Shown here: positions 1-64,000 of the stretch, piece by piece
Layout of the letters: each line of letters opens with the position of its first letter
Position numbering within the stretch: position 1 is the first letter of the stretch
IMG/VR virus record: IMGVR_UViG_3300031857_000029
Reading direction: 5' to 3' (one strand)
DNA length: 64,000 bases
Origin: a virus
Notes under the pieces: model-generated
Told to the model about the DNA's origin: nothing
Seen by the model: only the letters and a program-made list of their open reading frames with translations
Databases searched by the model: none
Program-made: the position numbers and the translations under genes

Positions 1-914
1 ATGTCGGTCGGTCAAACGAGCGTAACTCACAAGAGCAGGCAGAGTTTGAGTACGATGCCGTAATCAAGAAGCAGAAGGACAAGGGATTCCGTGCAAAGGG
101 TGAACGAAAGAATGTTCGTCCGATGCCAATGCTCGCGCATAAGTTTACGGACCATAAAAAGAAGGTTGAGTTTCCTATCTATGTTCAGCCCAAGCTCAAT
201 GGTATGCGTATGTTGTTTGACGGAGAGAACGGGTGGAGTCGGGGAAACAAGGAAGTTATTCCAGAAGTAATTCAACACTTGAAGTTTGATACTGGTGGTC
301 ATATCCTTGATGGTGAGTTGATGCTTCCGAATAACGTTCTACTCCAAGAGAGTATGACGGCTATCAAGAAGTATCGTCCTGAGTTGTCCCCGAAGTTGCT
401 ATATCACGTTTACGATATCGTGGATGATAGTCTCCCGTATAAGAAGCGGCATGAGTTGATTCACGAAATCCGTGCTAAGGCTCCGAAGAATGTCGTGATG
501 GTTCCTACGTGGGAGGCTTTCACGGAGTCGGATGTGTTGGTGTGGCACAAGTCATTCACCAGAGATGGATTCGAGGGAACGATGATTCGTAACCCCGAGA
601 TGGGATATGAGATTGGTAAGCGTTCTTATTCACTTTTGAAACTAAAGGATTTCGTCGATGCAGAATATCGTATTGTTGATGTTGTTGATGGTGATGGTAG
701 TGACGTTGGGCTCGCCATATTTGAATTGGAGACTGATTCTGGTCAGCGGTTTAATTGCCGTCCAGAGGGTTCGCAGGAAAATCGTGCAGACCTATTCAAG
801 AATCGTCGTTCGCTTATTGGCAAGTATCTAACGGTTCGCTATCAAGAGTTGAGCAAGGATGGTGTTCCTATTTTTCCAGTTGGTGTCTCTATTCGTGAAT
901 GGGGGGAATTCTGA
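1..914 (+). CDS. ATP-dependent DNA ligase (5'-truncated by window edge)
   Basis: Motif I QPKLNGMR, ILDGEL, GFEGTMIR, LLKLK and C-terminal OB fold (YQELSKDGVPIFP). The frame is open from base 3 (VGRSNERNSQEQAEFE...), so the true start lies upstream. Confidence 0.93.
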   Translation, partial: VGRSNERNSQEQAEFEYDAVIKKQKDKGFRAKGERKNVRPMPMLAHKFTDHKKKVEFPIYVQPKLNGMRMLFDGENGWSRGNKEVIPEVIQHLKFDTGGHILDGELMLPNNVLLQESMTAIKKYRPELSPKLLYHVYDIVDDSLPYKKRHELIHEIRAKAPKNVVMVPTWEAFTESDVLVWHKSFTRDGFEGTMIRNPEMGYEIGKRSYSLLKLKDFVDAEYRIVDVVDGDGSDVGLAIFELETDSGQRFNCRPEGSQENRADLFKNRRSLIGKYLTVRYQELSKDGVPIFPVGVSIREWGEF

Positions 915-1138
915 TGCGTAAAGTTATGGTTCCGTTGGATTGGGAAACGGTGGATAACATCGTCGTTATGCAGGTCAAAGAGATGAAGGAAAGTCTCGAA
1001 GGGTATCTTATTCAGGTCAAGAACAATAAGAAGGGTACTGTGTTTGATTTGGATTACAAGAAGGATATGAAGCGTATCAAGGAACATATCGAAGCGTGTG
1101 AACTTCTATACGCTTATTTCGGTGGGAACAACAAGTAA
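914..1138 (+). CDS. hypothetical protein
   Basis: TGATG coupling to the ligase stop; phage-like codon usage. Confidence 0.7.
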   Translation: MRKVMVPLDWETVDNIVVMQVKEMKESLEGYLIQVKNNKKGTVFDLDYKKDMKRIKEHIEACELLYAYFGGNNK

Positions 1139-1143
1139 TATTT

Positions 1144-1262
1144 GGCACCGCAGTTGGTCGGGACAACGATAGTATGACACGGGCGCTACCCGAGGTTACA
1201 AGCATACTATGCTAGCCAAGGACTAGGTGAGAGCCTAGATGGGTTCGAATCCCACGGTGCCA
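1144..1262 (+). ncRNA. non-canonical tRNA-like RNA (119 nt)
   Basis: Acceptor stem GGCACCG/CGGTGCC-A, D arm GTTG-GTCGGGA-CAAC, T arm TGGG-TTCGAAT-CCCA, variable hairpin CTAGG-TGAGAG-CCTAG. The anticodon arm is replaced by an 8-bp stem ATAGTATG/CATACTAT closing 26 nt. Confidence 0.7.
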
Positions 1263-1285
1263 CTTTAATATTTTAAGGAGACTAT

Positions 1286-2485
1286 ATGAAAAGGTTATTA
1301 CTAACGGTTTGTGTATTTTTAATTGGATGTGACGCTTTACCTACAGCGCCCATATCGAACCAATCCATAACAGAACCAACCGATATTACATTATTTAAAG
1401 AATCCATATTAAATCAACGGTCAGGTATCTCTTTCACATGGGCTTATAGCGAAGAATACCATCCACTACTTGAAGATAGGCTAACCACTCGTTCAGGATA
1501 TTATGGTGGCGGTCAATCATATCATGATGTAAACAATGATGGATTCCAAGATATACTAGTAAGTTTTCATCGTGACGCAAATAGTACTGAACTCCGTTGG
1601 TATATCAACAACGGAGACAATAAGAATTATAAAATTCCCACAAGAAAATATTTTAATCAGAGTACTAGCGGTATTAGTTCGCACAAAATTCTCAAAACAG
1701 ACGTAAATAATGATAACATCGCAGACTTTATTGCGTTAGGTGTAGATGAAAGAATACAAGGAAATTACACTGGCAATTTTACTGTATTGATTGGAAAGAA
1801 TGATGGAACCTTTGATGTAAAAGATATTCCCAACCCCAATCGTTATTGGTTCCACAATGGAGCTTCCGGCGACCTTAACGGCGATGGTAATGTAGATGTA
1901 ATAACTGCCACCTTTATTTGGTATGGGGATGGTAAAGGAAATTTTTCTAAAAGAGAAGATTACGACTTATCCGAATATACTCCACTAGTCTATGAAATTA
2001 TTGACATAGATAAAGATGGTTGGAATGATCTTATTGTACGCGGACCATTTAGAGCGACTACCATAATTTACAACAATAAAGGAACAATAAATAAGAATAA
2101 TAGAACATATGAGCTTCCTGCAGCTACATATAAAGCAGTAATGGATATAGAGGTTATCGACTTTGATAAAGATGGAGACTTAGATATTGTTGAACTCGCT
2201 CAGCTAGGTGGTAATTCAACCGAGTCGGTTATGTCAAACATAACAGTATATTATAATAATCAGATGGCCTTTCGACCAAATGAAATTATTTTAGAAGAAT
2301 CGGTTGACGGCAATCTTATGCACGGAGAATCTGATAAGTACGGATGGAGTGTATTCAAATTTGATGATATAGATAGAGATGGTGTAGATGAGATTATAGC
2401 GGAAAACTATCACGATGGAAATTATAATGCCTTGAAGTTAATTAATGGCAAATGGAAAAAGATTACAATTAATTATGGAAGATAA
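1286..2485 (+). CDS. lipoprotein with FG-GAP/VCBS Ca-binding repeats (beta-propeller)
   Basis: Lipobox LIGC; repeated DVNNDGFQD, DLNGDGNVD, DIDKDGWND, DFDKDGDLD; RBS AAGGAG. Confidence 0.85.
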   Translation: MKRLLLTVCVFLIGCDALPTAPISNQSITEPTDITLFKESILNQRSGISFTWAYSEEYHPLLEDRLTTRSGYYGGGQSYHDVNNDGFQDILVSFHRDANSTELRWYINNGDNKNYKIPTRKYFNQSTSGISSHKILKTDVNNDNIADFIALGVDERIQGNYTGNFTVLIGKNDGTFDVKDIPNPNRYWFHNGASGDLNGDGNVDVITATFIWYGDGKGNFSKREDYDLSEYTPLVYEIIDIDKDGWNDLIVRGPFRATTIIYNNKGTINKNNRTYELPAATYKAVMDIEVIDFDKDGDLDIVELAQLGGNSTESVMSNITVYYNNQMAFRPNEIILEESVDGNLMHGESDKYGWSVFKFDDIDRDGVDEIIAENYHDGNYNALKLINGKWKKITINYGR

Positions 2486-2840
2486 AAAGAATCCAAATGC
2501 ATTAACTTATGGGATTTCCCCAAGTGCTCCCGCGTCTATTAAACCAGTAGATGTGGATAAGTGGGTCGGCAAAGTTGAACCCACTTTTAAACATTATTAC
2601 GAAGAACGATATAATGATTTAGTCAGACAATATCAAGAACTTGTTAATGACTATGAAATAAATAAAATGTGTTATGAGGCCTCACTTGGATTCGAACCAA
2701 ATATGGGGCAAGTCTACCACTTGTATCGTAAGAGTGATGGTAGTACATTTCTATCTATGGTCGAACCACAATATGCGTTTTGGGGTGACCATCTTGGTAG
2801 TTATAGATTGAACGCTCAATATGCGTGGGAAAGTGTCTGA
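2475..2840 (+). CDS. DUF2452-like protein
   Basis: YEASLGFEPNMGQVYHLYRK...FLSMVEP motif. Confidence 0.65.
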   Translation: MEDKKNPNALTYGISPSAPASIKPVDVDKWVGKVEPTFKHYYEERYNDLVRQYQELVNDYEINKMCYEASLGFEPNMGQVYHLYRKSDGSTFLSMVEPQYAFWGDHLGSYRLNAQYAWESV

Positions 2841-3424
2841 TGGCATTACAAGGGTATGCGGTAGAACATATTTCATTCTCAGAACGAGTTCGTGCGTTTT
2901 TAAGTGATTGGCATTATTCTGATTATACGAATATCCAAGCAAAAGAAGTATTTGGATTGTTTCGGGAAGGTACTTTTTTACCCGAAATGGTTGGGGTATG
3001 TATTTATACTAGGCCGGCAGGACCGACTGCGGCACAGAAATATTATCCAAGTGACCCAGATAAATGTTTGGAATTGCGGAGACTCTGCTTGGTAGACGAT
3101 ACCCCAAAGAACGCTGAGAGTTTCTTTGTTAGTCGGACGTTGAAATGGTTACGAAAAAATACACAATGGAAGTTCGTGGTGAGTTATGCGGACCCAGAGC
3201 AAGGACATAAGGGTATCATCTATCGGGCAGCAAACTTTAAGTATGAAGGAATAACCGCACCTGGGTCATCACTAATCGTTGATGGAAAGCCGTTTCACAT
3301 TAGAACATTAACGATGACAGATAGACCTTATGGCGTAGAAATCAATCAACGATATAAGAACAAAGACCCGAATGTTCAAATCGTAAAAACAGAACCAAAA
3401 CACATTTACACTTATCAACTATAA
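2840..3424 (+). CDS. Mom-like (GNAT-fold) DNA modification protein
   Basis: LELRRL...PKNAESFFVS...VVSYADPEQGHKGIIYRAANFKY signature. Confidence 0.75.
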   Translation: MALQGYAVEHISFSERVRAFLSDWHYSDYTNIQAKEVFGLFREGTFLPEMVGVCIYTRPAGPTAAQKYYPSDPDKCLELRRLCLVDDTPKNAESFFVSRTLKWLRKNTQWKFVVSYADPEQGHKGIIYRAANFKYEGITAPGSSLIVDGKPFHIRTLTMTDRPYGVEINQRYKNKDPNVQIVKTEPKHIYTYQL

Positions 3425-4029
3425 TGCACTCACTAACCGCATCACTCCCTCAGCATTTGTATGGTAGAGTCCATCGTGAGTTTATTACGAACGGAGTGGA
3501 CACTGGTGTGGAAAATTGCATCATTCATGCGGTATCCGTCAGACCAGCACAAGCATTGACCTTTTCTGTATTATTGGAAAATGGAGCACAATATCGTGGA
3601 GTTCCTATTCACGGATTGATAATCGGACAAGACCCGAATAAAGATACACCACCGATGCAAGATTTACACTGCCATCAAGTGTGGGGATGTTTTGGAACAG
3701 AGTTTAGTATCGTGGATATGACATTTTCTAAAGGATTAAGTGCAGAATGGGTGGATTCGTTGGGTAAAAAATTTACTGGTCGTGGATTGGGATGGGCTAT
3801 TGAGTTTCACGACGATGGATATTCTAATGCACCACAACAAGATAAAAGTTTTAATATGTTGGTATCACCAGAAGGATATCTTGCAGCGATGCCAAACAAC
3901 AGAGTTAGATGGTGGGAAGATAGCTTTACAAACTGGAAGCTACCAATAAGATTGAAGGTCAATCACAAAATATATTATGTAGAAAAGATGGGAACCAATC
4001 CAGAAGAAACCGCTTTCGTAACGGAGTGA
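3424..4029 (+). CDS. conserved phage hypothetical protein
   Basis: Coupled ORF, 201 aa; LLENGA.YRG.P.H and AMPNNRVRW motifs. Confidence 0.7.
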   Translation: MHSLTASLPQHLYGRVHREFITNGVDTGVENCIIHAVSVRPAQALTFSVLLENGAQYRGVPIHGLIIGQDPNKDTPPMQDLHCHQVWGCFGTEFSIVDMTFSKGLSAEWVDSLGKKFTGRGLGWAIEFHDDGYSNAPQQDKSFNMLVSPEGYLAAMPNNRVRWWEDSFTNWKLPIRLKVNHKIYYVEKMGTNPEETAFVTE

Positions 4030-4032
4030 TAT

Positions 4033-4389
4033 ATGGGAATGTTCGACACATTAAAAGTGGAAATAAAGATTCCAGGCTTTTCCGAAGTACCTGATGTTGA
4101 ATTTCAAACGAAATCATTAGACTGTGCATTAGAAAATTATGTTATAACTAATAATGGTGAATTATACCGTGAAGTGTGGGATTACGAGTGGACGGATGAC
4201 TCCAGCTCCGTTTTTAATGGGTATTTTAATAAAGTAGAAGGTAGTTATCGCCGAGAGTACTTGACAGACTTCCACGGTGATGTTATATTTTATGAAGGTA
4301 AAACTGTGGACGGAAAGTGGAGATATTACTCTGCCCGTTTCACGGAAGGTAAATTAACTCGTATGTGGTACAAAGACGAACAATATTAA
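4033..4389 (+). CDS. hypothetical protein (MGMFD/FQTKSLDC family)
   Basis: MGMFD...FQTKSLD...ARFTEGKL motif seen in phage proteins. Confidence 0.7.
   Translation: MGMFDTLKVEIKIPGFSEVPDVEFQTKSLDCALENYVITNNGELYREVWDYEWTDDSSSVFNGYFNKVEGSYRREYLTDFHGDVIFYEGKTVDGKWRYYSARFTEGKLTRMWYKDEQY
4261..4289 (+). promoter_or_regulatory. sigma70-like promoter inside a CDS, upstream of the clamp operon
   Basis: TTGACA-17-TATATT. Confidence 0.65.
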
Positions 4390-4400
4390 ACAGAGGTTAA

Positions 4401-5126
4401 ATGGTTATGGAAAAGTCAAAGTTGGAAAAGTTCATTTCGAAGTATAACATCGGTGGAGCATGTGAGAGCGTAAAGTATGTATCGAATGGTACAGAGATGA
4501 CAGTTCGTGCGGTTTCTGACGATAAGAATGTACTTGCCGAAGTTACTGGTCACGATATCGGATTTCCCCAAGGTGAGTTCAGTATCTATGAAACAAAGAA
4601 GCTTCGTTCACTTCTTGGTGTACTTGGGGAGAAGCTCAAGGTCGCTGCCAACAATGTGTCTGGCAAGGTTGTCGGAATGAATCTTTCCGATTCTGATACG
4701 AAGGTTACATTTGTTCTTGCAGATGAATCGGTCATCCCAAAAGTTCCCGATTTGAAGAAGCTTCCTCCCACCGATATCGAAATCGTTCTTGATGAGAAGT
4801 TTGTTAACACATTCGCCCGTGCTAAAGGCGCTCTGTCTGAGGTGAGCACATTCACCGTGATGAGTGACGGCACTGATGCGACTGTGGTAATTGGTTATTC
4901 TACATCCAACACGAATCGTGTTAATATTAAGACGACAACCAAGACAAATACTAAGATTGAACCGACGAGCTTTTCCGCTGACTACTTGAAGGAAATCCTT
5001 CTTTCAAATAAGGAAATCAAGGATGGAGTATTGAAGGTTAGTTCGAAGGGCATCGCTGTGGCTGAGTTCGCAGGTGAGGGATTCACCTCGAAGTACTACC
5101 TCGTTCAGATTAACACGAAGGATTAA
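4401..5126 (+). CDS. DNA polymerase sliding clamp (PCNA/gp45-like)
   Basis: 241 aa; PCNA-like C-terminus FSADYLKEIL...KYYLV; in the operon with the clamp loader. Confidence 0.75.
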   Translation: MVMEKSKLEKFISKYNIGGACESVKYVSNGTEMTVRAVSDDKNVLAEVTGHDIGFPQGEFSIYETKKLRSLLGVLGEKLKVAANNVSGKVVGMNLSDSDTKVTFVLADESVIPKVPDLKKLPPTDIEIVLDEKFVNTFARAKGALSEVSTFTVMSDGTDATVVIGYSTSNTNRVNIKTTTKTNTKIEPTSFSADYLKEILLSNKEIKDGVLKVSSKGIAVAEFAGEGFTSKYYLVQINTKD

Positions 5127-6307
5127 TGGCCGGCTTCGACGATTTCTTTGATGCACCCAAGTTTGATTTCGACAAGGAGAAACAACTCTTTGTCGAAAAC
5201 TTGGACATGCTTAAGAGTATGTCCGTTCAAGAGCAAACCTTGTACAAGAAGTATAAGGAAGTAAATGGGTATTATCAGAATTCGTTTGATAAGGCTCGCA
5301 TCGTGAAGGCGAAAATTTGGACGCCTACTGATCTTAACAATAAGGAACAGACAGTCAAGGAAATCCAAGCCCTCCAGCCTCGTATTCGTGTGGTCATGCC
5401 AAAGACTACCGACGAGATGGATTGGAATATGATTCGGGTATTCTCACATACGATGGAGTTCGACCAGAACCCCGGCCGATTCGTTCGGTTCCTTGTCTAT
5501 GATGAGGTGACGGGGAAGTATCTGGGTGCAACTTCGTTGGGTAGTGATGTAATCGCTATCGGATGCCGTGACCAGTGGATTGGTTGGGATAAGGATACAA
5601 AGCTAAAGGGGAAGTTGAATAATTCCGCTATCGGTACGTGTATTATGGCTACCCAGCCGTTCGGATACAACTTCTTGGGTGGGAAGCTGGTTGCGTCTAT
5701 GTTGACCACAAAGGTTGTGTCTGATACGTGGGAAAAGATGTATAACAATGTGTTGGCTGGACTGACCACCACTTCACTATATGGGTCGGAATCTATGTAC
5801 AATTCTATTCCGTTCTGGAAGAAGTTGGGTTCGAGTACTGGTGCGATTGGTATCAAGCCCGATGATGATGTCTATGGCAAGTGGCATGACTATCTGAAGC
5901 AGAACAAGCCAGATGAATACAAGGAACGATTCGTCAAGGATGACCCATCGAAGGGGCCGGTCACTGGTATTAAACAGCAAATCATTTCTATGATTTTCCG
6001 TGAAGTGGGAGTCAGTGCGAGTAAGTACAAGCACGGATTTGAGCGTGGTGTATATTACGCTCCCCTTTACGAGAATACCCGTGAGTTCCTCCGTGGGGAG
6101 ATTGAGAAGGATAAGCTCGTTCCCTTGACAAAGCTGAAGGATGATGTAGATTCTGTATTGAACTGGTGGAAGCCGAAGGCTATTGCCCGATATGAGAAGT
6201 TGCATGAAGAGGGTCGGACAAAGGATGGTATTCTGTATTACACCAATATGATTGGAATTAGTTGGGATGAGGCAAAGCGTATATATCTTCCAGAGGTCGG
6301 GCGATGA
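5126..6307 (+). CDS. DUF4338/DruA-like GNAT-related protein
   Basis: PGRFVRFLV.D..TGKYLG, RD.WIGW, PFGYNFLGGKL, TTTSLYG..SMYN motifs. Confidence 0.7.
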   Translation: MAGFDDFFDAPKFDFDKEKQLFVENLDMLKSMSVQEQTLYKKYKEVNGYYQNSFDKARIVKAKIWTPTDLNNKEQTVKEIQALQPRIRVVMPKTTDEMDWNMIRVFSHTMEFDQNPGRFVRFLVYDEVTGKYLGATSLGSDVIAIGCRDQWIGWDKDTKLKGKLNNSAIGTCIMATQPFGYNFLGGKLVASMLTTKVVSDTWEKMYNNVLAGLTTTSLYGSESMYNSIPFWKKLGSSTGAIGIKPDDDVYGKWHDYLKQNKPDEYKERFVKDDPSKGPVTGIKQQIISMIFREVGVSASKYKHGFERGVYYAPLYENTREFLRGEIEKDKLVPLTKLKDDVDSVLNWWKPKAIARYEKLHEEGRTKDGILYYTNMIGISWDEAKRIYLPEVGR

Positions 6308-7413
6308 GCTTCTTTGAAACAACCGTTGACATATCAAAGTGTAGAAAAGTATTGGTGATACCTAATATCACTAATTCTGCGAATATTGAAAAAGACTCCT
6401 TTGTGGATGTCATCTACAATCACATTCGAGCATTAGAAAAGCTTGGAGATTATTATTGGCATATTTTGGTTCCAGAGCCAGTTGCTAAACTGAATCTTGA
6501 AAATGTTAAGCAACACATCGTAGATATTTCTGGTGATATGATTCATATGCGGGTAACCTTTCCTAGAAAGGCTATTAATCTCTTACAAGATTTGGAATAC
6601 GATGTAGTGTATTCGCATTTACCCGATTGGTTTATGGTCAAGCGATATACCGATAAGGATATTATTGGATACGCACATTGGTGGGAAATGAAATCGTGTA
6701 ACGCTGAAGATAGAAAGAATCGTCAACGAAACATTGTGGCAGAATTGTTGGGTGTATTGGGGATGAAGGTCTGTTATCTCAACACCCAAGACCAAAAGAA
6801 TCGTGTATTAGACGAGGCACGTCAATGGTTTAGTGACGAAAAGGTTCAAGAATTAGATAAAATTCTTCAAGTCTGGCATTTGGGTGTTCCACAAGGAAAG
6901 ATTATTTCAGAACCGACCGAAAAGGAAAAGATTATTGTATTCAATCATCGAGCCGCTGCATATAAAGGATATCCACAATTTATTGAGCTGATGAAAGAGT
7001 ATCGTGAATCCAGACAAGACTTTGTGGTATGGGTTCCTCAGCTGGACGGAAAGCCTGAAGAATCATGGATTGACAATACAAAAGTCCCGAAGCATGAGTA
7101 CTATACCAGACTTCAACGTTGCTCCGTAGGAATCCAAATGCGCCAGTCAAACTATGGTTGGAGCGTGGCAGCTACGGATTGCATGATGAATGGTACTGCC
7201 GTCATTTTCCAAGAGTCTGATTGTTATCACGAAATTGACCCCAACGGAATGTTCTTCAAGTTTAAAAGGGATTTATTTGCGACTCTAGATAAATTCTTTG
7301 ATGATGAAAACTTTAGACACGAACAAGGTGTAAGAAGTATAGCTAGAACCAAGGAATTACAGTTAAATGAAGCTAAGATGATTAAACAATTAAACAATCA
7401 ACTAACACGGTAG
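6304..7413 (+). CDS. GT-B glycosyltransferase
   Basis: IVFNHR...YKG and GWSVAATDCMMNG (GT4-like donor-binding motif). Confidence 0.7.
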   Translation: MSFFETTVDISKCRKVLVIPNITNSANIEKDSFVDVIYNHIRALEKLGDYYWHILVPEPVAKLNLENVKQHIVDISGDMIHMRVTFPRKAINLLQDLEYDVVYSHLPDWFMVKRYTDKDIIGYAHWWEMKSCNAEDRKNRQRNIVAELLGVLGMKVCYLNTQDQKNRVLDEARQWFSDEKVQELDKILQVWHLGVPQGKIISEPTEKEKIIVFNHRAAAYKGYPQFIELMKEYRESRQDFVVWVPQLDGKPEESWIDNTKVPKHEYYTRLQRCSVGIQMRQSNYGWSVAATDCMMNGTAVIFQESDCYHEIDPNGMFFKFKRDLFATLDKFFDDENFRHEQGVRSIARTKELQLNEAKMIKQLNNQLTR

Positions 7414-7419
7414 GAGAAA

Positions 7420-8739
7420 ATGAATCTACTTAATTTTGCGAAGTTCCCGGCGTCTTTCAACGAAAATGAAATCCATCTGGGGAACGCTCCTGCTCAGTAT
7501 GAGTCTTATCTTTATAGATATACCCATCTAGAAACGGGAAAAATGTACATAGGTATTCACAAGGGTAGACTTGGAGACAGGTACTGGCATTCGTCAAAGA
7601 ACGAAGAATTTAATCAAGCACTTTCTACCGAGAAAAATGTGTTTAAGTTTGAAGTTCTTCGGTTCGGCAGCCATCACGCTATGGAAGTTGCAGAAAGTAG
7701 GATGTTACATGCGGTGGATGCCAAAAATAATCCTATGTACTATAACTTAACAAACGGTATGAAATTACATCAAGATGCACCGCCCGATGTAGAAATGATG
7801 CAAATCCTAGTTGATAAGATTCAGTCTAGAGATGGATTGACAGTTACCATAGAACCAGTTGAAGAGATTGCGGTACTAAAACGTGTACAGGTTCGGTTAG
7901 CTGAAGATGAAGCTCACAAGAGGGAAATCAAGGAACGCATTGAAGACGCCGGCGGTGATACTTCTGGATGTTCTCCTGTGGTGATATACGAAGGTCGTGG
8001 ACCTAATGGAGAGGATCTCATTGGTGATGGTAACCACACAGTTATGGCTGCGAGTGAAGCAAAGCATTGTACTGTAATTCCTGTCATTCGTATTCCTAAG
8101 AGTGTACATAAAGAGTATACCGACGCTGAGTTGAAGGCTATCGGTAATCTTTTGAATAAGAAGCCGGATACTATTAAGAAGCCCGTCAGTCCTGATGACG
8201 CTGTAAAGCACCTTGAAGATATTGTTAGTAAAGGGGTTACTTTGGAGCAGTTCGCAAAAGATGAAGATGCGCACAGACAGTATTTACAGATTTGTGGATT
8301 TACTGGTAAGCAGATAACAAAGATTATTGGTAGAGTTAAAAAGAGCATTAAGAATCAAGAGTTCCTCAAAGCTAACAAACTTTGGATAGATTACACTAAA
8401 CCGATACATAAAAAGACTTTAGAAAGTACTACCGAAGGTTTTAGAACGGCAGATACTATGGCGATTCATGTAAGTTCTGCGATGTTTAAGTTTGACAACG
8501 TTGTAAATACGATGTTCGCCCACACAGAAGAAACCAAAAAAGGTCGAGTGACGCAGAAGGACAAAATGGTAGTTGTGGTGTACCATACCGATTCTGATAA
8601 GGAGCTGAACTGGAAAATGAATGAGCAACCACGTATACTAAATATGATTAGTTGGTTTTATACAAGACTTGGATACAGCGTTAGAATACATGAGATGCCT
8701 ACGACTATGACCCACAACCCGTTTTTAAACAATGAGTAA
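7420..8739 (+). CDS. GIY-YIG-like domain fused to ParB/Srx-like domain
   Basis: YLYRYTHLETGKMYIGIH...YYNLTNG N-terminus; IGDGNHTVMAA ParB-like motif. Confidence 0.65.
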   Translation: MNLLNFAKFPASFNENEIHLGNAPAQYESYLYRYTHLETGKMYIGIHKGRLGDRYWHSSKNEEFNQALSTEKNVFKFEVLRFGSHHAMEVAESRMLHAVDAKNNPMYYNLTNGMKLHQDAPPDVEMMQILVDKIQSRDGLTVTIEPVEEIAVLKRVQVRLAEDEAHKREIKERIEDAGGDTSGCSPVVIYEGRGPNGEDLIGDGNHTVMAASEAKHCTVIPVIRIPKSVHKEYTDAELKAIGNLLNKKPDTIKKPVSPDDAVKHLEDIVSKGVTLEQFAKDEDAHRQYLQICGFTGKQITKIIGRVKKSIKNQEFLKANKLWIDYTKPIHKKTLESTTEGFRTADTMAIHVSSAMFKFDNVVNTMFAHTEETKKGRVTQKDKMVVVVYHTDSDKELNWKMNEQPRILNMISWFYTRLGYSVRIHEMPTTMTHNPFLNNE

Positions 8740-9643
8740 TCACACCATTTGGGTAGAAAAGTATCGTCCGTCTATCTTGGACAATTATATTGGAAACGAA
8801 ACTCTTAAAGAAAAGTTCGCCCATTATATTGAAACGCAAGATATCCCGCATCTGCTGTTCTATGGAACGGCAGGTACGGGTAAGACAACCGCAGCAAAGA
8901 TTCTCGTAAAGAATATTGACTGTGACCACCTATTCATCAATGCATCAGATGAACGTGGTATTGATGTCATTCGTGAGAAGATTAAGAACTTTGCCTCCAC
9001 CTCTGGATTTGCTCCGTTGAAGGTGGTGGTACTGGACGAGGCAGATGCGTTGACTCCTGACGCACAAGCCGCTCTTCGCAATATGATGGAAGTATTTAGT
9101 CAAAAGACCAGATTCATCTTGACTTGTAATTACTTTGAACGTATTATTCCACCTATCGTCAGTCGGTGTCAGACTTCTGCGTTGACCCCACCATCGAAGA
9201 AGGAAGTGGCTATCCATCTCACGAACATCTTAAATCAAGAGGGTGTAACCTTTGAGAAGCAGGCAATCGCCACGTTAGTCAATGCGTATTATCCAGATAT
9301 TCGTCGTGTCATCGGAACCGCTCAGCAGCAAACCCGTGATGGAAAGTTGACTGTCAATGTCAACGAAGTAATCGCTGGTGACAGTAAGCTGAAGATTATG
9401 GATACTTTGACCAGCAATCAACCTTCGACTAATAAGGTTCAAGAAATTCGTCAAATAGTTGCTGACGCTGGTATCCGTGACTTTACCGAACTTTATCGGT
9501 TACTCTATGATAAGGTTCAAGATTATGCCCCGAACAAGATTCCCCAGACGATTATCCATATCGCTGAAGGTCAGTATCGGGATGCTTTTGTAGTAGATAA
9601 AGAAATTAATTTTATAGCAACAATGTATAACATTTTAATGTAA
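8732..9643 (+). CDS. clamp loader AAA+ subunit (RFC small/gp44-like)
   Basis: WVEKYRP, GTAGTGKT, NASDERGIDVIR, LDEAD, SRC. Confidence 0.95.
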   Translation: MSNHTIWVEKYRPSILDNYIGNETLKEKFAHYIETQDIPHLLFYGTAGTGKTTAAKILVKNIDCDHLFINASDERGIDVIREKIKNFASTSGFAPLKVVVLDEADALTPDAQAALRNMMEVFSQKTRFILTCNYFERIIPPIVSRCQTSALTPPSKKEVAIHLTNILNQEGVTFEKQAIATLVNAYYPDIRRVIGTAQQQTRDGKLTVNVNEVIAGDSKLKIMDTLTSNQPSTNKVQEIRQIVADAGIRDFTELYRLLYDKVQDYAPNKIPQTIIHIAEGQYRDAFVVDKEINFIATMYNILM

Positions 9644-9652
9644 GAGGAAATT

Positions 9653-9994
9653 ATGACCAGTAAGTTTATTCCGCCTTCGGGCAAGCCAGACCCACGCCAG
9701 ATGCAACAGCAGATGCCCGACCTTTCATTGGCTACGGATATCGTCTGTGAAAACTGTGGGAATCTCACCTTCCAAGAAGTTATGTTGATGAAGAAGATTT
9801 CTGCGATTGCGTCACCAAATGGAAAGGAAGGTATCATTCCTATCCCGACATTCGCTTGTGTGGCGTGTGGATATGTAAACCAAATGTTCCGTCCAGTAAA
9901 GTCTGCTAGAACCGATGAGGAAACTACACAAACTAGAACCAGTGTAGAAACTGCAGAGGAGCCCACTCGGCCGAAGCTTGTATTAGAGGATTAA
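9653..9994 (+). CDS. zinc-ribbon protein
   Basis: CENCG...CVACG. Confidence 0.7.
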   Translation: MTSKFIPPSGKPDPRQMQQQMPDLSLATDIVCENCGNLTFQEVMLMKKISAIASPNGKEGIIPIPTFACVACGYVNQMFRPVKSARTDEETTQTRTSVETAEEPTRPKLVLED

Positions 9995-10839
9995 TGGAAA
10001 CTACGTTCGTAGATAAGTCCCGTGTCACCGTCCGAGAAATCTCAAAGAATGTGGCACGGGATTTTATTGAAACCCACCATTACACGCATAAGTTCAGCTC
10101 TACACGATATGCCCTTGGGGTATTCTATGTAGAGGATGGTGAGCATGCGTTCTTTGCTGGAGAGAACGAACGTTTAATTGGATGTATGACCTATGGCCAT
10201 CCAGTAAGTAATCGCACGGTAGATTCGATTACCGAAGGGCTGGAGCTGGATGAAGTATTGGAGTTGACCAGATTAGTCTGCTTGGATGGATATGGAAAGA
10301 ATCTGGAAAGTTTTGTAATTGCTCAGTCCTTTGATTGGATGAAGAAGAATGACCCCAAGGTAAAAGTCTTGGTCAGTTATGCAGACCCTGAACAAGCACA
10401 TACGGGTGGAATCTATCGGGCAACGAATTGGCTCTATCAAGGATGTGGATATTCCAAGTTGATGCCAGATTATAGTATTCGTATTAATGAAGATGACCTC
10501 TGGACGCATAGCCGTACCGTAGGCGCTCGTTGGGGAAATAAGTCTGTAGAGAATCTGGCTAAGACAATCGGCCAGACCTTCTACAGAAAAGAGGAAACAG
10601 CAAAACATCGATATATCTATTTCCTCTGTGGAAAGAAGGAACGGAAACGAATGATGAACAATTTGAAGATTCCCGTATTTCCATATAATGAAATCAAGCC
10701 ATATACCCAACTGATTCAGAAGGTACACGTAAAGGATGGGGTAGTGGACCGCATTGAAATCCTCCAAGGGGTTGACAATGGGTGGTCAAACAAACAGATT
10801 GTAATGACGGAGGATGAAGATGGCGAAGACACTATTTGA
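9994..10839 (+). CDS. Mom-like (GNAT-fold) DNA modification protein, second paralog
   Basis: FIETHHY, LELTRL...KNLESF, VSYADPEQAHTGGIYRATNWLY, KHRYIYFL. Confidence 0.78.
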   Translation: METTFVDKSRVTVREISKNVARDFIETHHYTHKFSSTRYALGVFYVEDGEHAFFAGENERLIGCMTYGHPVSNRTVDSITEGLELDEVLELTRLVCLDGYGKNLESFVIAQSFDWMKKNDPKVKVLVSYADPEQAHTGGIYRATNWLYQGCGYSKLMPDYSIRINEDDLWTHSRTVGARWGNKSVENLAKTIGQTFYRKEETAKHRYIYFLCGKKERKRMMNNLKIPVFPYNEIKPYTQLIQKVHVKDGVVDRIEILQGVDNGWSNKQIVMTEDEDGEDTI

Positions 10840-11251
10840 CCATATTAATGCAATTTATCTTGACCAGAAGAAGAACTATTTCTCTGGATTGGATGATGGG
10901 GAGAAGCGAACCTATAGTAACTATATGGTCAATCGCTTTCTTTCTATGAACATTCATCAGCTCCCGCTGGTCAATGAGATACAAAAGTACACGCTACCTT
11001 CCGATGTTCACTATTTATTCTTTGCGACCACGATTCCTCGCGGTAAGCAATATAACAAATATGTGAAGGCTGCAAAAGAAACCAAGTATGAAGAGTGGTT
11101 GGTGACCTTGGTTGCGAAGCATTATTGTGTATCCGAGATTGAAGCGGTCACCTATTTGGAAATCTATTACGAACAAGATAAACCCGCACTTCGGGAACTC
11201 TGTGAAAAATACGGGATTGATACTAAAGTATTGAAGAAGGCAAAACTATGA
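10820..11251 (+). CDS. clamp loader A subunit (gp62-like)
   Basis: LFDHINAI...YSNYMVNRFLS...VNEIQ...HYLFF motif; location in the clamp operon. Confidence 0.7.
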   Translation: MAKTLFDHINAIYLDQKKNYFSGLDDGEKRTYSNYMVNRFLSMNIHQLPLVNEIQKYTLPSDVHYLFFATTIPRGKQYNKYVKAAKETKYEEWLVTLVAKHYCVSEIEAVTYLEIYYEQDKPALRELCEKYGIDTKVLKKAKL

Positions 11252-11760
11252 CACAGGATTTGGTTACTATGGTTAAGTTGAGTTGGTCGGAATATTTCCG
11301 AAAGATTGCGCACACTGTGAAATTAAAGTCAAAGGACAAGACCACACAGATTGGTGCGGTCATTGTCGGCTCTAATAATGAAATTCGTTCCACGGGATAC
11401 AATTCATTTCCACGTGGGATTGAAGATTTCCGTGAAGAACGGCAGGAACGTCCAGAGAAGTATTATTGGATGGAGCATGCGGAACGGAACGCCATTATCA
11501 ACGCCGCTCGTATTGGTGTTTCTACTGACCGATGCACTTTATTCTTGACTTGTGATATTCCGTGTGTGGATTGCACACGCGCGATTATCAACTCTGGTAT
11601 CAAGGTTATCTTTTGTGAGCGTGACCAGGGTGCAAGTGGTGAACATTGGGATGGACACAGAGAACGTAGTATTCAGATGTTAAAAGAGGCACATCGCACT
11701 GTGTGGTATTATGGGGAACAGAAACCATTTATTGATATTGGGGAATTGAGAAATGGATAA
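11248..11760 (+). CDS. dCMP deaminase
   Basis: HAERNAI and PCVDC zinc motifs; IGAVIV...TGYN. Confidence 0.92.
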   Translation: MTQDLVTMVKLSWSEYFRKIAHTVKLKSKDKTTQIGAVIVGSNNEIRSTGYNSFPRGIEDFREERQERPEKYYWMEHAERNAIINAARIGVSTDRCTLFLTCDIPCVDCTRAIINSGIKVIFCERDQGASGEHWDGHRERSIQMLKEAHRTVWYYGEQKPFIDIGELRNG

Positions 11761-12085
11761 TTTTACAATAACATTTTCAGAAAGTGCTTTAGTGGAAATG
11801 AAGTCTTTTGCCGAAAAGGAAGCAACCGACTATTTCCGTATTTCTGTGATGCCAGGCGGTTGCTCTGGTTTCAAATATAACTTTGAGATAATTGATAATC
11901 CAGAAGAAGATGATGTAATCGTAGAACAACATAACGGAGTAAAGGCAGTCGTTGACCCGTTTTCCGTACCATATTTAAATAATGTTGTTGTGGATTACAT
12001 ATCTAATATGATGGAATCTGGATTTAGATTTAATAACCCTAACGCGTCTGGTGGTTGTGGATGTGGTACGAGTTTTGCAGTATGA
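11753..12085 (+). CDS. HesB/IscA-family Fe-S cluster carrier
   Basis: GGCSGFKY and NPNA..CGCGTSF. Confidence 0.93.
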   Translation: MDNFTITFSESALVEMKSFAEKEATDYFRISVMPGGCSGFKYNFEIIDNPEEDDVIVEQHNGVKAVVDPFSVPYLNNVVVDYISNMMESGFRFNNPNASGGCGCGTSFAV

Positions 12086-12315
12086 CAAATGGAAAAGGTG
12101 ATACCCCACGCCCATTGAGTGTGGATACAGAAACATATAAAAATAATTGGGAACAAACTTTTGGTAACACGCCGCAAAAAGCACAAGCCCGTATATCGGA
12201 GTCCTTACAAGAAGTTCAAAGAGAAATTAACAGACTACGTGATATTGTAGATAACTGTGAGTATAGCGGATTACCTAACACCTCATCATACGAGGTTCAC
12301 GGTGAATCTTTATAG
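12082..12315 (+). CDS. small phage hypothetical protein
   Basis: GKGDTPRP...YKNNWEQTF motif. Confidence 0.6.
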   Translation: MTNGKGDTPRPLSVDTETYKNNWEQTFGNTPQKAQARISESLQEVQREINRLRDIVDNCEYSGLPNTSSYEVHGESL

Positions 12316-12526
12316 AAATCGCAAGGTTGGTCAAACACAGAATGGGTATCGATATGTACTGTTACAAGATGCACCAAATTCCATTCATTTAACTATACAA
12401 GATAAAGATAAGGCAATGTACGATTTCCTTACCAATCTACAATCAGAAGAAGATTTAAATAACAAAATTTCTGCATTAGAAACAGAATTCACCACTTGGG
12501 TAACCACACATGAAGTCACTAACTAA
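12302..12526 (+). CDS. hypothetical protein
   Basis: GTG start after GAGG; overlaps neighbours. Confidence 0.5.
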   Translation: MNLYRNRKVGQTQNGYRYVLLQDAPNSIHLTIQDKDKAMYDFLTNLQSEEDLNNKISALETEFTTWVTTHEVTN

Positions 12527-12839
12527 TTATCTCTCAGAAGAACAAGCAGTACAATGCGTGGGCAAGGGATGGGAAAAACTTGTTCGTAAGGTATATAATG
12601 CAAAGATAGGAATGGGGATTACCGTGGGAATAATTCAAGTGAAGGAAAAGTGGGGCGGACTCAGAATATATACTGATTATTACGATTCCCACTTAGAAGA
12701 AGTTATTATGCAGGTTAGTCGAGACAGTCTAACTATCTGCGAGGAATGCGGTGCTCCTGGTGGACTTGTAGCGAAAGGAACATGGTACCAGACCCGATGT
12801 GAAGAGCATCGTGGTGAATGGGAGCCAGTACAACACTAA
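12510..12839 (+). CDS. phage protein with QVKEKWGGLR motif and Zn finger
   Basis: QVKEKWGGLRIY...CEECG...RCEEH. Confidence 0.7.
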   Translation: MKSLTNYLSEEQAVQCVGKGWEKLVRKVYNAKIGMGITVGIIQVKEKWGGLRIYTDYYDSHLEEVIMQVSRDSLTICEECGAPGGLVAKGTWYQTRCEEHRGEWEPVQH

Positions 12840-12851
12840 TAATACCTTATA

Positions 12852-12876
12852 AAAGACCCCGAAAGGGGTCTTGACT
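12852..12876 (+). terminator. intrinsic terminator hairpin overlapping the next promoter
   Basis: AAGACCCC-GAAA-GGGGTCTT. Confidence 0.7.
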
Positions 12877-12899
12877 TTTATGGCCTATTTAGGTATATT
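12871..12899 (+). promoter_or_regulatory. sigma70-like promoter
   Basis: TTGACT-17-TATATT. Confidence 0.7.
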
Positions 12900-12928
12900 T
12901 AAGATGTCTAGTATCCTATGAGGAATCA

Positions 12929-13798
12929 ATGAACAAAGTTTCGTACAGTCAGTATACAACGTGGGCTAACTGCCCGCAAGCATGGAAGCTCCGTTATGTG
13001 GATGGTCACAAGCTGGATGAGGGTTCAATCCACACCATCTTCGGTACCGCCATGCACGAAGTCATCCAAGAATGGCTTGATACTCTTTTCAATAAGAGTG
13101 AATCATTTGCCAACGGTATTGACCTTGATGACAGCTTGAAGGCAAAGTTTCACGAACACTTCAAGGCTGGAATCAAGGAAGTGGACGGGGTAAAGGTATT
13201 CCCGTCAGACCGTAAGACGCTCGAAGAATTCTACCATCAAGGTACAGAGATTCTTTCGTATGTTCAGGCGAATCAGAAGAAGCTCTTCCCGAACCAGAAT
13301 GTGTCATTAGTCGGTATTGAGTTCCCGATTGATGTAGAGGTGCGGAAGAACGTCAAGTATGTGGGGTTCGTGGACATCATCACAAAGAATGAAAAGACGG
13401 GATTGATTACCATTTACGATTTAAAGACCAGTCGAGCTGGGTGGACACAATCACAGAAGTCTGACAAGACTAAGATTAGCCAATTGCTTCTGTACAAGAA
13501 GTTTATTGCTGAGCATTTCAATGTGCCGCTAGAGTCGGTTCGTGTCGAGTATGTGATTCTCAAGCGTATCATCTCTGAGAATTCTCCATATCCGATTCCG
13601 CGTGTCAGTCCGTTCGAGCCCCCGCATGGGAAGCCGTCAATCAATCGGGCATGGACCGACTTCGAGAATTTCTTGTTCGATTGTTTCGATGAAGATGGTC
13701 AGTATAAGACCAATACGATTAAGCATAAGGCAAGTAAGAGCGCCTGTAAGTATTGTGTATTCCGTGAGCGTAAAGACCTTTGCCAGTACGGGGTGTAA
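12929..13798 (+). CDS. PD-(D/E)XK exonuclease (Cas4/RecB-like)
   Basis: SYSQ...CP, FGTAMH, GFVDII...IYDLKTS, QLLLY, C-terminal CKYCVF...C. Confidence 0.88.
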   Translation: MNKVSYSQYTTWANCPQAWKLRYVDGHKLDEGSIHTIFGTAMHEVIQEWLDTLFNKSESFANGIDLDDSLKAKFHEHFKAGIKEVDGVKVFPSDRKTLEEFYHQGTEILSYVQANQKKLFPNQNVSLVGIEFPIDVEVRKNVKYVGFVDIITKNEKTGLITIYDLKTSRAGWTQSQKSDKTKISQLLLYKKFIAEHFNVPLESVRVEYVILKRIISENSPYPIPRVSPFEPPHGKPSINRAWTDFENFLFDCFDEDGQYKTNTIKHKASKSACKYCVFRERKDLCQYGV

Positions 13799-13811
13799 TG
13801 TGGAAAATCCT

Positions 13812-14408
13812 ATGGTCAACTATAGTAAGCTGATTGCTGAAACTGCAAGTAACCATTATAACGTGCGGGATGAGTACAAGGAAAATACCTACGAACAGAA
13901 TGTTGCCATCACAATGAGTGAGCAACGTAGATTCTCCGTGGGATGTATCAATATCACGGGGGAACTGAATATCGGAATGATGATTCGTTCGGCGTGTCTT
14001 TTTGGGGCTGAGAATTTTTATATCTTTGGACGAAAGAAATTTGATAAACGGTCCACTGTTGGGGCTGAGAAATACATTAATATCGTCCAATATACTTTTG
14101 ATGACCCGATACACGCCGACGAATCAATTCTGAATCAGTTGAAGTTGTTGAAGCACAATATAGTGTTGTGTGAGCATGGTGGTCATGTGATGGGGAAGGA
14201 CAATTGGAAGTTTTACGATAGTCTCCACAAGCACAATGAAACCCCACTCTTTATCTTCGGCTCAGAGAGTCACGGAATTCCAGAGGTTATCCGATTCGCA
14301 AACTTTGAGCGTATCAGTATTCCGCAACGTGGGGTACTTCGGTCATATAATGTGAGTGCCGCTATGAACATTATTTGTTGGGACTTTATCAAGGAGATAT
14401 ATCTGTGA
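13812..14408 (+). CDS. SpoU/TrmH-family RNA 2'-O-methyltransferase
   Basis: NIGMMIRSACLFG, FIFGSESHGIP, IPQRGVLRSYNVSAA. Confidence 0.9.
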   Translation: MVNYSKLIAETASNHYNVRDEYKENTYEQNVAITMSEQRRFSVGCINITGELNIGMMIRSACLFGAENFYIFGRKKFDKRSTVGAEKYINIVQYTFDDPIHADESILNQLKLLKHNIVLCEHGGHVMGKDNWKFYDSLHKHNETPLFIFGSESHGIPEVIRFANFERISIPQRGVLRSYNVSAAMNIICWDFIKEIYL

Positions 14409-14803
14409 AGAAGCGATATAAGCAAATGATTGATACTCGTCGGGTCTATCAATTGGAAACTGATATGTACTACGACCGCAGGTTTGCGTATATCACCAAG
14501 CAACGGTCATTAGACTATCTGGTACGATATGCCAAGAAGATTTGGAAGGCTGAGAAGATTAAGAAGCAGATGCCTCTTATCCGATTTGGCAAGGGATTAC
14601 AGAAGTTTAGTTGGTGTGATGGGGAAACATTGGAACTTGCCCCAACCCAACGGGACATCTTGACTCTTGTACATGAGTTGGTTCATGCGATTGGATACGA
14701 TGACCACGATAAGAACTTTGCGGCAAAAGAGTTGGTCCTACTTGCGAAATATACCTCGGTGAAGGTTGACGCACTGCATGAAATGTTTGAGGTTATGATA
14801 TGA
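14405..14803 (+). CDS. putative zinc metallopeptidase
   Basis: LVHELVH...HDKNF zincin motif. Confidence 0.6.
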   Translation: MKKRYKQMIDTRRVYQLETDMYYDRRFAYITKQRSLDYLVRYAKKIWKAEKIKKQMPLIRFGKGLQKFSWCDGETLELAPTQRDILTLVHELVHAIGYDDHDKNFAAKELVLLAKYTSVKVDALHEMFEVMI

Positions 14804-14964
14804 ACGATATAGATAGAATTAAAAAAGAAATAGAGTATTGGCAAACCGAATTTGTTCCAAGTGGTAATATGGGTAAGTGGGCCAGACAGGCTAGAATAGA
14901 TTCTTTAAATAGAACTTTGAAACAGCTTGAACAAGATAATCAAAGTGAAAACGGTGAACTATAA
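14800..14964 (+). CDS. small hypothetical protein (54 aa, not in ORF track)
   Basis: MNDIDRIKKEIEYW...; ATGA and TAATG coupling at both ends. Confidence 0.55.
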   Translation: MNDIDRIKKEIEYWQTEFVPSGNMGKWARQARIDSLNRTLKQLEQDNQSENGEL

Positions 14965-15413
14965 TGGCATGGTGGCATAAACCAGACCCACCAGATATGG
15001 AAGGGTATGTACCTGACAATTTCTATAATGGTCCAGACCCCGATGCATACAAACGATATGCGGAATGGAAACATAGACAAGCACGAGAGAATAAGGTGGC
15101 GTGGGAAAAATTTCAAAAAGAAAAAAAGGAAAAGGCTATACAAATGAAAAAGAAATTAAAAGAAGCATCGGTATTATTCTTCATTCAGATATTGAGTTAT
15201 ACTATCTGGTGTATTAACTTCCGAGCGGTTGCTGATACGCATTATCACACAGCGGCAGTAAGTGACTTTATGATTGCCTCTATTCAGTTCTTTGTGATTC
15301 GGAAGATTGCGCATGGACAAGACCAGTTTCATCAATGGGCTGGATATGCACTCGGGTCTGTGGTCGGAAGTTATTTAGGTATTTGGATTTCCGCAACATT
15401 CTTGGGAGGTTGA
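14964..15413 (+). CDS. membrane protein
   Basis: Three hydrophobic segments at the C-terminus. Confidence 0.6.
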   Translation: MAWWHKPDPPDMEGYVPDNFYNGPDPDAYKRYAEWKHRQARENKVAWEKFQKEKKEKAIQMKKKLKEASVLFFIQILSYTIWCINFRAVADTHYHTAAVSDFMIASIQFFVIRKIAHGQDQFHQWAGYALGSVVGSYLGIWISATFLGG

Positions 15414-15755
15414 AATGAATGACGAAATTGTTTCATGTATGGCAATAGGAGACAGACCCTATCTGGTTGCCGCTACCAAGGATGGTAAAGTGTTTATTGG
15501 ATATGTAAGAACTGGTGATGGTCCTGATGTTGAGTGGACGAGATGCACCGATATTCCATTACACGCATCAAGCACGGAGTAATTATGGATGTCTTTATAT
15601 TCATTGCTATTCTGTCTCTTGCATTGGGTCTGACTCGTTTGGTAACAGGGCCAGGATATTGTAAGTGTAAGTACTGTGAATATAAGATACGTCAATACGA
15701 AATCCACAAGTGTAAAGTAAGTGGTCGTAGACATACCTGTAAGTAAGGAGACTAT

Positions 15756-16031
15756 ATGCATTTGCCCAAGAAACGGAAAAAGGAAGTAGTAGAAATGACG
15801 AAGGTAAAGAGTGATACATTGCCACCCTCATTACGACTTGACCTCAACGGGAAAGCCCTGTTGATGTTGGATACCGATGAGTGGGGTCCGATTGAACTCC
15901 GTATTGATGATAAGGAAACTGCGGTAGAACTCCTTCGGGTTATTGTAGATAATTTGGGGACTATCTCTACAGTAGATTCATATACGAAAGCAGAAGGAAA
16001 GAAACTTAAGAAAATGGTGGAGGGAAAATGA
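15756..16031 (+). CDS. hypothetical protein
   Basis: RBS AAGGAG, coupled to the next gene. Confidence 0.6.
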   Translation: MHLPKKRKKEVVEMTKVKSDTLPPSLRLDLNGKALLMLDTDEWGPIELRIDDKETAVELLRVIVDNLGTISTVDSYTKAEGKKLKKMVEGK

Positions 16032-16387
16032 TTGAGAAGATTGAGAAGCCGTGGGGTAGTGAACTGAAGTTTGCTCACACTGCTCATTACGTAGGAAAGA
16101 TACTGGAAGTGAAGGGTGGTGAAGCCCTGAGTGTCCAATATCACAAGCAGAAGGTAGAGACGATGCATGTATTGGAAGGCACTGGTCGTATCGTATTGTA
16201 TGTGATGGATGAGGATGGAGAACCACAGGTCACTAGTATCAACAAGATGGAGGTTGGTGATACCTTCCACATTCCACCTCGTCAAATCCACCGAATCATC
16301 GCAGATACCGATATGAAGATTGTTGAAGTATCCACCAACCATTTGAACGATTTAGTCAGATTACAGGACCGTTACGATAGGAAGTAA
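16028..16387 (+). CDS. cupin (mannose-6-phosphate isomerase type II C-terminal-like)
   Basis: KPWG, LSVQYH..KVET, HRI, EVST...D.VRLQDRY. Confidence 0.85.
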   Translation: MIEKIEKPWGSELKFAHTAHYVGKILEVKGGEALSVQYHKQKVETMHVLEGTGRIVLYVMDEDGEPQVTSINKMEVGDTFHIPPRQIHRIIADTDMKIVEVSTNHLNDLVRLQDRYDRK

Positions 16388-16388
16388 T

Positions 16389-17054
16389 ATGATTTTACTA
16401 TTAGGGGACATTCACGGAAACGCATCTATATTGTCACAGGCGTTAGGCATCGCAAAAGAGTCTAACGCTGTTGCGATTATTCAATTAGGTGATTTCGGGA
16501 TGTTTCGTGATAATGAAGAATGGTTTCGTGCAAATATTAGTAATGCTCACATTCCGATTTACTTCATTGATGGCAACCACGATGATTGTAGTAGATGGGA
16601 TACTTACCAAGAGGTTACTCGTATTTGGGATGACCGTGAACTGTTCTATGTCCCACGGGGAACTGTGATGGAACTGGATGGCCGTATTCTTGCATTTATG
16701 GGCGGAGCCGCAAGTATTGATAAAAAAATGCGATTAGAAAATAATATGCATTGGGATAGTAATGAAAATATATCACCTACACACGTAGAACGATTGTATA
16801 GAAATGCGTTGGGAAAGAAAATTGATATGTTTCTTACTCATTGCCCACCACATTCTGTAATTGAAAAGAATTTTGACCCTCTGCAAAAGTTATGGTTCGG
16901 TGTGGGAATAGATTGGATTGACCCAAATCAAAATATCATAGAAGATGCATGGGATAAGTTAAACTATCCACCTATCTATTCTGGGCATATGCATAAACGT
17001 GTCCAAGGAAAAGATTATAGAATTTTAAATATAAATGAATTATTGGCAGTGTAA
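16389..17054 (+). CDS. metallophosphoesterase
   Basis: GDIHG, LGDFG, DGNHD, THCP, GHMH. Confidence 0.9.
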   Translation: MILLLGDIHGNASILSQALGIAKESNAVAIIQLGDFGMFRDNEEWFRANISNAHIPIYFIDGNHDDCSRWDTYQEVTRIWDDRELFYVPRGTVMELDGRILAFMGGAASIDKKMRLENNMHWDSNENISPTHVERLYRNALGKKIDMFLTHCPPHSVIEKNFDPLQKLWFGVGIDWIDPNQNIIEDAWDKLNYPPIYSGHMHKRVQGKDYRILNINELLAV

Positions 17055-17096
17055 CCCACTACTTATTATAGAAGGTTATAGACAAGGGTTATACAT

Positions 17097-17267
17097 ATGC
17101 GAAAAGACAAACACAAATATACTACCATTCAAGTTAGTAAAGAAATAAATAAGCATATACGTGAATTCTGTAAAACGAATTTCGTAAATGCAGGACCATT
17201 GACAGAACGTCTGTGGTCTAATTATATTTCTTCTAGTGTGAGTGGTAGTATTTCTTTACAGGGTTAA
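17097..17267 (+). CDS. small ribbon-helix-helix-like protein (56 aa, not in ORF track)
   Basis: YTTIQVSKEINKHIREFC strand-helix pattern. Confidence 0.5.
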   Translation: MRKDKHKYTTIQVSKEINKHIREFCKTNFVNAGPLTERLWSNYISSSVSGSISLQG

Positions 17268-17271
17268 TATT

Positions 17272-18666
17272 ATGAGAACTGGTTATATTCCGAAGGACCA
17301 ACGTAAAAAGATTCTTCTTCTTTCAGACGATATGCGAGTGACCTCTGGTATCGGAGTTATGTCACGGGAAATCGTTGAAGGAACCGCACATCATTTTAAT
17401 TGGGTGCAAGTGGGAGCTGGTGTCAATCATCCAGAGATGGGGAAGACAATTGATATTTCTGCTGCATTAAATAAAGAAATAGGTATAGACGATTCGTATG
17501 TTCGTATCTATCCGTATAATGGATATGGTGATAGCAGATTGATTCGTCAACTTCTTGAAATAGAAAAGCCAGATGCCATTCTCCATTTCACCGACCCACG
17601 GTATTGGATTTGGTTATATCAGATGGAGCATGAACTCCGTCAGAAGATGCCAATTCTTTATTATAATATTTGGGACGACCTTCCATTCCCAATGTATAAT
17701 AAAGAATATTATATGTCATGCGACTCGTTGTTCTCTATCAGTAAGCAAACATATAACATTAACAAGCATGTTCTTGGACCAGAGAACCCACGGCATCTTG
17801 CATACATTCCGCATGGTATCAATACTAAGCGATATCACCCACTTCCAGCAGATGATGCAGCAATGCTTGAAACTCGAAAGAAACTATTTGGTGACGCCGA
17901 AGTGGATTATGTAATTTTCTACAATAGTCGGAATATTCGTCGTAAGCAAACATCAGATATCATTTACGCCTTCAAGGTGTTTATGATGAAGTTAACGCCA
18001 GAACAGCGTGAACGGGTTCGTTTGGTAATGCACACACAACCTGTTGATGATAACGGTACAGATTTACCAGCGGTTATCCGTGATGTCACACCAGAAGTAC
18101 AAAAGTATATTGTGTTTTCTGCTGACCGTGTTGAAGCTGGATTCTTAAATCACCTCTACAACATCGCTGATGTAACTATTAATATGTCCAGTAACGAAGG
18201 ATTCGGATTAGGTACTTGTGAAAGTATGGTCGCTGGCACTCCAATCATCGTCAATGTCACTGGCGGTCTTCAAGACCAATGTGGATTTATGGATGATGAC
18301 TACAATTATCTTGACCCAGATGTACACTTTACATATGATTGGGGTAGTAATCACGATGGTAAGTATAAGAAGCACGGTAATTGGGCGTTCCCAATGTTCC
18401 CAACCAATCGTTCCATCCAAGGGTCACCAATGACCCCATACATCTTTGATGACCGTGCGTCATTTGAAGATGCAGCAGACCGAATGATGGAAGTGTATGG
18501 ATTGTCCCGTGAGGAACGGAAGCTCCGTGGAGAGCTTGGTCGTCAGTACGCTTTAGGTCACGGTAAGTTTACAGCAGAACATATGTGTAACTCTTTCATT
18601 GAGCACATCAACAAGGGGCTTACTGATTGGACACCACGGAAGCGATTCACATTGGAGAAAGCATGA
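17272..18666 (+). CDS. GT4-family glycosyltransferase
   Basis: RNIRRK, LYNIADV...NEGFGL..ESM..GTPII. Confidence 0.9.
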   Translation: MRTGYIPKDQRKKILLLSDDMRVTSGIGVMSREIVEGTAHHFNWVQVGAGVNHPEMGKTIDISAALNKEIGIDDSYVRIYPYNGYGDSRLIRQLLEIEKPDAILHFTDPRYWIWLYQMEHELRQKMPILYYNIWDDLPFPMYNKEYYMSCDSLFSISKQTYNINKHVLGPENPRHLAYIPHGINTKRYHPLPADDAAMLETRKKLFGDAEVDYVIFYNSRNIRRKQTSDIIYAFKVFMMKLTPEQRERVRLVMHTQPVDDNGTDLPAVIRDVTPEVQKYIVFSADRVEAGFLNHLYNIADVTINMSSNEGFGLGTCESMVAGTPIIVNVTGGLQDQCGFMDDDYNYLDPDVHFTYDWGSNHDGKYKKHGNWAFPMFPTNRSIQGSPMTPYIFDDRASFEDAADRMMEVYGLSREERKLRGELGRQYALGHGKFTAEHMCNSFIEHINKGLTDWTPRKRFTLEKA

Positions 18667-19679
18667 GCTACGAATTCGAGGTCGATATGCAACTAGGAAT
18701 TGTAAAATCTAGGAAAACCGCACTAGTTACTGGTATCAACGGACAAGATGGTTCCTATATGGCTGACTTCCTACTTGACAAAGGATATAAAGTCTATGGA
18801 ATGGAACGACGAGCCTCTGTCAAGAATAGAGAGAACACAAAGCATCTTATTGATAATCCAAACTTTGAGTTTATTATTGGTGACCTTGCTGACCAGAACT
18901 CACTCCTTCGGTGTTTGAAAACTGCAAATCCATCAGAAGTCTATAACTTCGCAGCACAATCGTTCGTCGGTGAGAGTTGGAACACGCCAGAACAAACCAG
19001 TGATATTACTGGATTGGGTGTTCTTCGGATGTTAGAAGCAATCCGTGAATATGGGGAACCTATTAAGTTTTACCAAGCATCTTCGTCTGAAATGTTTGGT
19101 CGTATGGTGGAGAATCCATCAAAAGAATCCACACCATTCTATCCACGTTCCCCATATGGCGTAGCGAAGCTGTACGGGCACTGGATTACTAAGAACTATC
19201 GTGAAAGTTATGGAATGTTCAATGTCTCTGGTATCTTATTCAATCACGAAAGTGAACGCCGTGGGATTGAGTTTGTTACTCGTAAGATTACTGATGGTGT
19301 TGCTCGTATTGCATTAGGATTCCAAGATACAATTGAATTAGGTAATCTTGATGCAGGTCGTGATTGGGGATATGCACCTGATTATGTAGAAGCCGCATGG
19401 TTGATGATGCAACAAGATACACCTGATGATTATGTTATTGCAACTGGTGTTACTAAGACTATTAAACATTTCTTACAAGCAGCATTTTATCAAGTTAATA
19501 TCTTGGATTGGGAAAAGTATGTAGTGGTCAACCCCAAATTCTTCCGTCCGGCGGAAGTCGAGGTTCTTCGTGGTGATGCAACAAAGGCAAAGGAAGTATT
19601 AGGTTGGACACCGAAGACGCCGTTTGAGCAGTGGGTAGGAAAGATGGTTCACAACGATTTTACAAAGTTACAAGGATAA
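18663..19679 (+). CDS. gmd: GDP-mannose 4,6-dehydratase
   Basis: TGINGQDGSY, YQASSSEMFG, PRSPYGVAKLY, FNHESERRG.EFVTRKI, RDWGYA. Confidence 0.96.
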   Translation: MSYEFEVDMQLGIVKSRKTALVTGINGQDGSYMADFLLDKGYKVYGMERRASVKNRENTKHLIDNPNFEFIIGDLADQNSLLRCLKTANPSEVYNFAAQSFVGESWNTPEQTSDITGLGVLRMLEAIREYGEPIKFYQASSSEMFGRMVENPSKESTPFYPRSPYGVAKLYGHWITKNYRESYGMFNVSGILFNHESERRGIEFVTRKITDGVARIALGFQDTIELGNLDAGRDWGYAPDYVEAAWLMMQQDTPDDYVIATGVTKTIKHFLQAAFYQVNILDWEKYVVVNPKFFRPAEVEVLRGDATKAKEVLGWTPKTPFEQWVGKMVHNDFTKLQG

Positions 19680-19682
19680 TAT

Positions 19683-21017
19683 ATGAATATAGAAACTAAA
19701 CCGTTATGTGTTGTTCGGGCACCATGCGCTACTCGTTCTGGATATGGAGATATGAGCCGTGACATCATTCGTCATATTATTGAATATGATAAGTTTGATG
19801 TTAAGGTTGTATCCGTAAATTGGGGTGAAACTCCAATGAACGCTTTGGATGAAAACAATCCAAAAGACAAGATGATATTGGACCGAATACTCACTGGTCC
19901 TCTTACGAGACAACCAGATTTGTTTGTGACTATCACAATCCCATCAGAGTTTGAAACGATTGGAAAGTATAATATTGGTATTACAGCTGGAATTGAAACT
20001 AGTATCGCATCTGCTCAATGGGTCGATGCATGTAACAGAATGGATGCGGTTTTCACTATCTCAGAACATTCAAAGAATGTATTCTTAGCATCTCAGTTTG
20101 GTCGTAGAGGCCCTAACGGAGAAGATTTGGGTACCCTTAAGCTTGAGAAGCCAGTCGAAGTATTACACAATTGCATTGACCAAGCTATCTTTAAGAAGCT
20201 CGAATACGAATCTGATGTTCAAAAGACGGTCAAAGAGGTATTAGCAGAAGTTCCAGAGAAGTTTTGCTATCTTTTTGTTGGTCACTGGTTGCGTGGAGAC
20301 TTTGGTGAAGATAGAAAGAATGTTGGTTTGTTGGTTCGTATATTCCTTGAAACCTTTAAGCAAACAAAGAGTTCTCCACCAGCATTAATTCTAAAGACCA
20401 GCGGTGGCAATTTCTCCATCTTGGATAAACGAGAAATTCTAAAGAAAATAAATGATATTCGTAATACTGTGCAATTGGAAGCAGGTCAAACCATGCCAAA
20501 TATTTATGTATTACATGGTGAGTTGACCGATAGTGAAATGAATTCATTATATAATCACCCAAAGATTAAAGCACACGTTTCGTTTACAAAGGGTGAAGGG
20601 TTTGGACGGCCATTACTTGAAGCATCGGTTAGTGGGAAGCCAGTGATTGCCTCGGGTTGGTCTGGTCATATGGATTTCTTGAACCCAGAAGAAGCTGTAT
20701 TGGTCGGTGGTGAGTTGGCACAGATACATCCAAGTTCTGTTTGGGATAATATTCTTATCAAGGAATCTTCCTGGTTCCGACCAGATATTCAACAGGCAGC
20801 CAATGCACTTGCTGGTGTATTTATGGATTATGAAACCTTCCGTAAGAGGTCTGCAAAGCTGGGTAAGGAGAATTTTAAGAAGTTCTCCTATAATGCAATA
20901 CAACAAAGAACGTGGGAACTTCTTGACAAGTATGTACCAGAGTTTCCAAAACAGGTTCCTATTAAGTTACCTACTTTAAAGAAGGTTGATTTACCTAAAC
21001 TTAAAAAGGTTGAATAA
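19683..21017 (+). CDS. GT4-family glycosyltransferase
   Basis: SGYG...DRKNVG...KGEGFGRPLLEA. Confidence 0.88.
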   Translation: MNIETKPLCVVRAPCATRSGYGDMSRDIIRHIIEYDKFDVKVVSVNWGETPMNALDENNPKDKMILDRILTGPLTRQPDLFVTITIPSEFETIGKYNIGITAGIETSIASAQWVDACNRMDAVFTISEHSKNVFLASQFGRRGPNGEDLGTLKLEKPVEVLHNCIDQAIFKKLEYESDVQKTVKEVLAEVPEKFCYLFVGHWLRGDFGEDRKNVGLLVRIFLETFKQTKSSPPALILKTSGGNFSILDKREILKKINDIRNTVQLEAGQTMPNIYVLHGELTDSEMNSLYNHPKIKAHVSFTKGEGFGRPLLEASVSGKPVIASGWSGHMDFLNPEEAVLVGGELAQIHPSSVWDNILIKESSWFRPDIQQAANALAGVFMDYETFRKRSAKLGKENFKKFSYNAIQQRTWELLDKYVPEFPKQVPIKLPTLKKVDLPKLKKVE

Positions 21018-21418
21018 TGCCTCTACGTAGTGAACGCCGATTTATTAGCCTAAGTAATGTAAAGTCTGGTATGATGATTCAGTTTAGCTATCAGAAAAAA
21101 TCTGGTGGTGCTGGGTCGTATACTGTGTTGGTTATAGACCCGAATCGTAAAAGTGAACGGGCAACAGAACCACAGTTACATGGATTTGTAATTGAAGAAC
21201 TTACCGATGCACAATTGATTGAATTTTTCGCTTCGTTCGGCACAAGTATTAATATGGACTATGACGACAGACGGGCAAGTGTAGTGGAGAATTTAAATAC
21301 AGACGAAGCTTATAAAACATTTTCAACATCACCGTATGTAAAGGGCCGTTCATATCGTACATTTAATCTGAGTGGAATGTCGCAGGTTCGTCAAATCTTA
21401 CTTGGCTCAGTAGACTAG
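21017..21418 (+). CDS. hypothetical protein
   Basis: Coupled ORF. Confidence 0.6.
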   Translation: MPLRSERRFISLSNVKSGMMIQFSYQKKSGGAGSYTVLVIDPNRKSERATEPQLHGFVIEELTDAQLIEFFASFGTSINMDYDDRRASVVENLNTDEAYKTFSTSPYVKGRSYRTFNLSGMSQVRQILLGSVD

Positions 21419-21420
21419 GA

Positions 21421-21705
21421 GTGAATATGTCAGAAGAAATTTGTCCACAAGAAGATTGTGTCCCTAAAGAGGACTTACCAAGTGCTATGGAAATGGCAAA
21501 GAATCTAATGCGTGACGGTACCAAAATTATCAAGAACGCAGTAGAAGGAAACAAGACTCTCGTTGAACAGTTTGTGAGAGACAACAGATGGTCTATTTGC
21601 AACGAATGTCCACGACTACAGAACGATAGATGCTTAGAATGTGGATGCTTTATGAAGGTTAAGGTAGCATTCCAAACTTCAGTATGTCCGTTAGGAAAGT
21701 GGTGA
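21421..21705 (+). CDS. Cys-rich DUF6171-like protein
   Basis: R..IC.ECP....RC.ECGCFM..K......CPLGKW. Confidence 0.7.
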   Translation: MNMSEEICPQEDCVPKEDLPSAMEMAKNLMRDGTKIIKNAVEGNKTLVEQFVRDNRWSICNECPRLQNDRCLECGCFMKVKVAFQTSVCPLGKW

Positions 21706-21706
21706 T

Positions 21707-22408
21707 ATGCCACCAAAAATAGTAAACTTACCGTATGGAGTATTTTCTGTTTTAGAGAATGCACATCACGACCATGTTCAACGAACTATCGCTTCTGGAA
21801 ATATATGGGAACCTGAGATAATCAGTTTGTGTGAGAAATATGTAATTCCAGGTTCAACCGTAGTCGATATTGGGGCAAATTTAGGTGCATTCGCTGTTAG
21901 ATTATCTCAGTTAGTGGGAAAGTCTGGAAAGGTTTTTTCTTTTGAGCCCCAAAGAATAATACATCAACAACTTTGTTGCAATATATTTTTAAACGATATC
22001 AGAAATGTATTTACTTATCAAATGGCTCTTGCTGAAAAAGAAAAGACTGTACATTTGACTCCAATAAATTATGATAATGGTGCTCCTGGAGAAGTAAGAA
22101 TACACGGAAATGAAGGCGAAGAAGTTATTTGCAAACCACTTGACTTTTACAACCTATCGAATGTATCTTTAATAAAGATTGATGCCGAACGGTATGAACC
22201 ATTTATATTTGACGGCGCACAGAATACTATAAAAAACAATCGTCCGGTGATATTGTTCGAACTAACAACATTACCATTACCAGATTATCCTACAAATTTT
22301 ATTTATAATATGTTACATGATATGAATTATAATGTATATCTGGTATCAGAAAAGTCGGGCGATTATTGTGCAATTCCTATAGAAAAAGATACAATACCAA
22401 ATGTCTAA
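21707..22408 (+). CDS. FkbM-family methyltransferase
   Basis: VDIGANLG, SFEPQ, IKIDAE. Confidence 0.88.
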   Translation: MPPKIVNLPYGVFSVLENAHHDHVQRTIASGNIWEPEIISLCEKYVIPGSTVVDIGANLGAFAVRLSQLVGKSGKVFSFEPQRIIHQQLCCNIFLNDIRNVFTYQMALAEKEKTVHLTPINYDNGAPGEVRIHGNEGEEVICKPLDFYNLSNVSLIKIDAERYEPFIFDGAQNTIKNNRPVILFELTTLPLPDYPTNFIYNMLHDMNYNVYLVSEKSGDYCAIPIEKDTIPNV

Positions 22409-23201
22409 CAAACCAAATCTATTAATAGGGGCAATAAGTGCAAACTATTCCCCAGCAGATATTGAAGGGTGGGTCACAACATCCAAGTGGGATAACTGCG
22501 AACAAGTATTACTTGTATACAATGTTACATCAAAAAACAACCCACTGTTGACCTATTTAAAACAGCACAATGTAACGGTATTACAGCCTGATTTTGATTT
22601 CTGGGGAAATCCTGAATCAGAATTTCAGCATCATACTGGACTTTGTAATTTAGAAACTTCTTACAACTTAATTCATAATCTCAGATTTTTTCATATTTGG
22701 AATTATCTGCAAAATCAAAATTATGAAAAGGTTTTGATTACAGATGTACGGGATGTATATTTTAATCATAATCCATTTGAACGCATTCCCGCAGATAAAC
22801 TAATAGCTACGAGTGAAGAAGTTCTCTATAAAAATCATCAATGGAACCAAACACATCTTCATTATAATTTAGGTGTGATTGGTATGTTTGTGTTACTGGA
22901 TGAACCAGTATACAATGTAGGCGTGTTTGGTGGTTCCGCGGAACTGGTCAAGAACATTTCGTCGGACATTTATTTACTGTCTATTGGTAAGCACAAAGTG
23001 GCAGACCAAACTTCGTTTAATTATTTGATTCAAACCAAATACAAACATATGACACGGTTCAGCGGTATCAATGATAAGTTTGCCGTACACTTGCATGTGG
23101 TCAACGAAGGACTAGTGCCGTTTGATTATAAGGTAGCAAATGAGTATGCGATTATTCATCAATACGATAGAATCACTAATTGGAATAGTTTAATTATATG
23201 A
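22401..23201 (+). CDS. putative GT-A glycosyltransferase
   Basis: LITDVRDVYF..NPF, DQTSFNYL, IIHQYDR. Confidence 0.7.
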   Translation: MSNKPNLLIGAISANYSPADIEGWVTTSKWDNCEQVLLVYNVTSKNNPLLTYLKQHNVTVLQPDFDFWGNPESEFQHHTGLCNLETSYNLIHNLRFFHIWNYLQNQNYEKVLITDVRDVYFNHNPFERIPADKLIATSEEVLYKNHQWNQTHLHYNLGVIGMFVLLDEPVYNVGVFGGSAELVKNISSDIYLLSIGKHKVADQTSFNYLIQTKYKHMTRFSGINDKFAVHLHVVNEGLVPFDYKVANEYAIIHQYDRITNWNSLII

Positions 23202-23881
23202 AAATATTATATAGAATTTCTGATGGGTCGTACAAGAAAGAAAGATTTCAACATGCCACCAAACAACATTGTGTTGAAAACTTCTTGACACATTTCCCAA
23301 CAGAAGAAGTGACCATTTATGCAGATAACGTTCGAGATGAAACACTCGAATGGATTACCGCATTAGGGTGCGAAACTATCCGTACAAATGGTGGAAGTAG
23401 CGCTGCAGGATTCCGTATCGTGATGGATGCCGCATTACAACTAGCCGATGATGAATCTGTATACTTTGTGGAAGATGACTACTTTCATTTACCAAACTCC
23501 AGAACAATATTGCTGGAAGGATTAGAGAGGTCACATTATGTTTCCTTATATGACCATAGAGACAAATATATTCCAGCCAGTATGGGTGGTAATCCTTTTA
23601 TTGATGACGATGCAGCAGAACTTACTAAAGTCTTTGTTACTAATTCAGTTCATTGGAAACTTACTAACAGTACAACAATGACCTTTGCAACAAAGGTATC
23701 TACATTGAAGGAAGATGCTGAGATTTGGAAGAAGTATACCTCAGGCACTTATCCACAAGACTTCAAGTGTTTCCTTGAATTACGGGAAAATGGTCGTACG
23801 CTTGCTACCCCACTTCCAGGCTACAGTACCCATTGTGAACCAATGTGGGCATCACCTTTAATTGATTGGGAATCCGTATGA
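23198..23881 (+). CDS. putative GT-A glycosyltransferase
   Basis: VYFVEDDYFH motif. Confidence 0.7.
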   Translation: MKILYRISDGSYKKERFQHATKQHCVENFLTHFPTEEVTIYADNVRDETLEWITALGCETIRTNGGSSAAGFRIVMDAALQLADDESVYFVEDDYFHLPNSRTILLEGLERSHYVSLYDHRDKYIPASMGGNPFIDDDAAELTKVFVTNSVHWKLTNSTTMTFATKVSTLKEDAEIWKKYTSGTYPQDFKCFLELRENGRTLATPLPGYSTHCEPMWASPLIDWESV

Positions 23882-24609
23882 AGTATTCTATTATTATTCC
23901 TTATCGCAACAGAGAAGAGCACTTACAAGTATTATTACCTACCTTACTTGAAAGGTTTTCTAATGAGTCATTTGAAATTATTGTATCAGAGCAAAATGAT
24001 ATCGACAATTTCAGAATTGCGTGTGTTCAGAACATAGCCTATAATTACGCAAAAGGTGACATATTAATATTTCACCAAGTAGACTATATTCCAAGTGACG
24101 ATGTTTCATATGAAGTTACGGATGTGCCGGTTCTTCCAGCTCGTCGTGGAATATTTTTAGGCAAGGACCATCAGTCACTAAGAGAGTTCAATGACATTCC
24201 TGCCGGATATCGTGAATGGTCGCGGGAAATAGACCCACGATTTTATGGTGGAGTTATTTGTATGTCCCGTTCCCACTTTGAAACTATTAATGGATTTAAC
24301 CCACTGTATCGTGGATGGGGCAATGAGGACGAAGATTTGCGTGAACGATTTGTGTGGGCTGGATTACCCGTACACCGCAACGAGGTAGGTACCTTCTACT
24401 GTCTACATCACGAAGATAACGGGGATATGCAAAATAAAGAACAAGAAATACAGAAAGACTTCTTTGAAGGACGTAAATATCTAATAGAGCAGGCGTATGA
24501 ACAACGACACATCGGGTATAAGAACCTTACCGCTGATGTACAGGAATCACAAACTGATATCCCGAATGTTCGTTGGTTGAAAAGTACTACCTATAAGGTG
24601 AGTGTATGA
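23878..24609 (+). CDS. GT7-like galactosyltransferase
   Basis: IIIPYRNREEHL, FHQVD, GGV...INGF...GWGNEDED. Confidence 0.85.
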   Translation: MKYSIIIPYRNREEHLQVLLPTLLERFSNESFEIIVSEQNDIDNFRIACVQNIAYNYAKGDILIFHQVDYIPSDDVSYEVTDVPVLPARRGIFLGKDHQSLREFNDIPAGYREWSREIDPRFYGGVICMSRSHFETINGFNPLYRGWGNEDEDLRERFVWAGLPVHRNEVGTFYCLHHEDNGDMQNKEQEIQKDFFEGRKYLIEQAYEQRHIGYKNLTADVQESQTDIPNVRWLKSTTYKVSV

Positions 24610-25496
24610 AGTCCTGTTTGATAGTATGTCACGGATATTTTGGTGACCACTTATTTGCAAATAGTATCGCTGAACATCTGATTGAAGAAGGTCAATTTGA
24701 TGCGGTCGATTATGTTATAGGGTTTCCACAGGTACTTCCATTCTTTGTACGAAACCCGTATGTACGAAATGTATTTATTGATGGAGTGGGCCCATCACCA
24801 AGAATCCCATCAAATGCGAATACTTATAATAAGGTGTTCCAACTAAGACCTATAACCAGAGTGATACCACCTGCCGTTGAAGTACAAGTCGCTTGCGGAG
24901 TTAACAACCCATCACCGAGATTTCATATAAACACAGATGAAGGAATAGATAAGTTTGTCCGTGATTATTATGGTGAAAAAACTGGATTGGTTGTTGGACT
25001 AATGAATGGGTGGAAAGAACGTTCGTTCCTCTTTACCAAAGAACAATACGACAGAGGAATTGATGTACCAAACCTTGGTTATGGTGGGGCACACAGAAAC
25101 ACTGATTGGATTATAGAGCAACTCGAATTAAAGTTTAATACTATACGAGTGGGAACTGAAAAGAATGTTAATCAGTTTGTGGTGCAGCACGAAGGACCGT
25201 CATTAGACCTCACCGCGTCTATCCTAAAGTATTGTGATGTATTTGTTGGTGCGGAAGGTGGGTTGGCCAATCTGGCGTACGCTGTAGGAACGGATACCAT
25301 CCTTACCTCCGACTTTGTACATCAATTGTATGGACCAAACGGAGTACTACAGAAGTTACCAGAACCAAAGTTGGGTCCAATATATTATGGTGGTAAGAAT
25401 ACGCACATAAACTTAGACCCATATCTTACCGATGAAGATGTGTTTTTACGAATAGTAGAATGTTTAGACAACAAGAGAATGGAGATTGAACAATGA
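24606..25496 (+). CDS. GT9-like glycosyltransferase
   Basis: GDHL, CDVFVGAEGGLANLAYAVG. Confidence 0.7.
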   Translation: MKSCLIVCHGYFGDHLFANSIAEHLIEEGQFDAVDYVIGFPQVLPFFVRNPYVRNVFIDGVGPSPRIPSNANTYNKVFQLRPITRVIPPAVEVQVACGVNNPSPRFHINTDEGIDKFVRDYYGEKTGLVVGLMNGWKERSFLFTKEQYDRGIDVPNLGYGGAHRNTDWIIEQLELKFNTIRVGTEKNVNQFVVQHEGPSLDLTASILKYCDVFVGAEGGLANLAYAVGTDTILTSDFVHQLYGPNGVLQKLPEPKLGPIYYGGKNTHINLDPYLTDEDVFLRIVECLDNKRMEIEQ

Positions 25497-26527
25497 AAGT
25501 GTTAATTACAGGGGTAGCTGGACTATTAGGGTCACGCCTTGCAGATTGGATTATTTACAACAAGCCCGGCACTGAGGTCATCGGGATTGATGATTTTAGT
25601 GGTGGGTACGAAAGTAACATACATCCAAATGTAACATTTTATAAAATGGATTTGGGTAAAGAGTCAGTTGACGCAATTTTTGAACGACACCAACCAGACA
25701 TTGTATATCACTTCGCTGCCTATGCAGCAGAAGCACTGTCTCCGTTCATTCGTCAGTTTAATTATACTAATAATTTAGTTAGCACTGCGGGTATCATTAA
25801 TGCCTGTATCAAATACTCTGTAAAGCGGTTGGTATTTACTTCCTCTATGGCGGTGTATGGAGATAATATCCCACCATTTGATGAAACAATGCCACGCAGT
25901 CCAGTTGACCCGTATGGTGTTGCAAAGATGGGTTGTGAAATTGATATTCAGATTGCAGGCGAACAGCATGGGTTAGATTGGTGTATCATCCGTCCTCACA
26001 ATGTATATGGTGCAAAACAAAACATTTGGGATTCCTATCGTAATGTGCTAGGTATCTGGATGTATAAGCATCTAACTGGACAACCGCTTACTATCTTTGG
26101 TGACGGTACACAAATGCGTGCCTTCAGTGATATGACCGATTGTCTCCAACCGCTTTGGAACGCAGGTACCAGTTTCGTCGCATCAAAAGAAATCATTAAT
26201 CTTGGTGGAATACACGAAACCAGTATCAACGAAGCAGCAGAAACATTAATTAAGGTTATGGGTGGTGGAGAAATTGTATATCTTCCACCCCGCCACGAAG
26301 TCAAATACGCATATCCAACATGGCAAAAGTCGGTAGACCTTCTTGGGTTTGAACACAGAACCAGTCTATTTGATGGGTTGACAAAGATGTGGAATTGGGT
26401 TAAACTACAACCTAGTAGACCACGACAAGTATGGGGAACATACGAATTAGAAAAAGGTATTTATCCATATTGGCAAAAGGAAACATTGATGGCGGAAGCT
26501 CCATCTACTCACCTATTAGAAAAGTAA
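25493..26527 (+). CDS. NAD-dependent epimerase/dehydratase
   Basis: ITGVAGLLGS, TSSMAVYG, YGVAK, RPHNVYG. Confidence 0.92.
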   Translation: MKVLITGVAGLLGSRLADWIIYNKPGTEVIGIDDFSGGYESNIHPNVTFYKMDLGKESVDAIFERHQPDIVYHFAAYAAEALSPFIRQFNYTNNLVSTAGIINACIKYSVKRLVFTSSMAVYGDNIPPFDETMPRSPVDPYGVAKMGCEIDIQIAGEQHGLDWCIIRPHNVYGAKQNIWDSYRNVLGIWMYKHLTGQPLTIFGDGTQMRAFSDMTDCLQPLWNAGTSFVASKEIINLGGIHETSINEAAETLIKVMGGGEIVYLPPRHEVKYAYPTWQKSVDLLGFEHRTSLFDGLTKMWNWVKLQPSRPRQVWGTYELEKGIYPYWQKETLMAEAPSTHLLEK

Positions 26528-26534
26528 TTATAAT

Positions 26535-27341
26535 ATGATAACGGTTATTGTCCCAAGTTATAGGAATCCAAAGTATCTTGACTTGTGTTTAAAATCTATT
26601 ACAGAAAATAAGGTATTAGATTCCACACAAGTTATTGCGGTTATTGATGGGTATGTAGCAGAAAACCAAGAGGTGATGAGTAAGTATCCTACTGTCGGGT
26701 TTCTTCCATTTGAAGATAATATGGGAATGCAATATGCCATCAACGCTGGCGTGATGCAAGCAGAGACAGAATACGTATTTGTAGTAAATGATGATAACGT
26801 ATTCCCTACGAGATGGGACGAGCGGCTGACGGACTCTATCAAAAAAATTAAGGATGAACAGTTTGTTATTACCGTCAACCAAGTAGAACCGACTGGGCCT
26901 GGGATGTTTAATTTTCCGGTAGTGGACCTGGGACAAAGCGTTGATACCTTCTTGTATGACCAGTTTTTGGATAATGAAACAAAATTAGCAAGCCAACAAA
27001 TCACCAGTGATGGTCATATTTTTCCATTCGTAATGAAGAAAAAGCATTTTATGGCTGTGGGTGGTTTCGATACATTCTATAATAGCCCTAACATCTGTGA
27101 TTGGGATTTCTTTTTAAAGTTAGAGCTACTGGACTTTGCGTTTCCACGAATACACTCGTTGCATTTATATCACTTTGGTTCAGTATCTACAAAGAAAAAT
27201 GCAGAGAGTGCAACATTCCGTGAAAAGGAACAAATAGCGATGGAACAATATATGTGGAAGTGGGGTACGCCACCATATAATCAAGCCAACATAAACAGTA
27301 AAGTTCCGCCAACTAAACAATTTCGAGGGTTTCGTGTATGA
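26535..27341 (+). CDS. GT2-family glycosyltransferase
   Basis: VIVPSY, VVNDD, VGGFD...DWDF, YHFGS. Confidence 0.88.
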   Translation: MITVIVPSYRNPKYLDLCLKSITENKVLDSTQVIAVIDGYVAENQEVMSKYPTVGFLPFEDNMGMQYAINAGVMQAETEYVFVVNDDNVFPTRWDERLTDSIKKIKDEQFVITVNQVEPTGPGMFNFPVVDLGQSVDTFLYDQFLDNETKLASQQITSDGHIFPFVMKKKHFMAVGGFDTFYNSPNICDWDFFLKLELLDFAFPRIHSLHLYHFGSVSTKKNAESATFREKEQIAMEQYMWKWGTPPYNQANINSKVPPTKQFRGFRV

Positions 27342-27688
27342 CATTTAAAAATCCAGAAGTCGTGAAACAGATAGAAGAACAATATCCAGAGATGATGGCT
27401 GAATACAAGAAAATTATATGGGAACAGTATGAAACATTCTGCTTAAAACAATCCAACTACGGTCCCGGCAATATATCTGTGGGCACCTCTCTAGCAACCC
27501 AAGAAGATATTAAGTTGTCGTTGACGGGACTCTGGTTCCGTATGAACGATAAGATTCAGCGATTAAAGCAGCTGGTCGTATTGGGTAAACAGGATAATGT
27601 AGGTGAGGCAGTGGAAGATACGTTCCAAGACCTGTCGGTATATGCGGTCATCTGCCAGTTGGTCAATCGCGGTAAGTGGGCAAAATAA
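27338..27688 (+). CDS. DUF1599 / nucleotide-modification-associated domain protein
   Basis: K..NYG..NI...RMNDKIQRL...EDTFQDLSVYA. Confidence 0.75.
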   Translation: MTFKNPEVVKQIEEQYPEMMAEYKKIIWEQYETFCLKQSNYGPGNISVGTSLATQEDIKLSLTGLWFRMNDKIQRLKQLVVLGKQDNVGEAVEDTFQDLSVYAVICQLVNRGKWAK

Positions 27689-27711
27689 CTTTATAACAGG
27701 AGTAACTAGTA

Positions 27712-27897
27712 ATGCCGAAGTGGAGCTTTAATGGGCGTATTGATGAAGAGGACTTTGAATTCGAGGATGATTTCAATGTAGACGAACAATACACAGGATT
27801 TCAGAAGATTGGACGCCGAAAAAAGGGTGAGGAAGAAGTCAAAGGTGGTAAGAAAAAGTCCAGTATAAAGCACCAGAAACGACCAGATAAGGAATAA
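27712..27897 (+). CDS. small hypothetical protein
   Basis: RBS AGGAG; acidic then basic halves. Confidence 0.55.
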   Translation: MPKWSFNGRIDEEDFEFEDDFNVDEQYTGFQKIGRRKKGEEEVKGGKKKSSIKHQKRPDKE

Positions 27898-27935
27898 ATA
27901 AACTATTTATAATAGTACCTTTCAGTGGATGTACT

Positions 27936-29501
27936 ATGAAAAAACTCTTGAAAGAACTATTTTCCTATATAAGAGAAGAGAGTCTTGCTTCAGCAGAAGC
28001 CAAGCGTCTAAAATTAAAATACATTGGGTTCAATCTTTGGGGCCCAGCAAAGGGACAGCCAGCCACCCACAAAACTGATAAAAAGACTGGTAAGTTAATT
28101 CCTATTGCCGCTAAAGAACCACCTAAGGCTGTGCAAAAGCCCCGTGGCCAACAGTCACCGGCCGTAAAATCAGCTAAACCAGCTACAAAACAACAACCTA
28201 GTAGTGTATCGGATGTTCCTCAAAGTTCTGTTATCCCTATGACAGACGCTCCAGGCAACACTCCTGCCGCTCCCATAGACCCGAAAGCTGCTAAATCAGA
28301 CCACACAAAGTTGGATAAGTTACGAAAAGATATGGATTCTATACCCTTTGACAGTGACGAACATAAGGGTAGAGCAACAACATTTATGAAATTGTGGCAA
28401 GCGTTCATCAGTGCCCCAACATACGAAGAGCAAGTAAAAGCAGTTGAGCAGTTAATCGAACAGAACCTGATTCAAGGAACCACAGGTCGTAGTAAAATTT
28501 ACATTCATCCAAATGTAGGGTTTGCTGCAAAGGGTATGTGTGGTGAAACCGGCACCTCCGTAACTAAATTGATGCAAAAAATTATTAAGGAACGCAAATT
28601 AGATTTAGAACCGCGTGATGGTTCTTCTGCTAGTGCTGCAGCCGCAGAAAGTGGTACTACTAATGAAGCCGGAGTTACCGCATTATTAGACCCAAGTGAT
28701 GCTAATAACAGTGCCTATGAAGAAAGAAAGCGTAGATATGCAGAAGTTGGTGGTGATGTAGATGAGATTGACCGACTCAACCGAGATGCAGCAGACGCAA
28801 TAAGAAGCTCTTTACCAAAAGGTGCTAAGATTACCAGTTGCTCTCAGGTTGGTGGTGTTGGTTCTACACGATTACAACAACTAGGAATAGACCCAAGAGT
28901 TGACCCCACTGATATATTACTAGAATATACAGTTAATGGTAAAAAACAAGTTATGAAAATCTCTGCTAAAATATATACCAATCCAAATAGAATTACCATG
29001 AAGAACGCAGGATTGGAAGATGCAGGAGACACCTATCTAGGTAAACCTGAAGGTGATGTGGTTGATAAATTGTATAAAGAATTGCGTGGAAAATATTCGT
29101 GGACTAAACCCGGTATGTCTGAAAAGGAAAAGAGTGATGCCAAGCGTCAGTTCAGACAAGAATACTTGACCAGGTACTCCGAAGAAATGGAAAAATTAGC
29201 ACAAACAGAAAAGGGTCAGCAGCGTTTGTTAGAGACTTGGCAAAAGGTTCATGGTTGTGGTAAAGATGTTCATACGCTAGTAGTTAATAAAGGAAGCGGT
29301 AAGTCTGAGTTAAAGAGTCCAGACCATTACTGTAATCCCACGTTACCATTCAAGGTAAAGTATAATGGTACAAAAGTGGTTATTGAGATGGATTCGGAAG
29401 GTCCTGAAACCCTTGAATTAAATTTAAAAACAGAATCTAATGGTAGTGTTAAGCTTCTTTTTAACCACATTGTTAAAAAAAGAAAACAAAAAGGTAAATA
29501 A
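27936..29501 (+). CDS. probable virion/internal protein with PD-(D/E)XK-like C-terminal domain
   Basis: N-terminal EES.A...AKRLKL.Y.GF..WG motif, Pro/Ala/Lys linker, NEAG...PTDIL...KISAK; TATTTATA upstream. Confidence 0.5.
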   Translation: MKKLLKELFSYIREESLASAEAKRLKLKYIGFNLWGPAKGQPATHKTDKKTGKLIPIAAKEPPKAVQKPRGQQSPAVKSAKPATKQQPSSVSDVPQSSVIPMTDAPGNTPAAPIDPKAAKSDHTKLDKLRKDMDSIPFDSDEHKGRATTFMKLWQAFISAPTYEEQVKAVEQLIEQNLIQGTTGRSKIYIHPNVGFAAKGMCGETGTSVTKLMQKIIKERKLDLEPRDGSSASAAAAESGTTNEAGVTALLDPSDANNSAYEERKRRYAEVGGDVDEIDRLNRDAADAIRSSLPKGAKITSCSQVGGVGSTRLQQLGIDPRVDPTDILLEYTVNGKKQVMKISAKIYTNPNRITMKNAGLEDAGDTYLGKPEGDVVDKLYKELRGKYSWTKPGMSEKEKSDAKRQFRQEYLTRYSEEMEKLAQTEKGQQRLLETWQKVHGCGKDVHTLVVNKGSGKSELKSPDHYCNPTLPFKVKYNGTKVVIEMDSEGPETLELNLKTESNGSVKLLFNHIVKKRKQKGK

Positions 29502-30298
29502 TGGAAATTAAAAAGTCTATAAAAGAAATCATTTGTATAGGTACTTCTTTTACAGAAGGAGATGGTCTTAACCCAAAAAATGATACTCACTTTGCGCCAA
29601 AGTGGTACCTTGATAATAAAAATATAAAAGTAAACATGACCGAGTATTGTTGGCCAACGTTACTCGGTAATCTATCTAATACAAAAACTATCAATCTAGG
29701 TAAATCAGGTTCTAGTATAGAATATCTTATACGCAATATAGAAGAAATATTAGAAACGAAAGATTGTAAGGATGTATTATTTATTTTAGAATACTCCAGT
29801 TGGGGAAGAAGTGAACTTTGGTGTACAGACTATAATCAATGGATTGTAGCAAACTGGGGACCGACTGGTGGAGTAGATGCAAAAACGTATGGATACTCCG
29901 TGATGCTTAGTACTGATTATAATTTTGGTCAGCAACTATCCCCTGAGTATCAATCAGTTTACCAATTATTCTTAAAGACGTTTTTCAACGAAAAAGAATA
30001 TCTCATTCAAAGAGATAGAAATTTCCTAAATTTATTATATAAATTAGAAACAGAAAATATAAGTTATCAAGTTATTATGTTAGAGAATCCATTCGTAGTA
30101 AATTTAAAAGAGCACAGATTATTTAATTACAAAGAAGTATTGCCTGACAATTTGTGGGGATTTGTGGACAAACACCAGTTAACTATTACACACGAAACTA
30201 ACGGTGTAGTTAAAAACGGTCATCCCTCTGTGTCAGGACACAAATACCTTGCCAATTTGTTTTACGATAAATTAACTAAAAAGTATTCATTTGGATAA
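29501..30298 (+). CDS. SGNH/GDSL-like hydrolase or acyltransferase
   Basis: GTSFTEG, NLGKSGSS, GHPS..GH. Confidence 0.7.
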   Translation: MEIKKSIKEIICIGTSFTEGDGLNPKNDTHFAPKWYLDNKNIKVNMTEYCWPTLLGNLSNTKTINLGKSGSSIEYLIRNIEEILETKDCKDVLFILEYSSWGRSELWCTDYNQWIVANWGPTGGVDAKTYGYSVMLSTDYNFGQQLSPEYQSVYQLFLKTFFNEKEYLIQRDRNFLNLLYKLETENISYQVIMLENPFVVNLKEHRLFNYKEVLPDNLWGFVDKHQLTITHETNGVVKNGHPSVSGHKYLANLFYDKLTKKYSFG

Positions 30299-30301
30299 GA
30301 A

Positions 30302-30547
30302 ATGGAAATTAAAAAAGAAATATTCAAAAGAGTACCACCAGGCGACCGTTGGGTAGCAGTTGACAACCCTGATGGACGGGTGTATACTCCATTAACCGAG
30401 GCGTTGGAACATTATTTCCAAGAGCACGGGACAAAACAGTATTACATAGACGCTGGAGCTGGTATTATATATAAGGTAGAAACCGCACCAGAACCTACGC
30501 CGGTTATTAAACAATTCTCCATCTATGGAGAATACAATATTACATAA
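30302..30547 (+). CDS. hypothetical protein
   Basis: ORF in operon. Confidence 0.6.
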   Translation: MEIKKEIFKRVPPGDRWVAVDNPDGRVYTPLTEALEHYFQEHGTKQYYIDAGAGIIYKVETAPEPTPVIKQFSIYGEYNIT

Positions 30548-30555
30548 GAGGTTAT

Positions 30556-31236
30556 ATGACAGTTAATTTGATTTCATTTACGGTTCCCTGTATTGATGAA
30601 ATACCCCTTGATTCTGATATCGTAGATTTGGTTGCCTATTGTGCGCGAGTCAGTAATCCTAGCAATCAACTTAATACAGAAACATCTGATAAGTTAATTA
30701 AATATCTAATCAAACATAAGCATTGGTCACCATTTGAAATGGCAAATGCTGTACTGGAAATTGAAACGACCCGTGATATCGCTCGACAAATATTACGACA
30801 TCGTTCGTTTACCTTCCAAGAGTTCAGTCAACGGTATGCCGACCCCGTAAAGGAGTTAGACTTTACTTTACGAGAAGCGCGATTGCAAGACCAAAAGAAT
30901 CGTCAGAACTCTATTGAAATAAACGATAAGAATTTACAAACTGCGTGGGACATATGCCAACAGGCTGTCATTGACCAAGCAAAGCGTTCATATGAATGGG
31001 CAATCCACAATGGTATTGCAAAGGAAGTTGCCCGTGCAGTGCTTCCGGAAGGACTTACTATGTCCCGTATGTATGTCAACGGTACCATTCGTAGTTGGAT
31101 TCATTATATAGAAATTCGTAGTGATGTCGCTACCCAAAAGGAACATCGGGACATCGCATTGGCTTGTGCAAAAGCGATTGCAGATATCTTCCCGATGATT
31201 ACGGAGTTCACTCATGAAGAAAGTCGGAGCGAATAA
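30556..31236 (+). CDS. thyX: flavin-dependent thymidylate synthase
   Basis: HWSPFE, RQILRHRSFTFQEFSQRY, KEVARAVLP, TQKEHR. Confidence 0.96.
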   Translation: MTVNLISFTVPCIDEIPLDSDIVDLVAYCARVSNPSNQLNTETSDKLIKYLIKHKHWSPFEMANAVLEIETTRDIARQILRHRSFTFQEFSQRYADPVKELDFTLREARLQDQKNRQNSIEINDKNLQTAWDICQQAVIDQAKRSYEWAIHNGIAKEVARAVLPEGLTMSRMYVNGTIRSWIHYIEIRSDVATQKEHRDIALACAKAIADIFPMITEFTHEESRSE

Positions 31237-31864
31237 TAACTCACGATTTGTTCCAATATCGAAAGCAGATATTGAATACGCCCAATCCCAAACCAAAAGT
31301 AATATGGAAGCTGCTAGGTTTCTTGGAGTTGGGTACATGCGGTATCGTCGGTATGCAAAGATATATAATCTGTTTGACAAACACCTCAATCAAACGGGTA
31401 TTGGTACAGCTAAAGGGTATGCAGCTAAAGCCAGTACAATTCCACTAAAGGATGTATTCGCCAATAAACATCCTGGATATAGTTTGATTCGTTTAAAGCA
31501 CAGAATAATTGCCCGTAACTTGATACTGGAAGAGTGTGACCTTTGTGGGTTCAACGAGAAGCGAATCACAGACAGTAAGACGCCACTCCTATTGACCTTC
31601 CGAAATGGGAAAAAGGATTTCACCCAAGACAATCTCCAATTATTATGTTATAATTGTTTGTTCTTGACCACCGGCGCTCCCACGGTTGCTCATAGAGGAT
31701 ATATTGAGAAATCGTTTGAGGAACCCGATAAGATACCTAAGAACTGGCAGGTAGACCATAGAGCGGTTGATGCGGTTGATATTGGGGAAACCGAACCTGA
31801 CAATAATGCGAATGACTTTGCCAGTATGCAGGAAGAAATCTTAAAAGAGTTAGGACGAGACTAA
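31214..31864 (+). CDS. HTH plus degenerate HNH-like zinc protein
   Basis: SNMEAARFLGV; CDLCG...NLQLLCYNC, catalytic His not evident. Confidence 0.6.
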   Translation: MKKVGANNNSRFVPISKADIEYAQSQTKSNMEAARFLGVGYMRYRRYAKIYNLFDKHLNQTGIGTAKGYAAKASTIPLKDVFANKHPGYSLIRLKHRIIARNLILEECDLCGFNEKRITDSKTPLLLTFRNGKKDFTQDNLQLLCYNCLFLTTGAPTVAHRGYIEKSFEEPDKIPKNWQVDHRAVDAVDIGETEPDNNANDFASMQEEILKELGRD

Positions 31865-31902
31865 TTAATAGTTTATAATAAATATCCAAATTAAATAGGG
31901 TG

Positions 31903-31931
31903 TTGACAATAGGCCTCCATTGGGGTATACT
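31903..31931 (+). promoter_or_regulatory. sigma70-like promoter
   Basis: TTGACA-17-TATACT. Confidence 0.75.
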
Positions 31932-31961
31932 TAATGTATAACTCTTATGGAGGTTTATCTA

Positions 31962-32303
31962 ATGGCGAAGGCCAAGGTAGTTCGTAATAAGTCTACATCT
32001 AGAATCACCATGAGTTGTTTCTTTTGCGGTTCGTCCGTGTCCGCAGATGCAGATACACGGGCAGTTCTTTGTTCACGGTGCACTTCCCGACTCGCGGGAA
32101 CACCGACAGAGATAAACAAATTTCCCAAAAGGGAGGTTAGTATGACTGACATTGTTGCTAAGCAGACCAAGGCCCCGAAGGCCGCGAAGACCACCAAGCC
32201 GACCGCCGGTTTCGGTCGTGGGTGGCATCTTCGGAAGGAGTTTACCGCTCCGAATGGTGACCGCTATAGCTTCGGTAAGCTCATCACTGTCGAGCAGAAG
32301 TAA
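31962..32303 (+). CDS. basic zinc-finger protein
   Basis: CFFCG...CSRC, RGWH motif; RBS GGAGG. Confidence 0.65.
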   Translation: MAKAKVVRNKSTSRITMSCFFCGSSVSADADTRAVLCSRCTSRLAGTPTEINKFPKREVSMTDIVAKQTKAPKAAKTTKPTAGFGRGWHLRKEFTAPNGDRYSFGKLITVEQK

Positions 32304-32318
32304 GACTTGACATTTTGG

Positions 32319-32372
32319 AAAACTCCGTTATATTTATGGTACCCAACCCTCTAAATATAGCGGAGTTTTTTC
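32319..32372 (+). terminator. 18-bp inverted repeat/terminator overlapping a promoter
   Basis: AAAACTCCGTTATATTTA ... TAAATATAGCGGAGTTTT plus T tract. Confidence 0.65.
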
Positions 32373-32373
32373 A

Positions 32374-32538
32374 ATGGAATTCGTACAAGAGATAGTCGGT
32401 GAACTACCTCTTTCAGAATTCCGGTCTGTGGCTCAGAAGGTCTTTTTAGGAAACTGGAATGTTGAGTTGTACTACGAAGCGATGGGACTTGATTGGGATG
32501 ATGAAGTGGTGGAAAACGAAAACGACAACCTGAATTAA
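32374..32538 (+). CDS. small acidic protein (54 aa, not in ORF track)
   Basis: MEFVQEIVGELP...; GGAG RBS inside the hairpin arm. Confidence 0.5.
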   Translation: MEFVQEIVGELPLSEFRSVAQKVFLGNWNVELYYEAMGLDWDDEVVENENDNLN

Positions 32539-32550
32539 GGTTGTCGTTTT
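32519..32550. terminator. bidirectional terminator between convergent operons
   Basis: AAAACGACAACCT-GAATTA-AGGTTGTCGTTTT. Confidence 0.8.
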
Positions 32551-32553
32551 TCT

Positions 32554-34644
32554 TTATAGTATCTTTTCTAGTTCTTTGATGACCATATCTGCGGTAATCT
32601 CACGGGAACATTCGAATTGTCTCAGAGTTCCTTTATGATCTGGGCACCAGTTCCAATCGCCTGGGTCAAACTTATGTCGGTTCCAACATCCAGAACATTT
32701 TCCTTTTGGTGCAGATATTCTGATACAATCCTGCATCTCATTGAATGGTTCGGTGAACCCACTTATCATCACGGTTGGTGTTCCCACCGCCCAACTTACC
32801 CAGCTCAATCCACTACTGATACCTATGAATGCCTTTGACCTCTTTAATTCTTCTATAACTTTATCAATAGGTGACCTTGGAAATTGTTCTACCCCAGCAG
32901 GATTTCGGTTTCCCATATATCCATCTTCTTCTTGGGACAGTAGTTTTACGGTATAACCTCGTTCTTTCAACCAGTTTACTACTTCTTGCCACCCAAATGG
33001 ATTATTCCAGTATTTAGATTGGGCAGTAGAGTGTGTGGCTATGGTCACTAACTTGGAATCTGTATTATCTATGTCGGGTTGTTTTACTTTTGGTTGTATT
33101 TCTTTGTATTCTAATCCCAATATATCTGATGCTATTTGCTGTAAAGAAACACTTATCGGGTTGGTTGGGTGTTTATCGCTGTCAAAAGTATTACCTGTAT
33201 GAAATAATCCAATTACGTACATAGCCATAAGATTATGAGCTGTCTCACCTGGGGTGACAAATGTAATTTCTGGATATTCTGATATGAACAAGTCATTCCA
33301 GAAGGTAGAGCATATTACTTCGCAATTATGTTTCTTTCTAAATTCATCTACATAAGGAATCCAGGCAAAAGTATCTCCTAAAGATTTAGAATCCAAAGCA
33401 ATATATACCCGATTTCCTTTTAATTCTAAATTATATGCCATTGACTGTCCCGTATTCTTTTCGGTAATTTCTACGCGCCAATCAACATAATATTTTATAT
33501 TTGGTTTTGCCCAAGAATTACGAGTCAACTCGGTGTTATAAACCACAGTATCGGTTTTCTTATCAATAAACTTTACGGAATATTTTATATCTTGTCCGCC
33601 AAGGATTTCAGCAAACATTCCATTTATACAATTGAAATTAAACTTTCTCACCTGTGACTTCTTTAGTATTGGTGTATTCTTATAGTGATTTATTAATTGT
33701 TTTTTCATAGAAGGTAACTCATTTGTTGTATAGATAGATACTAACTCTTTTGTTCTGTTGTACCAATCTAATAGTTCTGCATGTTTTCTGGCAGAAGTCG
33801 TATATGCCGTGTAATTCTCTATAACACGCTGTATCCCCTGCACAACCGCACCTACTTCCGCCTCTACAATTTCCATACCATCTAAACTATTGTTCTGCTC
33901 AAATGTTCCCACCACTGGTAATCCGCAAGACAAAGCTTCTACCAATGTTAAGTTTGGATGTCCTGCTTCCAACTGAGAAGGATGTAGAAATATACTATGG
34001 TTACGATATACTGTCAATAGTTCTTCTTCTGACAAGTCATATAGAATAGTTAGTTTATCGTATGTTGGTGGATTCTTCTCAAAATAATTTTTATTGTTAG
34101 ATGGACCAGCGATTGTGATTGGGAGTCCCAATCTCTGTGCTGCTTCTATAGCAATACCAAATCCTTTACGGTCAATTGATTGGTCATACGCATACCCATT
34201 ATTAGCCACACATAATAATTTATGAATAGGTCTAGTATCTGGTCCAGAGAAATATAAAGTGTCTACTCCGTGAGAGAAATACTCTGGGATTCCCTCAAAA
34301 TAATCTACAAGGTATTTTGCAGGAACAAACGATTTTATAGAACCCCGCATGGCCTGTAAGTTTTCTTTATATACTGGAGAATCTTTTCCATATAGATACG
34401 CATGGTGGTCGTGAAATGTAAAATAGTAGGGTATACCAACCTCTTGTAGTTCTAATGCTAAATTTGCAATGTGAACATGTACAACATCATGCTCCCCGTG
34501 TTTTACTTCACTTCTATATAATATACGAGATTCGTGATTTAGATTTAATAAGTTCTTATGGGTTTCCCAAATAATCTTTTCTACCGCACCCCACCCATTC
34601 GGAGGAATAGGTATAAGTCCAGGCGTTACATTTACTATTCGCAT
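32554..34644 (-). CDS. GT4 domain fused to TibC/Aah-like protein O-heptosyltransferase domain
   Basis: N-terminal IPP.GWGAVE GT4; C-terminal SLGDTFAWIPY, STAQSKYWNNP.GW, FIG.SSGLSW.SWA, ISGFT, CSGCWN...WCP...FECS. Confidence 0.85.
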   Translation of the reverse strand: MRIVNVTPGLIPIPPNGWGAVEKIIWETHKNLLNLNHESRILYRSEVKHGEHDVVHVHIANLALELQEVGIPYYFTFHDHHAYLYGKDSPVYKENLQAMRGSIKSFVPAKYLVDYFEGIPEYFSHGVDTLYFSGPDTRPIHKLLCVANNGYAYDQSIDRKGFGIAIEAAQRLGLPITIAGPSNNKNYFEKNPPTYDKLTILYDLSEEELLTVYRNHSIFLHPSQLEAGHPNLTLVEALSCGLPVVGTFEQNNSLDGMEIVEAEVGAVVQGIQRVIENYTAYTTSARKHAELLDWYNRTKELVSIYTTNELPSMKKQLINHYKNTPILKKSQVRKFNFNCINGMFAEILGGQDIKYSVKFIDKKTDTVVYNTELTRNSWAKPNIKYYVDWRVEITEKNTGQSMAYNLELKGNRVYIALDSKSLGDTFAWIPYVDEFRKKHNCEVICSTFWNDLFISEYPEITFVTPGETAHNLMAMYVIGLFHTGNTFDSDKHPTNPISVSLQQIASDILGLEYKEIQPKVKQPDIDNTDSKLVTIATHSTAQSKYWNNPFGWQEVVNWLKERGYTVKLLSQEEDGYMGNRNPAGVEQFPRSPIDKVIEELKRSKAFIGISSGLSWVSWAVGTPTVMISGFTEPFNEMQDCIRISAPKGKCSGCWNRHKFDPGDWNWCPDHKGTLRQFECSREITADMVIKELEKIL

Positions 34645-35462
34645 AGTAGGTAGTCCAATACTTCGTTTGTGGATTTTTCTTCCTTAAACCCGTGATATAA
34701 TAGAACTTTACTAGAGTCATGTATATACTCCCAATCAGCTCCAGTTTCGTCTAAATTCTTTCCAAGTCGCGTGTCAGCTACAGCAGACTCTTCAGTTAAT
34801 TTAACAGTATTGATGTCGTGAGTGTTTACGAATATAAATCCTAAACTCTCAGTACCTCCGCGTTTCCAAATACAAACATTAAATGAAGTTTCATCGTGAA
34901 ATGGGTAATACCACTTGCGTCTAGAAATTAGATACTCATTCTTACACATAGAAGTGTATTCTTCAAAGAACTCTTGACAGTTTCTATTGAATACATAGAA
35001 GCACGACCACTGGTATCGCACAGACTTATCTTCTACATTAAAATACTTCATTAATAGCTTTTCATTGTACTCTTGGTAGTTACTTCCATCGGCGTCACGT
35101 GACCAAATAAACGGTAATTCGTGTGGTCCGAACACTCCCAACGCATAGTTGTGATTATGTTTTAGTTTATGAAAGTCCATCCGATGAGAGAAGAGTATGT
35201 CTGTATCTGTGAAGATGAAGTCTTGCTCATCTGGAAACATTTTCATTACATCTAACGACAATTCTGCCTTGTAATAATGGAATGTAGGATAGTTTCTTTC
35301 TGGAATCGGTACTTTTATTAAGTTTTTAGTTTCAAAGGAACTAATGAATCCTATCGTAAAATACACTACTTTAATATCATCGGTCAGATGTGGTTTCATT
35401 GACTTGATACAAGTAATTGCCTGATGTTCGCAAACTTTATTTGTATATAAAAATATAACCAT
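34635..35462 (-). CDS. putative GT-A (GT8-like) glycosyltransferase
   Basis: FTDTDIL, HDETSFN, LYHGFK. Confidence 0.6.
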   Translation of the reverse strand: MVIFLYTNKVCEHQAITCIKSMKPHLTDDIKVVYFTIGFISSFETKNLIKVPIPERNYPTFHYYKAELSLDVMKMFPDEQDFIFTDTDILFSHRMDFHKLKHNHNYALGVFGPHELPFIWSRDADGSNYQEYNEKLLMKYFNVEDKSVRYQWSCFYVFNRNCQEFFEEYTSMCKNEYLISRRKWYYPFHDETSFNVCIWKRGGTESLGFIFVNTHDINTVKLTEESAVADTRLGKNLDETGADWEYIHDSSKVLLYHGFKEEKSTNEVLDYLLCE

Positions 35463-35463
35463 T

Positions 35464-37440
35464 TTACTTTACCTTAGTTGCGAATATACATTCACTTGTT
35501 CCTGCTGCTTCAAATTGATTTGGCTTAAACTCTTCTACCGTGTATCCCATTAATTTTATTTTATTTAACATCGTAGTATATTTTTGTTTGTAATCCTTTT
35601 CGAAGAAATGGCATTCTAAGAAAATATTATTTACATTTTTAAAAACCGATGGGTCTGCGTGTAAGATGATATCGTATTCCGCTCCTTCGATATCAATCTT
35701 CAATAAGTCTATTTCACCGTATGTACTGGTCAATTGCTCTAATGTTACAGTAGGAACTATCTCGGTCACATTACCCTTTACTCCAGCCATATGTGATTCC
35801 AGTCTATCAGGAGATAAGGTACTACTGATAACTGGATTATCTGGTGAATGGTAGAATGTGATTGGCTCTGGTGAATGGTGTAGTGCCTTTGCCAAAACAG
35901 TAACCGTAGTATTATGTTTAAAGTTTCTTTGTAAGTCTTTCAATGCTTTCTTGTCACATTCAATCGCAACAATCTTCTTGGCAAAATCATTCATTAACAT
36001 ATATGAACTGAATACGCCTACATTTGCACCAGCGTCAACAACGGTTTTATATGGCTTGTTTAACCACTTACCGTATTTTTGGTGAACAAAGTATTCTAAG
36101 AAATTAAATTGGTATGGGACAGAATTACTGAGGGTCAGTGTAGGCAAGTTAACATATGTGTGTACATATGGATGCTCATACAACTGCTCTCCCGTTTCGT
36201 TGTTATAAATGCAAAGCTTAACCCCCATAAAGTTAGGGTCATGTTCATATGAATGTACATGCTTATCAACCGGACGCATCCAATATTCAATATATGGTGC
36301 TAAGGAATCCATTACCGATGACCAGAGTACCGCATTAGATTTATATTCTTTTAATGAAATTAATATTGGAAAATCTATTGGTTGGTCTACCGAATAATAT
36401 ATTTGTTGTTCTTGTAGACTCCATCGAGATGTAAACTTATGATTTGATTTCATTTTTATAGAGGGTGTGGGTACATAGTCTTTTACTAACTTTTCTGCAA
36501 TACGATATGCATTCTTCTGCAAATCTTCTGTAAGATACTCAATTGTTTCGTATTTGTCAAAGTATCCCATATAAACTGGAAGATTGTAAATCAATGACGG
36601 CACCTTCCACCCTAATGATTCTCGGATGACAAGGGGCATAGTTTCCATATCAGTTGCGTGACCACGGGAGGTAAATAGGAATAAGTCTGCGGCTTCATAA
36701 AAGTTATCCACATCTGTCCGTTCATTCCACCACTTACAGTTTGATGGAAAGTCTTTCATCAGTGGTCCCCAATAGAATTTGAAGTTGTCAGCTTGATTCC
36801 CAATGAAATGGAACTGAATCGGGTAATTTTGTAACACCCGTGCATATTCAATAATCTCCGCTTGGTTCTTACGGGGAGTAAACAATCCTACATTAATTAC
36901 ATGCTTAAGATTGGGGTCCAGTCCAAGGTCACGAAGTGCTTGTTCTCTGGTCTTGGTTCTGACTTTATTCTCAATAGGATATTCGACCACATCGCATGGG
37001 ATGTCAAACTTTTTATATAGGTTTTCTTGATACTTACTCACCATCAAGAACTTATCTGGCAAATACACTTTGTTGTCTGTATTATATCCAGAATCGTGTG
37101 AGGTTTCTATAATAGAATAGTTTCTATCGGATGAATACAGTTTATCTGCCACATCTCCTTGCATGAACAGTTCGGGGATTTCTTGTAGATGAATAATGTC
37201 TGGCTGAATTTTCTTAATTACATCGAAAAGTTCATGCTTATTTTCCCCAAGGGTAATCAATCGGTCACCTAATAGATTGACTACTTTGTTACGCTGGACA
37301 ACAAGAACCCCACCTGTCACATTACCCCATTCAACACAATAGACCTCACAATCATCCTTAATGAGTTCTATTTGTTTGACGAGGTATTGGGGCATTCCGC
37401 CCGTTGACAGATGGGGTGCAATAAAAACCACTTTTTTCAT
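35464..37440 (-). CDS. GT4 glycosyltransferase fused to FkbM methyltransferase
   Basis: HLSTGGMPQY, GLFTPRKNQ, ETMPLVIRE; DAGANVG, LKIDIEGAE. Confidence 0.85.
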   Translation of the reverse strand: MKKVVFIAPHLSTGGMPQYLVKQIELIKDDCEVYCVEWGNVTGGVLVVQRNKVVNLLGDRLITLGENKHELFDVIKKIQPDIIHLQEIPELFMQGDVADKLYSSDRNYSIIETSHDSGYNTDNKVYLPDKFLMVSKYQENLYKKFDIPCDVVEYPIENKVRTKTREQALRDLGLDPNLKHVINVGLFTPRKNQAEIIEYARVLQNYPIQFHFIGNQADNFKFYWGPLMKDFPSNCKWWNERTDVDNFYEAADLFLFTSRGHATDMETMPLVIRESLGWKVPSLIYNLPVYMGYFDKYETIEYLTEDLQKNAYRIAEKLVKDYVPTPSIKMKSNHKFTSRWSLQEQQIYYSVDQPIDFPILISLKEYKSNAVLWSSVMDSLAPYIEYWMRPVDKHVHSYEHDPNFMGVKLCIYNNETGEQLYEHPYVHTYVNLPTLTLSNSVPYQFNFLEYFVHQKYGKWLNKPYKTVVDAGANVGVFSSYMLMNDFAKKIVAIECDKKALKDLQRNFKHNTTVTVLAKALHHSPEPITFYHSPDNPVISSTLSPDRLESHMAGVKGNVTEIVPTVTLEQLTSTYGEIDLLKIDIEGAEYDIILHADPSVFKNVNNIFLECHFFEKDYKQKYTTMLNKIKLMGYTVEEFKPNQFEAAGTSECIFATKVK

Positions 37441-37472
37441 ATGTATAAAACCTTTAATTAAAAGTTAATATG

Positions 37473-38726
37473 TTATGGGCATGTACCAGTTGATACAACA
37501 GCGCCACCGTCCCAACTAATATAACCAACGCCACTTGGACCGCCTGGATCTCTGTAATATCCGGCCGATGCGTAAGTACCAGTTTTGTTACTGAATAATT
37601 GTAGTGTTCCTGCTATGGTACCTGCTCCATCGTTATAGAACACCGTAGTAGTTGTTGCAGCACATACTTCGTTGGTTGTAGCATACGGACCAATACCCGT
37701 AATAGCATATACTCTGATTATTTGTACTGCGTTTTCTAAATTATTAGTAACAACTGTACTAGTGTGCGCAGGTATGGTTGCATCTCTGAACTGTACACTA
37801 CTTTCTATATTGTACTGTGCTCCCGGCCACGACAAACTGTACAAATTTGCAGTAAGACTTGCACTGTAATATGGAAGGTTGTTTGTCGGACTAAGTGGTG
37901 GGTCCGTCACGGTCACATTTATTGTATCAATAGTTACAAGATTATCTGACCGTATTGTTTTGAAATACAGTAATGCGTCTCCTGCTCTATCTGACAAAAA
38001 TTCAGGAGTCCATTGAAGTACTACATACAATGGGTCACCTGCTTCTAAGAAAATTTTGGGAGGATTATCATTATTTGCTACCGGGAACTTATAAGTAAAA
38101 GTTTGTGGTTGACCCGGCGTAAAGTCATCCCACGCAAAATAATTTAAATCCACATCATGCCAAAGACCATGTAGTGTGCGACCCGGATTCGTTCCTAATC
38201 TGGTATACGGACTACCATCTTCAGTAAATGGTGGGGCTATCGGTGTTAGTCCACTTTTAGTTTTTTTAATAGAGGTTAAAACATTGTTAAGTGCATCACC
38301 TGCTTCGGTATACAAAGTATCACTAATGGTGCCGCCGTCGGCGGGTGAAGCTGCGGTTAAGTTACCATCATCAGTAAAGATTGATGAGGTTGGTCTTGTT
38401 CTAAAATCCGCAGGATACGCTACTCCTGGAATTGCCGTAGTTTTGTATACATTCGTCCACGACAAGTTTCCACCACCACGTGTAATGTTGTTTACATTAC
38501 CGGCGGTATTTGATTGTGGAATGATTGGACCTTGTGTCGGGTCTTTATTAACACCGTCGAGTTGTGCTTGCATGGCATTTGACAAAGCTTCTCGCTTTGT
38601 CACCAAAACCGCATTCGATGATGTAGTGGACCCAATAACTCTTCTTTCAAAAAAGTTTGCTGTTGAGGCTGTTCCTCCTAATGTGGCCTCAACTCCGTGG
38701 TCAAATCGTGCATAATATCTAGCCAT
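37473..38726 (-). CDS. probable virion structural/tail-associated protein
   Basis: Thr/Gly-rich, beta-rich; ends GAVVSTGTCP; downstream of the fibre genes. Confidence 0.55.
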   Translation of the reverse strand: MARYYARFDHGVEATLGGTASTANFFERRVIGSTTSSNAVLVTKREALSNAMQAQLDGVNKDPTQGPIIPQSNTAGNVNNITRGGGNLSWTNVYKTTAIPGVAYPADFRTRPTSSIFTDDGNLTAASPADGGTISDTLYTEAGDALNNVLTSIKKTKSGLTPIAPPFTEDGSPYTRLGTNPGRTLHGLWHDVDLNYFAWDDFTPGQPQTFTYKFPVANNDNPPKIFLEAGDPLYVVLQWTPEFLSDRAGDALLYFKTIRSDNLVTIDTINVTVTDPPLSPTNNLPYYSASLTANLYSLSWPGAQYNIESSVQFRDATIPAHTSTVVTNNLENAVQIIRVYAITGIGPYATTNEVCAATTTTVFYNDGAGTIAGTLQLFSNKTGTYASAGYYRDPGGPSGVGYISWDGGAVVSTGTCP

Positions 38727-38753
38727 ATTGAATACTCTCTGTATTAATTATTA

Positions 38754-38782
38754 ATTATAATACTTCTATAAATATCTGTCAA
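38754..38782 (-). promoter_or_regulatory. consensus sigma70 promoter with nested TATTTATA motif
   Basis: Minus strand TTGACA-GATATTTATAGAAGTAT-TATAAT. Confidence 0.7.
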
Positions 38783-38800
38783 GTGTACATTTGTATTTGT

Positions 38801-39334
38801 TTAACATGCTGATGTATCGCAAAAACCATTACAGCATGCACCAGAACAACAGGTTGAACCATCAATACAAGCGTCCCCCAGCGGAGAACACAGCGTACAG
38901 ATTTCAGTCGCAGTTATAGTACCATTAGTAAAGGTATAACAAGTTTGTCCAGAGAATGTACCACCAGAACATGCGGTTGGAGGAATAAACTTAGTGTTTA
39001 TCAAGGTAGTACATACATTATCGCCCGTATAATATAATGAATTAAAACTATATACTGAAACGTTGCAACTTACTGCACCATTACATATATTATAACAAGT
39101 GTCCCCAGTTTTACCATCTGCAAAGAACGAAGCCTTTTTACTGTGGTCGTAACTCCACCATTCACTTATTGCATCTGGATTGGTTGGTGTTGGATATGGA
39201 TTTTCACAGTTTTGAATTGGACTAAAAAACCCATCCGCTGCGCGACCAATATCAAAACCAGGCTGTGAAGGCACACCAAGTTCTATTCTTATTTGATTAA
39301 AACTAATTAAATTCCCAGTACTTGGTAATACCAT
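38801..39334 (-). CDS. fibre-tip adhesin-like protein with Cys-rich knottin C-terminus
   Basis: N-terminal LPSTG.ISF.QIR.ELG...ISEWWSY; 16 Cys; C-x6-C-x5-CC-x3-C-x4-C. Confidence 0.65.
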   Translation of the reverse strand: MVLPSTGNLISFNQIRIELGVPSQPGFDIGRAADGFFSPIQNCENPYPTPTNPDAISEWWSYDHSKKASFFADGKTGDTCYNICNGAVSCNVSVYSFNSLYYTGDNVCTTLINTKFIPPTACSGGTFSGQTCYTFTNGTITATEICTLCSPLGDACIDGSTCCSGACCNGFCDTSAC

Positions 39335-39337
39335 AAC

Positions 39338-42121
39338 CTAGTCCGTCCCTAATTTCTTCTTCAATTCATCAATTTGTTTTTGTTGTTCTTTGATTGCTTC
39401 AATCAGTAATCCAACTATATTGCCATAGGCAACGGAATATTGGTCAATATCTTTTGCATAACTAACCACTTCTGGAATCACTTTCAATGTTTCTTGTGCG
39501 ATTACACCGATACCTCGTTTGTCTTTATCCTTCCAATCAAAGTATACACCACGAAGTTCCATTACTTTCTTTAATGCATCTTGAATAGTTACAATATTTT
39601 TCTTTGCTCGTTCATCAGAATACGCGGTGATATTGTCGGTTCCATAGATTTCGCCGTTCACGTGAAGTGGGTACGATGGAGCACCGCCGATACCCAATCG
39701 ACTATTGGCACTATCCCATCGTAGATTTGCGTAGCTGGTTAACGTAGTTGCTCCAGAGAAAACTGCTACACGGTCTGCCGTACCACCACTAATCGTTCCT
39801 GCGCCGGAAGTACCAGCGGTCCCCGATACTCCCGATGTGCCGGATGACCCGCTGGTTCCGTTGGCACCATTTGCTCCAGAAGTACCAGAACTGCCACTCG
39901 TACCATTTGCTCCAGATGTTCCTGAGCTACCCGATGACCCAGGCGCACCATTGTTACCAGATGTTCCTGATGAGCCACTTGATCCTGGTGCGCCATTGTT
40001 ACCAGAGGTACCAGAGGTACCAGAACTGCCGGATGAACCAGGCGCTCCATTATTTCCTGAGGTACCTGAACTACCTGTTCCTCCACTTGTACCGGATGTT
40101 CCTCCACTACCAGACACACCTGGGAGTCCCATAGCACCATCTCTACCAGATGAACCCGATGAACCCGAGGTGCCTGATGTTCCTGTAGAACCACTACTTC
40201 CAGATGTTCCCGATGTACCAGAACTTCCGCTTGTTCCTGCCGTTCCACTACTTCCTGCGGTTCCCGATGTTCCCGCACTTCCCGATGTGCCTGATGTTCC
40301 TGCCGAACCACTGGTGCCAGTTGTTCCAGAACTTCCGCTTGTTCCCGTTGTTCCAGAACTTCCACTTGTGCCCGTAGTTCCTGAACTACCCGAAGTGCCG
40401 CTAGTACCACTACTTCCGCTTGTTCCATTTTGACCAGATGTGCCTGAGCTTCCATTTTGCCCTGATGTACCGGCACTTCCGCTTGTTCCTGTTGAACCTG
40501 AACTGCCTGAAGTTCCCGTGCTACCGCTTGAGCCAGATGTTCCACTTGTTCCTGAACTACCGTTTATGCCAGATGTTCCAGAACTTCCGCCGCCACCTGT
40601 TGGACCCGGTAATCCCATTGCCCCATCGCGGCCAGAACTGCCAGAAGTACCTGATGTTCCACTTGTGCCCGCGGACCCAGATGTACCAGCAGTGCCACTT
40701 GTTCCAGAACTACCAGAAGTTCCAGTTGAGCCTGAACTACCAGCTGTGCCAGAAGACCCAGATGAACCTGAGGTACCTTGGACTCCAGATGTTCCAGAAC
40801 TACCATCAAAATAGTTAACGTTTTTTATCGGTGTGTATCCAGATGAACCCGCAGTGCCAGAACTACCGGCGGTCCCCGATGTTCCACTGGTTCCTGCTGT
40901 ACCGGATGTACCCACAGGTAGTTGTGCAACAATTAATAAAACATTTTCATCATTTGAGAATGAATATGTTGATTGAACTAATACTATTGGGAATGTCCAG
41001 TACGCATTGGGTCCAGTTTCTACACCAGTCCCCACCGTCCATTTTTGAAAATTACTTGAATTGTCCGCATCTTGTATTACTATCAACGACCCTGATGGGA
41101 TGATAGCTAAGAAAATATCTATATCTTCATTATTTTGGTCTAAATGGCTTACGACAAGTTCCGTAGCTGATGCTTGTGTAGCGTTGTTCCAGAGGATATG
41201 ACCACTACCAGGATTACCTGATGTTGCATTTGTGTTTGCTTGATATGGGAACAAGTCATTGGACTGTCCGTCTTTACCACTAGTTCCAGCTGTACCAGAT
41301 GTGCCCCCACTACCCGACACGCCGGGTAACCCCATAGCACCATCACGACCTGAGCTGCCTGATGACCCCGATGTTCCTGCGCTACCAGAAGTACCCGAGC
41401 TACCAGAGGTACCTGAAGTTCCTGAACTACCTCCAGTACCAGATGACCCCGAAGTACCAGAACTTCCAGTAGTTCCAGAAGTACCAGAAGTACCATTTAT
41501 GCCAGAGGAGCCTGACGAGCCAGCGGTACCAGCGGTTCCACCACCGCCGACTGGGCCTGGAAGCCCCATTGCGCCGTCACGGCCGGAACTACCCGATGTT
41601 CCTGTACTTCCAGAAGTACCAGATGTACCATCTCGTCCAGAAGAACCCGATGTACCCGGATTACCTTGATTACCTTGTATACCAGGAAGACCCATTGCTC
41701 CATCTCTTCCACTTGAGCCTGAGGTTCCTGCCGTTCCTGCCGTTCCAGATGTACCATCTGCTCCAGATGTACCAGAACTACCACCGCCACCTACTGGACC
41801 TGGAAGCCCCATAGCTCCATCTCTACCAGAACTACCTGATGAACCTGATGAACCTGGTGCTCCGTTTGCGCCACTAGTACCGCTGGTACCAAATGTTTCT
41901 CCACTAGTTCCACTACTACCCGCAGAAGAACCGCCGCCTACACCAGCGATTAGATATCCACCGGGTTTATTGTCGCCGGCGTGTAATCGAATAACTCCAA
42001 ATCCACTTGCTGTTGTGGATTCTATATCCGCAGTAAGAACGCCAGGCAATCCAACATACGCAGCGTTAGACCCTGACGTTCCTCGTAATATCTGAAATTC
42101 TGTGATATTATTATTTGGCAT
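39338..42121 (-). CDS. collagen-like (Gly-Ser/Thr) tail fibre with C-terminal peptidase S74 chaperone
   Basis: Long G-X-Y tracts (GTS, GSS, GTA), internal globular domain, YSDERAKKNI...GVIAQE...YGNIVGLLIEAIKE. Confidence 0.9.
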   Translation of the reverse strand: MPNNNITEFQILRGTSGSNAAYVGLPGVLTADIESTTASGFGVIRLHAGDNKPGGYLIAGVGGGSSAGSSGTSGETFGTSGTSGANGAPGSSGSSGSSGRDGAMGLPGPVGGGGSSGTSGADGTSGTAGTAGTSGSSGRDGAMGLPGIQGNQGNPGTSGSSGRDGTSGTSGSTGTSGSSGRDGAMGLPGPVGGGGTAGTAGSSGSSGINGTSGTSGTTGSSGTSGSSGTGGSSGTSGTSGSSGTSGSAGTSGSSGSSGRDGAMGLPGVSGSGGTSGTAGTSGKDGQSNDLFPYQANTNATSGNPGSGHILWNNATQASATELVVSHLDQNNEDIDIFLAIIPSGSLIVIQDADNSSNFQKWTVGTGVETGPNAYWTFPIVLVQSTYSFSNDENVLLIVAQLPVGTSGTAGTSGTSGTAGSSGTAGSSGYTPIKNVNYFDGSSGTSGVQGTSGSSGSSGTAGSSGSTGTSGSSGTSGTAGTSGSAGTSGTSGTSGSSGRDGAMGLPGPTGGGGSSGTSGINGSSGTSGTSGSSGSTGTSGSSGSTGTSGSAGTSGQNGSSGTSGQNGTSGSSGTSGTSGSSGTTGTSGSSGTTGTSGSSGTTGTSGSAGTSGTSGSAGTSGTAGSSGTAGTSGSSGTSGTSGSSGSTGTSGTSGSSGSSGRDGAMGLPGVSGSGGTSGTSGGTGSSGTSGNNGAPGSSGSSGTSGTSGNNGAPGSSGSSGTSGNNGAPGSSGSSGTSGANGTSGSSGTSGANGANGTSGSSGTSGVSGTAGTSGAGTISGGTADRVAVFSGATTLTSYANLRWDSANSRLGIGGAPSYPLHVNGEIYGTDNITAYSDERAKKNIVTIQDALKKVMELRGVYFDWKDKDKRGIGVIAQETLKVIPEVVSYAKDIDQYSVAYGNIVGLLIEAIKEQQKQIDELKKKLGTD
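39810..41930 (-). repeat. coding G-X-Y repeat region with six GRDGAMGLPG units
   Basis: 9-nt periodicity; synonymous divergence between units. Confidence 0.9.
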
Positions 42122-42209
42122 AGATTCCTAATAAATCGTTATAAAATACACTCCCTATAAATATCTGATTATAACGGGTTTATCCAATTATTACCCTATT
42201 ACGGACCAA

Positions 42210-42267
42210 AATCTTAATGAAATCTTAATGTTCATGCACTTTACTTTTTCTTCTATTATAGTAGATT
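42210..42267 (+). promoter_or_regulatory. direct-repeat box plus sigma70-like promoter of the vWA gene
   Basis: AATCTTAATGAAATCTTAATG, 9 nt, TTTACT-16-TAGATT. Confidence 0.7.
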
Positions 42268-42296
42268 TATAGTATACCTCTTAACCACGGGATTTT

Positions 42297-44441
42297 ATGA
42301 CCAAGCACAAAGCACACAGTTCCTATTGGGTTGACGATACTTCCGTCTTTGATTTCGATACGGAGGATGTCAATAAGGATGAGCTTGACGTTTCTGCGGG
42401 TATTGACCGTATCGTGAAGCTTGCTACGATTCGTCGAGCTGTTGCCAACTTCGTTCGTATTCTCACGAATGATTCTTCTATTCATGTTAAGTATTCGTCA
42501 GGTCGGGATTCATACACCGATGGTAAGACGGTGGTGATTTCGGCTGACCACAATACTTCAAACTTTGACCCGATGGTTGGTCTTGCTTTGCATGAAGGGT
42601 CGCACTGTCTCCTTTCTGATTTCGGTTTCCTTCGTGCGATTAATCAACATCACGAAGTGTTCTACTCTGCGCTTCATCCCGACCTTCGGAAGTTGGTGAA
42701 GGTGAAGGCGGTTCGTGACGGTAATTATGATGTTTATGACAACATGCGTGAGAATCAGGCTATTCTCAATACACTTCGTCGGTATATTCAGCAGTTGATG
42801 AATATCATTGAGGACCGCCGTATTGATTCGTATGTGTATCGTTCGGCTCCTGGCTATCGTCCGTACTATGATGCGATGTATAAGAAGTATTTCTTTAATT
42901 CTGATGTGGAAAAGAATCTCCAGTTCAATCCCGACTGGCGTAAGCCGACTGTGGAGAATTATGTGAATTGGCTTCTTATGATTTTCTCTCCGCACTTTGA
43001 CAAGAAGGCGTTGCCGGGGCTGTCCAAGATGGTAGATATGATTGACCTCCAGAACATTCGTCGTTTTGATGAGAAGCATATGCCGGATTCTATCCGATGG
43101 AAGAAGTCTGGTGCGGTTGTATCCAATCCTGTTGCTGATAATGAACTTGTTGTTTACCATTATGACCAGTTCCCGCTTCTGTGGAAGACTGCGAACGAGC
43201 TGATGGTGGAGATTCTCAAGCGCGCCAAGTTCTATGCTGACCAAGAGGATGAGAACAATTCTGGCGATGATGGAATGGATGGTATTCCTATTGAGATGGA
43301 AGATGATGGCAAGGAGCTGGAGGGTGAGGGGATGCCGAATTATGACCTTCCACAGAAGAAGTTTAATGCGGGTAGGGGTAAGAAGGCAATGGAGAAGATG
43401 AAGGACATTCAGAATCAGACTGCTCGTAAGAAGAAAATTAAGAAGAATGAGCAGACGCAGATTGAGTCTATGGAATCTGCGGCGGCTGAAATGTCGGAGA
43501 ATTCTGACCCGATTTATGGAAAGGTTCCGTGCCTCGTTACGAAGAAGCTCACGAAGGAAATTATGAAGTCGGATTGGTTCCCATTTGCGAATGTGTGGGC
43601 GTTTAGTGGTGATGGTACGTGGCGCGACTCTGACCGTAACCAGACCTATCGTGGATTCCTTGCTGGGATTCGTATGGGACAGGTTCTCGCTCATAAGTTG
43701 CAGGTTCGTAACGAGCCGCAGATTACACACTTTACTCGTCAAGAGCATGGGAAGATTGACCGCCGTATCCTCTCGCAGTTGGGAATGGATATTGAGAATG
43801 TGTTCAAGCGGACTACGGTTGATTCGTACAATCCGGCTCTTCTCTATCTGTCGGTGGATGCCTCTGGTTCGATGTGGGGTGGCAAGTGGGAGCGTGTGAT
43901 GACGGTGATGACGGCTCTTGCCTTCGCCGCTGATAAGATTCGTAATCTTGATGTGGTGATTTCGCTCCGTGGAAATGTCGGTAGTGGGATTCCGACTGTG
44001 GCGGTTGTGTATGATAGCCGTGTAGATACGTTCGTCAAGGCGAAGGCACTGTTCCCATACCTTGCGTCTAACGGTTCTACTCCTGAGGGATTGTGCTACC
44101 ACAGCACGATTGAGTTGATGCAGGAGTGTGTCAAGACGCACACGGTATACTTCATCAACTTCTCTGATGGTGAGCCGGGGTGCTCGTTCAGCCACAACGG
44201 AAAGCGGTTTGACTATGGTGGTGAGCAGGCGATGAAGCAGACCAAGAATACGGTTCGTATCATGCGTGAGATGGGGATTCGTATTATGAGTTACTTCATT
44301 AGTGACTATCATTCTCACAATGAGTCCTACACGACGAAGTTCTTCCGCAATATGTATGGGCAAGAGGCGGAGTTCGTGGATGTAAAGAATGTGGTGAATG
44401 TTCTTAAGACCTTGAACAAGCTCCTACTGATTAAGGAATAA
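42297..44441 (+). CDS. vWA-domain protein with N-terminal HEXXH domain (CobT-like partner of MoxR AAA+)
   Basis: LHEGSH, NIIEDRRID, GKIDRR, VDASGSM, GSTPEG, NFSDGEP. Confidence 0.85.
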   Translation: MTKHKAHSSYWVDDTSVFDFDTEDVNKDELDVSAGIDRIVKLATIRRAVANFVRILTNDSSIHVKYSSGRDSYTDGKTVVISADHNTSNFDPMVGLALHEGSHCLLSDFGFLRAINQHHEVFYSALHPDLRKLVKVKAVRDGNYDVYDNMRENQAILNTLRRYIQQLMNIIEDRRIDSYVYRSAPGYRPYYDAMYKKYFFNSDVEKNLQFNPDWRKPTVENYVNWLLMIFSPHFDKKALPGLSKMVDMIDLQNIRRFDEKHMPDSIRWKKSGAVVSNPVADNELVVYHYDQFPLLWKTANELMVEILKRAKFYADQEDENNSGDDGMDGIPIEMEDDGKELEGEGMPNYDLPQKKFNAGRGKKAMEKMKDIQNQTARKKKIKKNEQTQIESMESAAAEMSENSDPIYGKVPCLVTKKLTKEIMKSDWFPFANVWAFSGDGTWRDSDRNQTYRGFLAGIRMGQVLAHKLQVRNEPQITHFTRQEHGKIDRRILSQLGMDIENVFKRTTVDSYNPALLYLSVDASGSMWGGKWERVMTVMTALAFAADKIRNLDVVISLRGNVGSGIPTVAVVYDSRVDTFVKAKALFPYLASNGSTPEGLCYHSTIELMQECVKTHTVYFINFSDGEPGCSFSHNGKRFDYGGEQAMKQTKNTVRIMREMGIRIMSYFISDYHSHNESYTTKFFRNMYGQEAEFVDVKNVVNVLKTLNKLLLIKE

Positions 44442-44460
44442 AAGAATAAATCGGAAATAG

Positions 44461-44490
44461 GAAACCTCCACAGAAATGTGGGGGTTTTCT
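44461..44490 (+). terminator. intrinsic terminator
   Basis: GAAACCTCCACA-GAAA-TGTGGGGGTTTT. Confidence 0.75.
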
Positions 44491-44533
44491 GTTATTATAT
44501 CCTATTTATATATTGACCTCTTTAGGTGATTAT

Positions 44534-45907
44534 ATGACACAGCACAAGATTGTAAAAATACCAGATTGGGTAACGCCAGAATCGGAAACATTTTTAAATG
44601 AAGTAGGCTTACAAGGTTGGGAATTGGTGCATTTGTACAATCAACATGCGTACATGAAAGCTTCAACTGCTGGAACCTTAGCAAGTGGTTCTACAAGTAC
44701 GGCGGTGGATGCATTTGGTCGTCAACGTGTGTCCGAAGTTTATACACTAAATGATTACAAACACATTTATGCAATTGACAATAACTTCGTTGATTTCACC
44801 GCATCGAATGGAACGATAACATTTAATCCAAATCGTTCATCGGTAACCCTCGCTGTTCCAGCGACATCAGGAAGTCGTGCAGTACATCAAACAAAGATGT
44901 ATCACAACTATATGCCGGGAAAGAGTCAATTAATTCTTAGCAGTGTTGTAATGGGTGCAGCACAAGCTGGAGTCATTAAACGCACTGGATATTATGATGA
45001 CCACAATGGTATCTTCATTGAACAAGACCAAACAGGTAGTTTACAACTTGTTATTCGTTCATCTACTAATGGCACTGGGTCAATAACAGAAGAACGAGTT
45101 AAACAAGAAAACTGGAGTATCAATACACTACTCTCTGGTGATTTCGTACTTGATATTACCAAATCACAACTCTTCTATATTGATTTCCAATGGTTAGCAG
45201 TTGGTCGTGTTCGTTGTGGATTCGTATATAAAGGAAGCACGGTTATCTGTCATACCTTTGACCACTCAAATACAACTGCGGTGGCATATATGACGAACCC
45301 AAATCTTCCTATTCGTTGTGAAGTCATCAACACATCCACAGCTTCTACAGGAAGTATGGAACAAATCTGTTCGACGGTTGGTAGTGAAGGTGGATATATG
45401 GAAAGTGGGATTGCACAAGCACTGAGTAGTCCATCCCTTCGTAGTTTAACGTCCAGTGCAACGATGCCTGTGATGGCCGTTCGATTAAAAAATTCATATT
45501 CGGGATTACCAAATCGTGCATTCGTTCGTGTGACCAGTGTTGGTGCATTTACAGAAAGTCAAACGGTGCAATATCAATTAGTAAAACTTCCAGCGTCCTC
45601 CTCACTTATTGGCGGTAGTTGGGTGTCGGTAGGTGATAATTCTGTTGTTGAATATAACACCACCGCAACTTCGTATGGATTAACTAGTGGTAGTGCATTA
45701 CTTGGTGGATTTATTTTCGCAGGTGGTGTTGGTGGTGGTAATAATATCGCCGGACAACAACAAACACCTGGTATTGATACCCGCGTTAATTTCATCGCCC
45801 AAAACTATAATAGTGATAATAGTGAAATTTATATACTTGCTGTAAAAAATATGACTACCAGCACTACCAACATTGGTGGTACTATAATGTGGAGAGAAGT
45901 TTACTAA
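44534..45907 (+). CDS. probable virion protein with N-terminal DUF4177-like segment
   Basis: LNEVGLQGWELV N-terminus; DAFGRQRVS, YMPGKSQ, IDFQWL.VGRVR.GF, NLPIRCE motifs. Confidence 0.65.
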   Translation: MTQHKIVKIPDWVTPESETFLNEVGLQGWELVHLYNQHAYMKASTAGTLASGSTSTAVDAFGRQRVSEVYTLNDYKHIYAIDNNFVDFTASNGTITFNPNRSSVTLAVPATSGSRAVHQTKMYHNYMPGKSQLILSSVVMGAAQAGVIKRTGYYDDHNGIFIEQDQTGSLQLVIRSSTNGTGSITEERVKQENWSINTLLSGDFVLDITKSQLFYIDFQWLAVGRVRCGFVYKGSTVICHTFDHSNTTAVAYMTNPNLPIRCEVINTSTASTGSMEQICSTVGSEGGYMESGIAQALSSPSLRSLTSSATMPVMAVRLKNSYSGLPNRAFVRVTSVGAFTESQTVQYQLVKLPASSSLIGGSWVSVGDNSVVEYNTTATSYGLTSGSALLGGFIFAGGVGGGNNIAGQQQTPGIDTRVNFIAQNYNSDNSEIYILAVKNMTTSTTNIGGTIMWREVY

Positions 45908-45947
45908 TTTTCTTGATATTTATAATCACACTTAACTGAGTAATAAT

Positions 45948-46145
45948 ATGGCCGGATTCTGGTATAAAGTCGAAGTCATGCCTTCTGGGTCTGCTAACCT
46001 CACTTCGTGGTTAGATACCCAAGGAGCAAGTAAATGGCAATTAGTACAAGTTATTCCCACCTCTACTGTCATTACCAGTGGTAGCGGGACATCTACTGTC
46101 ACAAGTGGTCAAGTACTTTGCTATTTCATTTCTGGTTCAAATTAA
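45948..46145 (+). CDS. small DUF4177-like protein
   Basis: YKV....L..WLD.QGA.KWQLVQV.....LCYF. Confidence 0.55.
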   Translation: MAGFWYKVEVMPSGSANLTSWLDTQGASKWQLVQVIPTSTVITSGSGTSTVTSGQVLCYFISGSN

Positions 46146-46168
46146 TATTTTAATTAATAGTTTATAAT

Positions 46169-46194
46169 AAGGACACCTTCGGGTGTCCTTTTTT
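46169..46194 (+). terminator. intrinsic terminator
   Basis: AAGGACACC-TTCG-GGTGTCCTTTTTT. Confidence 0.85.
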
Positions 46195-46210
46195 ATTACC
46201 TTATATTAGG

Positions 46211-46269
46211 AATCTTAATGAAATCTTAATGTTGGTGAAATTGACAAATACGAGTGTGCGGTATATATT
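46211..46269 (+). promoter_or_regulatory. direct-repeat box plus sigma70 promoter of the AAA+ gene
   Basis: AATCTTAATGAAATCTTAATG, 9 nt, TTGACA-17-TATATT. Confidence 0.8.
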
Positions 46270-46307
46270 TCAGTATGTTCAAAATCACACCAAACTACGA
46301 GGGTTAC

Positions 46308-47471
46308 ATGGATACGATTGTAAAGGTTCTGGATGATATGACTGCTGTTGACGCCAACGGTAAGGATGTGACCCGCAAGGTTCCAGTCCACGCCCGTAAG
46401 CGAGCCCTCCACAATGAGTGTGCTCTTCGTCTGGTCAAGACCAAGACGGGTAAGACGCAGTGGCGTGACACCGACCTTTCCGATTTCGAGGCTCTTGCCA
46501 AGCAGGCGGTTCCGACCAAGCGCACTGGTAATGTGAAGAACGAGTTGGAGAAGGATGTTACCGATTTCCTTTCCAAGTGCGAGGAGTTGAAGCCCGACCA
46601 TCTCATTATCTCGCCGTTGAAGTGGCGGTATCTGATGCGCTCGGTTCTTCGTGGTAAGAATATTCTGATGACTGGTCCTTCGGGTTGTGGTAAGACTCTT
46701 GCCGCTCAGACGATTGCGGGAGCACTGGACGGTCGTGAGTTCTTCTACTTCAATGTCGGTGCGACCCAAGACCCGCGTTCTACTCTTATCGGAAATACCC
46801 ATTACAGCAAGGACAAGGGAACCTTCGTCGCAGAGGCTCTGTTCGTCAAGGCGATTCAGACGCCGAACGCTATCATTCTTCTTGACGAGCTGACCCGTGG
46901 TCACGCTGACGCCTGGAATATTCTGATGACGGTGCTTGACGAGAATCAGCGGTATCTTCGTATTGACGAAATGCCGAATACGCCGACCATCAAGGTGGCG
47001 AAGGGTGTGACCTTTATCGCCACTGCGAACATCGGTGCTGAGTATACTGCAACCCGTGTTCTTGACCGAGCAATGTTGGACCGTTTCGCTTCGATTGTCG
47101 AGATGGAGCCGCTCAGCATGAGTGATGAGGTCACGCTTCTTCAGATGACCTATCCTGAGGTTGAGATTAACCTTCTGGAGTCTATCGCAGAGATTGCTGA
47201 CCACACCAGGCAGCAGGTTCGTAGCGAAGACCCGAAGGTGACCACCTCTATCTCGTCACGTATCACGGTCGAGATGGCGGGTCTATTGAATGATGGGTTC
47301 TCACTTGCGGAGACGGCTGAGGCTTGTATCTATCCCTTCTTCTCAAACGCCGGTGGGAATGACTCTGAGCGGACCTATATGAAGCAGTTGGTCCAGAAGT
47401 ATCTCCCCGTGGCCGGTGGTGCTACTGCTCCGTGGGAGCAGCCGACGAAGAACCCTGCGGACCCCTTTTAA
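46308..47471 (+). CDS. MoxR/CbbQ/CobS-like AAA+ ATPase
   Basis: GPSGCGKT, ILLDELTR, IATANIG.EY...LDRAMLDRF. Confidence 0.9.
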   Translation: MDTIVKVLDDMTAVDANGKDVTRKVPVHARKRALHNECALRLVKTKTGKTQWRDTDLSDFEALAKQAVPTKRTGNVKNELEKDVTDFLSKCEELKPDHLIISPLKWRYLMRSVLRGKNILMTGPSGCGKTLAAQTIAGALDGREFFYFNVGATQDPRSTLIGNTHYSKDKGTFVAEALFVKAIQTPNAIILLDELTRGHADAWNILMTVLDENQRYLRIDEMPNTPTIKVAKGVTFIATANIGAEYTATRVLDRAMLDRFASIVEMEPLSMSDEVTLLQMTYPEVEINLLESIAEIADHTRQQVRSEDPKVTTSISSRITVEMAGLLNDGFSLAETAEACIYPFFSNAGGNDSERTYMKQLVQKYLPVAGGATAPWEQPTKNPADPF

Positions 47472-47480
47472 TACAAATAT

Positions 47481-47795
47481 ATGAAACTCCGTATCAAGTC
47501 CAGTCTAGCCCCTGCCATCGTTCGGGGAACAAAGCATGACCGAATCGTGGCAGGGACTATCTGGGAAGTCAATGGTGAGAAGTGGGACCACTACTTTGTG
47601 GCGGTTACGCCTGGTATCACCTTTGAGCAGATTGAATGGGTACGTAATATTCCCGTTGCAGAATATACAGAGAAGAATGTGTGGAGTACGAAGGGTAACG
47701 AGAAGTATGTAGTGCGTACATACAAGGATGGACGTAAGACTTGCACGTGTTATGGGTTCATGTATCGTAAACAATGTAAACATACAAAGGTGTAA
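47481..47795 (+). CDS. SWIM zinc-finger protein
   Basis: CTCYGFMYRKQCKH. Confidence 0.75.
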   Translation: MKLRIKSSLAPAIVRGTKHDRIVAGTIWEVNGEKWDHYFVAVTPGITFEQIEWVRNIPVAEYTEKNVWSTKGNEKYVVRTYKDGRKTCTCYGFMYRKQCKHTKV

Positions 47796-47796
47796 A

Positions 47797-48138
47797 ATGG
47801 ATATCAGTCAGTTGAAGCAAGAGGCAGCAATTGCCGCAGACCAGATTGAAATTGGATGGGATAAGTTAGAGAACCCCACCTATCGTAAGGATTTTGAACG
47901 CACTCTCATTAAGGCATCTGCCTATGTCCCAGAGTTGGAGGGCTTGTATAAGAAGCTGACTGCGGGAGAAAGTGTGTTGAACTCCGATGAACAGACGCCA
48001 CTTTCCTATGAGGACTTGGAGAAGTATAGCAAGCTGGTGGAAGAGGAGCTCTTTAATGGCTATGTTCTGGAAGCTCTATATAAGAAGTATCGGGCAGTGG
48101 AGAATGTGATTCAGGCTGCTATTGATAATCCAGAGTAA
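47797..48138 (+). CDS. hypothetical protein
   Basis: ORF in operon. Confidence 0.6.
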   Translation: MDISQLKQEAAIAADQIEIGWDKLENPTYRKDFERTLIKASAYVPELEGLYKKLTAGESVLNSDEQTPLSYEDLEKYSKLVEEELFNGYVLEALYKKYRAVENVIQAAIDNPE

Positions 48139-48171
48139 TTGTTAAACACTATTTAATTGAGGAAAAAGAAA

Positions 48172-48471
48172 ATGCACAAAGACGAAATCACCCTATCGGT
48201 CACCTCTTTCAATAAGACGACCAATATCACTCAACCCGACGATATTGATATGCATGAGTTCTTGGATAGCTGCCGGAGCCTCGCTATCGCCGCTGGATAT
48301 CACGAAGATAGCTGGAAGGATGCGGTCATTGAAATGTCTAATGAGTATTTGATTGAGGAAGAGAACCAGACCAATAAGCAGCTAGATGAGGTCTTGGCTC
48401 AGCATAAAGTCTATACGGGCAAGTCCAACCTGACAACCCATTGGGGTCCGCTCAACCCCACCGAGTGTTAA
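48172..48471 (+). CDS. hypothetical protein
   Basis: RBS GAGG. Confidence 0.6.
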   Translation: MHKDEITLSVTSFNKTTNITQPDDIDMHEFLDSCRSLAIAAGYHEDSWKDAVIEMSNEYLIEEENQTNKQLDEVLAQHKVYTGKSNLTTHWGPLNPTEC

Positions 48472-48576
48472 TAAATAGTATTTAATATAGAGTGGTTGAC
48501 AACCTGTGGTCACCCCCACTATATTTAATAATAATGCAAATAGTAGTAATACAGATACGCCTATAAAGGAGGCAGT

Positions 48577-48765
48577 ATGTACACCGGAAGCATAGACCAC
48601 GCCACACATGAACCCCTATATACCTGTTATACCTGTAGTACCCCAGTCGTTCCAGGTAACCCCGGCGTATACTGGAAAGACCACCGGGTATTCTGTAGTG
48701 CAGGTTGTGTCTATACCTACTATGAGGGGGAACCGGCGGCAGAGGCAGAGGACTACCAGCCTTAA
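48577..48765 (+). CDS. small Cys-rich (TRASH/YHS-like) protein
   Basis: CYTC...FCSAGC; RBS AAGGAGG; TTGACA-18-TATATT upstream. Confidence 0.6.
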   Translation: MYTGSIDHATHEPLYTCYTCSTPVVPGNPGVYWKDHRVFCSAGCVYTYYEGEPAAEAEDYQP

Positions 48766-48942
48766 AATAACATATATCTTTAATATATAGTATTATTAAT
48801 TAACGCAATATCGGCTACAGGTGTCGTGATGGTGTCGTTATACCGTCACCCGCAGTTGAAAGGCTCGTGTTCATTCATCGCGAGCAAAATTTTTCCTGAA
48901 GTATAGCGTGTTTTCTATAAAGTCTTTTTCTTGGAGCGTGTT

Positions 48943-49125
48943 ATGTACGAGGTGAATCAACTCATTGAAATTATGAATCACTCTGAGCCGTCTTGTAATG
49001 GGCAATATGGGACTATTGAAAAGATTGAAATTGCCTATGACGGCTATACACACTACTATACGGTGCGCTTAGAGGACTCTGACCAGCTGTGTGTATGTAC
49101 TGATGATGAGATAATGGAGGCGTGA
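48943..49125 (+). CDS. small SH3-like protein
   Basis: RBS GGAG; GQYGTIEKI...YTVRL. Confidence 0.55.
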   Translation: MYEVNQLIEIMNHSEPSCNGQYGTIEKIEIAYDGYTHYYTVRLEDSDQLCVCTDDEIMEA

Positions 49126-49345
49126 CCGATATGAAAGAAGCGTTCTGGCTAATAGTCATCATAGCGTGTATTGTATATGCAGCGTTGACCGATGGACCGC
49201 CAAATGACAATACCTAATGGCTGGCCGTGGTTATTCGCGCTAATAACTACATTAGTATTGATGCGTATTAGCCGTAATATGGACCGCTAATAGGGGTCCG
49301 TTTTATCATATTTTATGGTCGTTTTATCATTTTTGGAGGTGGGGT

Positions 49346-49564
49346 ATGCTGGTACGGGAATTATATAATCAGTTGACGCATGACCTACAAGCGCATGGGG
49401 AACTGGAGTTTATGGTACAGATTAAACAGCCAGACGGCAGTATTATTAATTGCGTGTATGTGGCTGACCGCTATGTATCACCAGCCAGTGAGGGGCCCCA
49501 TCGCTATGTCCTCCGCATGGTCCCGATGCAGGCATGGTCCGAAAGGGGAAGGAACGGCTCCTAA
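49346..49564 (+). CDS. hypothetical protein
   Basis: RBS GGAGG. Confidence 0.55.
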   Translation: MLVRELYNQLTHDLQAHGELEFMVQIKQPDGSIINCVYVADRYVSPASEGPHRYVLRMVPMQAWSERGRNGS

Positions 49565-49706
49565 TAATATGTTATAATGACAGGCCGTCAGACATTTTGA
49601 CATATTCCGGCCTGTGTTAAAATGACACACCGTTTTATCATATTTTGACCCCGTTTTATCATTTTTTGGGTATTGACTTATTGACCGCTTTGGTGTAAAT
49701 TGCGGT

Positions 49707-49880
49707 ATGATTAAAAACATCCAGCGTGACGAGCAGGGCCGTGTGGAGTCCGGCACCTGCCACTGCGGCCACAAGGTGTGGCTCGGTGAATTCACCTGTG
49801 AGTGCGACCACTGCGGTCGGCTCTATAACTGGGCGGGGCAGGAGCTCATGCCCGTCGAGCACTGGGAGGAGGACTACTAG
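49707..49880 (+). CDS. small zinc-ribbon protein (57 aa, not in ORF track), likely leaderless
   Basis: MIKNIQRD...CHCG...CDHCGRLYNWAGQEL; TTGACT-17-TAAATT ends 5 nt before ATG. Confidence 0.65.
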   Translation: MIKNIQRDEQGRVESGTCHCGHKVWLGEFTCECDHCGRLYNWAGQELMPVEHWEEDY

Positions 49881-50041
49881 GACCTGTCCAGCTTTCACGG
49901 TGGGGGCTGTCCAGGTTTGACGGTCCCCGTTAATAGGTTATATTGACAGGCGGGTGCGACATTATGACATTATGGCATTAACGCCCCGAAGATATCCCGA
50001 ACTACCGATAATGTGTATTATGTAAACCTGTTTTATCATTT

Positions 50042-50236
50042 TCAGGCAGGCCGTACATCGTCGGAACGGATGACGGCACAGCGCCCCATCACGGCAAGGG
50101 CATCCCGATATCCCATGCGCCGGGCATCCTTTATGCTTTTCGCCATTACGATCGTCTGCCAAGAGTAGTGCGCAGTCTTGCAAGTATAGACCCACTGCCG
50201 CATGCCCGATAGGTGGGGGAGCCGTTTAGTGAGCAC
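50042..50236 (-). CDS. small hypothetical protein
   Basis: Last gene of a leftward operon; start uncertain. Confidence 0.45.
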   Translation of the reverse strand: MLTKRLPHLSGMRQWVYTCKTAHYSWQTIVMAKSIKDARRMGYRDALAVMGRCAVIRSDDVRPA

Positions 50237-50438
50237 GATAGGGCTCCAGGTATTGAATATTGCAGAAACCGATATGCTGGTCGCTCATCCTACGCACATG
50301 CCGTAGCTGTCCACTTGTCCTGCCGCCTGGGGGATTGACCACCTGCACCAGGTCGCCGGGCTGGAAACCGTCGAGCCACTCAAAGACGCTCAGGTCGGTG
50401 ATTGTATAAAGACTGCCGAGCCGTACACGCTTTGCCAT
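50226..50438 (-). CDS. small SH3-like protein
   Basis: MAKRVRLG...QPGDLVQVVN..G. Confidence 0.55.
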   Translation of the reverse strand: MAKRVRLGSLYTITDLSVFEWLDGFQPGDLVQVVNPPGGRTSGQLRHVRRMSDQHIGFCNIQYLEPYRAH

Positions 50439-50439
50439 T

Positions 50440-50649
50440 TTAGAAAAGCCTCTCAATCGCTGAAGGTGTAACGCCCACCAGCATGAGTAGCTCCTCTGCG
50501 CCGTATACCTTGCGGGCATCGCAGGACTCGCAGGAGTAGGCTCGAGCGTCCGGCTCCACACCTTCCTGCTCATGTCCACACGCAATGCAGATGCCGATAT
50601 ACTCCCCAGACTCCACTGCCTCTAGCACTTGGTCAATTGAAATGCGCAT
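50440..50649 (-). CDS. zinc-ribbon phage protein
   Basis: GICIACG....VEPDA..Y.CESC....VYGAEE. Confidence 0.75.
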   Translation of the reverse strand: MRISIDQVLEAVESGEYIGICIACGHEQEGVEPDARAYSCESCDARKVYGAEELLMLVGVTPSAIERLF

Positions 50650-50661
50650 TTTTATTTCCTC

Positions 50662-50838
50662 TTATCGTAGAATGTTGGCCCCAAGCTCCATCAGCTCGGT
50701 GCGTAGCTCGTTAAGGGCTTCCTCGACCTCGTAGTTATACGGGGCATTGTCCACTGCCTTTGCGAGAGCCTCGAACGTTTGGGCCACGATGTCTAACTGC
50801 GTCTTGAACATAGGATGGGCTGGGTTTGGGATATTCAT
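50662..50838 (-). CDS. small hypothetical protein (58 aa, not in ORF track)
   Basis: MNIPNPAHPMFK...; RBS GAGG. Confidence 0.55.
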   Translation of the reverse strand: MNIPNPAHPMFKTQLDIVAQTFEALAKAVDNAPYNYEVEEALNELRTELMELGANILR

Positions 50839-50847
50839 GCTTTCCTC

Positions 50848-51249
50848 TTACTTGGTGAGAGTGTAGGGCTTGTTCCAGTCGCCCACCTTCAGGTTGTAGT
50901 AATACGCGGTGTCGAAGTAGTCCGTCTGAATGTCGGAGCGGTCGTAATAGTCGGCCGCCTTCAGCGCAGAAATCATCTCACCGATGAAATCCTTCGCCGT
51001 TCCATCCTTGTAGTGCTCGTCATACCAGTAGGGGTTCACCTCGAAGTTATACCGCTCCCGCACCGAGGCGATATCCATCATCGTGCGCTGCGTATTCATA
51101 TCCGCGAGGAAATCGATCGACCCAGACTTAAGGGTGCAGGTGATAGAGTGCTGAGTGCAGCGGAAGGTCGCCTTCATTCCATACTTAGCGAGTACGGGCT
51201 TAGCCGCCGTCACAATCTTCGCCTTACGCTCTTGGTTCATCCATGCCAT
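50848..51249 (-). CDS. conserved phage early protein (LPD29-like DYFD motif)
   Basis: YDRSDIQTDYFDTAYY...VGDWNKPY. Confidence 0.7.
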   Translation of the reverse strand: MAWMNQERKAKIVTAAKPVLAKYGMKATFRCTQHSITCTLKSGSIDFLADMNTQRTMMDIASVRERYNFEVNPYWYDEHYKDGTAKDFIGEMISALKAADYYDRSDIQTDYFDTAYYYNLKVGDWNKPYTLTK

Positions 51250-51442
51250 CTGCTTTCGTTCTCCGTTTAGGTTATAGTGTATTATAAACCTATATTGAAT
51301 AGAACACAAGGGGGTGGGGCATATTTCTTTTAATTGTTACAATTCCTTCGGTGTTTGTTCGGGTGTTTTATCATTGTTTTATCACGCGGGCAAAAAAGAA
51401 GCCCCCACCAGCCGAAGCCAGCAGGGGCACCTTCCCCATATG

Positions 51443-52276
51443 TTATGCGCGGGTCAAGAGAACCCGAGCGATAGACTCCCAGCGAGCGGGATTGTCTTTA
51501 GCCAATCCACAGAGCTTCATGAGGGTTCGGATAGACAGCTCTCGCAGGTTGTGTCGATGAGTAGCGAGGAACGAAAGGATAGGAGCCCGAAGGTTCTGGG
51601 GAACATCCTCACGGTCAAAAATCTTTCCAGCGTGGGCGATGTGATTCACCCACACACCGAGCTCGTCACGATTGTGAAGCCGAAGGTCAAGATACAGCGA
51701 GCGAGACATGAGAGCCTCGAAGTGCTGAGCGTACTTGTTCTTGCCCTCGTCCACGAAAGTCTGAAAGTCAAGATTCGAAATAAAAATCATTGCTCCGTTG
51801 AACTCGAACTGCTGGGGAATGTCAGCTTCCTTCAGCTGCGGAGCCTCCTTCATGTACGATACCTTACGGCTTGAGCTCGTATCGCAGAGCGCCTTGAGAA
51901 TGTTCAACGCATCCTCATCGTTGAAGATGGAGTCAGCGTCATCGAGGACAATCACGTTGCCCGGCTTCCGATACTTGTAAGCCAACATATAGAGATGAAT
52001 GGCGGAAAGTGAGCCGCGAACAATCTCGTGCGGTACATTAGAATGCTCAAGAATCTGCTCGACCGTATAAGTCTTGCCCACGCCGGGAGCGCCGGTCACT
52101 ACCATTGCGCGGATGTTCTGGGCAACGGCACCCTTTGTGAGAAGTGAAAGAATATCGAAACGCTCCTTTAGGTCGGAAAGAATCTGCGAGTCACTGCGGT
52201 TCTTCGGCTTGGACTGCTCTCGGGCAAGGATATCCTGCTTCGAGGGGCGACCACGCTTCACAATCTTGATGCTCAT
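51443..52276 (-). CDS. P-loop (AAA-like) ATPase with N-terminal AT-hook
   Basis: KRGRPSK; GAPGVGKT; IVLDDAD; ALMSRS. Confidence 0.8.
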   Translation of the reverse strand: MSIKIVKRGRPSKQDILAREQSKPKNRSDSQILSDLKERFDILSLLTKGAVAQNIRAMVVTGAPGVGKTYTVEQILEHSNVPHEIVRGSLSAIHLYMLAYKYRKPGNVIVLDDADSIFNDEDALNILKALCDTSSSRKVSYMKEAPQLKEADIPQQFEFNGAMIFISNLDFQTFVDEGKNKYAQHFEALMSRSLYLDLRLHNRDELGVWVNHIAHAGKIFDREDVPQNLRAPILSFLATHRHNLRELSIRTLMKLCGLAKDNPARWESIARVLLTRA

Positions 52277-52335
52277 CTGTATCCTCTTTGGATGTTTGGG
52301 GAAGTCTCTAAATCTAACAGGTTGGGAAAGGTTTG

Positions 52336-52548
52336 TCAAGCCCTAGAGAGAACATAGGCAGACATCTGCTTCCCCTCGTTTCGGTACAGCTTCAGCTCGG
52401 ACCCCTCTCGCAGTCCCTTGGCTGCCCGCCCACCTAGGGCCGACACATAGTGCTTGCCCTTTGGTCCCTCGACTACATAGAACGGATTGCGAGTGCTGGG
52501 GGATTCAAGCAATTTCACAATGTCAATAAAGTTTTGCTTCATGTTCAA
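52336..52548 (-). CDS. hypothetical protein
   Basis: Coupled ORF. Confidence 0.55.
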   Translation of the reverse strand: MNMKQNFIDIVKLLESPSTRNPFYVVEGPKGKHYVSALGGRAAKGLREGSELKLYRNEGKQMSAYVLSRA

Positions 52549-52760
52549 TTCCTCGCTCGGTTTACGAAACGCTTCAGGGTTTCTACTGCTTGCTTGTTCT
52601 TCGGGTTGACATACTCCAGCCGTCCTGCGGTCTTATGGTCAAACACCATCGCACCCACATATTTCTCGACACCACTGCACTGCACACACGTTTGCGTATC
52701 GGGGAGCACCTCGAGCCTCTCGCCGGGGATGACGCACTTACATTTGAAACATAGTCTCAT
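52545..52760 (-). CDS. TraR/DksA C4 zinc-finger protein
   Basis: CFKCKCVIPGERLEVLPDTQTCVQC. Confidence 0.75.
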   Translation of the reverse strand: MRLCFKCKCVIPGERLEVLPDTQTCVQCSGVEKYVGAMVFDHKTAGRLEYVNPKNKQAVETLKRFVNRARN

Positions 52761-53458
52761 TACGCAGCCCTCTGTAGGATAGTGAACCCGCTGGTGTCCT
52801 TCTTCGCCTTCCCCTTCGCCAGTAGTCCGACGATAACACACTTTTCGTCGAGGAAGCGAAGGTCAGTCTCGGTGCCGTCGATAACCTTCACACCAGCCCA
52901 CTTAGCGGGAAGCTCGTCGAACACTACGGCGACATTCATGCCCTGCCCCAACATACGGAGCGCGTCGATTTCGTTCGTCTCGCTCCGGCTGAAGGTCAAG
53001 TGATAGTTGAGAGCCTTGACCTTTCGGTTCGTCAGCTTCGTGTAATCGTAGAACTGGCGATTAGGGAACGCGAGGAAGATGTTCGGATACGTCACGCCGT
53101 CAATCGTGACTGGCACCGTCTCCCACCGGATGTCGCTCGTGCCGTTCAGACGGAACACCGGAATCATGTTCTCACGCTCAGCCTTCCGCTCAGCCGCTTC
53201 GATATCCTTCACAAGCTGAGCCATAAAGGTTTCACGATTTTCGAAAAACCACTTGGTCTTGCGGATACGGGCCTCCTGAATGGCGGTGAAGCGACCACGC
53301 CCCGCAGTGTTCAGACAAGCCGAAGCACAACCCTCGGACGCCATCGGGCAGGTATTGTATCCCGACAAGGTAGACGGCGCGAGGTGCATGATGAAGGTCA
53401 TGTAGCCCATAGCCTCGCCCTTCGCCGTCTTTGTGTTCCCGATAGTCAGCAGCTTCAC
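52760..53458 (-). CDS. phage Gp88-like protein
   Basis: CPMAS.GC...CL..AGRG, RLNGTSDI.WE, FYDYTK, DGTETDLRFLD. Confidence 0.8.
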   Translation of the reverse strand: MKLLTIGNTKTAKGEAMGYMTFIMHLAPSTLSGYNTCPMASEGCASACLNTAGRGRFTAIQEARIRKTKWFFENRETFMAQLVKDIEAAERKAERENMIPVFRLNGTSDIRWETVPVTIDGVTYPNIFLAFPNRQFYDYTKLTNRKVKALNYHLTFSRSETNEIDALRMLGQGMNVAVVFDELPAKWAGVKVIDGTETDLRFLDEKCVIVGLLAKGKAKKDTSGFTILQRAA

Positions 53459-53662
53459 TTTGTTCTCCCTTTAGGTTATGGGTGAAATATAACCCTATAT
53501 CGAAGAAAGGGAAGGGGGTGCGCAACATCGTTACAATTGGACAAGGTTAGGAATAGCTGGACAGGCGTTTGTCAAGGGCATTAACGTATTTGTTACACAA
53601 TTGTTACACAACTACCATGCTGTTTTATCATCGACAGCCAGGTGTTTTATCATTTCGGCAAT

Positions 53663-53686
53663 AAAAAACCCCGCCGGTCGGGGCGG
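53663..53686 (-). terminator. intrinsic terminator (minus strand)
   Basis: CCCCGCC-(C)CGACC-GGCGGGG-TTTTTT on the minus strand. Confidence 0.7.
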
Positions 53687-53717
53687 GGAAAACCAGGCTG
53701 CAGCCTTTCGGGTTTTT

Positions 53718-53993
53718 TTACTTTAGTGCTTCAAGGAGTGCATGCAGGGTTGCCTCGTATCGGGCCATCTCATCGAGCCGCTTGGTCAACTTCTCCCGCT
53801 CCCTTGCAATGTTCTCCAACTGCACGGGTGCCAGCTCTTTCACAATGAGAGGAAGGTTCGCATCCTTCCCCAGTACTGCATGCTCACCTGTCGCCACATC
53901 GGGCAGTGTGCCTTCGGTCGGCAGGTTACTCTCGTTGAAGTCTCGCAGTGCGTTGCCAACCTTGTCTGCGGTATTTGTAAAAATACTAATCAC
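53718..53993 (-). CDS. hypothetical coiled-coil protein
   Basis: RBS GGAG. Confidence 0.55.
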   Translation of the reverse strand: MISIFTNTADKVGNALRDFNESNLPTEGTLPDVATGEHAVLGKDANLPLIVKELAPVQLENIAREREKLTKRLDEMARYEATLHALLEALK

Positions 53994-54322
53994 GTTGCCA
54001 CTCCATCATACGCTTATGTGAACCATCACGATTTGGCTTTACCTTTCTGCGATTGTCAGTCAGAGAACCCACAGGGTCCATAGACTTGCGAATCACTTCA
54101 CGAGGCGAAGCATACTCGTACATCTCTTCTAACTCATCATAATCAATCACAATGAAACTCGGGCTGAAGGACAAAGACAGCTAAGGCACATGCCGTTCGT
54201 GTTGTCAAAGGTTTGATTTTTACAATCTTCGTTTGCACAACCAGCACTTGCGCACTTCTTACACTTATACAAGTACTGACCACACTGCCTATCGTTATCC
54301 AACTTCATTCTGCACTGTGCCA

Positions 54323-54742
54323 TTACGGATTCTTCCGCGGACGACCACGGGGCTTGAACTTCTTGGCGAACTCAGCCTCACGAGCCTCATGCAGCTTCTC
54401 TGCATCAGTACCCGCCTTGGGGACACCATAGTGATGCTTCCAATCATACTGGTCCACCGTATCTAGAGTGCCATAAGTTCGACGCTCATTGATTTGAGCC
54501 CAAGACTTGATACCATAGATGACCCAGCTGTTGCGGTCCACCATATAGCGACCAAGCTTCTGGAGCGGCTTGCCCTGATGGAAGGTCTGCACGTACACCT
54601 TGTCAAACTTACGACCTGTCTCAATCTGTACCGTGTCGGTAGTATCCCGCCCATCGGTGTCAGCCTTCTGGAAAGCGGCTCGGAACTTCTCCAGCTTCTC
54701 GACATACTCCACTGCTCGGTCCAGTCCAACGGTCTTGCTCAT
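54323..54742 (-). CDS. phage early protein with C-terminal AT-hook
   Basis: GRKFDKV...IYGIKSW; KPRGRPRK. Confidence 0.7.
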   Translation of the reverse strand: MSKTVGLDRAVEYVEKLEKFRAAFQKADTDGRDTTDTVQIETGRKFDKVYVQTFHQGKPLQKLGRYMVDRNSWVIYGIKSWAQINERRTYGTLDTVDQYDWKHHYGVPKAGTDAEKLHEAREAEFAKKFKPRGRPRKNP

Positions 54743-54836
54743 CTGTGTATCCTCGTTTAGTTGTTTAGTGTTTTTTACTTACTATATTAAGTTTAACTAC
54801 TTACCACGATTTTGTCAAGGGGTCTTCAATAATATC

Positions 54837-55115
54837 TTATATTTCAATCCCCAAGTCTCGTGCCGTCTGCATCAACTCTTCCTCTGGTAGCGACTCCGCC
54901 CACTCCAACTGATACTCGTAGTAGGCACTCTCCAAGTCATCCATCGTTGCCACTTCGAGCAACTTCGTGGCAATGAGGGCGGGAAGGTCGGTACGCTGCT
55001 CCTCTGCGAAGGCAATCCAATCGGTGAGAGCCTCGTCCAAGTTTGCACGCTTCGGCTCATCGTACAACCCGTGCTTCATATCGTCTGCCTGAATGTCTGC
55101 CATTGCGTTATCCAT
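54837..55115 (-). CDS. acidic hypothetical protein
   Basis: ORF in operon. Confidence 0.55.
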   Translation of the reverse strand: MDNAMADIQADDMKHGLYDEPKRANLDEALTDWIAFAEEQRTDLPALIATKLLEVATMDDLESAYYEYQLEWAESLPEEELMQTARDLGIEI

Positions 55116-55116
55116 T

Positions 55117-55407
55117 TTAGAACTCCAAGTTGATGTAGTCTGCGTCATCCACTACTTCCCAAAACTTATTTGCGAAATCATCACGGGTCATAGACTTGTT
55201 AGCGATGACGTTCTTGTGGTAATCCTCGTACGCCTCTAACATACAGTCAAGTGCGAACACATTCCCGACAAGAGTATAGGACGAATCACCATACGACACG
55301 TTGCTCCACGCCTTGTCGGCAATCCACTCCACTTCGGCATTGGTCAGCTCCAGATGGTCATAGATGTCGGAAATATTCACAAGGGACACCGTAAAGGTCT
55401 TACCCAT
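55117..55407 (-). CDS. acidic hypothetical protein
   Basis: RBS AAGGAG. Confidence 0.6.
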   Translation of the reverse strand: MGKTFTVSLVNISDIYDHLELTNAEVEWIADKAWSNVSYGDSSYTLVGNVFALDCMLEAYEDYHKNVIANKSMTRDDFANKFWEVVDDADYINLEF

Positions 55408-55609
55408 TGGGATACGTCTCCTTGTCATAGTTGAACCACGCCATCAGATTCTTGTGGAGCTTCTTGTCAGTCTTGGCGAAGTGAACCAAGAGGGACGAAA
55501 GGTAACCCGCAGAGAACGAATCGTTGCCCCACTTGTTACGGTTCTTGTCCGTGAACTCCTTGACCATCACTTCCAACTCCGTCTGCATTTTGTTCTCCGT
55601 ATTAGTCAT
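55400..55609 (-). CDS. hypothetical protein, likely leaderless
   Basis: ATG 6 nt after the -10 box. Confidence 0.6.
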   Translation of the reverse strand: MTNTENKMQTELEVMVKEFTDKNRNKWGNDSFSAGYLSSLLVHFAKTDKKLHKNLMAWFNYDKETYPNG

Positions 55610-55878
55610 ATACTGAATATAACCTATTATTGAATAGATGTCAAGGGGGGTCAGACCTCGAAGTAACGGGACCGATCATCCCGCTGGTCCGCCACCCACG
55701 CGTCCCCATCCTTCCACGCGCACTTGGAGCTGCAGTAGTTCTGCCACCAACCCTTCACCGGGAGGGGCTCGTAGCACCACACACAGCACTCCTCCGTGTG
55801 TTCCTTCATCTTCGCACCTTTACGCATTGTAGTACTCCTCGCACTGAATCTGCGTGTCGAAATCGTCAATCGTGTCCA

Positions 55879-56130
55879 TTAGTTTACCTCGTCAATATCA
55901 GGGATGATGGTGTCCATCGGGTACTCCTCTATCCAACAAAGTTCCTTCACAAAGGTTTCCACAACCTCTTCTGCCTTACCCTTGTCGTTGGTGACATACA
56001 CAATCTCTGTATCAACTGAAATGAAGGTTTCGACAATCTCTTCTGCTTTGTTCTTGTCCGTGGTCACATACACCACATCGTCCACATTGTCGATTTCCCT
56101 TTCATACTTGACCACATACACCTTATTCAT
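55879..56130 (-). CDS. small protein with internal tandem duplication
   Basis: VYVTTDKNKAEEIVETF / VYVTNDKGKAEEVVETF. Confidence 0.65.
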   Translation of the reverse strand: MNKVYVVKYEREIDNVDDVVYVTTDKNKAEEIVETFISVDTEIVYVTNDKGKAEEVVETFVKELCWIEEYPMDTIIPDIDEVN

Positions 56131-56284
56131 TTCGTTTCCCTATTGAAGTTATACTAAATATAACCTTATATTGGGGGAACACAAGGGGTTTCCTGATATT
56201 TCTTTATTTCGTTACATATGGACAAGGATAGGACTAGCTGGACAAGGGGTTCGGGGTATCTTCGGGGGGTTTTATCACAGCGGG

Positions 56285-56437
56285 CAAAAACTTTAAACCC
56301 CCCACTGCGGAGTATGCAGTGGAGGGCTCCCGTATCGTGGGGAACGCCGGAGTTTTTTATTTAGGGGACTCGGTGAGTAAACCCCTGTTAGCGTTAGGTG
56401 GTTTGGGTACCCATTCCACAACGCCCGTTCTCAATTA
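56285..56437 (-). ncRNA. candidate structured small RNA (about 150 nt)
   Basis: Own TTGACA-17-TAGATT promoter, three hairpins plus terminator, no credible ORF. Confidence 0.55.
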
Positions 56438-56768
56438 TACATAAATCTAACTCAAAGACTACCGCTTGTCAAGGGGGTCACCTCTTTTATTTCTACCTTG
56501 TACCCATGCTCCACATATGCCGCTGCCACCCATTGCGCCTTGGTCAAGGAATGTGCCTGCTCCGCAATATGGTGGTCACCCTTTGTTCCTTCAATCCTAT
56601 ATGTCGGCATCGGCATTCTCCAGTTTATTTGACCTGACCGCAAATACTTTCATTCCCTTTTTCTTCTTTCTACTATTCACCCATGCCGTATACTCAGCTT
56701 CGGCTTCCATCATTGCCACATCATAAAGCATACCGTGCTGGTCTGGGTAGAGCGGTCCCCTATACATA

Positions 56769-56951
56769 TTAGAGGTCACGGTTAGAAGGATTTTCGCTCA
56801 CCCACGCCATCCAATCAGTCAGAATCTTACTGGCTTCCCGACGATTGACAAAGAACTGCTCTTGAATGTATGGGGACGCTCCATACATATTCGTCTCGCC
56901 AGACTCACGAAGGCGGTTGAGATAGATAAACTCCTCACGGACATTAGACAT
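56769..56951 (-). CDS. DUF5049-like small protein
   Basis: LRESGETNMYGA motif. Confidence 0.65.
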   Translation of the reverse strand: MSNVREEFIYLNRLRESGETNMYGASPYIQEQFFVNRREASKILTDWMAWVSENPSNRDL

Positions 56952-57330
56952 TTGCATCCTCCATCTCATAAAGGTTGATTTCCTGCGGGTCCAAAGCGTA
57001 GCAATTCCACTTTCCATCTTCCCACACATACCCATACTCACACGACACACTACGGAAATGCTCAACCATTTCGGAAAAGTACTTGAAGGTCTTGGTGTCT
57101 ACATCGGTGTCTCCTCGACGGCTGTAGGCCTCACACTCTGTCTCTTCGAGCCCATCCCGAAGGCTTGAGATGTCACCAATGTTGACAAGCAGCTTTGCCC
57201 AGAGGTCCGCGCCGTAGTGGTCACGAAGGGTCACACCGACACCGCCGGGGTACCCATCCCAATGGCAATAGATGGCGGTGTACTCATTCGTGTCGTGGTC
57301 ATACTTTGCGATGAAACTGCGGGTAGCCAT
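56944..57330 (-). CDS. conserved phage early protein
   Basis: MATRS.I.....IYCHWDGYP.GVG motif. Confidence 0.75.
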   Translation of the reverse strand: MATRSFIAKYDHDTNEYTAIYCHWDGYPGGVGVTLRDHYGADLWAKLLVNIGDISSLRDGLEETECEAYSRRGDTDVDTKTFKYFSEMVEHFRSVSCEYGYVWEDGKWNCYALDPQEINLYEMEDANV

Positions 57331-57659
57331 TAGAGCTCCACCTCCACCGACACCCCACGAGGAACCGTGATACGAGCCCCATCAATGATGTAGGTGATAC
57401 GACTACGGCTGACTGTCTCCACCTGCGGGCGGGGAGTACTGACCCGGCGAGGGACATTACGATTTCTGCGGGTCCACCCGAGCGTCACACCAACCTGCTT
57501 TCTGACCGACTCAGCCACCTGCGCCTGAATACGAGCGGAGTACTTGGCGTTCTTGGGGTTCTTGATAAGGGTCTGGACAATCTCCTGCGGGTTCATCCAG
57601 CGCTCAATCCCATCGAAGTTGACGCCGTACTTCCAGTTGACTCGCTCTGAATACTGCAT
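57330..57659 (-). CDS. basic hypothetical protein
   Basis: RBS AAGGAG; promoter with direct-repeat box upstream. Confidence 0.65.
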   Translation of the reverse strand: MQYSERVNWKYGVNFDGIERWMNPQEIVQTLIKNPKNAKYSARIQAQVAESVRKQVGVTLGWTRRNRNVPRRVSTPRPQVETVSRSRITYIIDGARITVPRGVSVEVEL

Positions 57660-57729
57660 TTGTGTAGCTCCTTTGTTTGATTGGATGATGTAATATACTG
57701 TACTACTGGGGAAAGGTCAAGGGGAGAAA

Positions 57730-57750
57730 CATTAAGATTTCATTAAGATT
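57730..57750 (-). promoter_or_regulatory. third copy of the AATCTTAATGAAATCTTAATG box
   Basis: Exact reverse complement, 9 nt upstream of TTGACC -35. Confidence 0.8.
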
Positions 57751-57830
57751 TCTCACCCCTCTCTGTAAGGAACGCCCCTACAATCAGAAAGACGAACATA
57801 TAGGTACCAAAGACAAGGACGGCCATCGTA

Positions 57831-57986
57831 TTAGGCTCCAAAGACCACAAGTTCCTGACCCTTGTAGACTGCTGGGGTGACCATATCCCATTCGAGCTCA
57901 ATCTGGTCATCGCCAGTGTCAATCTCGACCACGGCGTTCGGGTCAAGCTGTTCGAGGAGTTCAATCAGGGTCTTTACGTTCATCAT
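57831..57986 (-). CDS. small acidic hypothetical protein
   Basis: MNVKTLIELLEQLDPNAVV motif. Confidence 0.6.
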   Translation of the reverse strand: MMNVKTLIELLEQLDPNAVVEIDTGDDQIELEWDMVTPAVYKGQELVVFGA

Positions 57987-58251
57987 TTTCTCTCTTGAAG
58001 TGTTACCTATAATATAAGGGGAAACCCCCCAAACCACAAGGGCTGGAGGGCTATTGTTACAATTGGACAAGATTAGGACTAAAGCTGGACAATAACGCCC
58101 ACGTCCAGCAGGACGGCGTAGACCACCATCCCAGCCCAGAAGGTGACGATAGGGACAAGGAACTTGTACCCCAGGTTGTCATCCATCTTGAAGCTATAGT
58201 CGAGGTCAGAGATGAGAGTGCGATACTTGGTCATACGTTATACTCCTGGTA

Positions 58252-58476
58252 TTAGAGAAAGGAAAAGACTGAACCCACAATAGACTTGACCACCCAAGTC
58301 CACATCAGAAAGGGTAGCACCTTCATCACCAATGTATAGAGAAGAAGAGCAGCATACCCACCCACGATGAACCAACGGGCTTTCCATAGGAAGTCAAGGA
58401 CAACCCGCAACCCCTCTGGGATGTCTGACACGATGGAGGTGAACAGCCCTTGCAACGATTTGACCCAACTAACCAT
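58252..58476 (-). CDS. small membrane protein
   Basis: RBS AGGAG; hydrophobic C-terminal half. Confidence 0.6.
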   Translation of the reverse strand: MVSWVKSLQGLFTSIVSDIPEGLRVVLDFLWKARWFIVGGYAALLLYTLVMKVLPFLMWTWVVKSIVGSVFSFL

Positions 58477-58672
58477 ACGGCTCCTTTGTAGAATGTCCTT
58501 GAATATAACCTTATAATAGGATAGGGTCAAGGGCTATAACGCAATCGTTACAATAGGGGGGCGACTTTTTAGGGAACGCCAGGCCGGGGCCGGCAGCGGC
58601 AGGGGGTGGGTAGCCAGTTTCCGCGCGGTGTCAGGTTTTTTCCCCTATAGCTCGCTTTCTTATAAAGTATTT

Positions 58673-59038
58673 TTAGTCTTTTAGGTTTATGGGAAGGCAT
58701 CCGTGTATAGTACCATAGGGAGCGGTCGTATTATGGTCACTCCACATCGGATATTTCTTTTCTTCTAATGTCCATCCATAGGTGAAGTCGGGGGTACTCC
58801 CATAGGCACGCAACATACCAAGTTCTGCGGTTTTGGTCAACTGCCAACACAGGCCTGGCGTACTGACGAGAAACCATCGGATAGGTTCTCCAGGCGTACT
58901 CGTTATCGTAAAGGTATCAATCTTTCCTATCCAGCTGGTATTAGACTCTATAATTACCAGAAACTCTTGTTGTGGTATAGGTACAGTAACCTCTGTGCAT
59001 CCCAGTAGGAAGAGTAGCGCTGGCCAGAGTTGTTTCAT
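58673..59038 (-). CDS. lipoprotein
   Basis: MKQLWPALLFLLGC lipobox. Confidence 0.65.
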   Translation of the reverse strand: MKQLWPALLFLLGCTEVTVPIPQQEFLVIIESNTSWIGKIDTFTITSTPGEPIRWFLVSTPGLCWQLTKTAELGMLRAYGSTPDFTYGWTLEEKKYPMWSDHNTTAPYGTIHGCLPINLKD

Positions 59039-59259
59039 AGGTTCCCCGTATGGTGTTTGTAATACATAGTTTTCCGCTAGCTGGAATTCGAGTAAGTTCC
59101 CACAGGGCGTAAAAAAATTCCAGGAAAAAATTTTTACCTATACGAATGAAATTAATAACCTATTTATACTATATAGATTGGTATACAGACCACTATTTAT
59201 TCTTAACACTTGACAAACTCAGCGGTTACTACTATACTAAAGTAAACTGTGAGAATTAT

Positions 59260-59442
59260 ATGAATAAACTAAACAAATATTTCGTACCAGTAAATTTAAT
59301 TGTGTATGGCGAAACCGAAGCAGATGCGTTAGATTATGTACAAACTGCACTCGACCATTCTGATTTGTTGGACCAAGATGGCATCGTCGGTGTCAATCCT
59401 GACATTGAAGTAGATGACATTGAATTCTACGAGGAGGAGTAA
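59260..59442 (+). CDS. small acidic protein
   Basis: TTGACA-17-TATACT at 59210-59238 upstream. Confidence 0.6.
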   Translation: MNKLNKYFVPVNLIVYGETEADALDYVQTALDHSDLLDQDGIVGVNPDIEVDDIEFYEEE

Positions 59443-59445
59443 AGT

Positions 59446-59688
59446 ATGATTAAAGGTTTCAGAAATTTTGTACGGCCGCTGCAAGTTCCATTGTCTTTAG
59501 TAGTTGCATTTGTTGCATTCCTTTGGTATGCAGACTACCTAAAGACAATAGACAACAACAATGCAGCACAACGACAGCAAGTTGTCTGTCCGTCTTTTTT
59601 GAGTATTGCAAGGTCAGCACGGGATACGCTGATTGTTATGAGAAACGAACCGCTGTGTAACAGTTACGTCCTCGATAACTTACAGTAA
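59446..59688 (+). CDS. small membrane-anchored protein
   Basis: One TM segment, two Cys; RBS GGAG. Confidence 0.6.
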   Translation: MIKGFRNFVRPLQVPLSLVVAFVAFLWYADYLKTIDNNNAAQRQQVVCPSFLSIARSARDTLIVMRNEPLCNSYVLDNLQ

Positions 59689-59901
59689 TTGTATTCTGGA
59701 GATATTTATGAAGGTGAATTGTACAACCGTTGCATTTATGATGGGTGTCATCATTGGTGCATTGATACATACGGAAAACTCTATCGTTAATGTGGTTAGT
59801 TCTATTGCACTAGCAACGGTTGTCTTTCATCTGTCTTTTGAAAAAACTTTTAGTTTTAAGTTCATTAAAAAGGGTTCCTAATATACTTTTTGGGGAACCG
59901 A

Positions 59902-60243
59902 ATGCGAACACCAAATTTGTTCGGAGAATTTAATTCAGCAATCATCGCCGCACTTGGAGCTCTGGTCTTTGGTGCGTTGATGAAGTTTGTATCTAAGTTA
60001 ACCGATAAAAGAAAAGATACACTAAACGAACATCTAGAACTCCGTAGAGAACTACGAGAAGAACTTGATGCGGTCAAACATGAAATAAACACTCTCCAAA
60101 AAGAATTAGATGAATGGAGAGAAAAGTATTACCATCAAGTTGAAGTCACCACATTGTTGCAAGCAGAACTTGCGGCAATGCGTATAGAGATGTCTAACTA
60201 TACGAGTGGGGAATTTATCGCACCAAAAGACCGTGATGATTAA
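59902..60243 (+). CDS. membrane-anchored coiled-coil protein
   Basis: N-terminal TM plus heptad repeats. Confidence 0.6.
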   Translation: MRTPNLFGEFNSAIIAALGALVFGALMKFVSKLTDKRKDTLNEHLELRRELREELDAVKHEINTLQKELDEWREKYYHQVEVTTLLQAELAAMRIEMSNYTSGEFIAPKDRDD

Positions 60244-60553
60244 TCCCATAGTCTATACCGTAACGGTTATAGACTTATATACGGACAAGGTATTAGGTAT
60301 TCGTAGAACGCCTGTCATTTATACACAGTTTAAGTTCGCGGAACATTCTGTAAAGAATAATACTATGGGACTGTCGGATGGAACCTATCAATATGCTGTT
60401 ATTGAAGAAAGCGTATTAAATGTTATTCGTCCTACCATTGAATCTGTAAAACTCAGTCAATGGTGGTATAAATACAATTCTGTGCTAGATGAATTTGAAG
60501 CATGTAATATACCAACACAATTAAAAAATCAATCTGGGTTTGGAATAGGTTGA
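60236..60553 (+). CDS. hypothetical protein
   Basis: YQYAVIEE...WWYKY...GFGIG motif. Confidence 0.6.
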   Translation: MINPIVYTVTVIDLYTDKVLGIRRTPVIYTQFKFAEHSVKNNTMGLSDGTYQYAVIEESVLNVIRPTIESVKLSQWWYKYNSVLDEFEACNIPTQLKNQSGFGIG

Positions 60554-60612
60554 TACAATCGTAACCAAGACACTATATATTAGTGTAAGGTTTTTATCTA
60601 AGGTAGGTTTTT

Positions 60613-61005
60613 ATGAATATGTTTATGTTAGGAGTACTAGCGGGTATTGTTGTATTTGCAGTATTGTACTCTGTATTTATGTTGAACAAATTACACGCTG
60701 GAATTATCTTGATACACCAGATGGTGGAAAATCAAGGAAAAGCAGCTCAAATGTTATTTATGAAGGTTAATAAAATAGAGAAGGTAACAGAAACTACGAT
60801 GCAATCAGCCGAAGCATTCGTTGATGCGTTACGTGAGTCAGCAGAACAAATGATGAATATGCGACCACCACGTTTGCGAAATCAGGATGATTCGGAACAA
60901 TTTGATGACCTTCGTAAAACATTTGATGACGGTATTCGTCGCATGGAAGAAGATGACGAAGATGAAGATAGTGAAGAAGGACCACAAGAGGATTGGAAAA
61001 AGTAG
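60613..61005 (+). CDS. membrane-anchored protein with acidic tail
   Basis: N-terminal TM. Confidence 0.6.
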   Translation: MNMFMLGVLAGIVVFAVLYSVFMLNKLHAGIILIHQMVENQGKAAQMLFMKVNKIEKVTETTMQSAEAFVDALRESAEQMMNMRPPRLRNQDDSEQFDDLRKTFDDGIRRMEEDDEDEDSEEGPQEDWKK

Positions 61006-61163
61006 TACCTCTTGACAAAATTTGTACCCACTAGTATACTGGGTTTAAGCGCTTAACACACAATTCAATTTATTAAACTCTGTTTAATATTAACAGAGAA
61101 CGTGTGCCCTTTGCGCTTAATTGGGTTAAAAAGAAAAAGAAGCAAAAAGAAAAAGAGAAAAGC

Positions 61164-61538
61164 ATGATAAATAAAGAACAGGTTATAACTAATATAGGTT
61201 CAGGTTGGCATAGTCATATTGAAACAATATATGCTATGTTGCCTGAACTTTCGTTTTGCTCTGGAGTTTATTTAATAGAACGAAAGAATGGAATGTTGCG
61301 TGTAATTTTTTCTCGTACAGACTTGACAACACCAGCGCAAGACTTTATACTTAAGTCTATAGAGTATAAGATTGAAAGATTGACAGCAAAGGTATGTGAA
61401 GAATGTGGTCAATATGGAGTTCGTAGAACAGAACTTCCAACAGTTAAAACTCTATGTACTCGTTGTTATGCATTTGAGTACAGCAAGCTTAATCCCGTGC
61501 CATCTTTGGTGGCGAATCAACAACCTCAAATTGTTTGA
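61164..61538 (+). CDS. paralog of 12510..12839 (Zn finger)
   Basis: GSGW...ERKNGMLRV...CEECG...LC..C. Confidence 0.65.
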   Translation: MINKEQVITNIGSGWHSHIETIYAMLPELSFCSGVYLIERKNGMLRVIFSRTDLTTPAQDFILKSIEYKIERLTAKVCEECGQYGVRRTELPTVKTLCTRCYAFEYSKLNPVPSLVANQQPQIV

Positions 61539-61545
61539 GGCATGT

Positions 61546-61785
61546 ATGTTTTTTACAGAAGAAGATGTAGAACCCGTAGTTCAAGTAGCAAAAGAGATTT
61601 TTGGACCTGTTGGCAACCTTCTTGAAGGAAAGAATGTGATGAAGAACATTCTTATTGGTACCAACGAATTTGGTAAAATCTGGTACGGTGACATTGAAGG
61701 CGATTCCGATTATATTCTTGGACTTTGCCGTGTAATGTCACAGCGTGTCGGTCAGTCCGTCACGGTAGTACATGAGTCTTTCTAA
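61546..61785 (+). CDS. hypothetical protein
   Basis: GKIWYGDI motif; RBS GAGG. Confidence 0.6.
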   Translation: MFFTEEDVEPVVQVAKEIFGPVGNLLEGKNVMKNILIGTNEFGKIWYGDIEGDSDYILGLCRVMSQRVGQSVTVVHESF

Positions 61786-61919
61786 TAATATAATTTAATT
61801 ACCAACTTAATTTGTTGGTGTATTGACAAATTAACAAGAAAGATTCATATTTAGTATGTTGATTTGCCCAAATCAGGGTAACAACAAGTAAAAAACTCTA
61901 TTATAGAGAGGTTATTTGT

Positions 61920-62234
61920 ATGGCAAAGCGTAATCGTAGTCGCAACACCCGTTTCGAGGTTCGTTCGTACAATGAGCAGGAGCGCATGAGCACCACTCGT
62001 CGTATTATGACGTACCTTCGTTCACTCGCTAACCGCCGTTCGACCGGCACCGTTAGTGCAGATGACGTTCACAACTACCTGACCCGTGATGGTGTTCGTG
62101 AGCAGCAGACCCGTACCCGTCTTTCGTTCATCAACGCTGTTTTCAGCGGTGAGATGTTTGAGCGGGTTGGCACGATGGCTTCGGCTCGTCCGCAGGCTCG
62201 TGGCCGTTCAATCTCTACCTATATGGTAGCGTAA
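61920..62234 (+). CDS. Arg-rich probable DNA-binding protein
   Basis: Own promoter TTGACA-17-CATATT (61823-61851) and terminator; winged-helix-like pattern. Confidence 0.65.
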   Translation: MAKRNRSRNTRFEVRSYNEQERMSTTRRIMTYLRSLANRRSTGTVSADDVHNYLTRDGVREQQTRTRLSFINAVFSGEMFERVGTMASARPQARGRSISTYMVA

Positions 62235-62255
62235 TACGGTTCTCCCGATAGAAGT

Positions 62256-62286
62256 GGGGAGGGCCTTCGGGTTCCTCCCCATTTTT
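62256..62286 (+). terminator. intrinsic terminator
   Basis: TGGGAGGGCC-TTCG-GGTTCCTCCCC-ATTTTT. Confidence 0.7.
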
Positions 62287-62340
62287 ATTGGTATTAAAAT
62301 TATTAGTTAAATATGTATTATTAAGATTTCATTAAGGGAC

Positions 62341-62369
62341 TTGTGGAATCTTAACTTTTGTTGTATACT
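62341..62369 (+). promoter_or_regulatory. tRNA-cluster promoter
   Basis: TTGTGG-17-TATACT; inverted partial direct-repeat box ATTAAGATTTCATTAAG at 62320-62336. Confidence 0.65.
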
Positions 62370-62380
62370 TATAAAATCTG

Positions 62381-62465
62381 GGACAGGTGGCAGAGTGGTC
62401 TATTGCAACGGTCTTGAAAACCGTCGAGCTGAGAGGCTCCGAGAGTTCGAATCCCTCCCTGTCCG
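62381..62465 (+). tRNA. tRNA-Ser(TGA)
   Basis: GGACAGG/CCTGTCC, loop CTTGAAA, long variable arm. Confidence 0.93.
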
Positions 62466-62471
62466 TACAAT

Positions 62472-62553
62472 GCGTTCGTGGCGTAATTGGTAGCCGCACC
62501 AGCCTTAGGAGCTGGCGCCTCACGGCGTGGGGGTTCGAGTCCCTCCGAACGCA
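62472..62553 (+). tRNA. tRNA-Leu(TAG)
   Basis: GCGTTCG/CGAACGC, loop CTTAGGA. Confidence 0.93.
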
Positions 62554-62555
62554 TT

Positions 62556-62628
62556 GCCACGATAGCTCAGTTGGTAGAGCACTCGATTTGTAATCGAGAG
62601 CGCATCGGTTCAAGCCCGATTCGTGGCT
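62556..62628 (+). tRNA. tRNA-Thr(TGT)
   Basis: GCCACGA/TCGTGGC, loop TTTGTAA. Confidence 0.92.
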
Positions 62629-62635
62629 CTGGTAC

Positions 62636-62707
62636 GCCTTGATAGCTCAATGGTAGAGCATGTGACTCTTAATCACCAGGTTGTAGGTTCGAGTCCTACT
62701 CAGGGCA
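62636..62707 (+). tRNA. tRNA-Lys(CTT)
   Basis: GCCTTGA/TCAGGGC, loop CTCTTAA. Confidence 0.92.
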
Positions 62708-62931
62708 TTTCAATGGAGGTTATATGATAAATGTAATTCTTGGAGTAGTTACAATCATTATGTTAGTATTTACAATCGGTTCTGCGTTTCTCGCAAGTGA
62801 AGAAAAAGAAGAGAGGTATCGTTCACGTGAGTAATATAATTTTCTATGGTATCTGTATATTCTTTCTACTACTCAGTATATGGACAACTATTTCAGTTAA
62901 TCATCGGTGGGGTCGTAAGAAGTAATTTGTT

Positions 62932-63003
62932 GCGGGTGTAGCTCAGTGGTAGAGTCCGTGCTTGCCAAGCACGTTGTCGTGGGTTCGAATCCCATCGCCC
63001 GCT
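62932..63003 (+). tRNA. tRNA-Gly(GCC)
   Basis: GCGGGTG/CGCCCGC, loop TTGCCAA. Confidence 0.92.
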
Positions 63004-63114
63004 CTTATAGGAGAACAATATGACAGCAGCAGTAATTACATTTTTATTTATTGCGATATCAATTGGATTGGCAACTTGGTATATCGCAAAATTTTTAGAG
63101 AAAGGAGAGTTCTA

Positions 63115-63302
<188 letters not shown>

Positions 63303-63308
63303 TAACAT

Positions 63309-63382
63309 TCCTCGGTAGCTCAGTTGGTTAGAGCGGGTGACTGTTAATCACTAGGTCGGGGGTTCAAGTCCCTCCCGGGGAG
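63309..63382 (+). tRNA. tRNA-Asn(GTT)
   Basis: TCCTCGG/CCGGGGA, loop CTGTTAA. Confidence 0.92.
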
Positions 63383-63402
63383 TTTTAATTTAGGAGAGTG
63401 TT

Positions 63403-63696
63403 ATGCCAATTCGTAAGACCAAAGAGTTACTAGAAATGAAACCGATTGAATTAACGGAAACTGCAGAGCACCGTATCCACAGAAGGAAGTGGTGGGCAAT
63501 TTTGATTTTGATTATCGGCGGTGTAATGTTAGCAGGAAAGCTTCCAGTTCCGTACTCACTTGCATACGCATTGTTACTCTTCGGTCATTTAGGAATGTTA
63601 CATACATTCTATGACAAACGTGACATTCCAATGATGGTCGTGAATGCAGTCTGGGTATTTATTGACGCGGTTGGAATGTATCGGTGGTTTAACTAG
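63403..63696 (+). CDS. small multi-pass membrane protein
   Basis: Three TM segments; RBS AGGAG. Confidence 0.65.
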   Translation: MPIRKTKELLEMKPIELTETAEHRIHRRKWWAILILIIGGVMLAGKLPVPYSLAYALLLFGHLGMLHTFYDKRDIPMMVVNAVWVFIDAVGMYRWFN

Positions 63697-63766
63697 GTCC
63701 ATAGTGTAATTGGCAACACAACAGTCTCCAAAACTGTTTTTCTAGGTTCGAGTCCTAGTGGGCCTG
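63695..63766 (+). tRNA. tRNA-Trp(CCA)
   Basis: AGGTCCA/TGGGCCT, loop CTCCAAA. Confidence 0.9.
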
Positions 63767-63788
63767 CCTCACCTCAACTAAAAAGGTT

Positions 63789-64000
63789 ATGAAAAAACTA
63801 GTATTGTTGTTAACACTGATTGGCTGTTCTACAAAGTCACCAACTGAAGTTGTTAATGAACCATACATAAGATTTGCTAAAAATCTAGACTCATTAGCAA
63901 TTATCAGAAATGTACAGACATTCAAGCCGTTAGAACTTCAAACAAACTTACCAGACCAAACCAAAGTTATATGGGAATCTGATATTTGGGTAAAGGTTAG
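63789..64000 (+). CDS. lipoprotein (3'-truncated by window edge)
   Basis: MKKLVLLLTLIGCSTKSPTE lipobox. Confidence 0.6.
   Translation, partial: MKKLVLLLTLIGCSTKSPTEVVNEPYIRFAKNLDSLAIIRNVQTFKPLELQTNLPDQTKVIWESDIWVKV

What the first reader, a model, noticed from the sequence alone, without database searches (positions are those of the whole stretch)
32554..42121. Self-glycosylated collagen-like fibre system: Gly-Ser/Thr fibre co-oriented with a TibC/Aah-like protein O-glycosyltransferase
Seen: one minus-strand block of fibre (about 500 aa of G-X-Y triplets, mostly Ser/Thr and Pro-poor, with S74 chaperone), adhesin, virion protein, GT4-FkbM fusion, GT-A, and GT4 fused to a heptosyltransferase domain that keeps the Cys cluster. 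Established: TibC/Aah are iron-containing enzymes that O-heptosylate Ser in repetitive autotransporter passengers; glycosylated Thr can stabilise Hyp-poor collagen triple helices; S74 marks trimeric fibres. Inference: the phage hyper-glycosylates (and O-methylates) its own fibre, giving a mucin-like triple helix for stability, protease shielding or host-surface mimicry. This is the strongest candidate for a new system in the window.
Basis: partly seen in the sequence, partly recalled or inferred. Interest (0 to 1): 0.82.

Follow-up and report, generated by a model that had tools for sequence, protein, structure and literature searches.

The report
Phage fibre-glycosylating TibC-like enzyme module
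An uncultured aquatic phage encodes a proline-poor Gly-Thr/Ser-Ser collagen-like fibre followed by soluble sugar-transferring enzymes, one a true relative of the E. coli adhesin-glycosylating enzyme TibC; this enzyme clade travels with such repeats in many phages and some bacteria, so the phage probably sugar-coats its own fibre, though no experiment has shown it.

Summary
Window 32554-42121 (minus strand) encodes six genes:
- a 927-aa fibre with 191 Gly-X-Y triplets (mostly GTS/GSS, 14 Pro) and an S74 chaperone domain
- a 177-aa Cys-rich protein
- a 417-aa beta-sandwich protein
- a GT4-FkbM fusion
- a 275-aa GT-A-like protein
- a GT4 fused to a TibC/Aah-type domain (TIGR04414, 294 bits against a cut-off of 200)

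The TibC-type domain keeps the catalytic Asp, Thr/Lys/Trp and all four iron-finger Cys. It lacks the adenine-contact Arg.

- Of viral contigs chosen only for six G-[S/T]-[S/T] triplets, 15 of 26 carry a TIGR04414 hit. Of Gly-Pro-X collagen contigs, 0 of 23 do.
- In 10 of the 15, the fibre lies within 10 kb of the enzyme gene.
- Among 50,697 phage records, the fibre-like DNA hits only the records that also carry the closest enzyme relatives.
- Bacterial chromosomes hold minimal pairs of a small GTS/GTA-repeat secreted protein and the enzyme.
- All repeat-linked enzymes fall in one clade, separate from the autotransporter-linked ones.

Sugar identity, actual modification and benefit are untested. 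Earlier AI notes of this scan report the same pairing on other DNA (at least 66 genomes); I found no paper describing it. Verdict: a new variant of a known kind of enzyme-substrate system.

The parts
39338..42121 (-). Fibre gene, 927 aa. It has an N-terminal head, two long Gly-X-Y regions separated by a globular insert (aa 288-403), then the S74 chaperone domain and a coiled-coil tail. It is the proposed glycan acceptor.
   Evidence: Collagen E=7e-70. PHROG tail-fibre families. 191 triplets with GTS x62 and GSS x46. Six GRDGAMGLPG blocks.
41261..41890 (-). Collagen-like segment 1 (aa 78-287, 70 triplets)
39797..40912 (-). Collagen-like segments 2 and 3 (aa 404-430 and 440-775, 121 triplets)
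39464..39619 (-). Peptidase_S74 intramolecular chaperone domain of the fibre (aa 835-886)
   Evidence: PF13884, 54.5 bits (cut-off 22)
38801..39334 (-). 177-aa Cys-rich protein (16 Cys, 21% Ser+Thr), starting 3 nt after the fibre gene. Role unknown; possibly a fibre-associated protein.
   Evidence: no family; homologues follow the fibre gene in L009 and L349
38754..38782 (-). Perfect sigma-70-type consensus (TTGACA-17-TATAAT) in the 74-nt gap before the 417-aa gene. It may be a separate promoter for the enzyme genes.
   Evidence: This is a consensus match only; the total count of promoter-like sites equals that in shuffles.
37473..38726 (-). 417-aa Thr/Ala/Gly-rich protein with Ig-like beta-sandwich modules. 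It is always found just upstream of the GT4-FkbM gene in relatives. Probably a virion or fibre accessory protein.
35464..37440 (-). GT4 glycosyltransferase (aa 166-299) fused to an FkbM-family methyltransferase (aa 466-633). It is the constant partner of the TibC-like gene in other phages.
   Evidence: (homologue in 78 of 81 loci)
34635..35462 (-). 275-aa probable GT-A-fold glycosyltransferase (GT6-like fold, invariant DTD motif)
33655..34644 (-). GT4 domain of the 696-aa fusion protein
   Evidence: It is not a close paralogue of the other GT4 domain.
32560..33597 (-). TibC/Aah-type (BAHT) domain, aa 350-695. Catalytic Asp424, Thr540, Lys544 and Trp615; iron-finger Cys650/653/667/679. Val596 stands in place of TibC Arg-286.
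32518..32551 (.). 14-bp-stem hairpin flanked by an A-run and a T-run, directly after the last gene. Likely a two-way terminator closing the block.
17242..27341 (+). Second sugar island, probably supplying and extending the glycan. It encodes two GT4s, GDP-mannose 4,6-dehydratase, an FkbM methyltransferase, a GT7-like protein, a weak GT9-like protein, an SDR epimerase/reductase and a GT2. All are predicted soluble.

Best explanation
The block is a fibre gene plus a dedicated, cytoplasmic protein O-glycosylation module.

Proposed mechanism:
1. The TibC/Aah-type domain attaches the first sugar to Ser (and perhaps Thr) in the G-T/S-S triplets of the newly made fibre chains. Like TibC on TibA, it would act before they fold.
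2. The fused GT4, the GT4-FkbM protein, the GT-A-like protein and the soluble transferases of the upstream island extend the glycan.
3. The upstream island also supplies a GDP-6-deoxyhexose.
4. The FkbM domains O-methylate sugars.
5. The S74 domain then helps the chains to trimerise and is cut off.

Shown here: the domains, the conserved catalytic residues, and the cross-genome linkage between this enzyme clade and G-[ST]-[ST] repeats.

Inferred: that the fibre is the acceptor, the order of steps, and a dense glycan coat on a proline-poor triple helix.

Open: which sugar is transferred. Heptose is only one candidate.
For: (1) Family and active site.
- TIGR04414 294 bits; 196 bits to TibC 4RAP.
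- Asp110, Lys230 and Trp305 equivalents are invariant in the 48-row clade that holds the window's enzyme. Thr226 is kept in 42 of 48 and the four Cys in 44-45 of 48. All are invariant in the first 58 phage homologues.
- The roles of these residues are taken from PMC4358343.

(2) Reverse co-occurrence.
- 15 of 26 G-[ST]-[ST] contigs have the enzyme, against 0 of 23 Gly-Pro-X contigs.
- Among records at least 80% complete: 6 of 9 against 0 of 13.

(3) Proximity with variable order and strand.
- 10 of 15 within 10 kb, where 2.9 were expected.
- These 15 enzymes are less than 70% identical to one another.

(4) Cultured and complete genomes.
- Mel-JY01 has an unannotated ORF of more than 1016 aa of GTS/GSS repeats just upstream of its GT4-MT-TibC fusion.
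- Megaphage LR756501 has a GTS protein beside a GT4 gene and a GT4-TibC gene.
- blastn with the window's repeat DNA hits only these records among 50,697. They are also the best TibC-domain hits.

(5) Non-phage minimal pairs.
- Methylobacter luteus: a 287-aa signal-peptide protein with GT[AS] runs directly upstream of the enzyme gene, between mfd and glcE.
- A betaproteobacterial MAG: a 99-aa lipoprotein made of GTS/GTA repeats, convergent with the enzyme gene.

(6) Tree. All 27 repeat-linked enzymes lie in one 48-row clade (SH-aLRT 99) apart from E. coli Aah (next to AIDA-I) and a Negativicutes clade; 0 of 36 outside are repeat-linked.

(7) No enzyme in either island has a membrane-spanning segment, and no flippase, polymerase or lipid-carrier transferase was found.

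(8) Genes are tightly packed on one strand, with a terminator only at the end.
Against: - No biochemical or proteomic data exist.
- In the largest phage group (76 of the first 80 loci) no long Gly-X-Y run lies within 10 kb. There the neighbour is a giant Ser/Thr-rich protein with only short GTS stretches, and the big GSS/GTS proteins lie about 50 kb away.
- Megaphage LR756504 has a divergent enzyme and no collagen at all.
- Three near-complete GTS contigs lack the enzyme. A close relative of the window's module (L349) shows no TibC-like gene within 10 kb.
- Contigs are related to unknown degrees. The Gly-Pro-X control probably samples other phage lineages. So the p-values overstate independence.
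- TibC's known acceptor is a beta-helix repeat, not a collagen repeat.
- Arg-286, needed for TibC activity and ADP recognition, is Val here.
Confidence: 0.66

Rival explanations
1. The enzymes glycosylate a different phage protein and the collagen repeats are a bystander. Candidates are the 417-aa or 177-aa proteins here, or the giant Ser/Thr-rich fibre or poly-Thr mucin-like proteins in other phages.
For: - In the main Mel-JY01-like group the immediate upstream gene is a Ser/Thr/Gly-rich protein of more than 2270 aa with only short GTS stretches.
- Some loci carry 31-33% Thr proteins beside the GT pair.
- The 417-aa gene is the constant neighbour of GT4-FkbM and may share its promoter.
Against: - Homologues of the 417-aa and 177-aa proteins are absent from the other lineages that carry the enzyme.
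- G-[ST]-[ST] repeats are the one feature shared across phage lineages and the bacterial minimal pairs.
Confidence: 0.15
2. The transferases remodel the host cell surface (LPS O-chain or another envelope glycan) to block superinfection. This is how glycosyltransferases and rfaE in tail-fibre regions of pelagimyophages have been read.
For: - PMC7029224 gives this reading for similar gene sets.
- GT9 is the LPS heptosyltransferase family.
- GDP-mannose dehydratase and GT2/GT4 enzymes are typical of O-antigen clusters.
Against: - No membrane protein, flippase, polymerase, ligase or polyprenyl-phosphate transferase is present.
- The domain scores as the protein-modifying BAHT equivalog, not as LPS heptosyltransferase: 294 bits against 35 bits for TIGR02193. 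It also keeps the BAHT-specific iron finger.
- This reading cannot explain the specific link to G-[ST]-[ST] repeats or the bacterial pairs.
Confidence: 0.1
3. The TibC-like ring acts mainly as an assembly or chaperone platform for the repetitive fibre, without transferring sugar. Alternatively the genes are linked only by shared descent in one broad aquatic phage lineage.
For: - TibC forms a dodecameric ring that threads its substrate (PMC4358343).
- Arg-286, required for TibC activity, is lost.
- Much of the linkage comes from related uncultured aquatic phages.
Against: - The catalytic Asp, the beta-phosphate-binding Thr/Lys and the sugar-binding Trp are kept across the clade, which argues for catalysis.
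- Gene order and strand vary.
- Pairs occur in bacterial chromosomes outside any phage context.
Confidence: 0.06

Closest known systems
TibC-TibA and Aah-AIDA-I of E. coli (bacterial autotransporter heptosyltransferases, BAHT; TIGR04414; PDB 4RAP/4RB4; PMC4358343)
   Same: - Homologous catalytic domain, about 35-40% identical.
- Same catalytic Asp, Thr/Lys/Trp and four-Cys iron finger.
- A soluble cytoplasmic enzyme encoded beside a highly repetitive Ser-rich surface protein that it would modify many times over.
   Different: - The neighbour is a collagen-like Gly-X-Y fibre of a phage, not a beta-helical autotransporter passenger.
- The enzyme is fused to a GT4 domain and accompanied by further transferases and methyltransferases, which implies an oligosaccharide rather than single heptoses.
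- The adenine-contact Arg-286 is replaced.
- The enzyme belongs to a separate clade.
SgtA-BclA3 of Clostridioides difficile, and BclA of Bacillus anthracis: glycosylated collagen-like exosporium filaments (PMC7157674)
   Same: A glycosyltransferase gene lies next to a collagen-like repeat protein and starts O-glycosylation on the Thr/Ser of the triplets. The product is a glycosylated surface filament.
   Different: - SgtA is a GT-A/TPR O-GlcNAc transferase unrelated to TibC.
- Its repeats are Gly-Pro-Thr, not proline-free GTS/GSS.
- The setting is a bacterial spore, not a virion.
Virus-encoded virion glycosylation: chlorovirus PBCV-1 A064R (GT-GT-methyltransferase fusion), Mimivirus glycosylated fibrils (PMC9614988), and glycosylated mycobacteriophage virions (Freeman et al. 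2023, cited in PMC10877033; I could not read it here)
   Same: The virus carries its own soluble transferases, including transferase-methyltransferase fusions and nucleotide-sugar enzymes, to decorate its own structural proteins.
   Different: Different enzyme families, acceptors (capsid N-glycans, fibril proteins, capsid and tail-tube tails) and hosts. None uses a BAHT-type enzyme or a Ser/Thr collagen acceptor.

Membership tests
BAHT (TibC/Aah; TIGR04414) | Whole-domain score above the curated equivalog cut-off | tested here: met
   294.3 bits against a cut-off of 200, aa 350-695. 196 bits to 4RAP.
BAHT (TibC/Aah; TIGR04414) | Catalytic base Asp-110 and donor-binding Thr-226, Lys-230 and Trp-305 | tested here: met
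   Asp424, Thr540, Lys544 and Trp615. Their roles are taken from PMC4358343.
BAHT (TibC/Aah; TIGR04414) | Four-Cys iron finger (Cys-339/342/358/370) | tested here: met
   Cys650/653/667/679 are aligned. They are invariant in 58 phage homologues. Iron binding itself was not tested.
BAHT (TibC/Aah; TIGR04414) | Arg-286 contact to adenine N1 (ADP-sugar specificity; R286A is inactive) | tested here: not met
   Val596 here. Arg is present in 35 of 35 classical and Negativicutes members but in only 11 of 48 of the repeat-linked clade.
BAHT (TibC/Aah; TIGR04414) | N-terminal beta-barrel domain (TibC_1st) | tested here: inconclusive
   PF21129 scores 17 bits, below the cut-off of 27. The alignment to 4RAP starts at TibC residue 39.
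BAHT (TibC/Aah; TIGR04414) | Acceptor is an autotransporter passenger encoded next door | tested here: not met
   There is no autotransporter in the window. The neighbour is a collagen-like fibre. E. coli Aah sits beside AIDA-I.
BAHT (TibC/Aah; TIGR04414) | Transfers heptose from ADP-heptose; forms a dodecameric ring | not testable with these tools
   - An HldE-kinase-like gene lies next to the enzyme gene in one phage group (109 bits, below cut-off).
- None was found in the window or in G001.
Collagen triple-helix repeat proteins (PF01391) | Long uninterrupted Gly-X-Y runs | tested here: met
   E=7e-70. 191 triplets. Triple-helix formation was not tested.
Fibres with an S74 intramolecular chaperone (PF13884) | C-terminal Peptidase_S74 domain | tested here: met
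   54.5 bits against a cut-off of 22, aa 835-886. Self-cleavage was not tested.
FkbM-family methyltransferases (TIGR01444 / PF05050) | Domain score above the cut-off | tested here: met
   90.7 bits (cut-off 37.7) and 63.1 bits (cut-off 22.7), aa 466-633. The methyl acceptor is unknown.
GT-A-fold glycosyltransferases (for the 275-aa protein) | GT-A fold with a DxD motif | tested here: inconclusive
   - No Pfam, NCBIfam or PHROG hit.
- Foldseek hits are only GT6 enzymes, E about 1e-4 but TM 0.33-0.38.
- D86-T87-D88 is invariant in 24 homologues.

The most novel reading that the evidence does not exclude
A distinct clade of iron-finger BAHT-like transferases has proline-free G-[Ser/Thr]-[Ser/Thr/Ala] collagen-like repeats as its natural acceptor. 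It occurs in hundreds of aquatic phages, including megaphages and a cultured Microcystis phage, and in some bacterial and archaeal assemblies. The result would be a new class of densely O-glycosylated collagen-like filaments, in which sugars rather than hydroxyproline stabilise or shield the helix.
Probability: 0.5. Interest if true: 0.85.

Novelty: new variant of a known kind. Interest (0 to 1): 0.75.

Why it matters
- BAHT enzymes are known only as modifiers of autotransporter adhesins in proteobacterial pathogens. A sister clade aimed at collagen-like repeats would widen the family's substrate range. It would also explain how proline-poor Ser/Thr 'collagens', common in aquatic phage fibres, might be stabilised or protected.
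- It offers another reading of the glycosyltransferases found in tail-fibre regions of marine and freshwater myophages. These have been taken as host-LPS modifiers (PMC7029224).
- It points to testable cultured systems: Microcystis phage Mel-JY01, and the two-gene pair in Methylobacter luteus.
- Glycan-coated fibres would bear on phage adsorption, on resistance to proteases and grazers, and on antigenicity.

Tried and rejected
- Megablast of the block against 50,697 phage records found no match.
- tblastn with a collagen stretch found nothing, because of the low-complexity filter. blastn 'distant' worked instead.
- The first co-occurrence test looked like a refutation: only 1 of 80 TibC-like loci had a long Gly-X-Y run within 10 kb. 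These 80 proved to be mostly one phage group, whose giant GSS/GTS genes lie about 50 kb away. The reverse, pattern-first test then settled it.
- I read an S74-like tail by eye in the giant protein of L069. Neither Pfam nor BLASTP supports it, so I dropped it.
- I looked for ADP-heptose pathway genes. There are none in the window or G001, and no GmhA in five records. The phage-group kinase scores below cut-off and is interrupted by a stop codon.
- The nucleotidyltransferase domain next to it looks more like NMN adenylyltransferase than HldE domain II.
- A 19-sequence alignment was too diverse for the genome scan, so I used seven sequences.
- The 417-aa protein gave nothing in the Atlas and only generic Ig-like folds.
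- The records behind L349 and L350 are not held, so absence of a TibC-like gene from the whole L349 contig could not be checked.
- Neighbours of the Anaerovibrio enzyme gave no clue to its substrate.
- Freeman et al. 2023 could not be read.
- DNA glycosylation was considered and rejected. The enzyme is a protein-modifying equivalog, and the linkage is to a protein repeat.
Full report
**What is there.**
Window 32554-42121 holds six closely spaced or overlapping minus-strand ORFs (gaps of 74 nt or less), closed by a strong hairpin at 32518-32551.

- The first gene (39338-42121, 927 aa) is a fibre. Pfam Collagen scores E=7e-70, Peptidase_S74 scores 54.5 bits at aa 835-886, and many PHROG tail-fibre families match.
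- Its Gly-X-Y regions (aa 78-287, 404-430, 440-775) total 191 triplets, or 573 aa. GTS (62) and GSS (46) dominate. They hold 170 Ser, 92 Thr and only 14 Pro, with six GRDGAMGLPG blocks.
- No run of eight triplets appears in 20 shuffles of the window.
- Next come a 177-aa protein with 16 Cys and a 417-aa Thr/Ala/Gly-rich protein. Neither has a family hit.
- Then a GT4 + FkbM-methyltransferase fusion (658 aa), a 275-aa protein with no family hit, and a 696-aa GT4 + TibC/Aah-type fusion.
- A perfect TTGACA-17-TATAAT lies in the 74-nt gap before the 417-aa gene. This is a consensus match only.

**The enzyme.**
The C-terminal half of the 696-aa protein scores 294.3 bits on TIGR04414 (cut-off 200). 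It scores only 35 bits on LPS heptosyltransferase I. It aligns over TibC residues 39-380 of structure 4RAP (196 bits).

I mapped the residues that Yao et al. defined (PMC4358343):

| TibC residue | Role | Window residue | Across relatives (unless noted) |
|---|---|---|---|
| Asp-110 | catalytic base | Asp424 | invariant in the 48-row clade |
| Thr-226 | beta-phosphate contact | Thr540 | 42 of 48 |
| Lys-230 | beta-phosphate contact | Lys544 | invariant in the 48-row clade |
| Trp-305 | heptose O4 contact | Trp615 | invariant in the 48-row clade |
| Cys-339/342/358/370 | iron finger | Cys650/653/667/679 | 44-45 of 48 |
| Arg-286 | adenine N1 contact; R286A inactive | Val596 | Arg in 35 of 35 classical and Negativicutes members, 11 of 48 in this clade |
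| Pro-300 (Ser-294 in Aah) | heptose stereoselectivity | Ser610 | Ser in 16 of 48, Gly in 27 of 48; Gly in 56 of the first 58 phage homologues |

All the kept residues are invariant in the first 58 phage homologues. So this is a true BAHT relative with an intact catalytic core, but its nucleotide-sugar donor is open.

**The other proteins.**
- The 275-aa protein has about 190 environmental homologues, all unnamed. Its AlphaFold model (pLDDT 78) matches only GT6-family GT-A enzymes, with low TM scores (0.33-0.38). D86-T87-D88 is invariant. GT-A is likely, not proven.
- The 417-aa protein gives a good model (pLDDT 87), but it matches only generic Ig-like beta-sandwiches.
- Relatives on environmental contigs keep the order fibre, small protein, 417-aa protein, GT4-FkbM, 275-aa protein. 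A variable set of tailoring enzymes follows: acetyltransferase, aminotransferase, GT8, GT17-FkbM, or a GT4-TibC fusion.
- An upstream plus-strand island (17242-27341) adds two GT4s, GDP-mannose 4,6-dehydratase (421 bits), an FkbM methyltransferase, a GT7-like protein, an SDR epimerase/reductase and a GT2.
- No protein in either island has a membrane-spanning segment. No flippase, polymerase or lipid-carrier transferase was found. This fits glycosylation of a protein in the cytoplasm better than envelope polysaccharide synthesis.

**Co-occurrence, forward direction.**
- The TibC-like domain has relatives on at least 283 IMG/VR contigs. It has 752 representatives of 50%-identity clusters at E<=1e-30, most of them multi-domain fusions.
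- The best 80 loci are mostly one T4-like group (T4-type portal and terminase). Its gene order is a giant Ser/Thr/Gly-rich protein of more than 2270 aa, a GT4-methyltransferase (homologue of 35464-37440), then the TibC-like gene.
- Only 1 of these 80 has a long Gly-X-Y run within 10 kb, which at first looked like a refutation. But three long contigs of this group carry open frames of 3900-4700 aa made of GSS/GTS triplets about 50 kb away.
- Some loci have 31-33% Thr mucin-like proteins next to the GT pair.
- In about 50 loci an HldE-domain-I-like kinase follows the TibC-like gene (TIGR02198, 109 bits, below cut-off). It is far above the next family, and it is interrupted by a stop codon.

**Co-occurrence, reverse direction (the decisive test).**
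- I scanned IMG/VR for six consecutive G-[WSN]-[WSN] codon triplets, blind to any enzyme. Translation confirmed these are G-[ST]-[ST] runs.
- Of 26 such contigs of at least 52 kb that could be searched, 15 have a TIGR04414 match, 14 of them above cut-off. Among records at least 80% complete it is 6 of 9.
- A control set chosen in the same way for six Gly-Pro-X triplets gave 0 of 23, and 0 of 13 at 80% or more complete. Fisher p=5e-6.
- In 10 of the 15 positives, Ser/Thr-rich Gly-X-Y runs lie within 10 kb of the enzyme gene. Only 2.9 were expected from contig lengths (p=5e-5). They lie upstream, downstream, on the same or the opposite strand.
- The 15 enzymes are less than 70% identical to each other. 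One neighbour has 861 uninterrupted triplets.

**Named genomes.**
- In Microcystis phage Mel-JY01 the plus strand at 2..3052 is an open frame of more than 1016 aa of GTS/GSS triplets. GenBank annotates opposite-strand ORFs there. It is followed by a 'structural protein' and a 1227-aa GT4-methyltransferase-TibC fusion.
- In the 735-kb megaphage LR756501 a 695-aa GTS protein lies beside a GT4 protein and a GT4-TibC fusion that is 43% identical over the window enzyme's full length.
- blastn of the window's repeat-coding DNA against all 50,697 phage records hits only LR756501, its duplicate LR756503, and Mel-JY01. These are also the top TibC-domain hits.
- The fourth TibC-positive record, LR756504, has the most divergent enzyme, in a nucleic-acid-metabolism context, and no collagen anywhere.

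**Outside phages.**
- A scan of 185,579 species genomes gave 58 loci. The closest (41-53% identity) nearly all have G-[ST]-[ST/A] runs nearby.
- In the Methylobacter luteus chromosome, between mfd and glycolate oxidase genes, a 287-aa signal-peptide protein with GT[AS] stretches (Pfam Collagen 33 bits) sits directly upstream of a 432-aa TibC-like gene.
- In a betaproteobacterial MAG, a 99-aa lipoprotein made almost wholly of GTS/GTA triplets is convergent with the enzyme gene, among housekeeping genes.
- A 33-member Negativicutes clade (36-38% identity) has no such repeats.
- In a tree rooted on E. coli Aah (encoded beside AIDA-I), all 27 repeat-linked enzymes lie in one 48-member clade. It has SH-aLRT 99 and a long stem. 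None of the 36 outside are repeat-linked.
- Several 'negative' members of that clade sit on very short contigs.

**Reading.**
The enzyme clade is specifically tied to G-[Ser/Thr]-[Ser/Thr/Ala] repeats in different phage lineages, gene orders and even non-phage loci. The most economical explanation is that the repeats are its acceptor, in parallel with TibC-TibA. I put this at about two in three.

- The accompanying GT4s, the GT-A-like protein, the nucleotide-sugar enzymes and the FkbM domains suggest an extended, methylated glycan. This would resemble PBCV-1 A064R and Mimivirus fibril glycans (PMC9614988).
- The closest functional precedent for a glycosylated collagen-like filament is SgtA-BclA3 (PMC7157674).
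- The published reading of such genes in aquatic myophages is host O-chain modification (PMC7029224). That does not explain the repeat-specific linkage.
- My literature searches found no paper that links BAHT enzymes with collagen-like proteins or phage fibres.

**Caveats.**
- Everything is comparative.
- The Gly-Pro-X control probably samples other lineages and habitats.
- Adjacency fails in the largest phage group.
- Some GTS phages lack the enzyme.
- The sugar is unknown.

The scan's own earlier AI notes report the same pairing in at least 66 other genomes, with similar conclusions. I saw these only after my tests, and they are not independent evidence.

Noticed in passing
L003 (Microcystis phage Mel-JY01, PP395634.1) 2-3052 +: GenBank annotates minus-strand 'hypothetical proteins' (1..651, 739..2298) across what is clearly a plus-strand collagen-like fibre ORF of more than 1016 aa of GTS/GSS repeats. 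The ORF runs off the start of the record, so it probably continues at the record's end.
   Followed up: partly
L353 8914-11116 (Methylobacter luteus NZ_KE386569.1); L355 9977-11411: Two-gene pairs in ordinary bacterial chromosome context: a small secreted protein or lipoprotein made of GTS/GTA triplets next to a stand-alone TibC-like gene. These are tractable model systems.
   Followed up: partly
G003:C1:88904-89653 and about 50 loci of L010-L088, just downstream of the TibC-like gene: An HldE-domain-I-like PfkB kinase is split by an in-frame TAA into ORFs of about 129 and 250 aa. It is followed by a 1048-1490-aa protein with an N-terminal nucleotidyltransferase domain. No GmhA was found.
   Followed up: partly
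L029 3775-5361; L087 3815-5929; L058 939-2933: Mucin-like proteins with long poly-Thr or Pro/Thr/Ala linkers and Cys-rich modules, plus a radical-SAM/SPASM enzyme, lie upstream of the GT pair in some phages.
   Followed up: no
L340 11688-19436 (-); L164: Single open frames with 785-861 uninterrupted Gly-X-Y triplets (about 2,500 aa of continuous collagen-like repeat), next to a TibC-like gene.
   Followed up: no
window 39766-40545 (-), 39837-40433 (+), 40420-40818 (+) and others: Long ORFs in other frames and on the opposite strand across the collagen repeats (Pro/Val/Glu-rich translations). They are by-products of the repeat, not genes. The same effect misled the Mel-JY01 annotation.
   Followed up: partly
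window 9994-10839 +; 27338-27688 +: A Mom-like DNA-modification protein (phrog_1384, E=3e-52) lies among replication genes. A weak DUF1599 'nucleotide modification associated' hit lies at the end of the sugar island.
   Followed up: no
window 62381-63768 +: Cluster of eight tRNA genes (Ser, Leu, Thr, Lys, Gly, Phe, Asn, Trp). It includes Ser, Thr and Gly, the three residues that make up 60% of the fibre.
   Followed up: no
window 24606-25496 +: A 296-aa protein with a short, weak match (21 bits) to the C-lobe of TibC/GT9. It has a counterpart in G001. Possibly a second, degenerate GT9-like enzyme.
   Followed up: no
L371 9893-12363 (Anaerovibrio sp. RM50): Two tandem TibC-like paralogues in Negativicutes, with no obvious repetitive substrate gene nearby.
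   Followed up: partly
window 44513-45907 +: A virion structural protein (phrog_1645) whose nearest cultured relatives are T4-like Synechococcus cyanophages (S-RIM32, 43% identity). None of these carries a TibC-like gene or GTS-type repeat DNA.
   Followed up: partly
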